From Chloroflexota bacterium (GTDB lineage: Bacteria > Chloroflexota > Limnocylindria > Limnocylindrales > CSP1-4): DNA of 41,680 nt. The notes beneath the pieces were generated by a model that made no database searches, was not told the DNA's origin, and saw only the letters and a program-made list of their open reading frames with translations. A program made the position numbers and the translations under genes. Of the stretch, positions 1-41,680 are shown piece by piece. The DNA is taken from contig JBDTVN010000001.1 of the NCBI GenBank assembly GCA_040007155.1, positions 1 through 41,680 of the forward strand. The letters are read 5' to 3'. Position 1 is the first letter of the stretch. Each line of letters starts with the position of its first letter.

Positions 1-140
1 TCATCGATGCCTGCCGCGAGGCGTCCGACGAGCTTCTCGTCCGAGTCCACGGCTGGGTTGAGGGGCGAGGCAAAGAACGCGAACACCTCGTCCAGCGGGC
101 GAATGACGAGTTGGCTGGCTGAGAGGCGTTGTATGGTCAA
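1..140 (-). CDS. 5' end of an ORF that runs off the left edge (not in the supplied track); function unknown, N-terminus loosely SRPBCC/cyclase-dehydrase-like
   Basis: My own translation of the minus strand from TTG at 140-138 gives MTIQRLSASQLVIRPLDEVFAFFASPLNPAVDSDEKLVGRLAAGID with no stop before position 1. The composition is protein-like rather than Arg/Pro-rich shadow frame. It is divergent from the MerR gene. Confidence 0.3.
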   Translation of the reverse strand, partial: MTIQRLSASQLVIRPLDEVFAFFASPLNPAVDSDEKLVGRLAAGID

Positions 141-254
141 GTGGAACCTCGAAGATTCGCGAAATCGGCGTGGGCTTGTGGAATGTTTGTTCACAGTATG
201 ATGGGCTGGAATTGGGCTTGTCAACCCTTTGTACCTGCTATCGTTGGACACACG

Positions 255-1199
255 ATGTACACAATCAAGCAGGCCGCAGCGAGGTCGGGCGTCCCTGTCC
301 AGCTCCTTCGGGCGTGGGAACGTCGTTATGGGGTTGTCAAGCCGGCACGCACAGACTCGGGTTACCGGCTCTACGACGACCCCGCGATCGACCGCCTGCT
401 GGCGATGCGCCGACTGATCGATGCTGGCTGGGCACCGAGTACAGCGGCAGTTCGCATCCGCGAGCTTGATGACGTCGCCGTTGGCGAACTGGTAGCTGGC
501 GGCCGGGAATCGGAGCAGATCCATGCAGTCGCGTCACGCGCCGGCGCGGCGGAGCTGGCCGAGGCCTTCGTCACCGCGGCGGGCAAACTCGATGAGCCGG
601 CGCTGGAGCAAGTCCTCGACGTCATGTTCTCGCGCGGCTCTTTCGAGCAGGTCGTATCTGACCTGGTAATGCCGGCCCTGGCGGCCCTCGGCGATGCCTG
701 GCAGACCGGTCGCGTTGATGTCGCCGCTGAGCACGCCGCGGCCGGTGCGGTCCAGCGTCGGCTAGGGATGGCTTTCATGGCCGGTGGCCGTCCGGCGCAG
801 GATCGGCCAGTGATCCTGGTCGGGCTGCCTCCGGGCGCACGCCATGATCTCGGCGCGCTGACCTTCGCGACATCTGCCCGTCGGGCGGGGCTGGCCGTGC
901 GCTATCTGGGACCCGACCTGCCACTCCAGGATTGGCTCGACGCCGTCACACGTACGGCGGCTATTGCGGTCGTCATCGGCGCGTTGATTGACTCGGACGT
1001 GGATCCAGCCGAGCGCGTGGCGAAAGCGATTCGAGCCGCCAACCCAAGCATTGTCATCGCCTTCGGCGGGCGTGCCGCGGCATCAGTCGACCCGTCCGAG
1101 GCAGCACCTGTGCTGATCTTGCCCCACGACGTCGCGGCGGCCGTCGACGCAATCCGGGTAGCCCTCCGCGCGAGGGTGGTCGACGCAACTTCCCGCTGA
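255..1199 (+). CDS. MerR-family HTH + cobalamin-binding domain light-responsive regulator (CarH/LitR type)
   Basis: ORF 129-1199. The MerR HTH begins right at internal ATG 255 (MYTIKQAAARSGVPVQLLRAWERRYG...YRLYDD). The C-terminal half carries the CarH signature Wx9EH (AWQTGRVDVAAEH, nt 699-734). It also has the B12 lower-ligand His motif (GARHDLG, His codon 843-845) inside a VILVGLPPG...YLGPDLP Rossmann-like module. Confidence 0.85.
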   Translation: MYTIKQAAARSGVPVQLLRAWERRYGVVKPARTDSGYRLYDDPAIDRLLAMRRLIDAGWAPSTAAVRIRELDDVAVGELVAGGRESEQIHAVASRAGAAELAEAFVTAAGKLDEPALEQVLDVMFSRGSFEQVVSDLVMPALAALGDAWQTGRVDVAAEHAAAGAVQRRLGMAFMAGGRPAQDRPVILVGLPPGARHDLGALTFATSARRAGLAVRYLGPDLPLQDWLDAVTRTAAIAVVIGALIDSDVDPAERVAKAIRAANPSIVIAFGGRAAASVDPSEAAPVLILPHDVAAAVDAIRVALRARVVDATSR

Positions 1200-1200
1200 C

Positions 1201-2025
1201 TCATGCGCCCGGCCTGAGGGTGCCCGAGAACACCTGCCACGCGAGCAACGACTTGGCGATCAGGCTGAAAAGCATGTAGGCGCGCTCGCCGTAAAGGTAA
1301 TCGCTCCAGCGCCCGATCTTGCCGTACTGCAGGACCATGTTGATCGCGAACACGTTGAAGCTGATGAACAGCGACACGTAGATGAAGAACACGAATGAGG
1401 GGATGGCGACGGCACCTGGGGCCGTGGCGGCGGTAACCAGCGCAACGGTAATCACGGCCCACGGGACCACACCCATGATGCAGCCGAAGACGTAGTGCAG
1501 CCACTGCGGTCGTTCGCGGCCCTCGTTGGCCGCCTCCATGCTCCAGCCGAAAAGGATCATTCCGGCGTTAGCGCCGAAGATGGCAATCAGGGTGCCGATC
1601 TCCTGGATCCCGGTCAAGCTGGCGATGACCACGATCATCACGCTCGACGAGAACGAGTACTCGATCCAGCGCGCCGGGTTCTGGCCGCGCGCCAGGTGCC
1701 GCTCGTACCAACCGCGGAATGGGAATGCGACCGCGAAGTGCGCCACGGCGCTGAACAGGAAGAAGAGCGCCACGGCGAAGCCGAGCGGATATTCGAACAG
1801 GGCACGCTGCGCCACCTGGAGAGTCTGGGTCGGCGGGTCGAAGGACAGGTAGGAACTGACTACCGGTGCCGTGGCCAGCGGATTTTTCAGGAATGACGCC
1901 CCGACCATGATCAGAAACTGCACGAAATGGAGCCCCGCCAGGATGACGTTCCAGCGATGAAGCGAGGCGGCCTCGTCGCGCGCGATTGGCTGCGTTATGG
2001 GCATGGCTGATGCGATGGCGGACAT
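1201..2025 (-). CDS. heliorhodopsin (retinal-binding 7-TM photoreceptor, inverted-topology rhodopsin family)
   Basis: ORF 1201-2130, trimmed to ATG 2025, which is preceded by AGGAGAACGT (RBS). It aligns by eye over its full length with heliorhodopsin 48C12-type proteins. Matching blocks are ARWIEYSFSSSVMIV (counter-ion Glu context), AIFGANAGMILFGW, FGCIMGVVPW and GERAYMLFSLIAKSLLAWQVFSGTL (Schiff-base Lys context). The conserved His residues in helices A and B are present (GLHFVQ, AVAHFAV). Confidence 0.9.
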   Translation of the reverse strand: MSAIASAMPITQPIARDEAASLHRWNVILAGLHFVQFLIMVGASFLKNPLATAPVVSSYLSFDPPTQTLQVAQRALFEYPLGFAVALFFLFSAVAHFAVAFPFRGWYERHLARGQNPARWIEYSFSSSVMIVVIASLTGIQEIGTLIAIFGANAGMILFGWSMEAANEGRERPQWLHYVFGCIMGVVPWAVITVALVTAATAPGAVAIPSFVFFIYVSLFISFNVFAINMVLQYGKIGRWSDYLYGERAYMLFSLIAKSLLAWQVFSGTLRPGA

Positions 2026-2033
2026 ACGTTCTC

Positions 2034-3479
2034 CTATTGGGTCTGTATTTGGGCAGCCAGAGCACGTGCTCCAAGCGCGCGCACCATGCCGCGGAAGATC
2101 AACCCGTGAACGGGGTACAGCAGATACCAATAGGCCAGCCCGGGCAGGCCCTTGGGCTCGAAAAAGGCCGTCTGGACCAGCCGACTACGTGCACCGTCGG
2201 GCACAACCTCGTACTGCAGCCAGGCACGGCCGGGCACGCGCATCTCTGCGCGGAGGCGAAGGATCTCCGGCCGCCGCACCTCCTCGACACGCCAGAAGTC
2301 GAGCGCATCGCCCACCCTGAGCCGTTGCGGGTCGCGCCGGCCGAGGCGCATGCCCACGCCGCCGACGGCGAGATCGATCAGCCCACGCAGCCCCCACAGG
2401 GCGTTCGCGTACGCCCAGCCGGATTTGCCGCCGAGGCGTTCGACCTCGGCGAAGACTCGGTCCGGCGAGGCCGCGACCACGATCTCGCGCCGCTCGACAA
2501 TCATCCCTTCGCGCGAACTGAAGGGCAGCAGACTCTGGCGGTCGGGGGCATTGATTGAGTCGAACCACGTCGACTCGACATCGTGGTCGCGAGTGCGATC
2601 GATCGCCTGGCGGACGGCTTCGGCAAAGGGCAGTGGTTTAAGCCCGAAAGCGCTCGCCGGACCAGGATCGCGAACTATGACTTCGTTGCGCAGTCCCTCG
2701 ACCAGCGGCCGCGCCAGGCTGGCCGGCACGGGCGACACCAGACTGACCCAGTATGAGCTGAGCCTGGGCGTCAAGACCGGAACCGGGATCATCAGCCGGC
2801 CCAGACCGCGCTGACGAGCGTAGGCGCGCATCATCTCGCCGTAGGACAGGATGCTGGGGCCGCCAATCTCGACGACGCCGGCTATATCCGGGTGGTCGAG
2901 CGCCCCGACGAGGTAATCGAGCACATCGCTGATTCCGATCGGTTGGCATTTGGTGCGCACCCAGCGCGGCGTGATCATAATCGGCAGCCGCTCGGTCAGG
3001 TAGCGCAGGATCTCGAACGAGGCACTGCCCGATCCGATGATCATGGCCGCCCGGAACTCGGTCACGGGGACGCCCGCCGCGGCCAGCTCGACTCCCGTCT
3101 GGTGCCGGCTGGCCAGGTGGCGCGACAAATCGGCCGAATCCTCGCCCAGCCCGCCAAGGTAGATGATGCGCTTGACGCCGACCCGCGACGCCTCCCTCGC
3201 GAACGTTTGTGCAGCACGCTTGTCGCGCTCGGCAAAGCCGCGCTCGCTGGCGCCCATTGAGTGGGCCAGGTAGTAGGCGATCTCAACGCCGTCAAGCTTG
3301 CCCGCCAGCGTGGACGGATCAAGGAGATCCGCGCCCTTGACCGTGGCGCCCGGGAAGCGTCCCGCCAGGCCGCGCACATCGCGGCTGAGCAGGGTGAGGC
3401 TGTGACCGGCGCGATTCAACCGATCGGCCAGCCGGCTGCCGATGTAGCCGCTCGCACCAGCGATCAGGATGCGGCTCAT
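2034..3479 (-). CDS. NAD(P)-binding atypical SDR / NmrA-like domain fused to a DUF2867-like C-terminal domain (E. coli YbjT-like)
   Basis: The N-terminus MSRILIAGASGYIGSRL is the GxxGxxG Rossmann motif of extended/atypical SDRs. At 481 aa, with a C-terminal ~150 aa (SREGMIVERREIVVAASPDRVFAEVERLGG...FWRVEE), it matches my recollection of YbjT/DUF2867 architecture. Its stop at 2034 lies 8 nt upstream of the heliorhodopsin ATG on the same strand. Confidence 0.8.
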   Translation of the reverse strand: MSRILIAGASGYIGSRLADRLNRAGHSLTLLSRDVRGLAGRFPGATVKGADLLDPSTLAGKLDGVEIAYYLAHSMGASERGFAERDKRAAQTFAREASRVGVKRIIYLGGLGEDSADLSRHLASRHQTGVELAAAGVPVTEFRAAMIIGSGSASFEILRYLTERLPIMITPRWVRTKCQPIGISDVLDYLVGALDHPDIAGVVEIGGPSILSYGEMMRAYARQRGLGRLMIPVPVLTPRLSSYWVSLVSPVPASLARPLVEGLRNEVIVRDPGPASAFGLKPLPFAEAVRQAIDRTRDHDVESTWFDSINAPDRQSLLPFSSREGMIVERREIVVAASPDRVFAEVERLGGKSGWAYANALWGLRGLIDLAVGGVGMRLGRRDPQRLRVGDALDFWRVEEVRRPEILRLRAEMRVPGRAWLQYEVVPDGARSRLVQTAFFEPKGLPGLAYWYLLYPVHGLIFRGMVRALGARALAAQIQTQ

Positions 3480-3497
3480 TGCTCGACCGCCCGATCA

Positions 3498-3530
3498 GTG
3501 TTCATTGTTTGTACCATTCTTGTGCAGGGA
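3498..3530 (-). promoter_or_regulatory. candidate CarH/LitR-type operator (three ACA triplets in exact 11-nt phase)
   Basis: The minus strand reads GCACAAGAATGGTACAAACAATGAACAC. ACA triplets lie at 3523-3521, 3512-3510 and 3501-3499, immediately downstream of the -10 element. This A/T-rich patch stands out in a GC-rich window. Confidence 0.3.
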
Positions 3531-3558
3531 TCGTACGGTTACGCAGGCAAGGCGTCAA
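3530..3558 (-). promoter_or_regulatory. candidate sigma-70-type promoter of the SDR-heliorhodopsin operon
   Basis: On the minus strand: TTGACG (3558-3553), 17 nt spacer, TACGAT (3535-3530). This sits about 50 nt upstream of ATG 3479. Confidence 0.4.
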
Positions 3559-3672
3559 GTGTTTGTAGAATGTCGGGGAAGCGAGCGCGCGCAGGGCTCG
3601 AACTCGCGATCGTGCCCAGCTCAGCCGGATCGGGCTGGCCTTGAGACCCCGGGAGGCATCGCGTACAACCGA

Positions 3673-3992
3673 GGCGCGTTTGCGCGGCGGATCGAAAAAC
3701 GGCATCAGCCCGCCTCGAGCCGAGTCATGTCCAGCCCCAGCATGCCCGCAGCATGAATTCCGAATTGTGTGCCGACCTCGATCAGCCGATCCCACAGTTC
3801 CACCGCCTGCGTCGCATCGACCCACAGCTCGTAGCCCAGGTCGCCGGTGTAGCCGGTGCGGCTGACATCGAGGGCGATCTTGCCCACGTGCGCGGCACGC
3901 CGGCGGTAGTAGGCCAGGTCGGTCCAGTCGGCGCCGGTGAGCGCTGACAGAACGGCGCGTGACTGCGGATTCTGGAGGGCGATAGCGGCGGT
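3673..3992 (-). pseudogene. decayed paralog of the GcvT-family gene at 6056-7252 (5' truncated, internal deletion plus frameshift, stop codon lost)
   Basis: ORF 3705-4100 contains AAIALQNPQSRAVLSALTGADWTDLAYYRRRAAHVGKIALDVSRTGYTGDLGYELWVDATQAVELWDRLIEVG...LDMTRLEAG. This is collinear with AAIALQGPLSRAVLEAS...YYRRRASKVGRIAIDVSRTGYTGDLGYELWVDAGKAIALWDRLVDVG...LDMARLEAG of the intact gene. Directly after RLEAG the frame breaks. In another frame it resumes with PFFDPPRKRA, which is the last 10 aa of the intact protein. Confidence 0.7.
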
Positions 3993-4025
3993 TGCGTGGG
4001 AGCGACATAGCCCCTCTTCATTCCG

Positions 4026-4412
4026 ATGACGACTCGGGCTGCACACGCTGCCAAGGCGCTCAGCGCGGCCCGTCAGCTCATCGCAGCGACAGCCGACCAC
4101 GGCCAGCCTTGGGCACCGGTGGGCGCGGGCATCGTGACCGGCGTCGCTTACGTCGGCGTCACCTCGTCCAGCGACGAGCCGGACGACCTGACCGCGCTGG
4201 GCGATGTGGTCAACACGGCTTCACGGCTGGCGGGCGCGGCCGCGGCTGGGGAGATCCTGGCGAGTCGGCTGACGATTGCCGCGGCCGGTGTCGACGAGAC
4301 CGGACTGGAGCGGCGAATGCTTGCCCTCGGGCAAGGAAGAGCCATTCGCGGCGTTCCTGATTCGGCCGTGAACACGATGATGAGTACCGTCTCGGGCTGG
4401 GCCGCCACCTGA
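4026..4412 (+). pseudogene. 5'-truncated class III adenylate/guanylate cyclase domain remnant
   Basis: The 128-aa ORF holds only the C-terminal half of a cyclase homology domain (GIVTGVAYVGV...LTALGDVVNTASRLAGAAAAGEILAS). The N-terminal half with the metal-binding FxDIxGFT segment is absent. It abuts the truncated 5' end of the GcvT remnant. Confidence 0.55.
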
Positions 4413-4452
4413 TTAGCGTCACACGGCGGCGCTGCTGAACCGTCACCCCGCC

Positions 4453-6045
4453 ATGACGCAGGAACCACCGCCGACTGCAACGAACTTCCCGACGACCTGG
4501 GCAAACCCCGCTTTGGTCGCTCCCCGCTCCATTCCGATGACGGAGCGTATGTCTGACCGCTTGGCAGGCCGCGTCGTCTTGGTCGGGCTTGCCGCGGGCT
4601 TCCTCGCGCAAGTTCTCTTCTTCCACCAGTCGCCCGGCATCAATTGGCCGATCTGGATTTGCGCAGTGATCGGCGCGACGTTGGTGGCGCGACGTTCCAC
4701 AGCAAAACTGGATCGCGCCGATGCCTGGTTGCCAGTGGGCGCAATCGCGTTCGCGGCATTTATCGCGCTGCGCGACGATCCCGGTCTGCTGCTGTTTGAT
4801 TTCCCCGCAAGTGGCGCGCTGACTCTCGCGTCGGTCGTCGCGATTGGTGGCAATCCAATTACCCGCAGTGCCTGGATCACAATCGGTCGCCTGGGAGGAG
4901 CGGCGATCCTCGCGTTCTGGGGTGGTGCGGCCCACGTAATGCACGGCTTTCGTCCGCTGCTCGCTGCGGCTCCCGGTCTCACTGGCTCATCCACGAGCCG
5001 GCGCGTGGTGCGCGGCCTGCTGATCGCATTGCCCCTCGTATTGGCCTTCGTGGTCCTGTTCGCTGCCGCGGATGCCGTCTTTCAGAACCTCCTCCGCAAC
5101 GCCCTCAGCGTCGACGTGAAACTTGATGATTGGGTTGGCCGCGCGACATTCGGCCTGATCGCCGGCTGGCTGTTCGTAGGCACAATGATTGCGGCATGGC
5201 TGTCGCGCGAGCGCTTCCTCGGCGAGCAGCCAGACGCGCCAGTCACGCCGGTCGCGCGGAAGCGCGTACTTTCCGCCATCGAAGCCGCAACGGTGCTCGT
5301 CGTACTCGACGTTCTCTTCGCTATCTTCGTCGTCATCCAGGCGGCGTACCTGTTCCCAGGCGGCGACCCACTCGCGGCGAGCGGCCTGACCTATGCGGAG
5401 TACGCGCGCCGCGGCTTCTTCGAGCTGGTTGTCGTTGCCTTCCTGTCGGGCGCTGTGATCCTGGCGTTCGACTGGCTCGTCGACCGAGTTACCGCCGCAC
5501 AGCGGATGGCGGCTGCAGCTCTGGCGGTTATGACCGGGTTGATTCTCGTGTCCGCCTACGTGCGGCTGTCGCTCTATCAGCAGGCCTATGGCTGGACTGA
5601 GCTACGCCTGTACGTTCTTGCTGCGATCGGCCTTCTGGCGTTCGGGGTCGTGGTCACGCTCGCTGGGATCGGGCTGAAACGGGTTGGCTCGGTCCCCAAG
5701 CTCGTTCTCGCCGCAGGCTTCGTGGTCGCCCTACTGTGCAATGTCATCGGCACACAGGCATTCGTTACGGCGCAGAACCTCGAGCGTGCGGCGAACCCGG
5801 CACTCGTGCCGGCGGGCGGACAGTCAGGTCTGGACGCGAATTATCTCTATGACCTCGGTCCGGATGTCGTTCCGGCGGTGCTCGCGGCACGAAACGGCTT
5901 GGCCGAAGGTGACCGCGAGAGGGTCGACATTTTCCTGGCCGGCACCGCGTCCACCCTGAGGCGCGTGGCCGCCGACACGGGCTGGCCCTCGTGGAACTTG
6001 TCGCGCCAGGCTGCGCTCGACGCCCTGACGGCCGCTGGGTTCTAG
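4453..6045 (+). CDS. polytopic integral membrane protein of unknown function (possibly DUF4153/DUF4173-type)
   Basis: A 530-aa ORF with 10 or more hydrophobic segments (VVLVGLAAGFLAQVLFF, WPIWICAVIGATLVA, LLIALPLVLAFVVLFAA and others) and a soluble-looking C-terminal ~90 aa. The family assignment is from memory only. An alternative start lies at the internal MTERM. Confidence 0.65.
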   Translation: MTQEPPPTATNFPTTWANPALVAPRSIPMTERMSDRLAGRVVLVGLAAGFLAQVLFFHQSPGINWPIWICAVIGATLVARRSTAKLDRADAWLPVGAIAFAAFIALRDDPGLLLFDFPASGALTLASVVAIGGNPITRSAWITIGRLGGAAILAFWGGAAHVMHGFRPLLAAAPGLTGSSTSRRVVRGLLIALPLVLAFVVLFAAADAVFQNLLRNALSVDVKLDDWVGRATFGLIAGWLFVGTMIAAWLSRERFLGEQPDAPVTPVARKRVLSAIEAATVLVVLDVLFAIFVVIQAAYLFPGGDPLAASGLTYAEYARRGFFELVVVAFLSGAVILAFDWLVDRVTAAQRMAAAALAVMTGLILVSAYVRLSLYQQAYGWTELRLYVLAAIGLLAFGVVVTLAGIGLKRVGSVPKLVLAAGFVVALLCNVIGTQAFVTAQNLERAANPALVPAGGQSGLDANYLYDLGPDVVPAVLAARNGLAEGDRERVDIFLAGTASTLRRVAADTGWPSWNLSRQAALDALTAAGF

Positions 6046-6055
6046 CCGCTAGCCG

Positions 6056-7252
6056 CTACGCGCGCTTGCGCGGCGGATCGAAGAAGGGCAGCGGCACGAC
6101 CTGGGCCGCGGCACGGCCGCGGACACCTTCCACGGTCAATTCCAGCGCGAGCTTCGTTCCCGGCGCCGCGTAGGCGGGGGCCACGGATGCCAGCGCGATG
6201 TGCTGCTTCAAAGTTGGACTCCACGAGCCACTCGTCGCCCGGCCGATTTGGCGCCCACCGGCGAACACCGGGCGTTGGTCGCGCCACGTGGCGGCCTCGA
6301 CGTAGATCGGCAGATCCTGCGCCGCGTAGAGCGACTCGATCGCCGGGTAGTCGACAGTGAGGCCGACCAGGCGCCGGGTCGGCCCGCCTGAGGCCACCTC
6401 GGCAGCCAGGGCCCGCTTGCCGACAAAGTCGGTGACCTTGTCCAGGTTCACCAGTCGGTCGAACCCAAGCTCGTAGGGCGAGTAAGACTGCGCTGGGACG
6501 ATGGCGTGGCGGGCCGAGGTGTAATCGACTTCGATCAGGATCAGGCCCGCCTCAAGTCGGGCCATATCCAAAGCACGCATGCCCGCCGGGCGCAGGCCGA
6601 ATGGACGGCCGACGTCCACCAATCGATCCCACAGGGCGATCGCCTTACCGGCATCGACCCAGAGCTCATAGCCCAGGTCGCCGGTGTAGCCCGTGCGCGA
6701 CACATCGATGGCGATGCGCCCAACTTTCGACGCACGGCGGCGGTAGTAGCCCACGCCCGACCAATCCTCTTTGGTCGATGCCTCGAGGACGGCGCGCGAC
6801 AGTGGACCCTGCAACGCGATCGCTGCACCGTCCTCGCTAACGTCATCAATCGTGACGTTCAACGCACGCGCGTTGAGCTCGAACCAGCGCAGGTGCGGGT
6901 CGGCGCTGGTCCAGCGGAACGAGTCGTCATCATCGAGCCGCGCGATCGTGCCGTCGTCGATGACCTTGCCGTGGTCGTCGCACCACGGCGTGTAGATGAC
7001 TTGGCCCGGCTTGATCTTGGTCGCGTCACGAGTGATAACGCGGTCGATCAACTGCACCGCGTCCGGCCCGGAGATGCGCGTCTTGTACAGCGGCGAGACG
7101 TCAATCAGCACCGCCGCGTGGCGGATGCCGACGTACTCGTGGATGTGGCGGTAGTCGTACGCGCCGGCGGCGAGATAGCCCGACCACTCGCGCCAGTCGC
7201 GCTTGCGGTTAAGCGGCGCCGTGCGTTCGTCGAGCGGGGTGCCGATGCTCAT
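6056..7252 (-). CDS. GcvT-family folate-dependent aminomethyltransferase-like protein
   Basis: 398 aa. It contains VGIRHAAVLIDVSPLYKTRISGPDA, ALQGPLSRAVL and RTGYTGDLGYELW, which are typical glycine-cleavage T-protein family blocks. Confidence 0.85.
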   Translation of the reverse strand: MSIGTPLDERTAPLNRKRDWREWSGYLAAGAYDYRHIHEYVGIRHAAVLIDVSPLYKTRISGPDAVQLIDRVITRDATKIKPGQVIYTPWCDDHGKVIDDGTIARLDDDDSFRWTSADPHLRWFELNARALNVTIDDVSEDGAAIALQGPLSRAVLEASTKEDWSGVGYYRRRASKVGRIAIDVSRTGYTGDLGYELWVDAGKAIALWDRLVDVGRPFGLRPAGMRALDMARLEAGLILIEVDYTSARHAIVPAQSYSPYELGFDRLVNLDKVTDFVGKRALAAEVASGGPTRRLVGLTVDYPAIESLYAAQDLPIYVEAATWRDQRPVFAGGRQIGRATSGSWSPTLKQHIALASVAPAYAAPGTKLALELTVEGVRGRAAAQVVPLPFFDPPRKRA

Positions 7253-7272
7253 GTCCCCACTAATCTAGGGCC

Positions 7273-8847
7273 GTGGTCTCTGGCGCTGTCAATCGTTACG
7301 ACGCGATCGTCATCGGCGGTGGCCATAACGGGCTGACCGCGGCCGCCTATCTGGCGCGCGCCGGCAAGCGCGTCGTCGTGCTGGAGAAGCGCAAGATCCT
7401 GGGTGGCGCCACCGTCACAGAGGAGATCTACCCGGGCTTCAAGTTCAGCGTCGCGTCGTACGTGGTCAGTCTGCTGCGGCCGGAGATCATCCGCGAGCTG
7501 GACCTGGTGCGCCACGGCCTGACCGTCCTGCCAGTCGATGGCACGCTGACGCCGCTCGACGACGATTACCTGTGGCGCGTTGATGACCACGGCGCGACCG
7601 TGCGCGAGCTGCGGCGCTGGTCGAAGCGCGACGCCGAGGCGTACGAGGAGTACGCGGTCCTGATGGCCGAGATGGCGCGCTTCGTCAAACCGTTGCTGGG
7701 CGAGACGCCCGGGCGCGTTGGTTCAAACCCGTGGGCGGCGCTGGCCAAGAGATTTGCCGCGCTGCCCGAGAGCCAGCAGACGACCTTCATCCAACTTCTG
7801 ACCATGTCGAGCGCGGACTTCGTCAGCCAGTGGTTCGAGACCGAGCCGCTGCGAGCGACGCTGTGCGCGAGTGGGATCATCGGCACGTTCCTTGGACCGC
7901 GCTCGCCTGGTTCGGCCTATGTCCTGTTGCACCACTACATGGGCGAGGTTGACGGCGAGTACCGCGCGTGGGGCCTGCCGGTCGGCGGAACAGGTGCCAT
8001 CAGCGGCGCGATCGGGGCCGCGGCGCGCGAATTCGGAGCCGAGATCCGCACCGACTCTGCCGTCGCCCAGGTCACGACGCGCGGCGGCAAGACGAGCGGC
8101 GTGTTGCTGGAGTCGGGCGAGGAGATTCGCGCACCGGTGGTGCTGTCGAGTGCCGACGTCCGCGTGACCCTGGGTCGATTGTTGGAGTCGGGCACGCTGG
8201 GTGAGGCGGATGCCGCCGCGGTGAGTCGGTACAAGTTCCGCGGCTCGTCGGCCAAGGTCAACTTCGCGTTGTCGGGATTGCCGACTTTCACGTGTCTGCC
8301 TGCCGGAACCACCGATGTTTACCGCGGCATGGTGTCGATCTCGCCGTCGATCGACTACATCGAGCGCGCCTACGACGATGCCGTGGACGGCCGATTCTCG
8401 CGCGAGCCTTACGTCGACATGGGCTTCCCATCCTTCGTCGATCCGTCGGTCGCGCCGCCCGGCCAGCACGTCATGGCCTGTTTCGTCCAGTACGCGCCAT
8501 ATGAGCTGGCCGAAGGGACGTGGGACGAGCAACGCGAAGCGCTGGGCGACACGGTTCAGAAGACGATCGCGCGCTATGCGCCAGATCTGAGCGCAAAAGT
8601 GCTGTACCGCCAGACGGTGACGCCGCTCGACATCGAGCGGACATTCGGCCTGACCGAGGGCAACATCTTCCAGGGCGAGTTGCTGCTCGAGCAGCTGTTC
8701 AGCGGTCGGCCCTTGCCAGGAGCGGGGTACGCCACGCCCGTGCCCGGGCTGTGGCTGTGCGGCTCGTCGACGCATCCCGGCGGCGCGATCAGCGGCGCCC
8801 CCGGACGCAACGCGGCGCGCGAAGTCCTGAAAAGCATGCGCCGATGA
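7273..8847 (+). CDS. FAD/NAD(P)-dependent oxidoreductase, phytoene-desaturase (CrtI)-related family
   Basis: GTG start. The N-terminal dinucleotide-binding motif is YDAIVIGGGHNGLTAAAYLARAGKRVVVLEKRKILGGA. The C-terminal LWLCGSSTHPGGAISGAPG is typical of the family. Confidence 0.85.
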   Translation: MVSGAVNRYDAIVIGGGHNGLTAAAYLARAGKRVVVLEKRKILGGATVTEEIYPGFKFSVASYVVSLLRPEIIRELDLVRHGLTVLPVDGTLTPLDDDYLWRVDDHGATVRELRRWSKRDAEAYEEYAVLMAEMARFVKPLLGETPGRVGSNPWAALAKRFAALPESQQTTFIQLLTMSSADFVSQWFETEPLRATLCASGIIGTFLGPRSPGSAYVLLHHYMGEVDGEYRAWGLPVGGTGAISGAIGAAAREFGAEIRTDSAVAQVTTRGGKTSGVLLESGEEIRAPVVLSSADVRVTLGRLLESGTLGEADAAAVSRYKFRGSSAKVNFALSGLPTFTCLPAGTTDVYRGMVSISPSIDYIERAYDDAVDGRFSREPYVDMGFPSFVDPSVAPPGQHVMACFVQYAPYELAEGTWDEQREALGDTVQKTIARYAPDLSAKVLYRQTVTPLDIERTFGLTEGNIFQGELLLEQLFSGRPLPGAGYATPVPGLWLCGSSTHPGGAISGAPGRNAAREVLKSMRR

Positions 8848-10406
8848 AGCGTTTCGACGCGATTGTTATTGGCGCTGGTCACAACGGGCTCGTGTGTGCC
8901 GCGTACGTGGGTTTGGCGGGACTGCGCGCCCTTGTCCTGGAGCGGCGCGACGTCGTGGGCGGCATGGCCGAAACGTCGGAGATCCTGCCTGGAGTACGCG
9001 TCCCGACTTTGGCGCACACGGTGGGCCGGCTGTCGGCGAAGGTCGGGCGCGACCTGCGGTTGCGGTCGCACGGGTTGGCGTTCATTGAGCCGAGCGTTCG
9101 CGTTTTTGCGCCGCGACCAGATGGCGGCGCGACTGTTTTGTGGGGTGACGCGAACAGGACCGTCGCCGGCCTTGGGGCTGACGGCACGGCTTATGCCGCG
9201 GCTGATCAGACGGTGCGCGAGTGGGCGAGCGCCCTGGCTGAGCTCATGGCGCGCGCTCCGATCGACCTCGCCGCGCCGTCTGTGGGCGACATATTCAGCG
9301 GGCTGCGACTGCGCGCGCGAACGCCGTCGGCGGACCTTTTGCGAGTCATGCCGATGGCCGTGCGCGACCTCGTCGGCGAGTGGTTCAAATCTGATGCGTT
9401 GCAGGCCGCAGTGGCCGCGCGCGGCGTGCTGCTGAGCGGTCTGGCGCCGCGCATGCCTGGGACGGCTGGCGTCCTATTGACTGACCTTGCCGGCAACGAC
9501 GGAGGGCTGGCTGGTCAGACCGTATTTGCGCGTGGTGGCCCGGGCGCCGTGAGCGCGGCGTTGGCTGCGGCGGTTCGCGCGGCGGGTGGCCAGATCCGTT
9601 TGGGCGCGGCGGTGACCAAGGTGCGTCGCGACGGCGAGCAGGCGCGCGGCGTGACCTTGGAAAGCGGCGAGGAGATAGACGCGCCGATCGTCGTTTCCAA
9701 CCTAGATCCGCGCACCACGTTGCTTGACCTGGTCGATCCCGAGGTGCTCGGCCCACGACTGGGTTGGCGGGCAGCCAACATCCGCGCCCGCGGAGTTACG
9801 GCGAAGGTCAACCTGGCGCTGAGTGACCTACCGGCGTTCGCGGCAACCCGTGGTGACGCGCAACTTCTCAAGGGCCGCGTCCTGATCGCGCCGTCGATGC
9901 GCTACCTCGACCTTGCCATGCGGCCCGCGAAGTTCGGGGCGATGGCCGAGCAACCGCTGCTGGAGCTGACGATCCCCAGCCTGTCCGACCCGAGCCTCGT
10001 CGCGCCCATCGGCCGCGGCAAGGCAGGCAAGGTCAAACACGTGATGAGCGTCATCGTCCAGGCGGTGCCCTACACATCGCGCGAAATCGGCGACGTGGTC
10101 ATCAGCACGCTGGAGGAGTACGCGCCCGGCGTCGGTGCCCTCGTGATCGAACGTCAGGTGATCACGCCGCGCGACATCGAACGCGACTACGGCGCAAGTG
10201 GCGGCCATCCCATGCACGCGGAGGTGGCGCTCGACCAGTTCTACGCCTGGCGGCCGCTCCACGGCTATGGCCGGTACCGCATGCCGTTGCGCGGGCTATA
10301 CCTGGCCGGCGCCGGCGCCCACCCCGGTGGTGGTCTGACCGGGTTGCCCGGCCGCCTCGCAGCCCAGGCAGTGCTCGACGACCGTGGTCGTAAGGTAAAG
10401 GCGTGA
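8844..10406 (+). CDS. second FAD/NAD(P)-dependent oxidoreductase, CrtI-related family
   Basis: ORF 8520-10406, trimmed to ATG 8844 (MKRFDAIVIGAGHNGLVCAAYVGLAGLRALVLERRDVVGG). The ATGA overlaps the upstream stop at 8845-8847. The C-terminus reads LYLAGAGAHPGGGLTGLPG. Confidence 0.85.
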   Translation: MKRFDAIVIGAGHNGLVCAAYVGLAGLRALVLERRDVVGGMAETSEILPGVRVPTLAHTVGRLSAKVGRDLRLRSHGLAFIEPSVRVFAPRPDGGATVLWGDANRTVAGLGADGTAYAAADQTVREWASALAELMARAPIDLAAPSVGDIFSGLRLRARTPSADLLRVMPMAVRDLVGEWFKSDALQAAVAARGVLLSGLAPRMPGTAGVLLTDLAGNDGGLAGQTVFARGGPGAVSAALAAAVRAAGGQIRLGAAVTKVRRDGEQARGVTLESGEEIDAPIVVSNLDPRTTLLDLVDPEVLGPRLGWRAANIRARGVTAKVNLALSDLPAFAATRGDAQLLKGRVLIAPSMRYLDLAMRPAKFGAMAEQPLLELTIPSLSDPSLVAPIGRGKAGKVKHVMSVIVQAVPYTSREIGDVVISTLEEYAPGVGALVIERQVITPRDIERDYGASGGHPMHAEVALDQFYAWRPLHGYGRYRMPLRGLYLAGAGAHPGGGLTGLPGRLAAQAVLDDRGRKVKA

Positions 10407-13400
10407 TCTGCTCGAACTGCGGTTCAGAAAACACGCCTGGCGCCAAGTTCTGCAACGAGTGCGGCGCGACGCTCAGTGCGGGCTGCCCCAACTGTGGCGC
10501 CACCAACAAGCCTGGCGCCAAGTTCTGCAATGAGTGCGGCACGACTCTTGGTGCCGGCTCAGCCGCCGCAACTGGACGGCCCGCCGCCAGTTCCAGCCAA
10601 CACACCGCGCCCGTCGCCGAGCGACGTCTTGTCACGGTCCTGTTCGCGGACATCGTCGGCTTCACGCCGTTCGCCGAGGACAAGGACGCGGAGGAAGTCC
10701 GCGAAACCTTGTCGCGCTACTTCGATATGTGCGCAGACATCGTTGCTCGCTACGGCGGCACCGTCGAGAAGTTCATCGGCGACGCCGTGATGGCGGTGTG
10801 GGGCGCACCGGTCGCGTTCGAGGACGACGCTGAGCGCGCGGTACGTGCAGCGCTTGAGCTGGTCGCGGCCGTGCCCGCCCTAGGCCCGGGCATACAGGCA
10901 AGGGGCGGCGTGCTGACCGGTGAAGCAGCGGTGACGCTCGGCGCGACGAACCAGGGAATGGTCGCGGGCGACATCGTCAATACCGCCGCTCGTCTGCAGT
11001 CGGTCGCGCCGCCGGGGATGGTGCTGGTCGGCGAGGCCACCATGCGCGCAACGAGCGGCTCGGTCATCTTCGAAGAGGCCACCGAGCAGCTGCTCAAGGG
11101 CAAACAGTCGCCCGTCATGTCCTGGCGCGCGGCACGGGTCGTGGCCGAGCGCGGCGGGCGCAACCGCTCGGACGCCTTGGAAGCACCGTTCGTCGGCAGG
11201 TCAGATGAGCTTCGCCTCCTGAAAGACCTGTTCCACGCCACCGGTCGCGAGAGGCGCATCCGCCTCGTCTCGCTCATGGGCCCCGGCGGTATCGGCAAGT
11301 CGCGACTCGCGTGGGAGTTCCTGAAGTACGTCGACGGCCTGGTCGAGACGACCTACTGGCACGACGGCCGCTCCCCGGCGTACGGCGAGGGCGTCACATT
11401 CTGGGCACTGGGCGAGATGATCCGCGGCCGCTGTGGCCTGACGGAAAGCGACGACGAAGAGACCACGCGCGCCAAGGTCGCGCAGCAGGTGCGCCAGTGG
11501 GTGACCGATCCGGATGAAATTGATTGGATCGAGAAGGCGCTGCTGACGTTGCTCGGCATCGAGTCGGGCATGGCCGCGGAGCAACTGTTCGGCGCCTGGC
11601 GCACATTCTTCGAGCGCATCGCCCAGGTGGGCACGGTGACGCTCGTCTTCGAAGACCTCCATCACGCCGACTCGGGCCTGCTGGACTTCATCGACCACAT
11701 GCTCGATTGGACGCGCGGCCTACCGATTTACGTCATCACCCTGGCCCGACCCGATCTGCTCGATCGAAGGCCGGATTGGGGTGCGGGCAAGCGCAACTTC
11801 ACCTCGCAGTACCTCGAGCCGCTCGACCAGCCGGAGATGCGCGAGCTTCTCGCGGGGCTGGTGCCCGGGCTGCCCGAGGAGGCCGCCGTGAGCATCGTCG
11901 GCCGCGCCGACGGCATCCCGCTCTATGCGGTCGAGACCGTGCGGTCGCTTGTTGCCGATGGCCGGCTCAAAAAAGAAGACGGCGTCTACGTGCCGGTGGG
12001 CGACCTGACCAACCTGGCTGTACCGGAGACGTTGACCGCGCTGATCTCATCGCGCCTCGACGCGCTCGATCCGGCCGACCGATCCCTGGTACACGACGCC
12101 TCCGTCCTGGGCCAGTCGTTCAGCGCGCAGGCGCTCGCCGCCATCAGCGGGGTCGACTCGGACGAGCTTACGCGGCGGCTGACCGGTCTGGTCCGGCGCG
12201 AGCTGCTGACCCGCCAGGCCGACTCACGCTCGGCCGAGATCGGTCAGTACGTATTTGTCCAGGCGCTCATTCGCGAAGTCGCTTACAACACGCTCGCCAG
12301 GAAGGACCGCAAGGCGCGCCACCTCGCGGCGGCCCGCTTCTTCGAGCAGCTCGGCAGCGATGAGCTGGCCAGCGCCCTCGCCGGGCACTATCTCGCGGCT
12401 TACGAGAACGCGCCCGAAGGCGCAGAGCAGGACGCGCTTGGCGCCCAGGCGCGCGTCGCCCTGAAGGCCGCGGCCGAACGGGCCGCCCTACTTGGCGGCT
12501 ACGACCAGGCGGTGACGTTCCTGCAGCAGGCACTCAAGGTCACGACGCAGCCGTCTGACCGCGCCGAAATCCTTGACCGCGCGAGCGAATGGGCCAGCAC
12601 CGCCGCGCAGCATGTTTTGGCGGCCGATCTCGAGCGCGAGGCGATTGCCATCTATCGCGAGCTGGGCGACAGGGTTGGCGCAGCGCGCACCACCGCGGCC
12701 CTGGGCTGGCGGCTGCTCAACGCGCACCTCGACAAGGACGCTCTATCCGTCCTGGAGCCGGGGCTTGAGGAATTCCTGGACCTTAACGACGATCTTGTGC
12801 TAGCGGAACTCAAGACCAACCTGTCGCGGGCGTACAACCAGTTCGCGCGCGAGCAGGGCCAAGCCAAGGCATTAGCGTTGGCCGATGAAGCTCTCGTCGT
12901 GGCCGAGCGCACCAACCATCCGCTGCTACTGGTCAGATCGCTGCTCAACAAGGGCGCTGCGCTGGGAACGACGGGCCGCCTACGCGAGGCGATCGCCCTC
13001 ATGCGCGCCGGCGAAGACATTGCGCGCGAACACAATCTAACGGAGCCCCTTCTGGGTTCGTTGTTGCTGCGCGGTTACTACCTGGGAGAGGTGAATAACG
13101 ATCAGGCGCGACAGTGCTTCGTCGACGGCCTCGCGCTTGCCCGCCGCGTTGGGCATCGCAGCTTTGCGCGCGAGTTTGTGAATAACATTGGGTACACGAG
13201 CTTCTTGACCGGCGAGTGGGATTCGGGCTTGGCCGAGATGGAAGGCGTTCTGGCCGAGGACGTGCCTACGAGCGGGCGCATCTGGCTGTTGAGCAACGCG
13301 CTGATCATCCACGTGTCGCGCGGCGAGGACATCTCGGCGAGGCTGATCGAGCTGGAGGAACTTGCCAAGCAGGTAGTAGATACGCACGTGGCCATCGCTC

Positions 13401-13936
13401 CTCTCGACACGCTGGCGAATCTGGCCCAGGCCGAGGGACGCCTCGACGATGCGCAGCGTTTCTGGTTGGAGGTTGTCGAGAACTGGTCGAGCCAGGCTCC
13501 GGCGTCCTACTATCAGGCGGCGCGCCCGGCTCTGTGGTCGCGCGACATCGACGCGGTGCGACGCTACTTCGAGGGCCTGGAGCAGACCGGCGTCCACGGG
13601 CCGGTCGTAGAAGCGCGGCGCAATACTCTGCGGGCCGGGATAGCGGCACTTGAAGGTAGGTCGCGCGAGGCACTGGCGATCTACAAGGAAGCGCTCGCGA
13701 GCTGGCGCGACCTCAAGGTCGTTTGGGAGGAGGCCCTGACCGGCCTGGACATGGCCACGGTGCTCGATCCAGCCGACCCGGCGGTCGCGGCTGTCATCCG
13801 CTCGACGCGCGAGATCCTGACTCGCCTGGACGCGAGGCCTTACCTCGAAAAGTTGGAGGCCGCCGCAGGCCGCGCGAAACCGCAGATGGCGGCCGCCGCG
13901 CGACCCGTCGAATCTGGGGTAGCGGAGACCGCTTAG
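10403..13936 (+). CDS. multidomain signalling protein: double zinc ribbon + class III adenylate/guanylate cyclase + P-loop NTPase + TPR-like repeats
   Basis: The GTG start overlaps the upstream TGA (GTGA). The N-terminus has CSNCG..FCNECG and CPNCG..FCNECG. The cyclase domain reads RRLVTVLFADIVGFTPF...EKFIGDAVMAVWG...GDIVNTAARLQ. Walker A is LMGPGGIGKSRLA and Walker B-like is VTLVFEDLHHAD. A long helical-repeat C-terminus follows. Confidence 0.9.
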   Translation: MICSNCGSENTPGAKFCNECGATLSAGCPNCGATNKPGAKFCNECGTTLGAGSAAATGRPAASSSQHTAPVAERRLVTVLFADIVGFTPFAEDKDAEEVRETLSRYFDMCADIVARYGGTVEKFIGDAVMAVWGAPVAFEDDAERAVRAALELVAAVPALGPGIQARGGVLTGEAAVTLGATNQGMVAGDIVNTAARLQSVAPPGMVLVGEATMRATSGSVIFEEATEQLLKGKQSPVMSWRAARVVAERGGRNRSDALEAPFVGRSDELRLLKDLFHATGRERRIRLVSLMGPGGIGKSRLAWEFLKYVDGLVETTYWHDGRSPAYGEGVTFWALGEMIRGRCGLTESDDEETTRAKVAQQVRQWVTDPDEIDWIEKALLTLLGIESGMAAEQLFGAWRTFFERIAQVGTVTLVFEDLHHADSGLLDFIDHMLDWTRGLPIYVITLARPDLLDRRPDWGAGKRNFTSQYLEPLDQPEMRELLAGLVPGLPEEAAVSIVGRADGIPLYAVETVRSLVADGRLKKEDGVYVPVGDLTNLAVPETLTALISSRLDALDPADRSLVHDASVLGQSFSAQALAAISGVDSDELTRRLTGLVRRELLTRQADSRSAEIGQYVFVQALIREVAYNTLARKDRKARHLAAARFFEQLGSDELASALAGHYLAAYENAPEGAEQDALGAQARVALKAAAERAALLGGYDQAVTFLQQALKVTTQPSDRAEILDRASEWASTAAQHVLAADLEREAIAIYRELGDRVGAARTTAALGWRLLNAHLDKDALSVLEPGLEEFLDLNDDLVLAELKTNLSRAYNQFAREQGQAKALALADEALVVAERTNHPLLLVRSLLNKGAALGTTGRLREAIALMRAGEDIAREHNLTEPLLGSLLLRGYYLGEVNNDQARQCFVDGLALARRVGHRSFAREFVNNIGYTSFLTGEWDSGLAEMEGVLAEDVPTSGRIWLLSNALIIHVSRGEDISARLIELEELAKQVVDTHVAIAPLDTLANLAQAEGRLDDAQRFWLEVVENWSSQAPASYYQAARPALWSRDIDAVRRYFEGLEQTGVHGPVVEARRNTLRAGIAALEGRSREALAIYKEALASWRDLKVVWEEALTGLDMATVLDPADPAVAAVIRSTREILTRLDARPYLEKLEAAAGRAKPQMAAAARPVESGVAETA
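10436..10543 (+). repeat. intragenic tandem duplication encoding the two zinc-ribbon knuckles
   Basis: cctggcgccaagttctgcaacgagtgcggcgcgac (from 10436) recurs 75 nt later as cctggcgccaagttctgcaatgagtgcggcacgac (from 10511). Only two mismatches are visible. Confidence 0.8.
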
Positions 13937-14901
13937 CCCTTGTTGTGGCGCGCGTCGTCCTTGCGCGCCGGTATCGTGTCGAGGTCCCACGACCATGAGC
14001 TCAACCGCTTGAGCAGTCGCCGCGCCGTCAGGTCCAGCTGGATAGGCGTGACGGCGATGCGCTTGTTGACGACAGCGTCAAAGTCGGTGCCTGGCTCCGC
14101 CAGCCCGGTCGGAGGCGGCCCGCCCAGCCAGTAGTAGGGCGTGCCGCGCGGATCTATGCGCTCGATCAGCTCGTCCTGGTAGATGCGTTTGCCCATGCGC
14201 GTGACCTCGACCCCCTGACACTCCTCGACCGCGATTCCGGGCACGTTGACGTTGATCAGCTCGCCCGGTTCCAGGCCGTTCTCGAGGATGTTGACGGCTG
14301 TCCGATAGGCGATCAGTCCGGCCAACGTGAAGTCGGGATTCTCGTAGTACTCCTGCGAGATAGCGAACGCAGGCACATTTGAAAGCACGGCCTCCATAGC
14401 GGCGCTGACCGTGCCCGAGTAGGTGATGTCGTCGCCCAGGTTGGCTCCGTAGTTGATGCCCGATGCGACCAGGTCGAAGCCGATCTCGAAAATGCCCAGC
14501 AGCGCGAGGCTCACGGCGTCGGTCGGCGAGCCATCGGCCGACCATCCGGGTGAGCCATCGGCCAGCGTCCGTTCGCGGACGCGCAAGGGGCGCATGAAGG
14601 TCTTCGTGTGGCCGACGGCCGATTGGTTCGTGTCGGGCGCGAGCACGTAGACATCGCCCAGCGGCTCGAGCGTCCGTTTCAGCGCGAGCAGGCCGCGTGA
14701 ATCGATGCCGTCGTCATTGGTGACGAGGATGCGCGGTCGCGACTCCCATTCGGCCAGCGGGCGGGCCATTCTTGGTCGCGCGCGCGGCGCATGCTTGGGG
14801 CGCTCCCTGCGCGCGACTGGTTCGCCGCGGTCGCGGTCGACATCGCGCCGTTCGAGACGATCGATTTCGCGCGCCTCTCCTTGTTTGTCGCGCGGCCTCA
14901 T
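13933..14901 (-). CDS. surE: 5'/3'-nucleotidase SurE
   Basis: ILVTNDDGIDSRGLLAL...APDTNQSAVGHT...GINYGANLGDDITYSGTVSAAMEA are SurE family blocks. The start is ambiguous. ATG 14901 overlaps the upstream stop (ATGA) but adds a 44-aa Arg/Asp/Glu-rich extension. The alternative ATG at 14769 (MARPLAEW) gives a canonical length. Confidence 0.85.
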   Translation of the reverse strand: MRPRDKQGEAREIDRLERRDVDRDRGEPVARRERPKHAPRARPRMARPLAEWESRPRILVTNDDGIDSRGLLALKRTLEPLGDVYVLAPDTNQSAVGHTKTFMRPLRVRERTLADGSPGWSADGSPTDAVSLALLGIFEIGFDLVASGINYGANLGDDITYSGTVSAAMEAVLSNVPAFAISQEYYENPDFTLAGLIAYRTAVNILENGLEPGELINVNVPGIAVEECQGVEVTRMGKRIYQDELIERIDPRGTPYYWLGGPPPTGLAEPGTDFDAVVNKRIAVTPIQLDLTARRLLKRLSSWSWDLDTIPARKDDARHNKG

Positions 14902-16220
14902 TGAGCCGTCTCGGCCGGCCCCCGTGTGTGCTTGCCCGTCGGTGGCGCGTCTGGCTCAGTGGCGGAATCGGTGACGCTCGCTACCGGTGCCTTGGGCACT
15001 CTGACGACGCGTCCCTCGCGCTCGCCTACGCGTTGTGCCGCGCGCGTGGTCACGTCACGCGGCACGTTGGCGTTGCGCGCCAGGTAGTGCTGCACGAAAG
15101 CGGCAATGATCGCCGCGACCGGCAGCGCGAAGATGGCGCCGGCGAAACCGGCGATCCTGACGCCAACGAGCACGGCGACCAGGACCACGACGGGGTGGAT
15201 GCCTACGGCCTTGCTCATGATTCTTGGCACAAGGATGTTGCCCACCACGAACCAGCCGATGCCGACCACGATGAGGGTCGGAATTACGGCCTCTGGTCTG
15301 GTCAGCGCGGCGACTACGACGGGCGGCGCCCACGAGAAGATCGGCCCGAAGAACGGGATGAGTTGCAGGATGCCCGACAACGCGGCCGACGCCGGCAAGA
15401 ACTCGAGCCCGAACAGCAGGTGGGCCAGTGTCACGACGGCCGCCATGACCAGACCCTGGATTGCCTGGCCGCGGATGAAACCGCCGAAAGAGGTCGACAC
15501 GCTCGACTCGAAGAGGCGCGCCGTCTGGCTGTAGCGCGGCGGCACCAGCCGGTTGACCCAAGCCAGCATCCGCTCCTGGTCGAGCACGATGAACAACGAC
15601 AGGAATATGACGATCAGCAGGTTGCCGACAATGCCCAGGCTGAAAAGCGCTAGGTCGGTCAGTGGCCCGACGAGCTTGTCGCCCAGGTTGCCCAGGTTGC
15701 CCAGGAGGTCCTGCGCCGCCTTGACGAGGTCGACCTGGAAGCCCAGTCCGGCGAGGCCGCTCTGGATCCCGGCCAGCGTCTCCGGCAGGCGTGCCTGGAG
15801 ATCGGGCAGTTCGGTCACGAAGTTGGCAATCGAGCTGGCGAGACTGCCGGCGACGACAAGGGTGATCGCCGACAGAGCCAAGAAAAGCAGCACGTAGATC
15901 GCACCAACGACGGCGACACGCGGCAGCTTGGGAAACGCACGCAGGATCAGGCCGACCAGCGGCGAGAGCATGAACGCGAGCAGCCACGCCAGCAGCAGGA
16001 TCAGCAGGATGTCGTAGAAGAAAAGGATGATCACGCTGACCTGGGCGAGCAGCACCAGCGCCAGCACGATCGTGCCGAGCACCAGCGCAGCGTGCAGCCA
16101 GCGCCGTTCCGACTCGGGCAGCTGGATTTCCATCGCCGCGCCAGTGTAGTGCCGACCTGGGACCCGGAATTCCCTCGGTTGCCAGTTGAACTGAGGTAAT
16201 CGCCGGCTCGTTTGCGACAA
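14898..16220 (-). CDS. AI-2E family transporter (PerM/UPF0118-like permease)
   Basis: Multiple TM segments plus the family block FGGFIRGQAIQGLVMAAVVTLAHLLFGLEFLPASAALSGILQLIPFFGPIFSW. An alternative start is ATG 16133 (MEIQLPESERRW). Confidence 0.8.
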   Translation of the reverse strand: MSQTSRRLPQFNWQPREFRVPGRHYTGAAMEIQLPESERRWLHAALVLGTIVLALVLLAQVSVIILFFYDILLILLLAWLLAFMLSPLVGLILRAFPKLPRVAVVGAIYVLLFLALSAITLVVAGSLASSIANFVTELPDLQARLPETLAGIQSGLAGLGFQVDLVKAAQDLLGNLGNLGDKLVGPLTDLALFSLGIVGNLLIVIFLSLFIVLDQERMLAWVNRLVPPRYSQTARLFESSVSTSFGGFIRGQAIQGLVMAAVVTLAHLLFGLEFLPASAALSGILQLIPFFGPIFSWAPPVVVAALTRPEAVIPTLIVVGIGWFVVGNILVPRIMSKAVGIHPVVVLVAVLVGVRIAGFAGAIFALPVAAIIAAFVQHYLARNANVPRDVTTRAAQRVGEREGRVVRVPKAPVASVTDSATEPDAPPTGKHTRGPAETAQ

Positions 16221-16228
16221 TCGGCGGG

Positions 16229-17224
16229 ATGCGCGTCTTTTCAGGGATCCGGGCCTCGGGCGATAAGACGCTCGGCAACTACAGCGGCGGTTTCCGCCAA
16301 TACCTCACGACCCAGGAAGAAGCCACGGCCGGTGGCGGCGAGGCATTCTTCTGTGTCGTCGACCTGCACTCGATCACGACACCCTTTGAGCCCGCGGTGC
16401 TGCGCGAATCGACTCTGTCGGTGGCGGCATGGCTGTTTGCGACGGGCCTGGATCCGGACCGCTCAACGGTCTTTGCCCAGAGCCACGTGACCGCCCATGC
16501 GGAAGCCGCCTGGCTGCTCAGCGCGGTCACCTCGTTCGGCGAGCTGCGCCGCATGACGCAGTTCAAGGAGAAGTCCGAAGGCCAGGAATTCGTGAGCGCG
16601 GGACTGTTCACGTACCCCGTCCTGATGGCGGGCGACATCCTGCTTTACCAGGCCGACACCGTGCCGATCGGCGACGACCAGCGTCAACACGTTGAACTGG
16701 CGCGCAACGTCGCCGAGCGTTTCAATCAGCGCTTCGGCGACACGTTCACCGTGCCGCGCGGCGCATATCCGGTCGCGGGCGCACGCGTCAAGAATCTGCA
16801 GGAGCCGGACCGGCTCATGTCGACGACACGCGGCGCGCCGACTGGTGTCGTGCGGCTTGTTGATTCGCCCGACGAGATCCGCAAGAAGTTCAAGACGGCA
16901 GTAACGGATTCGGGTCGCGAGGTCGTCCACGACATCAACAACAAGCCGGGCGTCTCGAACCTGATCGAGATCATGTCGGTCGCGACCGGTGAGCCGATCA
17001 AACAGATCGAGGCCCGCTACGAAGGGCAGGGCTACGGCCAGTTCAAGCTCGACGTGGGTGAGGCGGTGGTCCAACTCCTGGCGCCCTTCCAGGCGCGCTA
17101 CCAGGAACTGCGCTCCGACGACACCGAGCTGCGGAGCATGCTCGCCCTGGGCGCGGAAAAGGCCGCAGCTGCCGCTGCGCCGACGCTCGCCCAGATGTAC
17201 GAGCGGATGGGCTTCGTCAGGTAG
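16229..17224 (+). CDS. trpS: tryptophan--tRNA ligase
   Basis: Collinear by eye with bacterial TrpRS: FSGIRASGDKTLGNY (TIGN-type HIGH motif), GELRRMTQFKEKS, SAGLFTYPVLMAGDILLY, VPIGDDQRQHVELARNVAERFN and KKFKTAVTDS. The KMSKS position reads LMSTT. Confidence 0.9.
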   Translation: MRVFSGIRASGDKTLGNYSGGFRQYLTTQEEATAGGGEAFFCVVDLHSITTPFEPAVLRESTLSVAAWLFATGLDPDRSTVFAQSHVTAHAEAAWLLSAVTSFGELRRMTQFKEKSEGQEFVSAGLFTYPVLMAGDILLYQADTVPIGDDQRQHVELARNVAERFNQRFGDTFTVPRGAYPVAGARVKNLQEPDRLMSTTRGAPTGVVRLVDSPDEIRKKFKTAVTDSGREVVHDINNKPGVSNLIEIMSVATGEPIKQIEARYEGQGYGQFKLDVGEAVVQLLAPFQARYQELRSDDTELRSMLALGAEKAAAAAAPTLAQMYERMGFVR

Positions 17225-17256
17225 ACGGGCCGTCCCGACAGACTAAAGTTTCTGCG

Positions 17257-17526
17257 ATGCAGGTTCGCTGCGAGGCAGTGCGCTACTTTCGCGATCCTCA
17301 GCCGGGCCTGGTCGAGGCCTACCTGACGGATGTCGAGGGGTTCCGCTGGCAGCTGGTCGACAAGACCGTGATGTTCGAACCCGTGATCGACGGGAGTACA
17401 ACACTGCCGACTGACGTCTGGGTTAACTGCCGGGCCGTGAGTGAGGACGAGAGCACCGTTCACGTGGCGCTTCCGGGAATGTCTGATCGGATCCACGTAG
17501 TTAGCCGCAATCTCATCTCAAACTGA
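17257..17526 (+). CDS. small hypothetical protein (89 aa)
   Basis: ATG-initiated ORF in an otherwise unassigned gap. The amino-acid composition is balanced (not Arg/Pro shadow-like). I recognise no motif. Confidence 0.4.
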   Translation: MQVRCEAVRYFRDPQPGLVEAYLTDVEGFRWQLVDKTVMFEPVIDGSTTLPTDVWVNCRAVSEDESTVHVALPGMSDRIHVVSRNLISN

Positions 17527-17562
17527 GACTCCACTGGCGGTCCCGATACGGTTGCGACCGCT

Positions 17563-17581
17563 GTGACACTGCTATTGTCAC
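17563..17581. promoter_or_regulatory. 19-bp palindromic site A (GTGACA-N7-TGTCAC) in the thrC upstream region
   Basis: The sequence is GTGACACTGCTATTGTCAC. Its reverse complement matches site B at 15 of 19 positions, including a 10-nt perfect core TGACAATAGC. Confidence 0.3.
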
Positions 17582-17719
17582 CGGCCGTTCTAACGGGGTC
17601 GTACGGTTGTATCCCACTCCAGTCGAGCGTGCTTGCGCGACGTTCTCGAGCGTGCCACCTTCCCAGTGTCCTCGGGCGGTCTCCCCCTTGAGGTCCGCGC
17701 CCGACGGTTATGTCCGTTC

Positions 17720-17738
17720 TTGACAATAGCTGTATCAA
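17720..17738. promoter_or_regulatory. 19-bp site B (TTGACA-N7-TATCAA), inverted copy of site A, overlapping a -35-like TTGACA
   Basis: The sequence is TTGACAATAGCTGTATCAA, about 70 nt upstream of the thrC start. It could be an operator, or the 3' arm of a long-range RNA helix with 17571-17580. Confidence 0.3.
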
Positions 17739-17807
17739 CTTCCGCGCCAAGGTTGGCGCGCGTCACAATCGCCTGATGCAGAAGGGCATACAGCGGGTCG
17801 TTCCACA

Positions 17808-18926
17808 GTGCGAATGAGCGATGTGCTGCGCCAGCTTCGCGCGCAACGTTCGAGCGACGATGCGCGGCCGCGGCTCATGGAGCGCTACGCGCCATTCCTG
17901 CCGCTGACCCCGGCCACCCCAAACGTGTCACTGGGCGAGGGCTTCACGCCGCTCCTGCATGCGAGGAACATGGGCCGGCTCATCGGTGTGCCGCTGCTGT
18001 ATGTGAAGGTGGAGGGCATGAACCCGACGGGCTCCTTCAAGGACCGCGGCATGGTCCTTGCTGTGGCCAAGGCGCTCGAGGACGGGGCAAAGGCAATCAT
18101 CTGCGCCTCGACGGGCAACACTGCCGCGAGTGCCGCGGCCTACGGTGCGGCGACTGGCCTCGACGTGGTGGTCGTGATCCCAGAGGGCCAGATCGCACTG
18201 GGCAAGTTGGTCCAGGCCCAGATGGCCGGCGCCCGGGTAGTCGGTGTCGATGGCAACTTTGATGCAGCCCTTCAGGCGGTGCGCTATCTCGTTGATGACA
18301 CGCGCGACTCAGACCGCCGTGTCGCGCTCGTGAACTCGGTTAATCCGTACCGATTGGCCGGTCAGAAGACGGCGGCTTACGAAGTGTGCGAGGACCTGGG
18401 CGGGGCACCCGATTACCTCGCCATCCCGGTTGGCAACGCGGGCAACATCGCCGCCTACTGGCAGGGCTTCACCGACTACCACGACGCAGGATTGATGGAG
18501 ACGAGGCCGGTGATGCTCGGTTTCCAGGCCGCCGGCGCAGCGCCACTCGTTCTTGGCGCGCCCGTCGGCGATCCGCACACGGTCGCAACGGCCATCCGCG
18601 TTGGCAACCCGGCTTCGTCCGACAAGGCAGTCCGTGCCCGTGATGAGTCGGGCGGCACCTTCGAGGCTGTCACGGACGATGAGATTCTCGCCGCGTACCG
18701 CGACTTGGCGCGCGTCGAGGGGATCTTCTGTGAGCCCGCTTCTGCAGCCTCTTTGGCAGGCGTCCGCAAGTTGGTCGCGGATGGCCGCATCGATCCGGGT
18801 GCGACGATCGTGTGTGTGCTGACGGGCCACGGTCTCAAGGATCCCGATGTCGCTACGCATAACGTCGCTCCGGTCCTGACGGCAGCGGCGGATGCCGGCG
18901 CGATTCGCGACGTCCTCGATTGGTGA
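17808..18926 (+). CDS. thrC: threonine synthase
   Basis: The PLP-lysine block is MNPTGSFKDRGMVLAV. Also present are ASTGNTAASAAAYG and GNAGNI. The start is GTG 17808 or ATG 17814. Confidence 0.9.
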   Translation: MRMSDVLRQLRAQRSSDDARPRLMERYAPFLPLTPATPNVSLGEGFTPLLHARNMGRLIGVPLLYVKVEGMNPTGSFKDRGMVLAVAKALEDGAKAIICASTGNTAASAAAYGAATGLDVVVVIPEGQIALGKLVQAQMAGARVVGVDGNFDAALQAVRYLVDDTRDSDRRVALVNSVNPYRLAGQKTAAYEVCEDLGGAPDYLAIPVGNAGNIAAYWQGFTDYHDAGLMETRPVMLGFQAAGAAPLVLGAPVGDPHTVATAIRVGNPASSDKAVRARDESGGTFEAVTDDEILAAYRDLARVEGIFCEPASAASLAGVRKLVADGRIDPGATIVCVLTGHGLKDPDVATHNVAPVLTAAADAGAIRDVLDW

Positions 18927-18930
18927 CGCC

Positions 18931-19869
18931 GTGCCCACGCTGAAGAGCGGCCCAGTAACCGTGGAGGCGCCGGCGTCGTCGGCCAACCTGGGACCCGGCT
19001 TTGATGCGCTCGCCCTGGCGCTTGATCTGCACCTGTTCGTAACTGTCACGCCGCTCGATGCCGGTAGCGAGCAGCTCATCGTCGAGGGTGAGGGCGCGGA
19101 TGAGATCGGCATGGATGCGGGCAACCGCTTTTTCATTGGCCTGGAACGCGGCCTGCAGGTCGCCGGTCTCGAGCCGCCGGTGATGCGCGTCGAGATGCGT
19201 AACGAGATTCCCCTGGCGCGCGGCCTGGGCTCTTCGGCGGCAGCTGTCGTCGCGGGCCTGCGCGCGGCCGAGGCGATGTCCGGCGTAGAGCTTGGGTTCG
19301 ACATGCTGCTGGACATCGCGACCGAGGTCGATGGCCACCCCGACAACGTTGCCGCGGCGCTCATGGGTGGTTTCGTGATCGTGGCTCGCGCTGGCGGTGG
19401 CGCGCCGCGCGCCGCGCACTTCGAGCCGCCCGACCAGCTGGCGGCCGCGCTCTTCATCCCCGAGCTCTCGTTGCGGACGGCGGACATGCGCGTGGCGCTG
19501 CCCGACCACGTCACCCACAAGGACGCGGCGCATAACGTGTCCAGGGTCGCGCTCCTTGTCGCGGCCCTCACAGCGGACCGACCGGAGCTGCTCAACGCCA
19601 TGGCCGACGATCGCTTGCACGAGCCGTTCCGCGCAACACATTTCCCGGCATTTCCCGCGCTGATCGACGCGGCAATGAAGGCTGGCGCGAAGGGTGCTTC
19701 TTTGTCCGGCGCCGGGTCGACCGTGATCGCGCTGTGCGTTGGGCCGGAGTCGGCGGCGCAGGCTGCGGCGGCAATGGAAGAGGCGGCAGGTGCCGCCGGC
19801 GTCCCCGGCAGGGCGACTGTTGTCCGGCCCACGACGGCCGGCGCACGCATCGTCGAGTCGGGCACGTAG
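18931..19869 (+). CDS. thrB: homoserine kinase
   Basis: VEAPASSANLGPGFDALALAL and the GHMP kinase motif PLARGLGSSAAAVVAG. ORF 18892-19869. I prefer in-frame GTG 18931, just after the thrC stop, but ATG 18892 (35-nt overlap) is possible. Confidence 0.88.
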   Translation: MPTLKSGPVTVEAPASSANLGPGFDALALALDLHLFVTVTPLDAGSEQLIVEGEGADEIGMDAGNRFFIGLERGLQVAGLEPPVMRVEMRNEIPLARGLGSSAAAVVAGLRAAEAMSGVELGFDMLLDIATEVDGHPDNVAAALMGGFVIVARAGGGAPRAAHFEPPDQLAAALFIPELSLRTADMRVALPDHVTHKDAAHNVSRVALLVAALTADRPELLNAMADDRLHEPFRATHFPAFPALIDAAMKAGAKGASLSGAGSTVIALCVGPESAAQAAAAMEEAAGAAGVPGRATVVRPTTAGARIVESGT

Positions 19870-20649
19870 ATGGCTTTCCCGGCGCGGCTCGAGCACTTCC
19901 GCGCGGTGGATTCAACGCAGCGTGTTGTGCGTGAATGGCTCGATGCCGGCGAGGAGGAAGTATGCGTCGCGGTTGCCGATCATCAGACGGCCGGGCGCGG
20001 CCGCATGGGCAAGGAATGGGTCGCGCCCAAGGACGCGGCACTGCTGCTCTCCGCTGGTTTTCGGCCCAACGGTCTGCTGCCGAGTCACGGCTGGCGCCTG
20101 GGTGCGATCGTGGCGCTGGCAATGCGCGATGCGGCTGAAGAGGTCGCCGGGCTGAAGGACGGCACCATCTGGCTCAAGTGGCCCAACGATCTCGTCGCGG
20201 CCATTGAGGGGCGTGGCGTCGTCAAGCTGGCCGGCGTGCTGGGCGACTCCGTCAGCAGCCCGCGGCGGGTTGAGTCGGCCGTAGTCGGCATAGGTATCAA
20301 CGGCGACTGGAAGCCGGCCGATTTCCCCTGGTTGCTGGCCGCGACCATGACCAGCCTGCGCCAGCTGTCGGGCAACCGACCGATTGATCGCACGGCCCTG
20401 CTCGACGGCTTTCTGGCCCGCCTCGAGCCGCGCTACGAAGCGCTCAACGGCGGCAATTTTGACGCGGCGGGCTGGACGGCGACCCAGATCACGACGGGCC
20501 GAAAGATCGTGGTCGAGGTGAGCGGCGAGTCACTCCTGGGAATAGGCGCGGGCGTCGATCCCGAGAGTGGCGCCCTGACGCTCGACGTTTCCGGCGGTGG
20601 TCAGCGGACCATTGACAGCGGCGACGTCACCCGCTGCCGCATTACTTGA
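19870..20649 (+). CDS. birA: biotin--[acetyl-CoA-carboxylase] ligase, group I (no N-terminal HTH)
   Basis: FRAVDSTQRVVREWL and QTAGRGRMGKEWVAP (GRGRxGxxW biotin-binding loop). The ATG directly follows the thrB TAG. Confidence 0.85.
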   Translation: MAFPARLEHFRAVDSTQRVVREWLDAGEEEVCVAVADHQTAGRGRMGKEWVAPKDAALLLSAGFRPNGLLPSHGWRLGAIVALAMRDAAEEVAGLKDGTIWLKWPNDLVAAIEGRGVVKLAGVLGDSVSSPRRVESAVVGIGINGDWKPADFPWLLAATMTSLRQLSGNRPIDRTALLDGFLARLEPRYEALNGGNFDAAGWTATQITTGRKIVVEVSGESLLGIGAGVDPESGALTLDVSGGGQRTIDSGDVTRCRIT

Positions 20650-20661
20650 GAGAACGCTCCT

Positions 20662-21621
20662 CTAAGAACGCTTCTCGCCTCGATTTGGCAACGCGGCCTT
20701 GCCGCGCGTAATCCAGTCATAGGAATCGCCAGCCAGCTCGCGCAGGCGCGCGTCGAAGTGCGCGACCTCTTCGGGGGTGAGCAGGTTCGCCCACTCACGG
20801 GTGCCGCCTGAGTGGAAGAACTCCTCGGGCGATTTCCAGATGGGCAGGTGTGCGTCGGGCGCCGCCTTGGCAGCGCGGCCGCGCATTGATTTCAGCGTCG
20901 CGGCGTCGACGTAGTCGGGCCACGTCGCTTCATCCACCGGAACCGCCAGGGCGCTGGCCACGCGGCGCATCTCCGCATCAAGGTCGTTCCACATGTCCTG
21001 GTAGTGGAAGAGATGGACATTGGGCTCGTCGCGCGCGTCCCAGTACGTGCCGATCTGCTGGCAGTAGTCGGCGACGCCGTTGGGGCCGCTCCCCGTAGGC
21101 CCACGGTTGTTGTCGATGAACCAGCGCAGGAATGGCGCCGGCTCATCAGGCGCATCCTCGTGATCGGGCGGCGGTTCGTACTTGCCGGCGACCAACTCGC
21201 GCATTTTCTCGGTTTCCTCGCGGTTCATGTTGAGGCCGTGGTCGCGGTCGGATAGCGCCACATCCAGCGGATGGCGGATGACCGCGATGTAGGTCACGTT
21301 CGGATTGACAGGCAGGCCGTCAAGTGGCGTGTGGCTCTTCATGAAGCGCCGCGTCGTCTGCGCTTCGAGCAGCGCGAAGACCTCGTCCTCGGTCCGGATC
21401 TGCATGTCAATCCAGGGCGCGATCGTGCCGATCGGCGGCAGGTCGGTCGTTTGGCGCAACAGCATGCCGACGATGGTCTGCATCCAAGTCGTGCCGCTCT
21501 TGGAGGGCGTCGTGATGACGACGTCGCCGTCACGCTGCGTGAAGCGCTGCCAACGGTCGGAATCGGCGATGAAGCCGTGGTAGTGACGCATTTGCGGATG
21601 GTACGGGCGGACCTTCCGCAC
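20662..21621 (-). CDS. PAPS-dependent sulfotransferase, cytosolic SULT-like (Sulfotransfer_1-type)
   Basis: The 5'-PSB loop is TTPSKSGTTWMQTIV. The 3'-PB-like motif is VIRHPLDVALS. Confidence 0.8.
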   Translation of the reverse strand: MRKVRPYHPQMRHYHGFIADSDRWQRFTQRDGDVVITTPSKSGTTWMQTIVGMLLRQTTDLPPIGTIAPWIDMQIRTEDEVFALLEAQTTRRFMKSHTPLDGLPVNPNVTYIAVIRHPLDVALSDRDHGLNMNREETEKMRELVAGKYEPPPDHEDAPDEPAPFLRWFIDNNRGPTGSGPNGVADYCQQIGTYWDARDEPNVHLFHYQDMWNDLDAEMRRVASALAVPVDEATWPDYVDAATLKSMRGRAAKAAPDAHLPIWKSPEEFFHSGGTREWANLLTPEEVAHFDARLRELAGDSYDWITRGKAALPNRGEKRS

Positions 21622-21657
21622 GGCCGGAAACCTGGGTGTAACGGCTAAACTCCCACG

Positions 21658-22293
21658 GTGTTAAGGAGAGAGAAGGACCGCGCGTCGGTCCTGGTCCACG
21701 GCGCCGACCGCTCTGCCGTAGAAGCGGCCCGACGCGACCCGCGCGCCTTCGAGGCGCTCTATCGGAAGTACGTCGCCCAGGTGTACAGCTTCGCGCTCTA
21801 TGAGCTCCGCGACCCGCACGGGGCGGAGGACCTCACCGCTCAGGTCTTCCTGCGCGCGCTGAGCGGCCTGCGTCATTTTCGCGAACAGACAGATGGCCCA
21901 GGCTCCTCTTTCCGCGTGTGGCTCTTCCAGATCGCGCGCAACACGCTTTCAAACGAGCGTCGGCGCAGCCGTCGCCACCCCCAGGCGTCGCTCGACGCTG
22001 CGCTCGAAATGGCCGACGCGACTGATGTTGCCGGCGCGGCCGCTACGCGCGACGAGTTGCGCGCCGCTCTGGCCGCCATTGATCGCTTGCCGGCGGACCG
22101 CCGCCGCGCCCTGGTACTGCGCTTTGTCCATGAGATGGACGCGCGCGAGATCGGCCAGATCCTGGGTCGCTCAGAGGGTGCGACGCGGGTGCTGATCCAC
22201 CGCTCCCTGCAGGCCGTGGCGCGCTCCATGAGGCGCGGCCAGGCGACGGAGCAGGCAGCCGCAGCGGCGGAGCGCAGGCGCGCGGCCAATTGA
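21658..22293 (+). CDS. ECF-type RNA polymerase sigma-70 family factor
   Basis: Region 2 reads AFEALYRKYVAQVYSFALYELRDPHGAEDLTAQVFLRAL. Region 4 reads LPADRRRALVLRFVHEMDAREIGQILGRSEGATRVLIHRS. GTG start. Confidence 0.85.
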   Translation: MLRREKDRASVLVHGADRSAVEAARRDPRAFEALYRKYVAQVYSFALYELRDPHGAEDLTAQVFLRALSGLRHFREQTDGPGSSFRVWLFQIARNTLSNERRRSRRHPQASLDAALEMADATDVAGAAATRDELRAALAAIDRLPADRRRALVLRFVHEMDAREIGQILGRSEGATRVLIHRSLQAVARSMRRGQATEQAAAAAERRRAAN

Positions 22294-22676
22294 TGTTCCG
22301 CGAAACCGAAGAGGGGGCGATCCAAAGCGACGCCTACATCGAAGCGTTGCTTGACGGTCACGCGCGGCTGCCCGTGCAGCTGCCGGTTGCCGCTGACGCG
22401 CCCCAGGCCGAGATGCGCCACGTGATCCGTCTGCTCGAGAAAGGCATGCCCCGGGCCCACCCCTCGTTTCTCTTCGAGGAGCGTCTGGCCGAGCAGCTGC
22501 GCGCCCTCGCTGACCAGCGCCTCGCCGGCACGGATGTGCCTGTCCAGATCTTTCTCGAGCGGCGGGTTGTAATCGGCGGCGCGATCGCGTCGGGCGTAAG
22601 CCTTGCCGGTGCAGCCATGTGGGCGTGGCGCCACCGGCCGCGCGCAGCCGCAGCCGTCGCCGCGGGACGGAACTAG
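22293..22676 (+). CDS. putative membrane-anchored anti-sigma factor
   Basis: The start overlaps the sigma-factor stop (TGATG). It is a small protein with one C-terminal TM segment (VVIGGAIASGVSLAGAAMWAW). The assignment rests on position and architecture only; I see no zf-HC2 motif. Confidence 0.5.
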   Translation: MFRETEEGAIQSDAYIEALLDGHARLPVQLPVAADAPQAEMRHVIRLLEKGMPRAHPSFLFEERLAEQLRALADQRLAGTDVPVQIFLERRVVIGGAIASGVSLAGAAMWAWRHRPRAAAAVAAGRN

Positions 22677-22678
22677 TC

Positions 22679-23605
22679 ATGCCCAGCTTCAAACTGCCAT
22701 TCGGTCGGCCGAGGCACGATTACCCGCCTAACCTCTGGACCAAGTGTCCCGACTGCGGCGAGATGCTTTACAACAAGCAGCTCGACAAGAACCAGCGCGT
22801 GTGCACGCGCTGCGGCCACCATTTCCGGCTACGCGCCGACGCCCGCATCGCCCAACTGCTCGACCGCGACACCTTCCGCGAGCAGGACGCCAACCTCGAG
22901 TCCGTGGACATGCTCGGCTTCGTCGACCAGAAGCCCTACCCCGAACGACTGGCGGCCGCCCGGGTGTCAACCGGTACGCGCGATGCCGCCGTCTGGGGTC
23001 CCGGCACCATCGCCGGCACGCGGGTCGTGGCGTGCGTCATGGATTTCGCCTTCATGGGCGGCTCGATGGGCACGGTTGTCGGCGAGAAGGTGACGCGTGC
23101 CGCGGAGTACGCGCTCGAGGAGCGACTGCCGCTGATCATCGTCTCCGCGTCCGGTGGCGCGCGCATGCAGGAGGGCACGCTGTCGCTGATGCAGCTCGCC
23201 AAGACGGTCGCCGCGCTGGGTCGCCTGGGCGATGGTGGCGTGCCCTTCATCAGCATCCTGACCGACCCGACGACCGGCGGCACGTTCGCCTCGTTTGCGG
23301 CGCTGGGCGACGTCAACATCGCCGAGCCCAAGGCGCTGATCGGCTTTGCCGGGGCGCGCGTCGCGGCGGGCACGATCGCCGAGGAATTGCCTGAAGGTTT
23401 CCAGCGCGCAGAGTTCCTCTTCGATCACGGCTTCGTCGACCTGGTGGTTCAGCGCGCGAAGCTGCGCGAGACGGTCTTGAGCCTGCTGCGCTACATGAAA
23501 CCCAACGCCCACGCCGACAGGGCCGGCCAAAACGGCTCATCGCCGCTGGGCCGCTCAGCGCAGTTGTTCGACGAGCTCATCCGAAGGGAGCCCGCCCGTG
23601 GTTGA
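22679..23605 (+). CDS. accD: acetyl-CoA carboxylase carboxyltransferase beta subunit
   Basis: ORF 22619-23605, trimmed to ATG 22679 (MPSFKLPF). It carries the AccD zinc ribbon CPDCGEMLYNKQLDKNQRVCTRCGHHFRL, plus FAFMGGSMGTVVGEK and SASGGARMQEG. Confidence 0.9.
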   Translation: MPSFKLPFGRPRHDYPPNLWTKCPDCGEMLYNKQLDKNQRVCTRCGHHFRLRADARIAQLLDRDTFREQDANLESVDMLGFVDQKPYPERLAAARVSTGTRDAAVWGPGTIAGTRVVACVMDFAFMGGSMGTVVGEKVTRAAEYALEERLPLIIVSASGGARMQEGTLSLMQLAKTVAALGRLGDGGVPFISILTDPTTGGTFASFAALGDVNIAEPKALIGFAGARVAAGTIAEELPEGFQRAEFLFDHGFVDLVVQRAKLRETVLSLLRYMKPNAHADRAGQNGSSPLGRSAQLFDELIRREPARG

Positions 23606-24608
23606 GCAGCGCACCGCACCCGCTGGCCCGCAGGCGACACCCGACGAGCTGCAGGCCGCCATTTGGCAGCGCGTCCAGCAGGCGCGCAACGTCAAGCGGC
23701 CACACACGCTCGAGCTCATCGGGACGATCGCGACCGAGGTCATCGAACTGCACGGTGATCGGCTGTTCCGCGACGACCCGGCGATCGTCGGCGGCTTCTG
23801 CCGCATCGATGGCCGGCGCGCGGTCTTCGTCGGCCACCAAAAGGGCGCCGAGACAGACGAGAACATCCTGCGCAACTTCGGCATGCCTCATCCCGAGGGC
23901 TACCGCAAGGCAATCCGACTCTTCCGGCTGGCCGAGCGACTGGGCCTGCCCGTGGTCACGTTCATCGACACACCCGGCGCATTCCCCGGTCCCGCGTCCG
24001 AAGAACGCGGCGTGGCTGAGTCGATCGCGCGCGCAATCATGGTCATGTGTGGCCTGCGCACACCGATCGTCACGGTGATCACCGGCGAGGGCGGTTCCGG
24101 TGGCGCGCTGGCGCTGGCCGTTGGGGACGTCGTGCTGGCGCTTGAGAACTCGATCTACAGCGTCATTTCGCCCGAAGGCGCCGCGAGCATCCTGTGGCGC
24201 TCACCCGAGTACTCGCAGCAGGCGGCCATGGCGATGCGCCTGACCGCGGCCGAACAACTCGCCCTGGGCGTAATCGACGAGGTCGTGCCTGAGCCCACCG
24301 GTGGCGCACACACGAATCCCGACGAGACCGCGCGTCGCTTGCGCGCACGGATCGCGGCGCACCTCGACTCGCTTGCGGGCCGCGACCGCAAGGCCCTGCT
24401 CGACTCGCGCTACGCGCGCTATCGCCAGATGGGTGAGTTCGCGGTGGCGGCTGAGACAGGCGAGGTGCGGCCGCAGCGACCGGGCATCGTCAATCGCATT
24501 CGACGGCTGCTCGACTCGGGCCGCAACGCACTCGTCGGTGTCGACGCCGATCAGGCAACCGATGCAGAAAAAGCGACCGACATCGCCCGCACCGGGGAGG
24601 GCATGTAG
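23598..24608 (+). CDS. accA: acetyl-CoA carboxylase carboxyltransferase alpha subunit
   Basis: The GTG start overlaps the accD stop. Matching blocks are GHQKGAETDENILRNFGMPHPEGYRKA, FIDTPGAFPGPASEERG and ITGEGGSGGALA. Confidence 0.9.
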   Translation: MVEQRTAPAGPQATPDELQAAIWQRVQQARNVKRPHTLELIGTIATEVIELHGDRLFRDDPAIVGGFCRIDGRRAVFVGHQKGAETDENILRNFGMPHPEGYRKAIRLFRLAERLGLPVVTFIDTPGAFPGPASEERGVAESIARAIMVMCGLRTPIVTVITGEGGSGGALALAVGDVVLALENSIYSVISPEGAASILWRSPEYSQQAAMAMRLTAAEQLALGVIDEVVPEPTGGAHTNPDETARRLRARIAAHLDSLAGRDRKALLDSRYARYRQMGEFAVAAETGEVRPQRPGIVNRIRRLLDSGRNALVGVDADQATDAEKATDIARTGEGM

Positions 24609-24611
24609 CCC

Positions 24612-25085
24612 GTGGCCGGTAACACGGACGAACGCGCCACGATCGCGCACCTGGCCGACGAGGTTGTGCCCGCGCTCATCGAGCGACTCAGCAACAGCGA
24701 GCTGGGCGAGCTCGAGGTCCGCCAGGATGGCTGGCGCGTGCGGCTGCGCCGCGGCACCGACGGCGCTATCCCAACGGTCCAGCCTGCCCAAACCACTATG
24801 CCGCACAAGCCGGCCGCGGTCGCCCACACCGCCGACCATGCGCCGCGGCGCGATCAGCCCAAGGGCCGGGTCAAGTCGCCGGCAGTCGGCTTCTTCACTC
24901 TGCGCGACGGCGTCACCGTCGGCAGCAAGGTTCGCAGCGGCGACATCCTGGGCATCGTCGACGTGCTGGGCGTGCGCCAGGAGGTCGTCAGTCCTGTAGA
25001 TGGGGTGCTCAAGGCGCTCGAGGTCGAATCAGGCCAGGCGGTCGAGTTCGGCCAGGCCATCGGTCGGGTGGAAGCCAGTGTTTAG
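24612..25085 (+). CDS. BCCP-like biotinyl-domain protein that lacks the biotinylated lysine
   Basis: The C-terminal domain is collinear with BCCP (VKSPAVGFF...GDILGIVDVLGVRQEVVSPVDGVLKALEVESGQAVEFGQAIGRVE). At the IEAMK(L/M) position it reads VDVLG (nt 24960-24971), so there is no lysine. It sits in the canonical accB position, overlapping accC by 8 nt. Confidence 0.75.
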   Translation: MAGNTDERATIAHLADEVVPALIERLSNSELGELEVRQDGWRVRLRRGTDGAIPTVQPAQTTMPHKPAAVAHTADHAPRRDQPKGRVKSPAVGFFTLRDGVTVGSKVRSGDILGIVDVLGVRQEVVSPVDGVLKALEVESGQAVEFGQAIGRVEASV

Positions 25086-26448
25086 TCGGATCCTGATCGC
25101 CAATCGGGGCGAGATTGCGCTGCGCATCGTCCGCGCCTGTAGACGCATGGGCATCACCAGTGTCGTCGCCTACAGCGAGGCCGACCGGGATTCGCGGGCC
25201 GTGCAATTGGCTGACGAGGCAATCTGCGTCGGTCCGGCCGAGTCGCGCCGCTCGTACCTATCCGCCCCAGCCATCCTGTCCGCTGCGATCGTCGCTGGTT
25301 GCGACGCGATCCACCCGGGTTACGGCTTCCTGTCGGAAGACGACACCTTTGCCGAGATGACGCGGGCCCACGGCCTGACCTTCATCGGGCCGTCGCCCGA
25401 GGTACTTGAGCGCTTCGCTTCCAAGGCCGGCACACGAACTCTGCTCGCGAAGCACGGACTACCGACCATCCCGGGCTCGGGCATGCTCCGCGATGACGCA
25501 CACGCAATGGCCGAAGCCGACAAGATCGGCTATCCGGCGCTGATCAAGCCGTCGGCGGGCGGTGGCGGCAAAGGAATGCGCATGGTGCGCTCCGCGCGAG
25601 AGCTGCAGCAGGCCATGACGATCTGCCGCTCAGAGGCGCTCGCCGCGTTCGGCGATGACTCGCTCTACCTCGAGAAGTGGCTGGAGGACAACCGCCATGT
25701 CGAGGTCCAGGTCATGGTCGACAAGTTCGGCAACGGCGTGCACGTGGGCGAGCGCGACTGCTCGGTCCAGCGCCGCCATCAGAAGATCATCGAAGAGGGT
25801 CCCAGCCCGGCGCTCAGTCCAGGGCAGCGCGCGTCGCTTCTTGATAGCGCGGTGGCGGCGGTCGTAGCGGCCGGCTATGAGAACGTGGGCACGCTCGAAT
25901 TTCTGCTCGACAAAGAGGGCAACTACTTCTTCATCGAGATCAACTGCCGCATCCAGGTTGAGCACCCCGTGACTGAGATGATCTCGGGCCTGGACATCGT
26001 GACCGAGCAGATCCGCATCGCCGCCGGCGAGCCGCTCAGCGTCAAGCAGAGCGACATCGAAATTCGCGGCCATGCGATCGAGTTCCGCATCAATGCCGAG
26101 GACGCCGAGAACGACTTCCAGCCTGGCGCGGGGCGGATCGAGACCTACCTGGCGCCGGGCGGCCCGGGCGTCCGCGTCGATAGCCACATGTACAGCGGCT
26201 ACGAGGTGCCGCCCTACTATGACTCGCTCCTGGGCAAGCTCATCGTATGGGGCCCGGACCGCGAGACGGCGATTGCCCGTTCGCGGGCCGCGCTCGAAGA
26301 GCTCGTCGTCGATGGCGTGGTCACCAACATTGCCCTGCATCGCGCGCTGCTTGGCAACGACGTGTTCTTGAGCGGCGAATTCACGACCAACCTGCTCGAC
26401 CGCGTCGGCAGCGCTGCCTTCATGGCAACGCCCAAAGCGGCGGCCTGA
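25078..26448 (+). CDS. accC: acetyl-CoA carboxylase biotin carboxylase subunit
   Basis: ORF 25000-26448, trimmed to in-frame GTG 25078 (VFSRILIANRGEIALRIVRACRRMG). Matching blocks are IHPGYGFLSE, GGGGKGMR and EMNCR-like FIEINCRIQVEHPVTE. Confidence 0.92.
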   Translation: MFSRILIANRGEIALRIVRACRRMGITSVVAYSEADRDSRAVQLADEAICVGPAESRRSYLSAPAILSAAIVAGCDAIHPGYGFLSEDDTFAEMTRAHGLTFIGPSPEVLERFASKAGTRTLLAKHGLPTIPGSGMLRDDAHAMAEADKIGYPALIKPSAGGGGKGMRMVRSARELQQAMTICRSEALAAFGDDSLYLEKWLEDNRHVEVQVMVDKFGNGVHVGERDCSVQRRHQKIIEEGPSPALSPGQRASLLDSAVAAVVAAGYENVGTLEFLLDKEGNYFFIEINCRIQVEHPVTEMISGLDIVTEQIRIAAGEPLSVKQSDIEIRGHAIEFRINAEDAENDFQPGAGRIETYLAPGGPGVRVDSHMYSGYEVPPYYDSLLGKLIVWGPDRETAIARSRAALEELVVDGVVTNIALHRALLGNDVFLSGEFTTNLLDRVGSAAFMATPKAAA

Positions 26449-26459
26449 CGGAGAACCAG

Positions 26460-26915
26460 TTGACCGACATCGTCCTTGGCACCGCCCAGATCCAGGCGCT
26501 GATCCCGCATCGCTGGCCGTTCCTGCTCGTCGATCGCATCGTCGAGTACGACCCGGCGCGCGGCTACATCAAGGGCGAGAAAGCCGTCACATCAACGGAG
26601 TGGTTCTTCCAGGGCCACTTCCCGCAGCTGCCAGTGATGCCCGGCGTGCTTCAGGTCGAGGCGCTGGCCCAGACCATGGCGGTGTACGTCGCCCAGCAGG
26701 AAGGTTTCGGCGAGCGTATTGGTCTGTTTGCCGCGATCGATGAATGTCGTTTCAAACGCGTCGTCCAGCCGGGCGACCGGCTGACCCTCGAAGTGACGAT
26801 GGCCAAGCTGGGCGGGCGCTTTGGCCGCGGTCACGGCGTCGCCAGCGTCGATGGCGATGTCTGTTGCGAAGCCGACCTGTCGTTCATCATTCCGCGCGAA
26901 GGGACCTTAAGCTGA
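26460..26915 (+). CDS. fabZ: 3-hydroxyacyl-ACP dehydratase
   Basis: ORF 26247-26915, trimmed to TTG 26460, which is preceded by GGAGAA. It contains IPHRWPFLLVDRI and FFQGHFPQLPVMPGVLQVEALAQ. Confidence 0.88.
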   Translation: MTDIVLGTAQIQALIPHRWPFLLVDRIVEYDPARGYIKGEKAVTSTEWFFQGHFPQLPVMPGVLQVEALAQTMAVYVAQQEGFGERIGLFAAIDECRFKRVVQPGDRLTLEVTMAKLGGRFGRGHGVASVDGDVCCEADLSFIIPREGTLS

Positions 26916-27667
26916 TGGCGCTCAAGCTCGCCGTGCTGGGCGACATCCACGGCAACGTCGCTGCCCTGGATGCGGCACTCGCCGATGCCAAGAAGCACAA
27001 GCCCGATCGTTACGTGATCACCGGCGATCTGACCTTCAATGGGCCACATCCGGGCGAGGTCATCGACAAGGTCCGGTCGCTCGAAAAGGGCGGCGCGCTC
27101 GTAATTGCCGGCAATACCGATCTGGCCGTGGCCGACGCCGACTATGCCGCGGCGTTCCCGTGGCTCGACGATGTTCCGCAAACTCACATTGCGGCGGCCG
27201 AATGGGCACACGATCAGCTGACCGACGATCAGCTCGACTACCTGGCCAAGCTGCCGTCCGAGCGACGCCTGTGGGCGGGCGACAACCTAGTCCTGGCCTG
27301 CCACGGCTCGCCGGGCTCGATTACCGCGGGCCTTGCGACTGATCTTGATCCCACGGTCACGGTCGAGCGCGTCACGCGTACCGACGCGCGGGTCATCTGC
27401 TGCGGCCACACGCATATCGCCAACGTGCGCGAGCTGGGCCGCAAGATGATTCTCAACCCGGGCTCGTGCGGCTACGCGTTCGACGGCGACCCGGGTGCGT
27501 GCTGGGCGCTGCTGACACTGCCCGACGGTGATGACGCAGAGCCTTCCGCCGAGCTATTCCGACCCGCGTATGACGCCGCGGCCGCGGCCGAGGAGGTGGC
27601 CGCACGCGGTCTCGCTGGCGACGTTTATCGCGCGGCGACCATCCGTACCGGGCGGCTCATCCGGTGA
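26915..27667 (+). CDS. calcineurin-like metallophosphoesterase (YfcE/MJ0936-type)
   Basis: ORF 26744-27667, trimmed to ATG 26915 (TGATG overlap with the fabZ stop). Motifs are LAVLGDIHGN, VITGDL, AGNTD, LACHGSP and CCGHTH. Confidence 0.8.
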   Translation: MALKLAVLGDIHGNVAALDAALADAKKHKPDRYVITGDLTFNGPHPGEVIDKVRSLEKGGALVIAGNTDLAVADADYAAAFPWLDDVPQTHIAAAEWAHDQLTDDQLDYLAKLPSERRLWAGDNLVLACHGSPGSITAGLATDLDPTVTVERVTRTDARVICCGHTHIANVRELGRKMILNPGSCGYAFDGDPGACWALLTLPDGDDAEPSAELFRPAYDAAAAAEEVAARGLAGDVYRAATIRTGRLIR

Positions 27668-28926
27668 CCCAACGCCGCCGCGTCGTGGTGACCGGCATGG
27701 GCGCGGTCACACCACTCGGCAACGACGTGCCAACCTTCTGGTCGCGCCTCGTGGCCGGCGAGAGCGGCGTCGACACCATCCGCGTCAACTTCGATCCTGA
27801 GCGCGTCACGAGCAAAGTCGCGGGCGAGGTCAAGGACTTCGACCCCTCGCACGTGCTCGACCGCAAGGAGATCCGGCGCAACGACCGTTATACGCAGTTC
27901 GCGCTGGTCGCGACGGCCGAAGCGATGCGCCACGCCAACCTGCCCGAGCGGCTCGAAGGCGAGATCGCCGAGCGGACCGGGATCATCATCGGTTCGGGTC
28001 TGGGTGGCTCGGGCACGCTCGTCGAGCAGGTTGCCATCAATGTGACGCGTGGCCCCGACCGGTTGTCGCCGTTCTTCATTCCCATGGCGATTGCCAATCT
28101 CGCGTCAGGTCAGTCGGCGATCAGCTTTGGCGCGAAGGGCCCCAACTGGGCCACTGTCAGCGCCTGCGCCACCGCCGGCCACGGTATCGGCGAGGCATAC
28201 GAGACGATCGTCCGCGACGACGCCGACATGATGTTTGCCGGTGGTTCGGAGGCGACTGTCTACGAGGCGCTCGTCGGCGCGTTCGCGGCAATGCGCGCCC
28301 TGTCGACACGCAACGACGATCCACAGGGCGCGAGCCGGCCCTTCGACAAGGGCCGCGACGGCTTCGTGATCGCAGAGGGCGCCGGCGTCCTCGTCCTCGA
28401 GGAGCTCGAGCATGCCCGCAGGCGCGGCGCACAGATCTTTGCAGAGGTCGTCGGCTACGGCGCCACGGCCGATGCGGCGCACATCACGCTCCCGGCACCG
28501 GGCGGGGAGGGCGGTGTCCGTGCCGCGCGCCGCGCCCTGGCCAAGGCCGGCATGCAACCGGAGGACATTGATTACGTCAGCGCCCACGCGACGTCCACAG
28601 CAGAAGGCGATCCGGCCGAATTGGCCGGCTTCAAGACAGTCTTCGGCGACCACATCGGCAACGTGAGCATCAGCGCGATCAAGAGCGCGATTGGGCACAC
28701 CCTCGGCGCCGCGGGCGGTATCGGCGCGATAGCCGCGATCCACGCGATGCGCGAGAGCCGCATCCCGCCGACGCTCAACCTGGTCGATCCCGCGCCTGAG
28801 GCAGCCGGCCTCGACCTGACGCCACTCAAGGCCAGGTCGCGCGAGGTACGCGCCGCGCTCGTCAACGCCTTTGGCTTCGGCGGCCAGAACGCGGCGCTCA
28901 TCCTGCGGCGCTGGGACGAGTCGTGA
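27664..28926 (+). CDS. fabF: beta-ketoacyl-ACP synthase II
   Basis: GTGA overlap with the upstream stop. It contains RRVVVTGMGAVTPLG, the active-site SACATAGH, HATSTAEGD and GHTLGAAG. Confidence 0.92.
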   Translation: MTQRRRVVVTGMGAVTPLGNDVPTFWSRLVAGESGVDTIRVNFDPERVTSKVAGEVKDFDPSHVLDRKEIRRNDRYTQFALVATAEAMRHANLPERLEGEIAERTGIIIGSGLGGSGTLVEQVAINVTRGPDRLSPFFIPMAIANLASGQSAISFGAKGPNWATVSACATAGHGIGEAYETIVRDDADMMFAGGSEATVYEALVGAFAAMRALSTRNDDPQGASRPFDKGRDGFVIAEGAGVLVLEELEHARRRGAQIFAEVVGYGATADAAHITLPAPGGEGGVRAARRALAKAGMQPEDIDYVSAHATSTAEGDPAELAGFKTVFGDHIGNVSISAIKSAIGHTLGAAGGIGAIAAIHAMRESRIPPTLNLVDPAPEAAGLDLTPLKARSREVRAALVNAFGFGGQNAALILRRWDES

Positions 28927-29402
28927 GCGAACCCGGCGGCAAGCCCGCCAACGCCAGCCCGGACATGTCCGGCCTCATCGGGCTGATCGACAAGCTCGAG
29001 GGCATCCTCAATGCGTCGGAGATGTCCGAGATCGAAATCGAAGTCGGTGAGACCGCGCTGGTCCTGCGTAAGCCAGCCGGTGGCGGTCAGTCGGTGCCAG
29101 CGCCAGCTCCCGCTGCGGCGCCCCAGCCGGCCCCCGCGCCCGCAGCCGACGTTCCGGCACCCGCGATCAACGCGGTCGTCGCGCCCCTGACAGGTCTCTT
29201 CTACGGCTCGCCATCGCCCGGAGCGGAGCCCTACGTCAAGGTCGGCAGCCCGATCCTGGTCGGCCAGGTGATCGGTCTGATCGAAGCAATGAAATTGTTC
29301 AACGAAATAAAGAGCGACCGCGCGGGTCGCGTCGTCCGCGTCTTCCTCGAGGACGGCGCGCTCGTCAAGGCAAAGCAACCTTTGATCGAGGTGCAACCAT
29401 GA
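28923..29402 (+). CDS. accB: biotin carboxyl carrier protein (canonical, biotinylatable)
   Basis: GTGA overlap with the fabF stop. It has a Pro/Ala linker followed by VVAPLTGLFY...VIGLIEAMKLFNEIKSD. The biotinyl-Lys codon is at 29292-29294. Confidence 0.88.
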   Translation: MSEPGGKPANASPDMSGLIGLIDKLEGILNASEMSEIEIEVGETALVLRKPAGGGQSVPAPAPAAAPQPAPAPAADVPAPAINAVVAPLTGLFYGSPSPGAEPYVKVGSPILVGQVIGLIEAMKLFNEIKSDRAGRVVRVFLEDGALVKAKQPLIEVQP

Positions 29403-30589
29403 CACCGCGTAGCGTGCGCATCACCGGCTGGGGCATGTACGCGCCCGAGCGGCGGCTGACCAACGCCGACCTCGAACGCGTGGTCGACACCTCTGACGAA
29501 TGGATCGTCTCGCGCACTGGAATTCGCGAACGTCGCATCGCCGCGCGCCACGAGACGACCGCGACCCTCGCCGCCATCGCCGGCAAGCGCGCCATTGCGG
29601 TAGCCGGACTACAGCCCGATGACATCGACGTCATCCTCGTCGCGACGCTCACGCCCGATTACTGGATGCCGTCGACTGGCGCGCTGGTCAAGGAAGCGAT
29701 CGGCAACACGACCGCGGCGGCAATGGATGTCGCGGCGGCGTGCAGCGGGCTCGTGTACGCCTATTCAATCGCGGACGCTTACATCCGGTCCGGCATGTAC
29801 AAGAACGCGCTGGTTGTCGGCTCGGAGACCCTCTCGCGCTACCTCGATTTCTCCGACCGCGGGACGTGCATCCTGTTCGGCGACGGTGCCGGGGCAATGG
29901 TGCTTTCGGCATCCGACGAAGAGGGCGGCGGCATGCGCGGCATGGAGCTGACGACCGACCCCGACGGCGCTTACATGATCTGGCTGCCGTCGGGCGGCTC
30001 GCGCTCGCCGGCGTCGGGCCAGACCCTTGCCCGTGGTGAACACTACGTTCGCATGGAAGGCAAGGAGACTTACCGCTATGCGACCAAGACGATGGCCACG
30101 ACCGCGTTGAAAGCCATCGAGCGCGCCGGCTGGCAGCCCGAGGACGTGGACCTCTTCATTCCTCATCAGGCCAATGTGCGCATCATCGAGTCGGTCGCGA
30201 AGGGCCTGGGTCTGCCCATGGACAAAATGTTCGTGAACCTCGACCGCTACGGCAACACCTCGGCCGCGTCAGTCGGCATCGCCCTGGCTGAGGCCGTCGA
30301 CTCGGGCCGCATCAAAGTCGGCGACAAGATCGTACTCGTCGCGTTTGGCGCCGGGCTCACGTCGGGCGGCATCGCCATTGAGTGGACGGCAGATCCCCTG
30401 AACGGCAAGCGCGCACAGTCGGTCGAGCCGGTCGCCACGGTGCGGGAGCCGGTCGACTGGTCTTCAGTTGACCCGATCCCCGACCGGCTGCGCGAGATCC
30501 TCGATGGCAACGTCGGACCGCGCGTGCCGCTCGACGATGTTGTTCCCGGCGAACCCGAACCGGCCAATCGCGACGAGGTTCTCGCCTAG
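29399..30589 (+). CDS. fabH: beta-ketoacyl-ACP synthase III with a ~67-aa C-terminal extension
   Basis: ATGA overlap with the accB stop. It contains TSDEWIVSRTGIRERR, the catalytic AAACSGLVYA, IPHQANVRI and GNTSAASV. The tail from about 30386 has no FabH counterpart. Confidence 0.9.
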   Translation: MTPRSVRITGWGMYAPERRLTNADLERVVDTSDEWIVSRTGIRERRIAARHETTATLAAIAGKRAIAVAGLQPDDIDVILVATLTPDYWMPSTGALVKEAIGNTTAAAMDVAAACSGLVYAYSIADAYIRSGMYKNALVVGSETLSRYLDFSDRGTCILFGDGAGAMVLSASDEEGGGMRGMELTTDPDGAYMIWLPSGGSRSPASGQTLARGEHYVRMEGKETYRYATKTMATTALKAIERAGWQPEDVDLFIPHQANVRIIESVAKGLGLPMDKMFVNLDRYGNTSAASVGIALAEAVDSGRIKVGDKIVLVAFGAGLTSGGIAIEWTADPLNGKRAQSVEPVATVREPVDWSSVDPIPDRLREILDGNVGPRVPLDDVVPGEPEPANRDEVLA

Positions 30590-30712
30590 CTCGACGTTGA
30601 GCCCTCGCCTCACGCGGCTGACGGGTTCCGCCACGTGTCGTGCCAGCCGACATAACTGCGGCCATCCGCGTTCTCCGTGTGATTCAACCGGCAGTTGTCG
30701 TCCAAGCCGACC

Positions 30713-31486
30713 TTACGCACCTGCAGGAGCCCAAGAAGCATCCTTGTCCTGGTCGCTTGAGCGTGGCTTCGGTTTCCGTACGCGCTGGATCGCTGACGGA
30801 TTCCGCTTTGCGTCGGCAGAGCCGCCGTTTGTCAGAAACCAGATTCCAGCCACGTTGCCCTCAGGGTCGCGCAGCCAGCGATGCAATGCCCGCGAGCGCC
30901 GGGGGAGCTTCTGATCGAGTACATCGCGATGTCGCTCCACGTTTCGACGGGCGGTCCGGTCTTCGGGCAGTAGCAGCACCCAGCCCACTGTTGATGGCTC
31001 CCACCCGAACTGCTCGCGGACAACCCTCGGCGCGAGGCGACACTTGATATCAAATGGGCGGAGCGTGCCCTCGAGCGAGCTCAGTTCCGACTTGACCTCG
31101 ACGACCAGCAACGCCCGACGACCACGGTGCCATGCCACGATGTCAATGGAGCCTCGCTCGCCGTAGTTGTTGAACGTGACCTCCACTCGCGTTTCCCAAC
31201 CCAAGCGCGTGAGCAAACGCACAAATTGAGCGACGAGCGCGGCATGGCCCTCGTCCAGCAGCCTGTCGACCGCGGCGCCGTGGTATCGAATAGCGAGATC
31301 CAGGCGAGCGTCGAGTGCCTCGAAGCATCGGTCGATTTCGTCTACCGTCAGTTTCGATAGCCGATGACACTCGAGGTCGACGACCTTCCACCGGCCCACG
31401 CCCGACCGCTTTCCGAGGTCTTCCTGGGTGAGTCCCGCTCGCTGCCGCAGCAGTCGATGCAGGCGGCTGATGTCGCTGCGCTTCAT
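30713..31486 (-). CDS. XRE-type HTH domain fused to a PD-(D/E)xK (restriction-endonuclease/YraN/Hjc-like) domain
   Basis: The N-terminus reads LHRLLRQRAGLTQEDLGKRSGVGRWKVVDLE (HTH). The central part reads GWETRVEVTF..GERGSIDIVAWHRGRRALLVVEVKSE, which gives an E...D...E-x-K nuclease-fold motif. It is the only minus-strand gene inside the fab cluster. Confidence 0.6.
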   Translation of the reverse strand: MKRSDISRLHRLLRQRAGLTQEDLGKRSGVGRWKVVDLECHRLSKLTVDEIDRCFEALDARLDLAIRYHGAAVDRLLDEGHAALVAQFVRLLTRLGWETRVEVTFNNYGERGSIDIVAWHRGRRALLVVEVKSELSSLEGTLRPFDIKCRLAPRVVREQFGWEPSTVGWVLLLPEDRTARRNVERHRDVLDQKLPRRSRALHRWLRDPEGNVAGIWFLTNGGSADAKRNPSAIQRVRKPKPRSSDQDKDASWAPAGA

Positions 31487-31545
31487 TGCACAACGATGAC
31501 CGCGGCCACTTATCCGCAGATCTTCGCCCGCTTACACTGCCAGGC

Positions 31546-32295
31546 ATGATCGATCTGACAGGCAAGGCGGCCATCGTCACCGGCGGGTCGCGCGGCATCG
31601 GCAAACAGATCGCCTTGCGACTCGCTCAGCAGGGCGCGGACATCTGCTTCTCGTATCGCGGCAACGCCGATGCGGCGGCGGCGACGACCAAGGAGATCGA
31701 GGCGCTGGGTCGCAAGTGTGTCTCCGTTCAGGCCGACGTCACTCAGCCGGAGGCGGCGGAGGCGCTCGTCAAGGCCGCGCTCGATGCTTTCGGCAAGGTC
31801 GACATCCTGGTCAACAACGCCGGCATCACACGTGACGACCTGATCATGCGCATGAAGCCCGAGGACTGGCGCGACGTGCTCGAGACGAACCTCTTCGGCG
31901 GGTTCTGGACGCTCAAGGCCGTCACCCGGCCGATGCTCCGCGCCAAGTCGGGCCGGATCATCAACATCACGTCGGTCAGCGGCCAGGCCGGCCAGATGGG
32001 CCAGGCCAACTACTCGTCCGCGAAGGCCGGCCTGATCGGCCTGACAAAGGCGGCAGCGCGCGAGCTGGGCAGCCGCGGCATCACCGTCAACGCCGTCGCC
32101 CCGGGTTTCGTCCTGACCGAGCTGACGCAGGACCTCAACGACGATCTCAAGGCGCAGATCAATGAGCGCACCCCGCTCGGCCGGTTCGGAACGGTCGAAG
32201 AGATTGCTTTTGCAGTGGCCTTTCTCGCGTCGGACGAGGCCGCATTCATCACCGGCCAGGTACTCGCCGTCGACGGCGGCCTGGTGATGATGTAG
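31546..32295 (+). CDS. fabG: 3-oxoacyl-ACP reductase
   Basis: ORF 31486-32295, trimmed to ATG 31546 (MIDLTGKAAIVTGGSRGIGKQIA). It contains NNAGITRD and the catalytic YSSAKAG. Confidence 0.9.
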   Translation: MIDLTGKAAIVTGGSRGIGKQIALRLAQQGADICFSYRGNADAAAATTKEIEALGRKCVSVQADVTQPEAAEALVKAALDAFGKVDILVNNAGITRDDLIMRMKPEDWRDVLETNLFGGFWTLKAVTRPMLRAKSGRIINITSVSGQAGQMGQANYSSAKAGLIGLTKAAARELGSRGITVNAVAPGFVLTELTQDLNDDLKAQINERTPLGRFGTVEEIAFAVAFLASDEAAFITGQVLAVDGGLVMM

Positions 32296-32299
32296 GTCG

Positions 32300-33133
32300 C
32301 TAGCTCGGGTTTCGGGCCGCGCGCCTGACTCGACCGAGTAGCCAGCGCGTGTGCAGGGTCGCGAGCCGGACGACAGCGAACCACGCGAACCAGGCGGTTC
32401 CGGGGCGACGCAGGCGGATGGCTTGAGCGAGGCCGCGCAACATGCATCTCGAGCTGAGCAGCACGTCGTGATAGCTCAGGCCGGCGGCGCTGACGCTCGT
32501 CGGGATGACCGCTGATTCGACCAGCGGCAGGTTGACGAAGGCGAACCGGCCGCGCAACCACAGGTTGACCCACATGCACGTGTCCTCACCCGTGCGCATG
32601 GCTTCCCAGAAGCCGCCGACGCTGTCGAAGAGCGACCTGCGCACGATTGCGCCATAGGGAACCATGGGCCTGAATTTGAGCGCGACCCGCCAGAAATTGG
32701 TCGTCAAGTCGAGCGCTTCCGCGCGTCCTGGGAGCAGACGGACCTGGACGTGCTTGCCTTTCCGGTCGGGCCGCTCGCGCGTCCCGCCGGCACTGCCGAA
32801 GTCCGCGTCGAACAGGGCAATTGCTGCCAAAGTGCGCTCGAGGAATGTCGGCTCCCAGCGGTCGTCGGCATCGAGGAACGCGAGCCATTCCGACACTGCC
32901 TCGCGCGCGCCGCGGTTTCGCGCAACGGCGATGCCGCCATTGATGTCGGTCGATACGAGCTCTACGCCGGCCAGCCGCGCCGCCCGCACAACCTGCGCCG
33001 AATCGTCGGTCGAGCAATCGTCAACGACCACGACCTTCGCGGGCGGCGTGGTCTGAGCCAGAACTGAATCCAGCGCGCGCAGGATCGTCGGCGCCGCGTT
33101 GTACATCGGGATCACCACAGTCACGTCGATCAT
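32300..33133 (-). CDS. family 2 glycosyltransferase
   Basis: ORF 32300-33154, trimmed to ATG 33133 (ATGA overlap with the upstream stop). It contains VTVVIPMYNAAPTILRALDSVLAQT and VVVVDDCSTDDS, plus DADD. Confidence 0.85.
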   Translation of the reverse strand: MIDVTVVIPMYNAAPTILRALDSVLAQTTPPAKVVVVDDCSTDDSAQVVRAARLAGVELVSTDINGGIAVARNRGAREAVSEWLAFLDADDRWEPTFLERTLAAIALFDADFGSAGGTRERPDRKGKHVQVRLLPGRAEALDLTTNFWRVALKFRPMVPYGAIVRRSLFDSVGGFWEAMRTGEDTCMWVNLWLRGRFAFVNLPLVESAVIPTSVSAAGLSYHDVLLSSRCMLRGLAQAIRLRRPGTAWFAWFAVVRLATLHTRWLLGRVRRAARNPS

Positions 33134-34056
33134 GTCGCGGGATCGCTCCACCACAGGCTGCGCAGATCGCGCCCGAGCAGCACGCTCAACTGGTCAACAT
33201 CAGGCCCCAGGTCCGCGCGCAACTGCCGCACGACCGCTGCTGGGATGGGTTGTCGCGGCACGTCGCGCCGGTTGATGCGGCCCAGCAGGTGATACACGTG
33301 GCGCGCGAGCCGGTCGCTCGGACTATTACGGACCCATGGTCGGCGGAAGCGCGCGCTCAAACGAGCGATAAGCAGACTGCGCGGCCATTCGCGTTCGTTG
33401 TAGGGCATCAAGTTTGCCGGCCGATACGCGGGATCGACTCCCAGGAACAGTAGTACACGCTCGAACTGACCCGCACCGTCCGCGGCCATGTCTTCAAGCA
33501 GCACGATGTGGACGCGGTCGCGCCCGAAGGCGTCGAACCAGGGCGGCAGCATCGACGAGAAGCGAGCACGATCGCGGTAGCGTATCGACGACTGGTCACC
33601 CACCACGCCGAAGCCGCGGCGGCGCTGCTCGTCGTCCAGCGCCGCGGACAGCGACGCGCTGTGCTCCAGGCCCTGGCTGACACGCATCGAGTGGAGCGAT
33701 GCGATCATCGCCACTGGGTCGCGCAGCATGGCGATGATCCGCGCGTCCGGATTGAAGTCGTGGATGCGCGATGCGGCCAGCGGCGACTCGAGGTAGCTGG
33801 TCGATGCCTCGCCGACGCGCTGTGCGTCACCCGCGCGCGCGAATAGATCGAGATAGTGCGCCATGTCGTCTGGGTAGCTCATCCCGAAGTTCGCCAACCG
33901 ATCATTTTCGAAGAACATCGGCTCTTTGGGGCGGATGGGCATGAAGATCTCGGGGTGGCCGACCAGGTAGCGGTGGAGCGACGTGGTTCCGCATTTCGGC
34001 GCGCCGACGATGAAGAAGTCGGGCTTGCGCTGCACGAGCGGCATCAGATCAGCCAC
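33130..34056 (-). CDS. PAPS-dependent sulfotransferase (heparan-sulfate-type / Sulfotransfer_1/3-like)
   Basis: The 5'-PSB loop is FFIVGAPKCGTTSLHRYL. The 3'-PB is IIAMLRDPVAMIASLHS. Confidence 0.8.
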   Translation of the reverse strand: MADLMPLVQRKPDFFIVGAPKCGTTSLHRYLVGHPEIFMPIRPKEPMFFENDRLANFGMSYPDDMAHYLDLFARAGDAQRVGEASTSYLESPLAASRIHDFNPDARIIAMLRDPVAMIASLHSMRVSQGLEHSASLSAALDDEQRRRGFGVVGDQSSIRYRDRARFSSMLPPWFDAFGRDRVHIVLLEDMAADGAGQFERVLLFLGVDPAYRPANLMPYNEREWPRSLLIARLSARFRRPWVRNSPSDRLARHVYHLLGRINRRDVPRQPIPAAVVRQLRADLGPDVDQLSVLLGRDLRSLWWSDPAT

Positions 34057-34084
34057 TCGCGCGGCTGACTAGACTTGCGCTCCT

Positions 34085-34867
34085 GTGATTGATCGTGGCG
34101 GCGGCGTCCTCAGCGCGCTGCGCCGGCGCTACCGCCAGGCGCAGATCGGGGCCAGGTTGCGCCGCGATTCGGAACGCGGCTTGCGCGACGGAGTCCGCGT
34201 CGTCCACATGCTTCACGTCCGCAAGACCGGCGGGACCGCGGTCAAGGCGGCACTTGAGGGCGCCGATGTCCCTGTTGGCATGCGGCTGCTGTTGCATGGC
34301 CATGGCATCTCGTTGCGTGACGTGCCCGCAAACGACGACATCTTCCTCTTCCTGCGCGACCCGGTCGCGCGCTTCCTTTCAGGTTTCGACATGCGTCGCC
34401 GCGAAGGGCGACCGCGTCATTATCGACCGTGGACAACGGCCGAAAGGCGCGTGTTCGAGCGGTACGGCTCCGCACAGGACCTGGCGCTGGCGCTTGGCTC
34501 AAGCACGCGGTCGGCGCGGACTGAGGCGGAACGGGCCATGCGCAACGTCGCTCATCTGCGCTCCCACCTGGGCGACTGGCTGGGCGACGAACGTCAGGTG
34601 CATGAGCGGCAAGACAGCCTGATATTCATCGGCTGGCAGGAGCAGCTCGACTCGGACTTCGCTGCCCTGGTCGCGCTGCTCGGCATCCCGCCGGAGACAC
34701 ATCTGCCATCGGATGCGTATGCCGCCAACCGTGCCGATGACGACGCCACGCAGAAACCCTTGTCGGCGGACGCGATCGAGATCATCAGATCCTGGTATGC
34801 GGAAGATTACCGACTGATCGACTTGCTCGTGGGCCTGGGATTGACCCACCCACCCAGCGCGGAGTAG
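34085..34867 (+). CDS. sulfotransferase family protein (carbohydrate sulfotransferase / Sulfotransfer_2-like)
   Basis: HMLHVRKTGGTAV resembles the HIPKTGGTS 5'-PSB loop. FLFLRDPVARFLSGF resembles the RDPxxRxxS 3'-PB motif. GTG start; the exact start is uncertain. Confidence 0.6.
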   Translation: MIDRGGGVLSALRRRYRQAQIGARLRRDSERGLRDGVRVVHMLHVRKTGGTAVKAALEGADVPVGMRLLLHGHGISLRDVPANDDIFLFLRDPVARFLSGFDMRRREGRPRHYRPWTTAERRVFERYGSAQDLALALGSSTRSARTEAERAMRNVAHLRSHLGDWLGDERQVHERQDSLIFIGWQEQLDSDFAALVALLGIPPETHLPSDAYAANRADDDATQKPLSADAIEIIRSWYAEDYRLIDLLVGLGLTHPPSAE

Positions 34868-34930
34868 TGATCCGTCAAGCTCCGCACCGACGGTTAGTCG
34901 GGGGCCCGCCCCGATGTCGGGAAGCAGTCC

Positions 34931-36820
34931 CTACTTGTGCATCACCAGCAGGACGTCGTCGTCCTGGTTGGGATTGTCGATCGACGCTGCGTGGATGTCG
35001 ACGCGCGTCGAGGTGGTCTTGGGGTAGGGCTTCTTGACAGTGACTTGGAGCGTCAGGCTCATCGTCGTCGTCCCGGGCAGTGAGTTGATCTGAATCCCGC
35101 CTGAATTCATTTGGGTGGTGACGTCCACCTTGTCGAGCAGCCAGTGGATCACGACGCGGCTGCCGCCGACGACGTTGGCTGTGACCATGAACGAATCCGA
35201 CGACAGCTTGTTGTTCTTCACATTTACGAGTAGTAGATAGGTGATCCGAGGCACGATCGTGAGGTTCAGCGTCTGTTCAGGCGTCGCCGCCGAGTCGAAG
35301 AGGTTGTAGCCGGCGTAGAACCGGTACAGCTTCTGTTTCTTACCCCACAGCGATAGGTCGGGGCGGTTCACGCGGCCCTCGTTGAGCAGTCCGGTCAACC
35401 GCTGCGCCAGTGCCGTCTGAATTGCACTGTGGCCCGGATCCGAGGCGAGGTTGTTCAACTCCCACGGATCGTCAGCTTCGTCGTACAACTCGCGCTCGCC
35501 AGTGGCGTATTCAGTGAAACGCCATAGACCCAGCGGGCTCTGCGACGTCGTCCGAATCGACCACCACGCAGGTACCTTCAGCTCAGGATCGGGCTGGGGC
35601 GATTGCTCGAGGATCGCGTCGCGGCCCAGCGACGTCCCCTGGCCAACGAGCGAGACAAGGCTCAGCCCATCGGGTCCGCTCTGGCCGCTCGAGTACGGCC
35701 CAAGAGTGCAGCCGCCCAGCTCGCAGAAGGTGGGCGCCAGATCGATGTTGGATGTGTACTCGTTGATGTCGCGCGGCGTCGTGCCCCAGCCGGCCGGCCA
35801 AACCATGTACAGCGGCAGTGCCGTCGAGTCGGGCGTGTGCTTCTGCTGGCCGCGGCGGTGAGCGCCCCACGACATGCCGTTGTCGGCGGTGAAAACCAGC
35901 AGCGTGTTGTCCAGGCGGCCCTCGGCGGAGAGCTCGTCGGTCACGCGTTTGACAACCGTGTCGACCCCGAACATCTCGCGGCAATAGCCGCCCATCGGCC
36001 AACCACTGGCGTTTGGCAGGAGCGGCAGGTTGCGGAGGTAGGCGGGTTTGTCGGAGACATCGGCCTCGTTGTAGTTCGGTGTCAAGTACGGCGCGACGTT
36101 GTCGCACATCGCCGACTGCTCCGGGGTTATCGGCATTGGCACGTTGGGGGCGTGCATGTTGTACATCGACAACACCGCGAAGATCGGCTTGTTGGCTGGA
36201 GCCGCCGCGAATCGGCTCACGGCGCGATCCATCACCATCGCGGTGGAGTGGTAGGTGGTTTCCACGATGTCGCCCTGATCCTTGGTGCGCAGCGTGTAGT
36301 TGTAGAAATCGCCGCCATTGAGCCCGTAGATGCCGTCGAATACATCCCACGGGTCCATGTGCGCCGCCCAACCTGCAGGTGACAGGTACGAGTTGCGGTT
36401 CATGTACTTGCCGATCCACATCGTGCTGTAGCCGGCGCCTTGGAGCTCCTTCGGCACGCTTTCCTGGGGCGAGTAGAGCCGCGCGTCGTTGTTGTCCAGG
36501 CCATTGTTGTGCGTGTGCAGGCCGCTCAACACCGTGCCCCGCGCGGGACAGCACAGCGGGTCTTCGCCAAACGCGTGCGTGAAATGGATGCCGTGGGCGA
36601 TGAACGTGTCGTAGATGGCGGGCGTGCGCTGCGGGTCATTCCAGAGGCGGCCGTCGTGCGGCGAAACGTCGTCGAGGTAGAAGATCACGATGTTCGGCTT
36701 GGCGGCGGCCGCAAGTGCTGTGGGTTGGGCTGCCGACCACCACGAAACTAGCAAGAATGCGGCCGCGACTATGGTGACGCGGCGCACCAGTCCCCCCTTT
36801 GACTGCCTTCGTGAAGGCAT
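34931..36820 (-). CDS. Cys-type (formylglycine-dependent) sulfatase with signal/anchor peptide and a C-terminal beta-rich extension
   Basis: ORF 34931-36940, trimmed to ATG 36820, which is preceded by GGGAGGGACACA. It contains KPNIVIFYLDDVSPHDG and the CxPxR signature in LCCPARGTVLSGLH. An N-terminal hydrophobic segment reads RRVTIVAAAFLLVSWW. The last ~150 aa (Asn/Lys/Thr/Val-rich) lie outside the sulfatase fold. Confidence 0.88.
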   Translation of the reverse strand: MPSRRQSKGGLVRRVTIVAAAFLLVSWWSAAQPTALAAAAKPNIVIFYLDDVSPHDGRLWNDPQRTPAIYDTFIAHGIHFTHAFGEDPLCCPARGTVLSGLHTHNNGLDNNDARLYSPQESVPKELQGAGYSTMWIGKYMNRNSYLSPAGWAAHMDPWDVFDGIYGLNGGDFYNYTLRTKDQGDIVETTYHSTAMVMDRAVSRFAAAPANKPIFAVLSMYNMHAPNVPMPITPEQSAMCDNVAPYLTPNYNEADVSDKPAYLRNLPLLPNASGWPMGGYCREMFGVDTVVKRVTDELSAEGRLDNTLLVFTADNGMSWGAHRRGQQKHTPDSTALPLYMVWPAGWGTTPRDINEYTSNIDLAPTFCELGGCTLGPYSSGQSGPDGLSLVSLVGQGTSLGRDAILEQSPQPDPELKVPAWWSIRTTSQSPLGLWRFTEYATGERELYDEADDPWELNNLASDPGHSAIQTALAQRLTGLLNEGRVNRPDLSLWGKKQKLYRFYAGYNLFDSAATPEQTLNLTIVPRITYLLLVNVKNNKLSSDSFMVTANVVGGSRVVIHWLLDKVDVTTQMNSGGIQINSLPGTTTMSLTLQVTVKKPYPKTTSTRVDIHAASIDNPNQDDDVLLVMHK

Positions 36821-36920
36821 TGTGTCCCTCCCGCGGGCGGTAGGCACATGTGACGAAGCCGCGCCGCTCGCACCAGCAATCTTCCTTGACTCGTCAACCC
36901 ACTTGCTAATCTGCGTCGCA

Positions 36921-38159
36921 ATGGTCTCCATCGAGGGCAATCTCGACGCTGCTTCCGCGACCCCGCCACAGACCGTCGACGTGTGCGTCGTCGGCGGTGG
37001 CGGGCACGTCGGCCTGCCGCTGTCGCTCGCTCTGGCCGAGGCCGGAATGCGCGTCGCGGTCTACGACATCAATGAACAGACCGTCGAACGCATCGCACGC
37101 GGCGAGATGCCATTCCGCGAGACCGGCGCCGATGAGCTGCTTGCCAAGATCCTGCCTACAGAGCGGCTGACACTGACGAGCGACCCGTCGGTGATGAGCG
37201 GCGCGCCGGTCGTCATCGTCGTCATCGGCACCCCCATCGATGAGTTCCTCAACCCCTCGATGACCTTGTTTGATCGGGTCATCGATCAGATGGCGCCGCA
37301 CATCAGTGATGGCGCGCTGGTGGTCATGCGCTCGACGGTTTACCCGGGCACGACCGAAAGAGTGGCGCGAATGTTCGCCGAGCGCGGCCGGAAAGTTGAT
37401 GTGGCGTGCTGTCCCGAGCGTATCGCCGAGGGTCACGCGCTCGAGGAACTCAAGGATCTGCCCCAGATCGTGGGCGCGGACACGGACGCGGCGGGCCAGC
37501 GTGCCGCCGAGCTGTTTGCGCGCCTGGGCGCGGAAACCGTGCGGACGACGACGCGCGAGGCCGAGTTGGCCAAGCTCTTCACTAACGCGTGGCGCTATAT
37601 GAAGTTCGCGATCGCGAACCAATTCCTGATGATCGCCCACCAGTCAGGCGCCGATTACAACCAGATCCTCCATGCCATCCGGCATGACTATCCGCGCGCC
37701 ACCGATTTGCCGGGCCCTGGCTTCGCGGCCGGCCCGTGCCTGCTCAAGGACACGATGCAACTGGCCTCGTTCACTGCGGATCACTTCCCCATGGGCCAGT
37801 CGGCGATGCAGATCAACGAGGGCCTGCCGGCGTACATCGTCGACGCCATGAGCCATCGCTACGGCGGTCTCGCCGGCAAGAAGGTGGGCGTCCTGGGCAT
37901 GGCCTTCAAGGCCGAGTCGGACGACGTCCGTGCCTCACTCAGCTACAAGCTGCGCAAGCTCCTGCTGTGGGCCGGGGCAGAGGTGCTGTGCACCGATCCG
38001 TATGTCGAAGATGACCGGTTGGTCGGGCTTGATGAGGTCCTCGCCAAGAGCGACATCCTCGTCATCGGCGCCCCGCACCGGGCCTACAAAGCGCTCGACC
38101 TGGGTGCCCGCGAGGTGGTCGACATCTGGGGAGCGATGCCCGCGGGCATCAGCATCTAG
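36921..38159 (+). CDS. nucleotide-sugar dehydrogenase (UDP-glucose/GDP-mannose dehydrogenase family)
   Basis: ORF 36690-38159, trimmed to ATG 36921. It contains VCVVGGGGHVGLPLSLALAEAG, the catalytic-Cys block FAAGPCLLKD and GMAFKAESDDVR. Confidence 0.88.
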   Translation: MVSIEGNLDAASATPPQTVDVCVVGGGGHVGLPLSLALAEAGMRVAVYDINEQTVERIARGEMPFRETGADELLAKILPTERLTLTSDPSVMSGAPVVIVVIGTPIDEFLNPSMTLFDRVIDQMAPHISDGALVVMRSTVYPGTTERVARMFAERGRKVDVACCPERIAEGHALEELKDLPQIVGADTDAAGQRAAELFARLGAETVRTTTREAELAKLFTNAWRYMKFAIANQFLMIAHQSGADYNQILHAIRHDYPRATDLPGPGFAAGPCLLKDTMQLASFTADHFPMGQSAMQINEGLPAYIVDAMSHRYGGLAGKKVGVLGMAFKAESDDVRASLSYKLRKLLLWAGAEVLCTDPYVEDDRLVGLDEVLAKSDILVIGAPHRAYKALDLGAREVVDIWGAMPAGISI

Positions 38160-38171
38160 CGGGCGGCGGGT

Positions 38172-39191
38172 GTGAAGGTCCTCGTCACTGGCGCCGCCGG
38201 TTTCATCTGCGGCTATCTCATCGAGGAGCTGCTCGCGGCGGGCCATGCCGTCGTCGGCGTCGACAACTTTTCGAAATATGGCCGTGTCGTCCGCGCCTAC
38301 GACGCGAACCCGCACTATCGCTTTGTCGAAGGCGATGCGAAGGACGCGACGCTGCTCACCGCGCTGGCCGCGGACTGCGATCAGATCGTCGCTGCCGCAG
38401 CGATGATCGGTGGGATCAGCTATTTCCACGAGTTTGCGTACGACCTGATCGCCGAAAACGAGCGCATCATGGCCGCGACCTTCGATGCCGCGATCGCCGC
38501 GCATCGCGCTGGGACATTGCAGCGAATCGTGGTCCTGTCGAGTTCGATGGTCTACGAATCGACCGACATCTACCCCACGCCTGAGGGCGCCCAGCTCACC
38601 TCGCCACCGCCCAAGTCAACCTATGGCTTCCAGAAGCTGGCGAGCGAGTACTTCGCGCTGGGCGCGCACGAGCAATACAACTTGCCGTACACGATCCTGC
38701 GGCCGTTCAACTGCGTCGGCATCGGCGAGCGCCGCGCGCTGCGCGACACGGACGTGATGAGCGGCAACGTCAAGCTCGCGCTGTCGCACGTCGTGCCTGA
38801 TCTGGTGGTCAAGGTGCTGCGTGACCAGGATCCGCTGCACATCCTTGGCTCGGGCGACCAGGTGCGCCACTACACGTACGGGGCTGACCTCGCTCACGGC
38901 ATTCGCCTGGCGATGGAGTCTGACAAGGCGATCAACGAGGACTTCAACCTCTCAACCGCGCAGAGCACCACCGTGCGCGAACTGGCCGAACTGATCTGGC
39001 ACAAGATCAAGGGCGCTCAGCCACTGACCCTGGTCAACGACGAGCCGTTCGAGCACGATGTTCAGAAACGCGTGCCCGACGTACGCAAGGCGAGGGCCGT
39101 GCTTGGCTTCGAGGCCACGACGTCGCTGTCGCAGATGCTCGACGAGGTGATCCCATGGATCCGCGCCGAGCTCGATGAAGGGCGAATCTAG
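38172..39191 (+). CDS. NAD-dependent nucleotide-sugar epimerase/dehydratase
   Basis: MKVLVTGAAGFICGYL, with the YxxxK motif in STYGFQKLASE. GTG start. Confidence 0.88.
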   Translation: MKVLVTGAAGFICGYLIEELLAAGHAVVGVDNFSKYGRVVRAYDANPHYRFVEGDAKDATLLTALAADCDQIVAAAAMIGGISYFHEFAYDLIAENERIMAATFDAAIAAHRAGTLQRIVVLSSSMVYESTDIYPTPEGAQLTSPPPKSTYGFQKLASEYFALGAHEQYNLPYTILRPFNCVGIGERRALRDTDVMSGNVKLALSHVVPDLVVKVLRDQDPLHILGSGDQVRHYTYGADLAHGIRLAMESDKAINEDFNLSTAQSTTVRELAELIWHKIKGAQPLTLVNDEPFEHDVQKRVPDVRKARAVLGFEATTSLSQMLDEVIPWIRAELDEGRI

Positions 39192-39235
39192 AAATCGACC
39201 ACGACGCGCTCTATCGCCACCGCTTCGGCCCGGAG

Positions 39236-39847
39236 GTGTCAGCGGGCCGTTCCGCCATGTGGCGTGAGATCGGACGGCACCTACAGCGCTACATCCCGCG
39301 CGATGCAGCTGTGCTCGACGTTGCGGCCGGGAGCGGCCAATTCATATCAAACATCACCGCTCGCGAGCGCTGGGCAAGCGACATGCGCGACACGTCCGCT
39401 GAGATGCCGCCAGATGTCAGGTTCGTGTGCGCGGACGGGTTGGCGCTGCGCGACCACGCGCCCATGGCCCATTTCGACCGCGTCTTCATGAGCAACTACC
39501 TCGAGCACCTGCGCTCGCCCGAGGCAGTCGTGGAGCAACTGGCGGTCGTACGCGACCTGCTCAAAGTCGGTGGCCAGATCATCGTTCTGCAGCCCAACAT
39601 CCGCCTCACCGGAGGCCACTACTGGGACTTCATCGATCACCACACCCCGCTGACGGAGCGAAGTCTCCAGGAAGCTGCGCTCACCGCCGGCCTCGAGCCG
39701 GTCAAGACGATCACGCGCTTCCTGCCCTATACGACAAAGAGCCGCATGCCCCAGACCGCGTGGCTGGTGCGCCTCTATCTCGCATTCCCCCCGGCATGGT
39801 GGCTCATGGGCAAACAAACCCTCTTCATCGCTCGGCGGACGACATGA
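39236..39847 (+). CDS. class I SAM-dependent methyltransferase
   Basis: Motif I reads VLDVAAGSGQFI. Also present are the acidic loop WASDMRD and LKVGGQIIVLQPN. The first canonical start is GTG 39236, but conserved-looking sequence continues upstream in the same frame. Confidence 0.75.
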   Translation: MSAGRSAMWREIGRHLQRYIPRDAAVLDVAAGSGQFISNITARERWASDMRDTSAEMPPDVRFVCADGLALRDHAPMAHFDRVFMSNYLEHLRSPEAVVEQLAVVRDLLKVGGQIIVLQPNIRLTGGHYWDFIDHHTPLTERSLQEAALTAGLEPVKTITRFLPYTTKSRMPQTAWLVRLYLAFPPAWWLMGKQTLFIARRTT

Positions 39848-40593
39848 GCGAGACACCCGAGCTGACGATCGTTGTGCCGGTCCACAACGAGCCGGACAAC
39901 ATCGGCCCGACGCTGCGCCGTCTGGCCGCGGCCGTGCACCAGACGAACGAGACGCTCGTGGTCTACGACTTCGATGCCGACACGACCGTGCCGGTCGTCC
40001 GATCCATGCAGGCGCAGCTGCCCACCGTTCGACTGCTGCGCAACGACCTTGGCCGCGGCGTCCTCAACGCTATGAAAATGGGCATCGCGGCCGCAACCGG
40101 CGAGTTCGTGTTGATCACCATGGCCGACGGCTCGGACGAGGTCGAGCTCGTCGATCGGATGGTGCAAATGGGCCAGGGCGGGGCCGACGTGGTCGCCGCG
40201 AGTCGGTACATGAAAGGTGGTCACCAGGAAGGCGGGCCGCTGCTCAAGCGAACGCTGAGCCGGCTGGCCGGACTTTCGCTCCACTGGGTCGGGCGTCTGC
40301 CGATTCATGACGCGACGAACAACTTCAAGCTCTACCGACGCTCGTTCCTGAACTCAGTCACGATCGAATCGAAGGGTGGCTTCGAGCTGGCCATCGAGCT
40401 GAGCGTCAAGGCCGATCTCGACGGCCGCCGCCTGGCCGAGGTGCCGACCACGTGGCGCGACCGGACCTATGGTCAGAGTCGCTTCAAGCTGCGCGCGTGG
40501 CTGCCGCTCTATCTGCGCTGGTACCTCGCTCTTTTCCGGGGCCGGATTCGAAGGCCGCGCAGGCCACGCGGCCCTGATAAGAGCGCGACATGA
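39844..40593 (+). CDS. family 2 glycosyltransferase, polyprenyl-phosphate sugar synthase (Dpm1/GtrB/ArnC)-like
   Basis: ORF 39427-40593, trimmed to ATG 39844 (ATGA overlap). It contains LTIVVPVHNEPDNIGPTL, VVYDFDAD, ITMADGSDE and ASRYMKGG. Confidence 0.85.
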   Translation: MSETPELTIVVPVHNEPDNIGPTLRRLAAAVHQTNETLVVYDFDADTTVPVVRSMQAQLPTVRLLRNDLGRGVLNAMKMGIAAATGEFVLITMADGSDEVELVDRMVQMGQGGADVVAASRYMKGGHQEGGPLLKRTLSRLAGLSLHWVGRLPIHDATNNFKLYRRSFLNSVTIESKGGFELAIELSVKADLDGRRLAEVPTTWRDRTYGQSRFKLRAWLPLYLRWYLALFRGRIRRPRRPRGPDKSAT

Positions 40594-41680
40594 CGGCTGA
40601 GCGGGCGCTGGTCCACGAACCAACGCTGCTCGAGCAGGCGCGCGCGGCCGCAAACCGAGTGCGCGATGCCCTGTCGCGGCCGTGGATCGCGTGGGCGGCG
40701 TTCCTGGCGGTCGTCGCCTGGGACATCTATGTCCACCTGCCGTCGATGAACCAGAAGCTGCTCGAGCTGCACTCATTCCGCCAGACACAGACCGCGTGGA
40801 CGGCGCTGATCTTCCATCAGCAGGGAATCGACCTGTTCCACCCCCTGGTCCCGGTTTTCGGCCCACCGTGGCAGGTGCCGTTCGAGTTCCCGCTCTTCCA
40901 GGCCATGGGCGCGCTCGTCATGGACCTCGGCGTTGCGCCCGACTTGGCGATGCGCGCCACGGGCCTGTTCACGTTCCTGGTCGCGATGTTCGTCCTGTGG
41001 CGCCTCGTTGCGCGTCTCGCGGGGGAAGCGGCGGGTCTCGTGTCGGTGCTTGCCTTCGCCGTGTGCGCACTGGGTCTGCTATGGGCACGCACGTCGATGA
41101 TCGAGTACCTCGTCGTGGCCGCGTCGCTGGCGATGATCTACGGGGCGTTGCGCTGGCACGAGTCGAATCACTGGGCGTGGTGGGCACTTGCCTTGGGCGC
41201 AGGCGTCGTGGCCATGCTCGTCAAGCCGACGACAGCGGTCATGTACCTGCCGGCCATCCTCGCCCTGGGCTGGACGGGCTACCGCGCTGGCGCCAACAGA
41301 CCGCTGGGCAAGCCACTCCTCTACGCAGGCGCGCTGCTGGCGCTGCTCGTCGTGCCGCTCCTATTTGGTGGCCTGTGGACGGTTTACGCGGACAAGATCA
41401 AGGGCGCGTCCCAGTTCACCGCCGATCAGACCAGCGCGGCACTCTCCACATGGAATTTCGGCACCTTGGCTGAGCGGCAGAGTCCGACGCCATGGGAGTA
41501 CATCGGCGCCCGCTTGCAGGAGCTCGTCCTGGGCGGCGCGACGGTGATCTGGGTGCCGCTCGGCTTCATCGCGAGCCTGTGGTTGAAGCGGCGGCTGTTC
41601 ACGATCGCCTGGCTCGCCGGCGCGTTCGTCGGCCCTATCGTGTTCGTCAACCTCTACTACATCCACGACTACTACCTGAT
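40590..41680 (+). CDS. GT-C-fold polyprenyl-phosphate-sugar-dependent membrane glycosyltransferase (ArnT/PMT-like), 3' end beyond the window
   Basis: This frame is not in the ORF track because it has no stop in the window. My translation from ATG 40590 (ATGA overlap) stays open to 41680: MTAERALVHEPTLLEQ...WIAWAAFLAVVAWDIYVHLPS...LHSFRQTQTAWTALIF...VVAMLVKPTTAVMYLPAIL... It has many TM segments and an early extracytoplasmic loop. Confidence 0.7.
   Translation, partial: MTAERALVHEPTLLEQARAAANRVRDALSRPWIAWAAFLAVVAWDIYVHLPSMNQKLLELHSFRQTQTAWTALIFHQQGIDLFHPLVPVFGPPWQVPFEFPLFQAMGALVMDLGVAPDLAMRATGLFTFLVAMFVLWRLVARLAGEAAGLVSVLAFAVCALGLLWARTSMIEYLVVAASLAMIYGALRWHESNHWAWWALALGAGVVAMLVKPTTAVMYLPAILALGWTGYRAGANRPLGKPLLYAGALLALLVVPLLFGGLWTVYADKIKGASQFTADQTSAALSTWNFGTLAERQSPTPWEYIGARLQELVLGGATVIWVPLGFIASLWLKRRLFTIAWLAGAFVGPIVFVNLYYIHDYYL

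Follow-up and report, generated by a model that had tools for sequence, protein, structure and literature searches.

[quoted passage not shown] They share a Wx9EH cap, an axial histidine and the signature GxxW/EH/GxxH/GxxxP (PMC11796333), and the operator of the Thermus protein is a repeat of the consensus nAnnTnnACAn (PMC8156234). Heliorhodopsins (HeRs) are in turn known from operons with partner genes whose products they regulate, namely AbHeR with glutamine synthetase, TfHeR with a photolyase and OcHeR with the OmrDE ABC transporter. A survey of such operons lists 'MerR family regulator' and 'SDR family oxidoreductase' among ten frequent HeR neighbours, neither group co-occurring with other grouped genes; the MerR proteins were not identified there as B12 photoreceptors and operators were not described (Cho et al. 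2024). Cobalamin-binding neighbours also occur near proton pumps and their association is therefore not specific to HeRs, and blh is rare both near HeRs and in HeR genomes (Chazan et al.). Cobalamin-binding, MerR and SDR genes in HeR neighbourhoods are thus already reported; an operator-level link between a B12 regulator and a HeR appears to be new.

The window, which is the whole stretch of DNA analysed, is a complete 41.7-kb contig (41,680 bp) from a soil Chloroflexota (Limnocylindria-like) MAG that encodes a litR/carH-like regulator, a HeR and an SDR-DUF2867 fusion protein side by side (Table 1). Profile searches with Pfam and NCBIfam bear out all three family identities proposed in the initial annotation, which are not due to chance since the homology matches have E-values of 1e-10 to 1e-90, and its checkable details on the three genes, their key residues and their gaps are all correct. 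The region is also scarred by rearrangement, with pieces of gcvT and of a cyclase gene left behind.

Table 1 Features of the locus and its predicted control elements, in window coordinates
Feature	Position	Strand	Description
'Type B' SRPBCC(-SDR) gene, 5' end	3..140	-	Start TTG 140-138; runs off the contig end
Divergent control region, type B gene / litR	141..254	.	Promoters and predicted CarH-type sites
litR/carH-like gene	255..1199	+	314 aa; MerR helix-turn-helix and predicted AdoCbl-binding photoreceptor module (Pfam domains)
HeR gene	1201..2025	-	274 aa; distal gene of the putative operon; Pfam 297 bits
SDR-HeR junction	2026..2035	-	8-nt gap, RBS AGGAG (sequence read)
SDR-DUF2867 gene	2034..3479	-	481 aa, YbjT-like; first gene of the putative operon (Pfam)
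Predicted operator B	3499..3529	-	Three tandem 11-bp direct repeats: TCCCTGCACAA GAATGGTACAA ACAATGAACAC
SDR-HeR promoter	3530..3576	-	Sigma-70-like, with predicted operator A

The regulator has the same three-domain composition as CarH and class I LitR, and its Pfam matches to MerR_1 (54.5 bits), MerR (43.2), B12-binding_2 (40.2) and B12-binding (37.9) all exceed the cut-offs. Its closest solved structure is Thermus CarH (3whp/5c8d, E 2e-30), with which its Wx9EH motif DAWQTGRVDVAAEH aligns in register, column for column (EAWHRGEIGVAEEH in TtCarH), while the lower axial histidine of its GARHDLGA pairs with that of GERHEIGA; both hallmarks named in the initial annotation are therefore at the functional positions. 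The GxxW/EH/GxxH/GxxxP signature can likewise be read from its sequence. The B12 motif departs from the classic form at two positions, with alanine in place of the acidic residue of ExHxxG and glycine in place of the serine of SxV/T; all 24 HeR-linked homologues that were aligned have both changes. The score against the NCBIfam CarH model (140 bits) is far below the 400-bit equivalog cut-off. As a MerR-B12 factor of the CarH/LitR kind the protein would bind B12 and respond to light, a reading against which both the altered motif and the low score count.

The HeR scores 301 bits against an NCBIfam cut-off of 100 and is 91% identical to the HeR of a Chloroflexota MAG. Alignment with 48C12 (6su3) places E122 on the counter-ion E107 and K258 on the Schiff-base K241, so that the glutamate and lysine described as intact do fall on functional residues, and it pairs H33 with H23 and H96 with H80. 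The stop codons of the convergent regulator and HeR genes (TGA at 1197-1199 and, in reverse complement, at 1201-1203) are indeed 1 nt apart; the convergent geometry is not conserved.

The SDR-DUF2867 protein comprises an NAD(P)-binding Rossmann domain (residues 1 to about 300; Pfam NAD_binding_10/Epimerase/NmrA) and a C-terminal DUF2867 domain (residues ~329-465, 112 bits). This layout resembles the N-terminal extended-SDR fold and C-terminal DUF2867 of E. coli YbjT, and homologues are annotated by JGI as 'YbjT (DUF2867 family)', but the comparison predicts little because YbjT is itself without known function. In both sequence and fold the protein matches NDUFA9-like complex I subunits best; in Foldseek, with a low-confidence model as query, these and extended SDRs head the matches. 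The NDUFA9-like proteins differ from the window protein in having no DUF2867 domain and in keeping YxxxK (RYAASK in 9g83_P), which aligns here with H121-L-A-S-R125 although GASGYIG is retained. HLASR is invariant across 28 SDR-DUF2867 homologues and, judged by these residues, the protein is an atypical extended SDR that lacks the catalytic Tyr/Lys. The SDR stop codon (TAG, 2036-2034) is overlapped by an AGGAG RBS (2035-2031) that ends 5 nt ahead of the HeR ATG (2025-2023), and a promoter/terminator scan found no terminator-like site in the junction. This two-gene arrangement, which had been described correctly down to the gap and RBS, resembles the published HeR-partner operons and suggests that the two genes are co-transcribed; it differs from them in that the candidate partner is an SDR-DUF2867 fusion without the catalytic dyad.

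Only two sigma-70-like promoters are found in positions 1-4500 and both coincide with predicted operator sites. The promoter of the leftward gene (-35 TTGACA 224-219, -10 CATACT 200-195; promoter scan) shares the divergent region with a probable, near-leaderless litR promoter (TATCGT 238-243, read by eye), and the SDR-HeR promoter has a -35 element TTGACG (3558-3553), a 17-nt spacer and a -10 element TACGAT (3535-3530). Operators were searched for with a matrix of a 24-nt motif, cngACnTTgnACAAAgncTngACA, that contains two TnnACA cores 11 bp apart and was derived solely from other genomes, by training on 42 promoter regions with the window excluded. The best match of the window, operator A (CCGACATTCTACAAACACTTGACG, 3576-3553), overlaps the -35 element of the SDR-HeR promoter and scores 26.3 bits, and further matches in the litR region are at 177-200(-), 219-242(-) and 238-261(+) with 22.9, 19.4 and 15.1 bits, scores that may partly reflect promoter elements since one end of the motif is TTGACA-like. 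In 200 simulated windows the maxima averaged 12.9 bits and reached at most 21.7, so that the two best matches are above all of them. The seven top matches across the 41,680 bp all lie inside 177-261 and 3499-3576, and beyond these two promoter regions neither the trained matrix nor the Thermus consensus finds a CarH-type operator in the 41.7 kb. Operator B, which follows the -10 hexamer and precedes the SDR start codon, is the sole window match to three nAnnTnnACAn repeats with up to three mismatches (0.07 expected), and no other place in the window has three ACA triplets in 11-bp phase (0.06 expected). The two window occurrences of TnnACA-N5-TnnACA are at 177-193(-) and 245-261(+) against 0.21 expected. 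As in CarH/LitR systems, the predicted tandem 11-bp operators overlap a sigma-A-type promoter and autoregulation is probable; the putative targets differ, being a HeR and atypical SDR fusions instead of carotenoid genes. The B12-dependent control of the SDR-HeR operon proposed earlier thus gains direct sequence support from predicted operators on its promoter and in the regulator's own promoter region.

The association of the regulator with HeR recurs: at 25 of 80 related genome loci a MerR-B12 homologue is encoded no more than 6 kb from HeR. At least five arrangements of the genes are represented, among them same-operon downstream, divergent and convergent ones. Of the long contigs, the closest have litR and HeR on the same strand 11-14 nt apart, adjoined by an AdoCbl riboswitch and a BtuFCD-like transporter. 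Matrix matches of at least 17 bits are present in 30 of the 80 loci (805 kb scanned), exclusively in intergenic positions beside litR, HeR, an SRPBCC-SDR gene or a UfaD-like operon; those in training loci are matches by construction, which leaves as independent tests the window itself, six loci with matches that had no part in training and the scan with the literature consensus. Five of the untrained loci (L040, L044, L046, L048, L079) have an operator 50-150 nt upstream of HeR and no litR nearby, and in the sixth (L027) it falls in the intergenic region near litR, ahead of a small gene that is followed by HeR. At other SDR-DUF2867/HeR pairs (L025, L053, L066, L102, L158) the matrix found no operator.

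The SDR-HeR promoter of the window is homologous to that of an SRPBCC-UfaD-like-DUF1365-CMAS operon in three relatives (L081, L003, L098), where it likewise bears a predicted operator. In the relatives a photolyase is encoded near genes for an SRPBCC protein, an FAD amine-oxidase-like (UfaD-like) protein, a DUF1365 (UfaO-like) protein and a CFA-synthase-like protein under the same promoter type, which recalls the photolyase and lipid photoprotection genes that neighbour other CarH/LitR regulators. It also resembles photo-oxidative stress regulons, both those with UfaD/UfaO (RSP1091-1087 of Rhodobacter, sigmaE-ChrR) and LitR-controlled photolyase and lipid genes; the functions of DUF1365/UfaO and UfaD have been described (PMC7380195). 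The Rhodobacter system however employs an ECF sigma/anti-sigma pair in place of a B12 repressor, and the window itself lacks these lipid genes, its promoter apparently driving SDR-DUF2867 and HeR directly.

The initial annotation also saw in the SDR-DUF2867 protein a candidate effector enzyme. On this model the protein would be dedicated to HeR, which would bind it and in the light gate its redox activity, with a retinoid, quinone or lipid as substrate; the B12 regulator would merely time when the two genes are expressed. The close coupling of the genes in the window is in its favour, as is the published regulation of operon neighbours by HeRs, and partners of the glutamine synthetase, photolyase and ABC transporter families recur around HeRs of the window's clade. 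The two genes also lie side by side in L001, where the SDR comes first, and in reversed order in L025, L053 and L095 (gaps about 9-25 nt), and they are nearby in L102 (divergent) and L158 (convergent). A domain-permuted fusion, SRPBCC then SDR, immediately precedes HeR in 12 of 80 loci, where the genes sometimes overlap by 4 bp; this partner, absent from the initial annotation, is commoner than SDR-DUF2867. The left end of the window has a 5' end of such a gene, likewise missed before, the translation of which (LTIQRLSASQLVIRPLDEVFAFFASPLN) shares 68% identity with residues 1-28 of a 485-aa SRPBCC+SDR protein in L081 that is likewise encoded divergently from litR, similarity stopping after residue 28 near the contig end. 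However, the catalytic Tyr/Lys is replaced by an invariant His/Arg in SDR-DUF2867 and the Tyr by Trp in the permuted fusion, and HeR is present at only 3 of 80 SDR-DUF2867 loci (fetched flanks of up to 4 kb, many contigs being short). The family is more often neighboured by genes for photolyase, YbgA-like proteins, GTP cyclohydrolase I, DUF1295 proteins and UfaD/UfaO-like proteins, and homologues that are 75-76% identical stand alone in unrelated contexts. SDR-DUF2867 is absent beside the closest HeR orthologues (84-86% identical), and since the closest long-contig relatives carry a litR-HeR operon without it, the pairing in the window looks like regulon clustering after local rearrangement and not like a fixed sensor-effector pair. 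The effector role is therefore weakened and rather unlikely; the protein identities stand, and the B12 control is supported by the predicted operators.

The ligands of SRPBCC domains are hydrophobic, and the SDRs include the retinol dehydrogenases. Conceivably, then, the SDR/SRPBCC fusions handle the chromophore in organisms without blh, with retinal, retinol or an apocarotenoid held in the SRPBCC pocket for delivery to apo-HeR or for interconversion. In agreement with the initial annotation, blh, crtB and crtY were all absent when the large ORFs across the window were scanned with Pfam and NCBIfam, the only related matches being two CrtI/CrtO-family-like FAD proteins at 7273-10406 that are both under the family cut-offs; the general rarity of blh fits as well, and the same two folds are paired with HeR in two domain orders. 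Yet both fusions lack the catalytic dyad, the majority of family members have no HeR, and the identification of DUF2867 as SRPBCC relies on a sub-threshold Pfam match (18.8 against 27.4 bits) and a low-confidence model, which makes a chromophore function improbable. Equally doubtful is a merely incidental adjacency, in which the regulator's control would end with its own gene and the divergent one, leaving the SDR-HeR operon to be expressed independently of light and B12. The tail-to-tail layout indeed provides no shared promoter, the two promoters being 3.3 kb apart, and the rearrangement scars and the cobalamin-binding neighbours of proton pumps are compatible with chance proximity; against it, predicted operators lie on the SDR-HeR promoter itself and elsewhere only in the litR region, litR-HeR linkage is kept across its varied arrangements, and untrained loci have operators directly upstream of HeR.

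Given the operators on HeR promoters and the recurrent linkage, HeR is very probably a light-induced member of a LitR/CarH regulon to which photolyase and UfaD/UfaO-like lipid genes also belong, and the locus is likely to be part of such a regulon in a Limnocylindria-like Chloroflexota bacterium. It is proposed that in the dark the MerR-B12 protein would take up adenosylcobalamin, oligomerise and sit on the tandem TnnACA repeats both in the divergent region it shares with the SRPBCC-SDR gene (141-261) and at the SDR-DUF2867/HeR promoter, with one site over the -35 element and the three-repeat site just 3' of the -10 element, thereby blocking RNA polymerase. UV-to-green light would photolyse the Co-C bond, dissociate the oligomer and derepress both transcription units. 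HeR would accordingly be produced only after light, together with an NAD(P)-binding/lipid-binding fusion protein and in the relatives also with photolyase and UfaD/UfaO-like lipid-modifying proteins. Overall, one photoreceptor probably switches on another within a light-stress response, and HeR, once made, may act as a second-tier, membrane-located light sensor in photoprotection and the membrane-lipid response.

The locus probably belongs to a LitR/CarH light regulon that has a further photoreceptor, the retinal-based heliorhodopsin (HeR), among its targets. The three genes involved, those of the MerR-B12 regulator (litR), HeR and the SDR-DUF2867 protein, have the domains and the geometry described in the initial annotation: the stop codons of litR and HeR (1199 and 1201) lie 1 nt apart, and the SDR-DUF2867 and HeR genes follow one another on the same strand across an 8-nt gap where the ribosome-binding site, AGGAG, overlaps the SDR stop codon. 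The latter two genes have one upstream promoter, a sequence scan found no terminator in their junction, and SDR-DUF2867 is predicted to share the transcription unit of HeR. A terminator-like site inside the SDR gene was dismissed as chance, two such sites having been found against 2.2 expected. The convergent stops leave no room for a terminator, so that the litR and SDR-HeR transcripts would each have to stop within, or run into, the opposing coding region; in L001, the closest relative, about 380 nt separate the corresponding two genes. A consensus scan of positions 1-4500 yielded only two sigma-70-like promoters.

Coordinates of the features in the window and, where a locus is named, in related loci
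Feature	Position (nt)	Strand	Size or score	Remark
SRPBCC-SDR (type B) fusion gene, 5' end	3-140	-	28 residues
Operator motif match	177-200	-	22.9 bits	litR/type B divergent region
Sigma-70-like promoter TTGACA-18-CATACT	224 to 195	-		faces left-hand gene
Operator motif match	219-242	-	19.4 bits	litR/type B divergent region
Operator motif match	238-261	+	15.1 bits	litR/type B divergent region
litR, MerR-B12 regulator	255-1199	+	314 aa
Convergent stop codons	1197-1203		1 nt between
Heliorhodopsin (HeR)	1201-2025	-	274 aa	distal gene of SDR-HeR operon
SDR-DUF2867	2034-3479	-	481 aa	first gene of SDR-HeR operon
Terminator-like site	2182-2166			inside SDR gene
Three overlapping operator motif matches	3499-3533	both	12.0-14.5 bits	between -10 and SDR start
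Tandem nAnnTnnACAn; ACA triplets in phase	3499-3529	-
Sigma-70-like promoter TTGACG-17-TACGAT	3558 to 3530	-		50 nt upstream of SDR start codon
Operator motif match	3553-3576	-	26.3 bits	overlaps -35 of SDR-HeR promoter
GcvT-like remnant	3673-4100	-
Nucleotide cyclase remnant	4026-4412	+
DUF4153 membrane protein	4453-6045	+	530 aa
GcvT-like gene, intact	6056-7252
CrtO/CrtI-family-like FAD protein	7273-8847	+
CrtO/CrtI-family-like FAD protein	about 8860-10406	+
Large signalling protein	10403-13936	+	1177 aa
L081, AdoCbl riboswitch	4515-4652	+
L082, AdoCbl riboswitch	4451-4598	+
L081, type B gene	7442-8899			divergent from litR
L082, type B gene	7469-8938			divergent from litR
L081, litR and HeR	9012-10819			one strand
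L082, litR and HeR	9051-10819			one strand
L002, litR and HeR	6001-7824			one strand
L059, HeR paralogue	6001-6813	+		52% identical to window HeR
L059, HeR paralogue	11000-11800	-		37% identical to window HeR

The operator motif was learned from 42 promoter regions of other genomes, located upstream of regulator, HeR or SRPBCC-SDR genes and including no sequence from the window. Expectation-maximisation returned a 24-nt motif, cngACnTTgnACAAAgncTngACA, with two TnnACA cores 11 bp apart; TnnACA is also the core of the direct-repeat consensus published for CarH, nAnnTnnACAn (PMC8156234). The seven best matches on both strands of the window all fall within two promoter regions, and the best match elsewhere in it reaches 10.6 bits; across 200 simulated windows the per-window maximum had a mean of 12.9 bits, a 95th percentile of 16.6 and a largest value of 21.7. 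Three tandem copies of nAnnTnnACAn, with at most three mismatches, occur once in the window (0.07 expected), and a set of three ACA triplets in 11-bp phase is likewise present once, at that position (0.06 expected), while TnnACA-N5-TnnACA has two matches, both upstream of the regulator (0.21 expected). The SDR-HeR promoter is bracketed by predicted CarH-type sites, on the -35 element and just past the -10 element, and similar candidate sites lie in the regulator's own region, as expected of an autoregulated LitR/CarH protein. An Rfam scan of the window returned nothing at threshold, AdoCbl riboswitches being found in relatives only.

The motif was also scanned across 80 HeR loci (805 kb), obtained by searching one genome per species with a HeR alignment and nearly all from Chloroflexota. 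Matches of at least 17 bits are present in 30 of the 80 and are only intergenic, beside litR, HeR, the SRPBCC-SDR gene or a UfaD-like operon. Six of these 30 loci lie outside the training set. In five of them (L040, L044, L046, L048 and L079) the site is 50-150 nt upstream of HeR, with a TTGACA-type promoter, and no litR was found in the flanks; in the sixth, L027, the sites are in the intergenic region close to litR, upstream of a gene for a small secreted protein, which in turn precedes HeR. Because operators stand upstream of HeR also where litR is not nearby, HeR appears to be a regular member of the regulon, whether the regulator is adjacent or not. In 25 of the 80 loci a MerR-B12 homologue, 42-55% identical where full length, lies no more than 6 kb from HeR. 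It is divergent from an SRPBCC-SDR/HeR operon in ten loci and convergent with one gene between in another ten, and it also occurs on the same strand downstream of HeR (L002), divergent from HeR (L077) or convergent as in the window (L001). The closest relatives on long contigs, L081 and L082, whose HeRs are 86% and 84% identical to that of the window, have litR and HeR on one strand with 11-14 nt between them, the SRPBCC-SDR gene being divergent from the pair; in these two and in L002 (gaps 11-60 nt) litR and HeR would form one autoregulated transcription unit. The SRPBCC-SDR/litR/HeR genes of L081 and L082 adjoin those of a BtuF/FecCD/ABC transporter with an AdoCbl riboswitch (Rfam RF01482, 60-61 bits) in front, and B12 uptake is therefore encoded beside the predicted B12 photoreceptor. 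An Actinomycetes MAG contig, L059, carries two HeR paralogues that flank glutamine synthetase genes, with a MerR-B12 gene upstream.

The regulator scores 54.5 bits on MerR_1 and 43.2 bits on MerR, and both B12-binding domains also exceed their Pfam cut-offs. Its best solved relative is Thermus thermophilus CarH (TtCarH; E 2e-30), to whose DNA-binding domain residues 1-69 align. The Wx9EH cap AWQTGRVDVAAEH aligns with AWHRGEIGVAEEH of 3whp/5c8d with the functional positions in register, and the lower axial histidine of GARHDLG falls at its functional position in the same alignment. The signature of light-responsive CBDs, GxxW, EH, GxxH and GxxxP (PMC11796333), reads GDAW, EH, GARH and GPDLP in the translated regulator. 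The classic B12 motif, ExHx2G-x41-SxV/T-x22-27-GG (PMC8156234), is kept in its His, Gly, spacing and GG, but Glu is replaced by Ala and SxV/T by GxL (Ser to Gly). All 24 aligned HeR-linked homologues keep the Wx9EH motif, and because both deviations are likewise common to all 24, they would be a property of the clade and not the decay of a single gene. The NCBIfam CarH equivalog model NF052513 gives the regulator 140.5 bits, below the cut-off of 400, and the protein is best described as a relative within the CarH family and not as a CarH equivalog or orthologue.

HeR is full-length, covering positions 1-242 of the 242 of PF18761 with 297 bits and scoring 301 bits on NF038020 (cut-off 100). Aligned to the reference heliorhodopsin 48C12 (6su3), its E122 corresponds to the counter-ion E107 in TM3 and its K258 to the Schiff-base K241 in TM7, both residues being invariant in 19 HeR relatives, and the equivalents of H23 and H80 of 48C12 are in register. 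The alignments to TtCarH and 48C12 uphold the earlier assignment of Wx9EH, the axial His and the HeR Lys and Glu to functional positions. The nearest HeRs are from Chloroflexota and Limnocylindria MAGs. A protein identical to SDR-DUF2867 is recorded from a 41,680-bp NCBI contig of a Chloroflexota MAG, and the window is therefore a complete contig. The window contains no detectable blh, crtB or crtY, which bears out the initial annotation. Two tandem CrtO/CrtI-family-like FAD proteins, syntenic with L081 and L082, were considered as a source of retinal, but this is unsupported: they reach 256 and 224 bits on the CrtO model, far below its cut-off of 1000, and no cleavage dioxygenase is present.

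The recurrent neighbours of HeR are glutamine synthetase (13 loci), CFA-synthase-like proteins (12), DUF1365 (10), FAD amine-oxidase-like proteins (10) and photolyase (9). DUF1365 is the counterpart of UfaO and the FAD desaturase that of UfaD, furan-fatty-acid enzymes of Rhodobacter encoded in the singlet-oxygen-induced RSP1091-1087 operon (PMC7380195). In ten loci (L003, L004, L005, L009, L015, L021, L028, L033, L037 and L042, at about 2000-6000) HeR is divergent from a lipid operon composed of SRPBCC, UfaD-like FAD desaturase, DUF1365 (UfaO-like) and CFA-synthase-like genes, with or without photolyase, and a highly conserved TGTAnA-N5-TGTAnA lies between HeR and this operon. Small secreted proteins are encoded by the first gene after the operator in L012, L034, L039 and L027 (between litR and SRPBCC-SDR), in L060 and L068, and in L061; they are a 104-aa Cys-containing, an approximately 280-aa repeat or a fasciclin-domain protein.

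The SDR-DUF2867 protein joins an extended-SDR NAD(P)-binding domain to DUF2867 (PF11066, 112 bits, residues 329-465). Its glycine-rich motif GASGYIG (residues 8-14) is invariant among homologues, and NAD(P) binding is likely. The catalytic YxxxK is absent; H121-LAS-R125 (HLASR) aligns to RYAASK of 9g83_P, an NDUFA9-like complex I subunit, and HLASR is identical in all HeR-linked copies, with H121 and R125 invariant in 28 homologues. As YxxxK is replaced by these invariant residues, the protein is classed as a predicted atypical SDR, for which dehydrogenase chemistry, or catalysis through other residues, is uncertain. Polyketide_cyc2 matches the C-terminus with 18.8 bits, under the cut-off of 27.4, and on this sub-threshold Pfam match the SRPBCC nature of DUF2867 is putative. 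The AF2 model is of low confidence (pLDDT 61.9 overall, pTM 0.48) because the alignment is shallow (72-84% identity); its Rossmann part is well predicted and its DUF2867 part has a pLDDT of about 50-88 per 10-residue block, with the secondary structure beta-alpha-alpha-beta4-long alpha in the C-terminal part. Foldseek with this low-confidence model returned NDUFA9-like subunits and extended SDRs as top matches, all to the SDR domain only.

The second fusion, type B, is a protein of 465-500 aa with the reverse domain order, SRPBCC (Polyketide_cyc2) being N-terminal and NAD_binding_10/Epimerase C-terminal, and the Tyr of its YxxxK is replaced by Trp (WFRAK). Twelve of the 80 HeR loci have its gene next to HeR on the upstream side (L007, L012, L034, L035, L039, L043, L060, L061, L067, L068, L075 and L078), which makes it the commonest gene there in this clade, and some copies overlap HeR by 4 bp. 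In relatives it also stands divergent from litR, and the 28 residues encoded at the start of the window suggest that the same holds there. The similarity in the window ends abruptly at about nt 57 in all frames, the contig beginning inside the gene, which might reflect either misassembly at the contig end or disruption of the gene. In ten convergent-type loci the lipid operon that is divergent from HeR begins with a free-standing SRPBCC gene. That two fusions of the same two folds and a free SRPBCC all occur near HeR is the strongest hint, and no more than a hint, of a link beyond co-regulation.

The initial annotation had proposed that B12-dependent derepression switches on HeR together with the SDR as its candidate effector enzyme. 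The first half, that a B12 switch turns on HeR, is well grounded in sequence by the predicted operators on the SDR-HeR promoter. The second half is weakened, both by the absence of YxxxK and by the comparison from the SDR side: of 80 metagenomic loci that encode a homologue of SDR-DUF2867 (46-77% identical), with flanks of at most 4 kb and many contigs of only 2-5 kb, HeR lies within the fetched flanks in three (L095, L102 and L158). Two homologues on megabase contigs (L163 and L164; 75-76% identical) occur by themselves in unrelated contexts. In the comparison that starts from HeR, SDR-DUF2867 adjoins it in 3-4 of the 80 loci (L001, L025 and L053), with gaps of about 9-25 nt, and the adjacency occurs in both gene orders, L066 being an SDR-only version. 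The pairing is not unique to the window and is best described as recurrent but sporadic, most family members being unlinked. The recurrent neighbours of SDR-DUF2867 are photolyase, YbgA-like DUF1722, GTP cyclohydrolase I, DUF1295, fasciclin and the UfaD-like cluster, with MerR-B12 genes as occasional neighbours in metagenomic loci, which looks like a light or UV-stress set. The broader reading, that all SDR-DUF2867 genes are LitR targets, was rejected, as no operator was found near the stand-alone homologues L163 and L164 or near the HeR pairs L025, L053, L066, L102 and L158.

The SRPBCC-UfaD-like-DUF1365-CMAS operon of L081, L003 and L098 has an operator-bearing promoter to which the SDR-HeR promoter of the window aligns, and the alignment extends into flanking sequence common to the window and L081. 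In L001, whose HeR is 91% identical, the gene order is CMAS, SDR-DUF2867, HeR and then convergent litR, and in the metagenomic loci L097 and L098 it is UfaD-like, DUF1365, CMAS, SDR-DUF2867 and then convergent photolyase. The simplest reading is that an ancestral litR-HeR operon was convergent on a lipid operon ending in SDR-DUF2867, that HeR was later inverted onto the end of the lipid operon in the lineage of the window and L001, and that the window then lost the upstream lipid genes. HeR would be under an operator-bearing promoter in both states, which argues for selection on regulation and not on a particular neighbour. Just upstream of the SDR-HeR promoter lies an internally deleted GcvT-like copy, 68% identical to residues 139-236 of the intact gene and retaining the last 11 codons, and beside it lies what is left of a nucleotide cyclase domain, its C-terminal half, with 34% identity to the 1177-aa protein; both remnants look like rearrangement scars. 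A DUF4153 membrane protein is encoded between the remnants and the intact GcvT-like gene and is absent there in L081 and L082. The 1177-aa protein, which contains a double zinc ribbon, an adenylate/guanylate cyclase, an AAA_16 ATPase and TPR, is a large signalling protein encoded 7 kb away from the light cluster. Elsewhere the window carries housekeeping genes, for SurE, TrpRS, biotin ligase, acetyl-CoA carboxylase, FabF/H/G, sulfotransferases and glycosyltransferases.

Cobalamin-binding neighbours have been noted near proton pumps too, with blh being rare, and links of HeR to oxidative stress and lipid remodelling have been proposed (Chazan et al.), while 448 HeRs have been classed by operon neighbour (Cho et al. 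2024). No paper in the literature searched mentions DUF2867 with heliorhodopsin, or describes MerR proteins as LitR/CarH photoreceptors acting on HeR promoters, or their operators. That these genes occur side by side is already known from domain statistics; what appears to be new, and is computational only, is the regulatory reading together with the permuted fusions. A more speculative and rather improbable reading is a two-photoreceptor cascade, in which an irreversible B12 switch would license HeR and the slow-photocycle HeR would in turn control by direct contact an atypical SDR/SRPBCC fusion, in either domain order, with a membrane lipid or a retinoid as its ligand. Such a cascade, if true, would link the signalling of HeR to the light-induced remodelling of membrane lipids, or else to the supply of its own chromophore, in bacteria without blh.

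To our knowledge, only three partners of heliorhodopsins have been shown experimentally. If HeR belongs to a B12-photoreceptor regulon, it would be made only in light and only when B12 is available, in the company of photolyase, UfaD/UfaO-like lipid enzymes and lipid-binding fusions. This placement, inferred and partly anticipated by neighbourhood surveys, makes the function of HeR more testable, as the regulator is soluble, the operator fragments are short and there are two candidate partner proteins with which to run a concrete test. If true, it would provide a natural example in which a photoreceptor controls whether another, with a different chromophore, is expressed, which would be of interest for the circuit logic of light responses and for optogenetic design.
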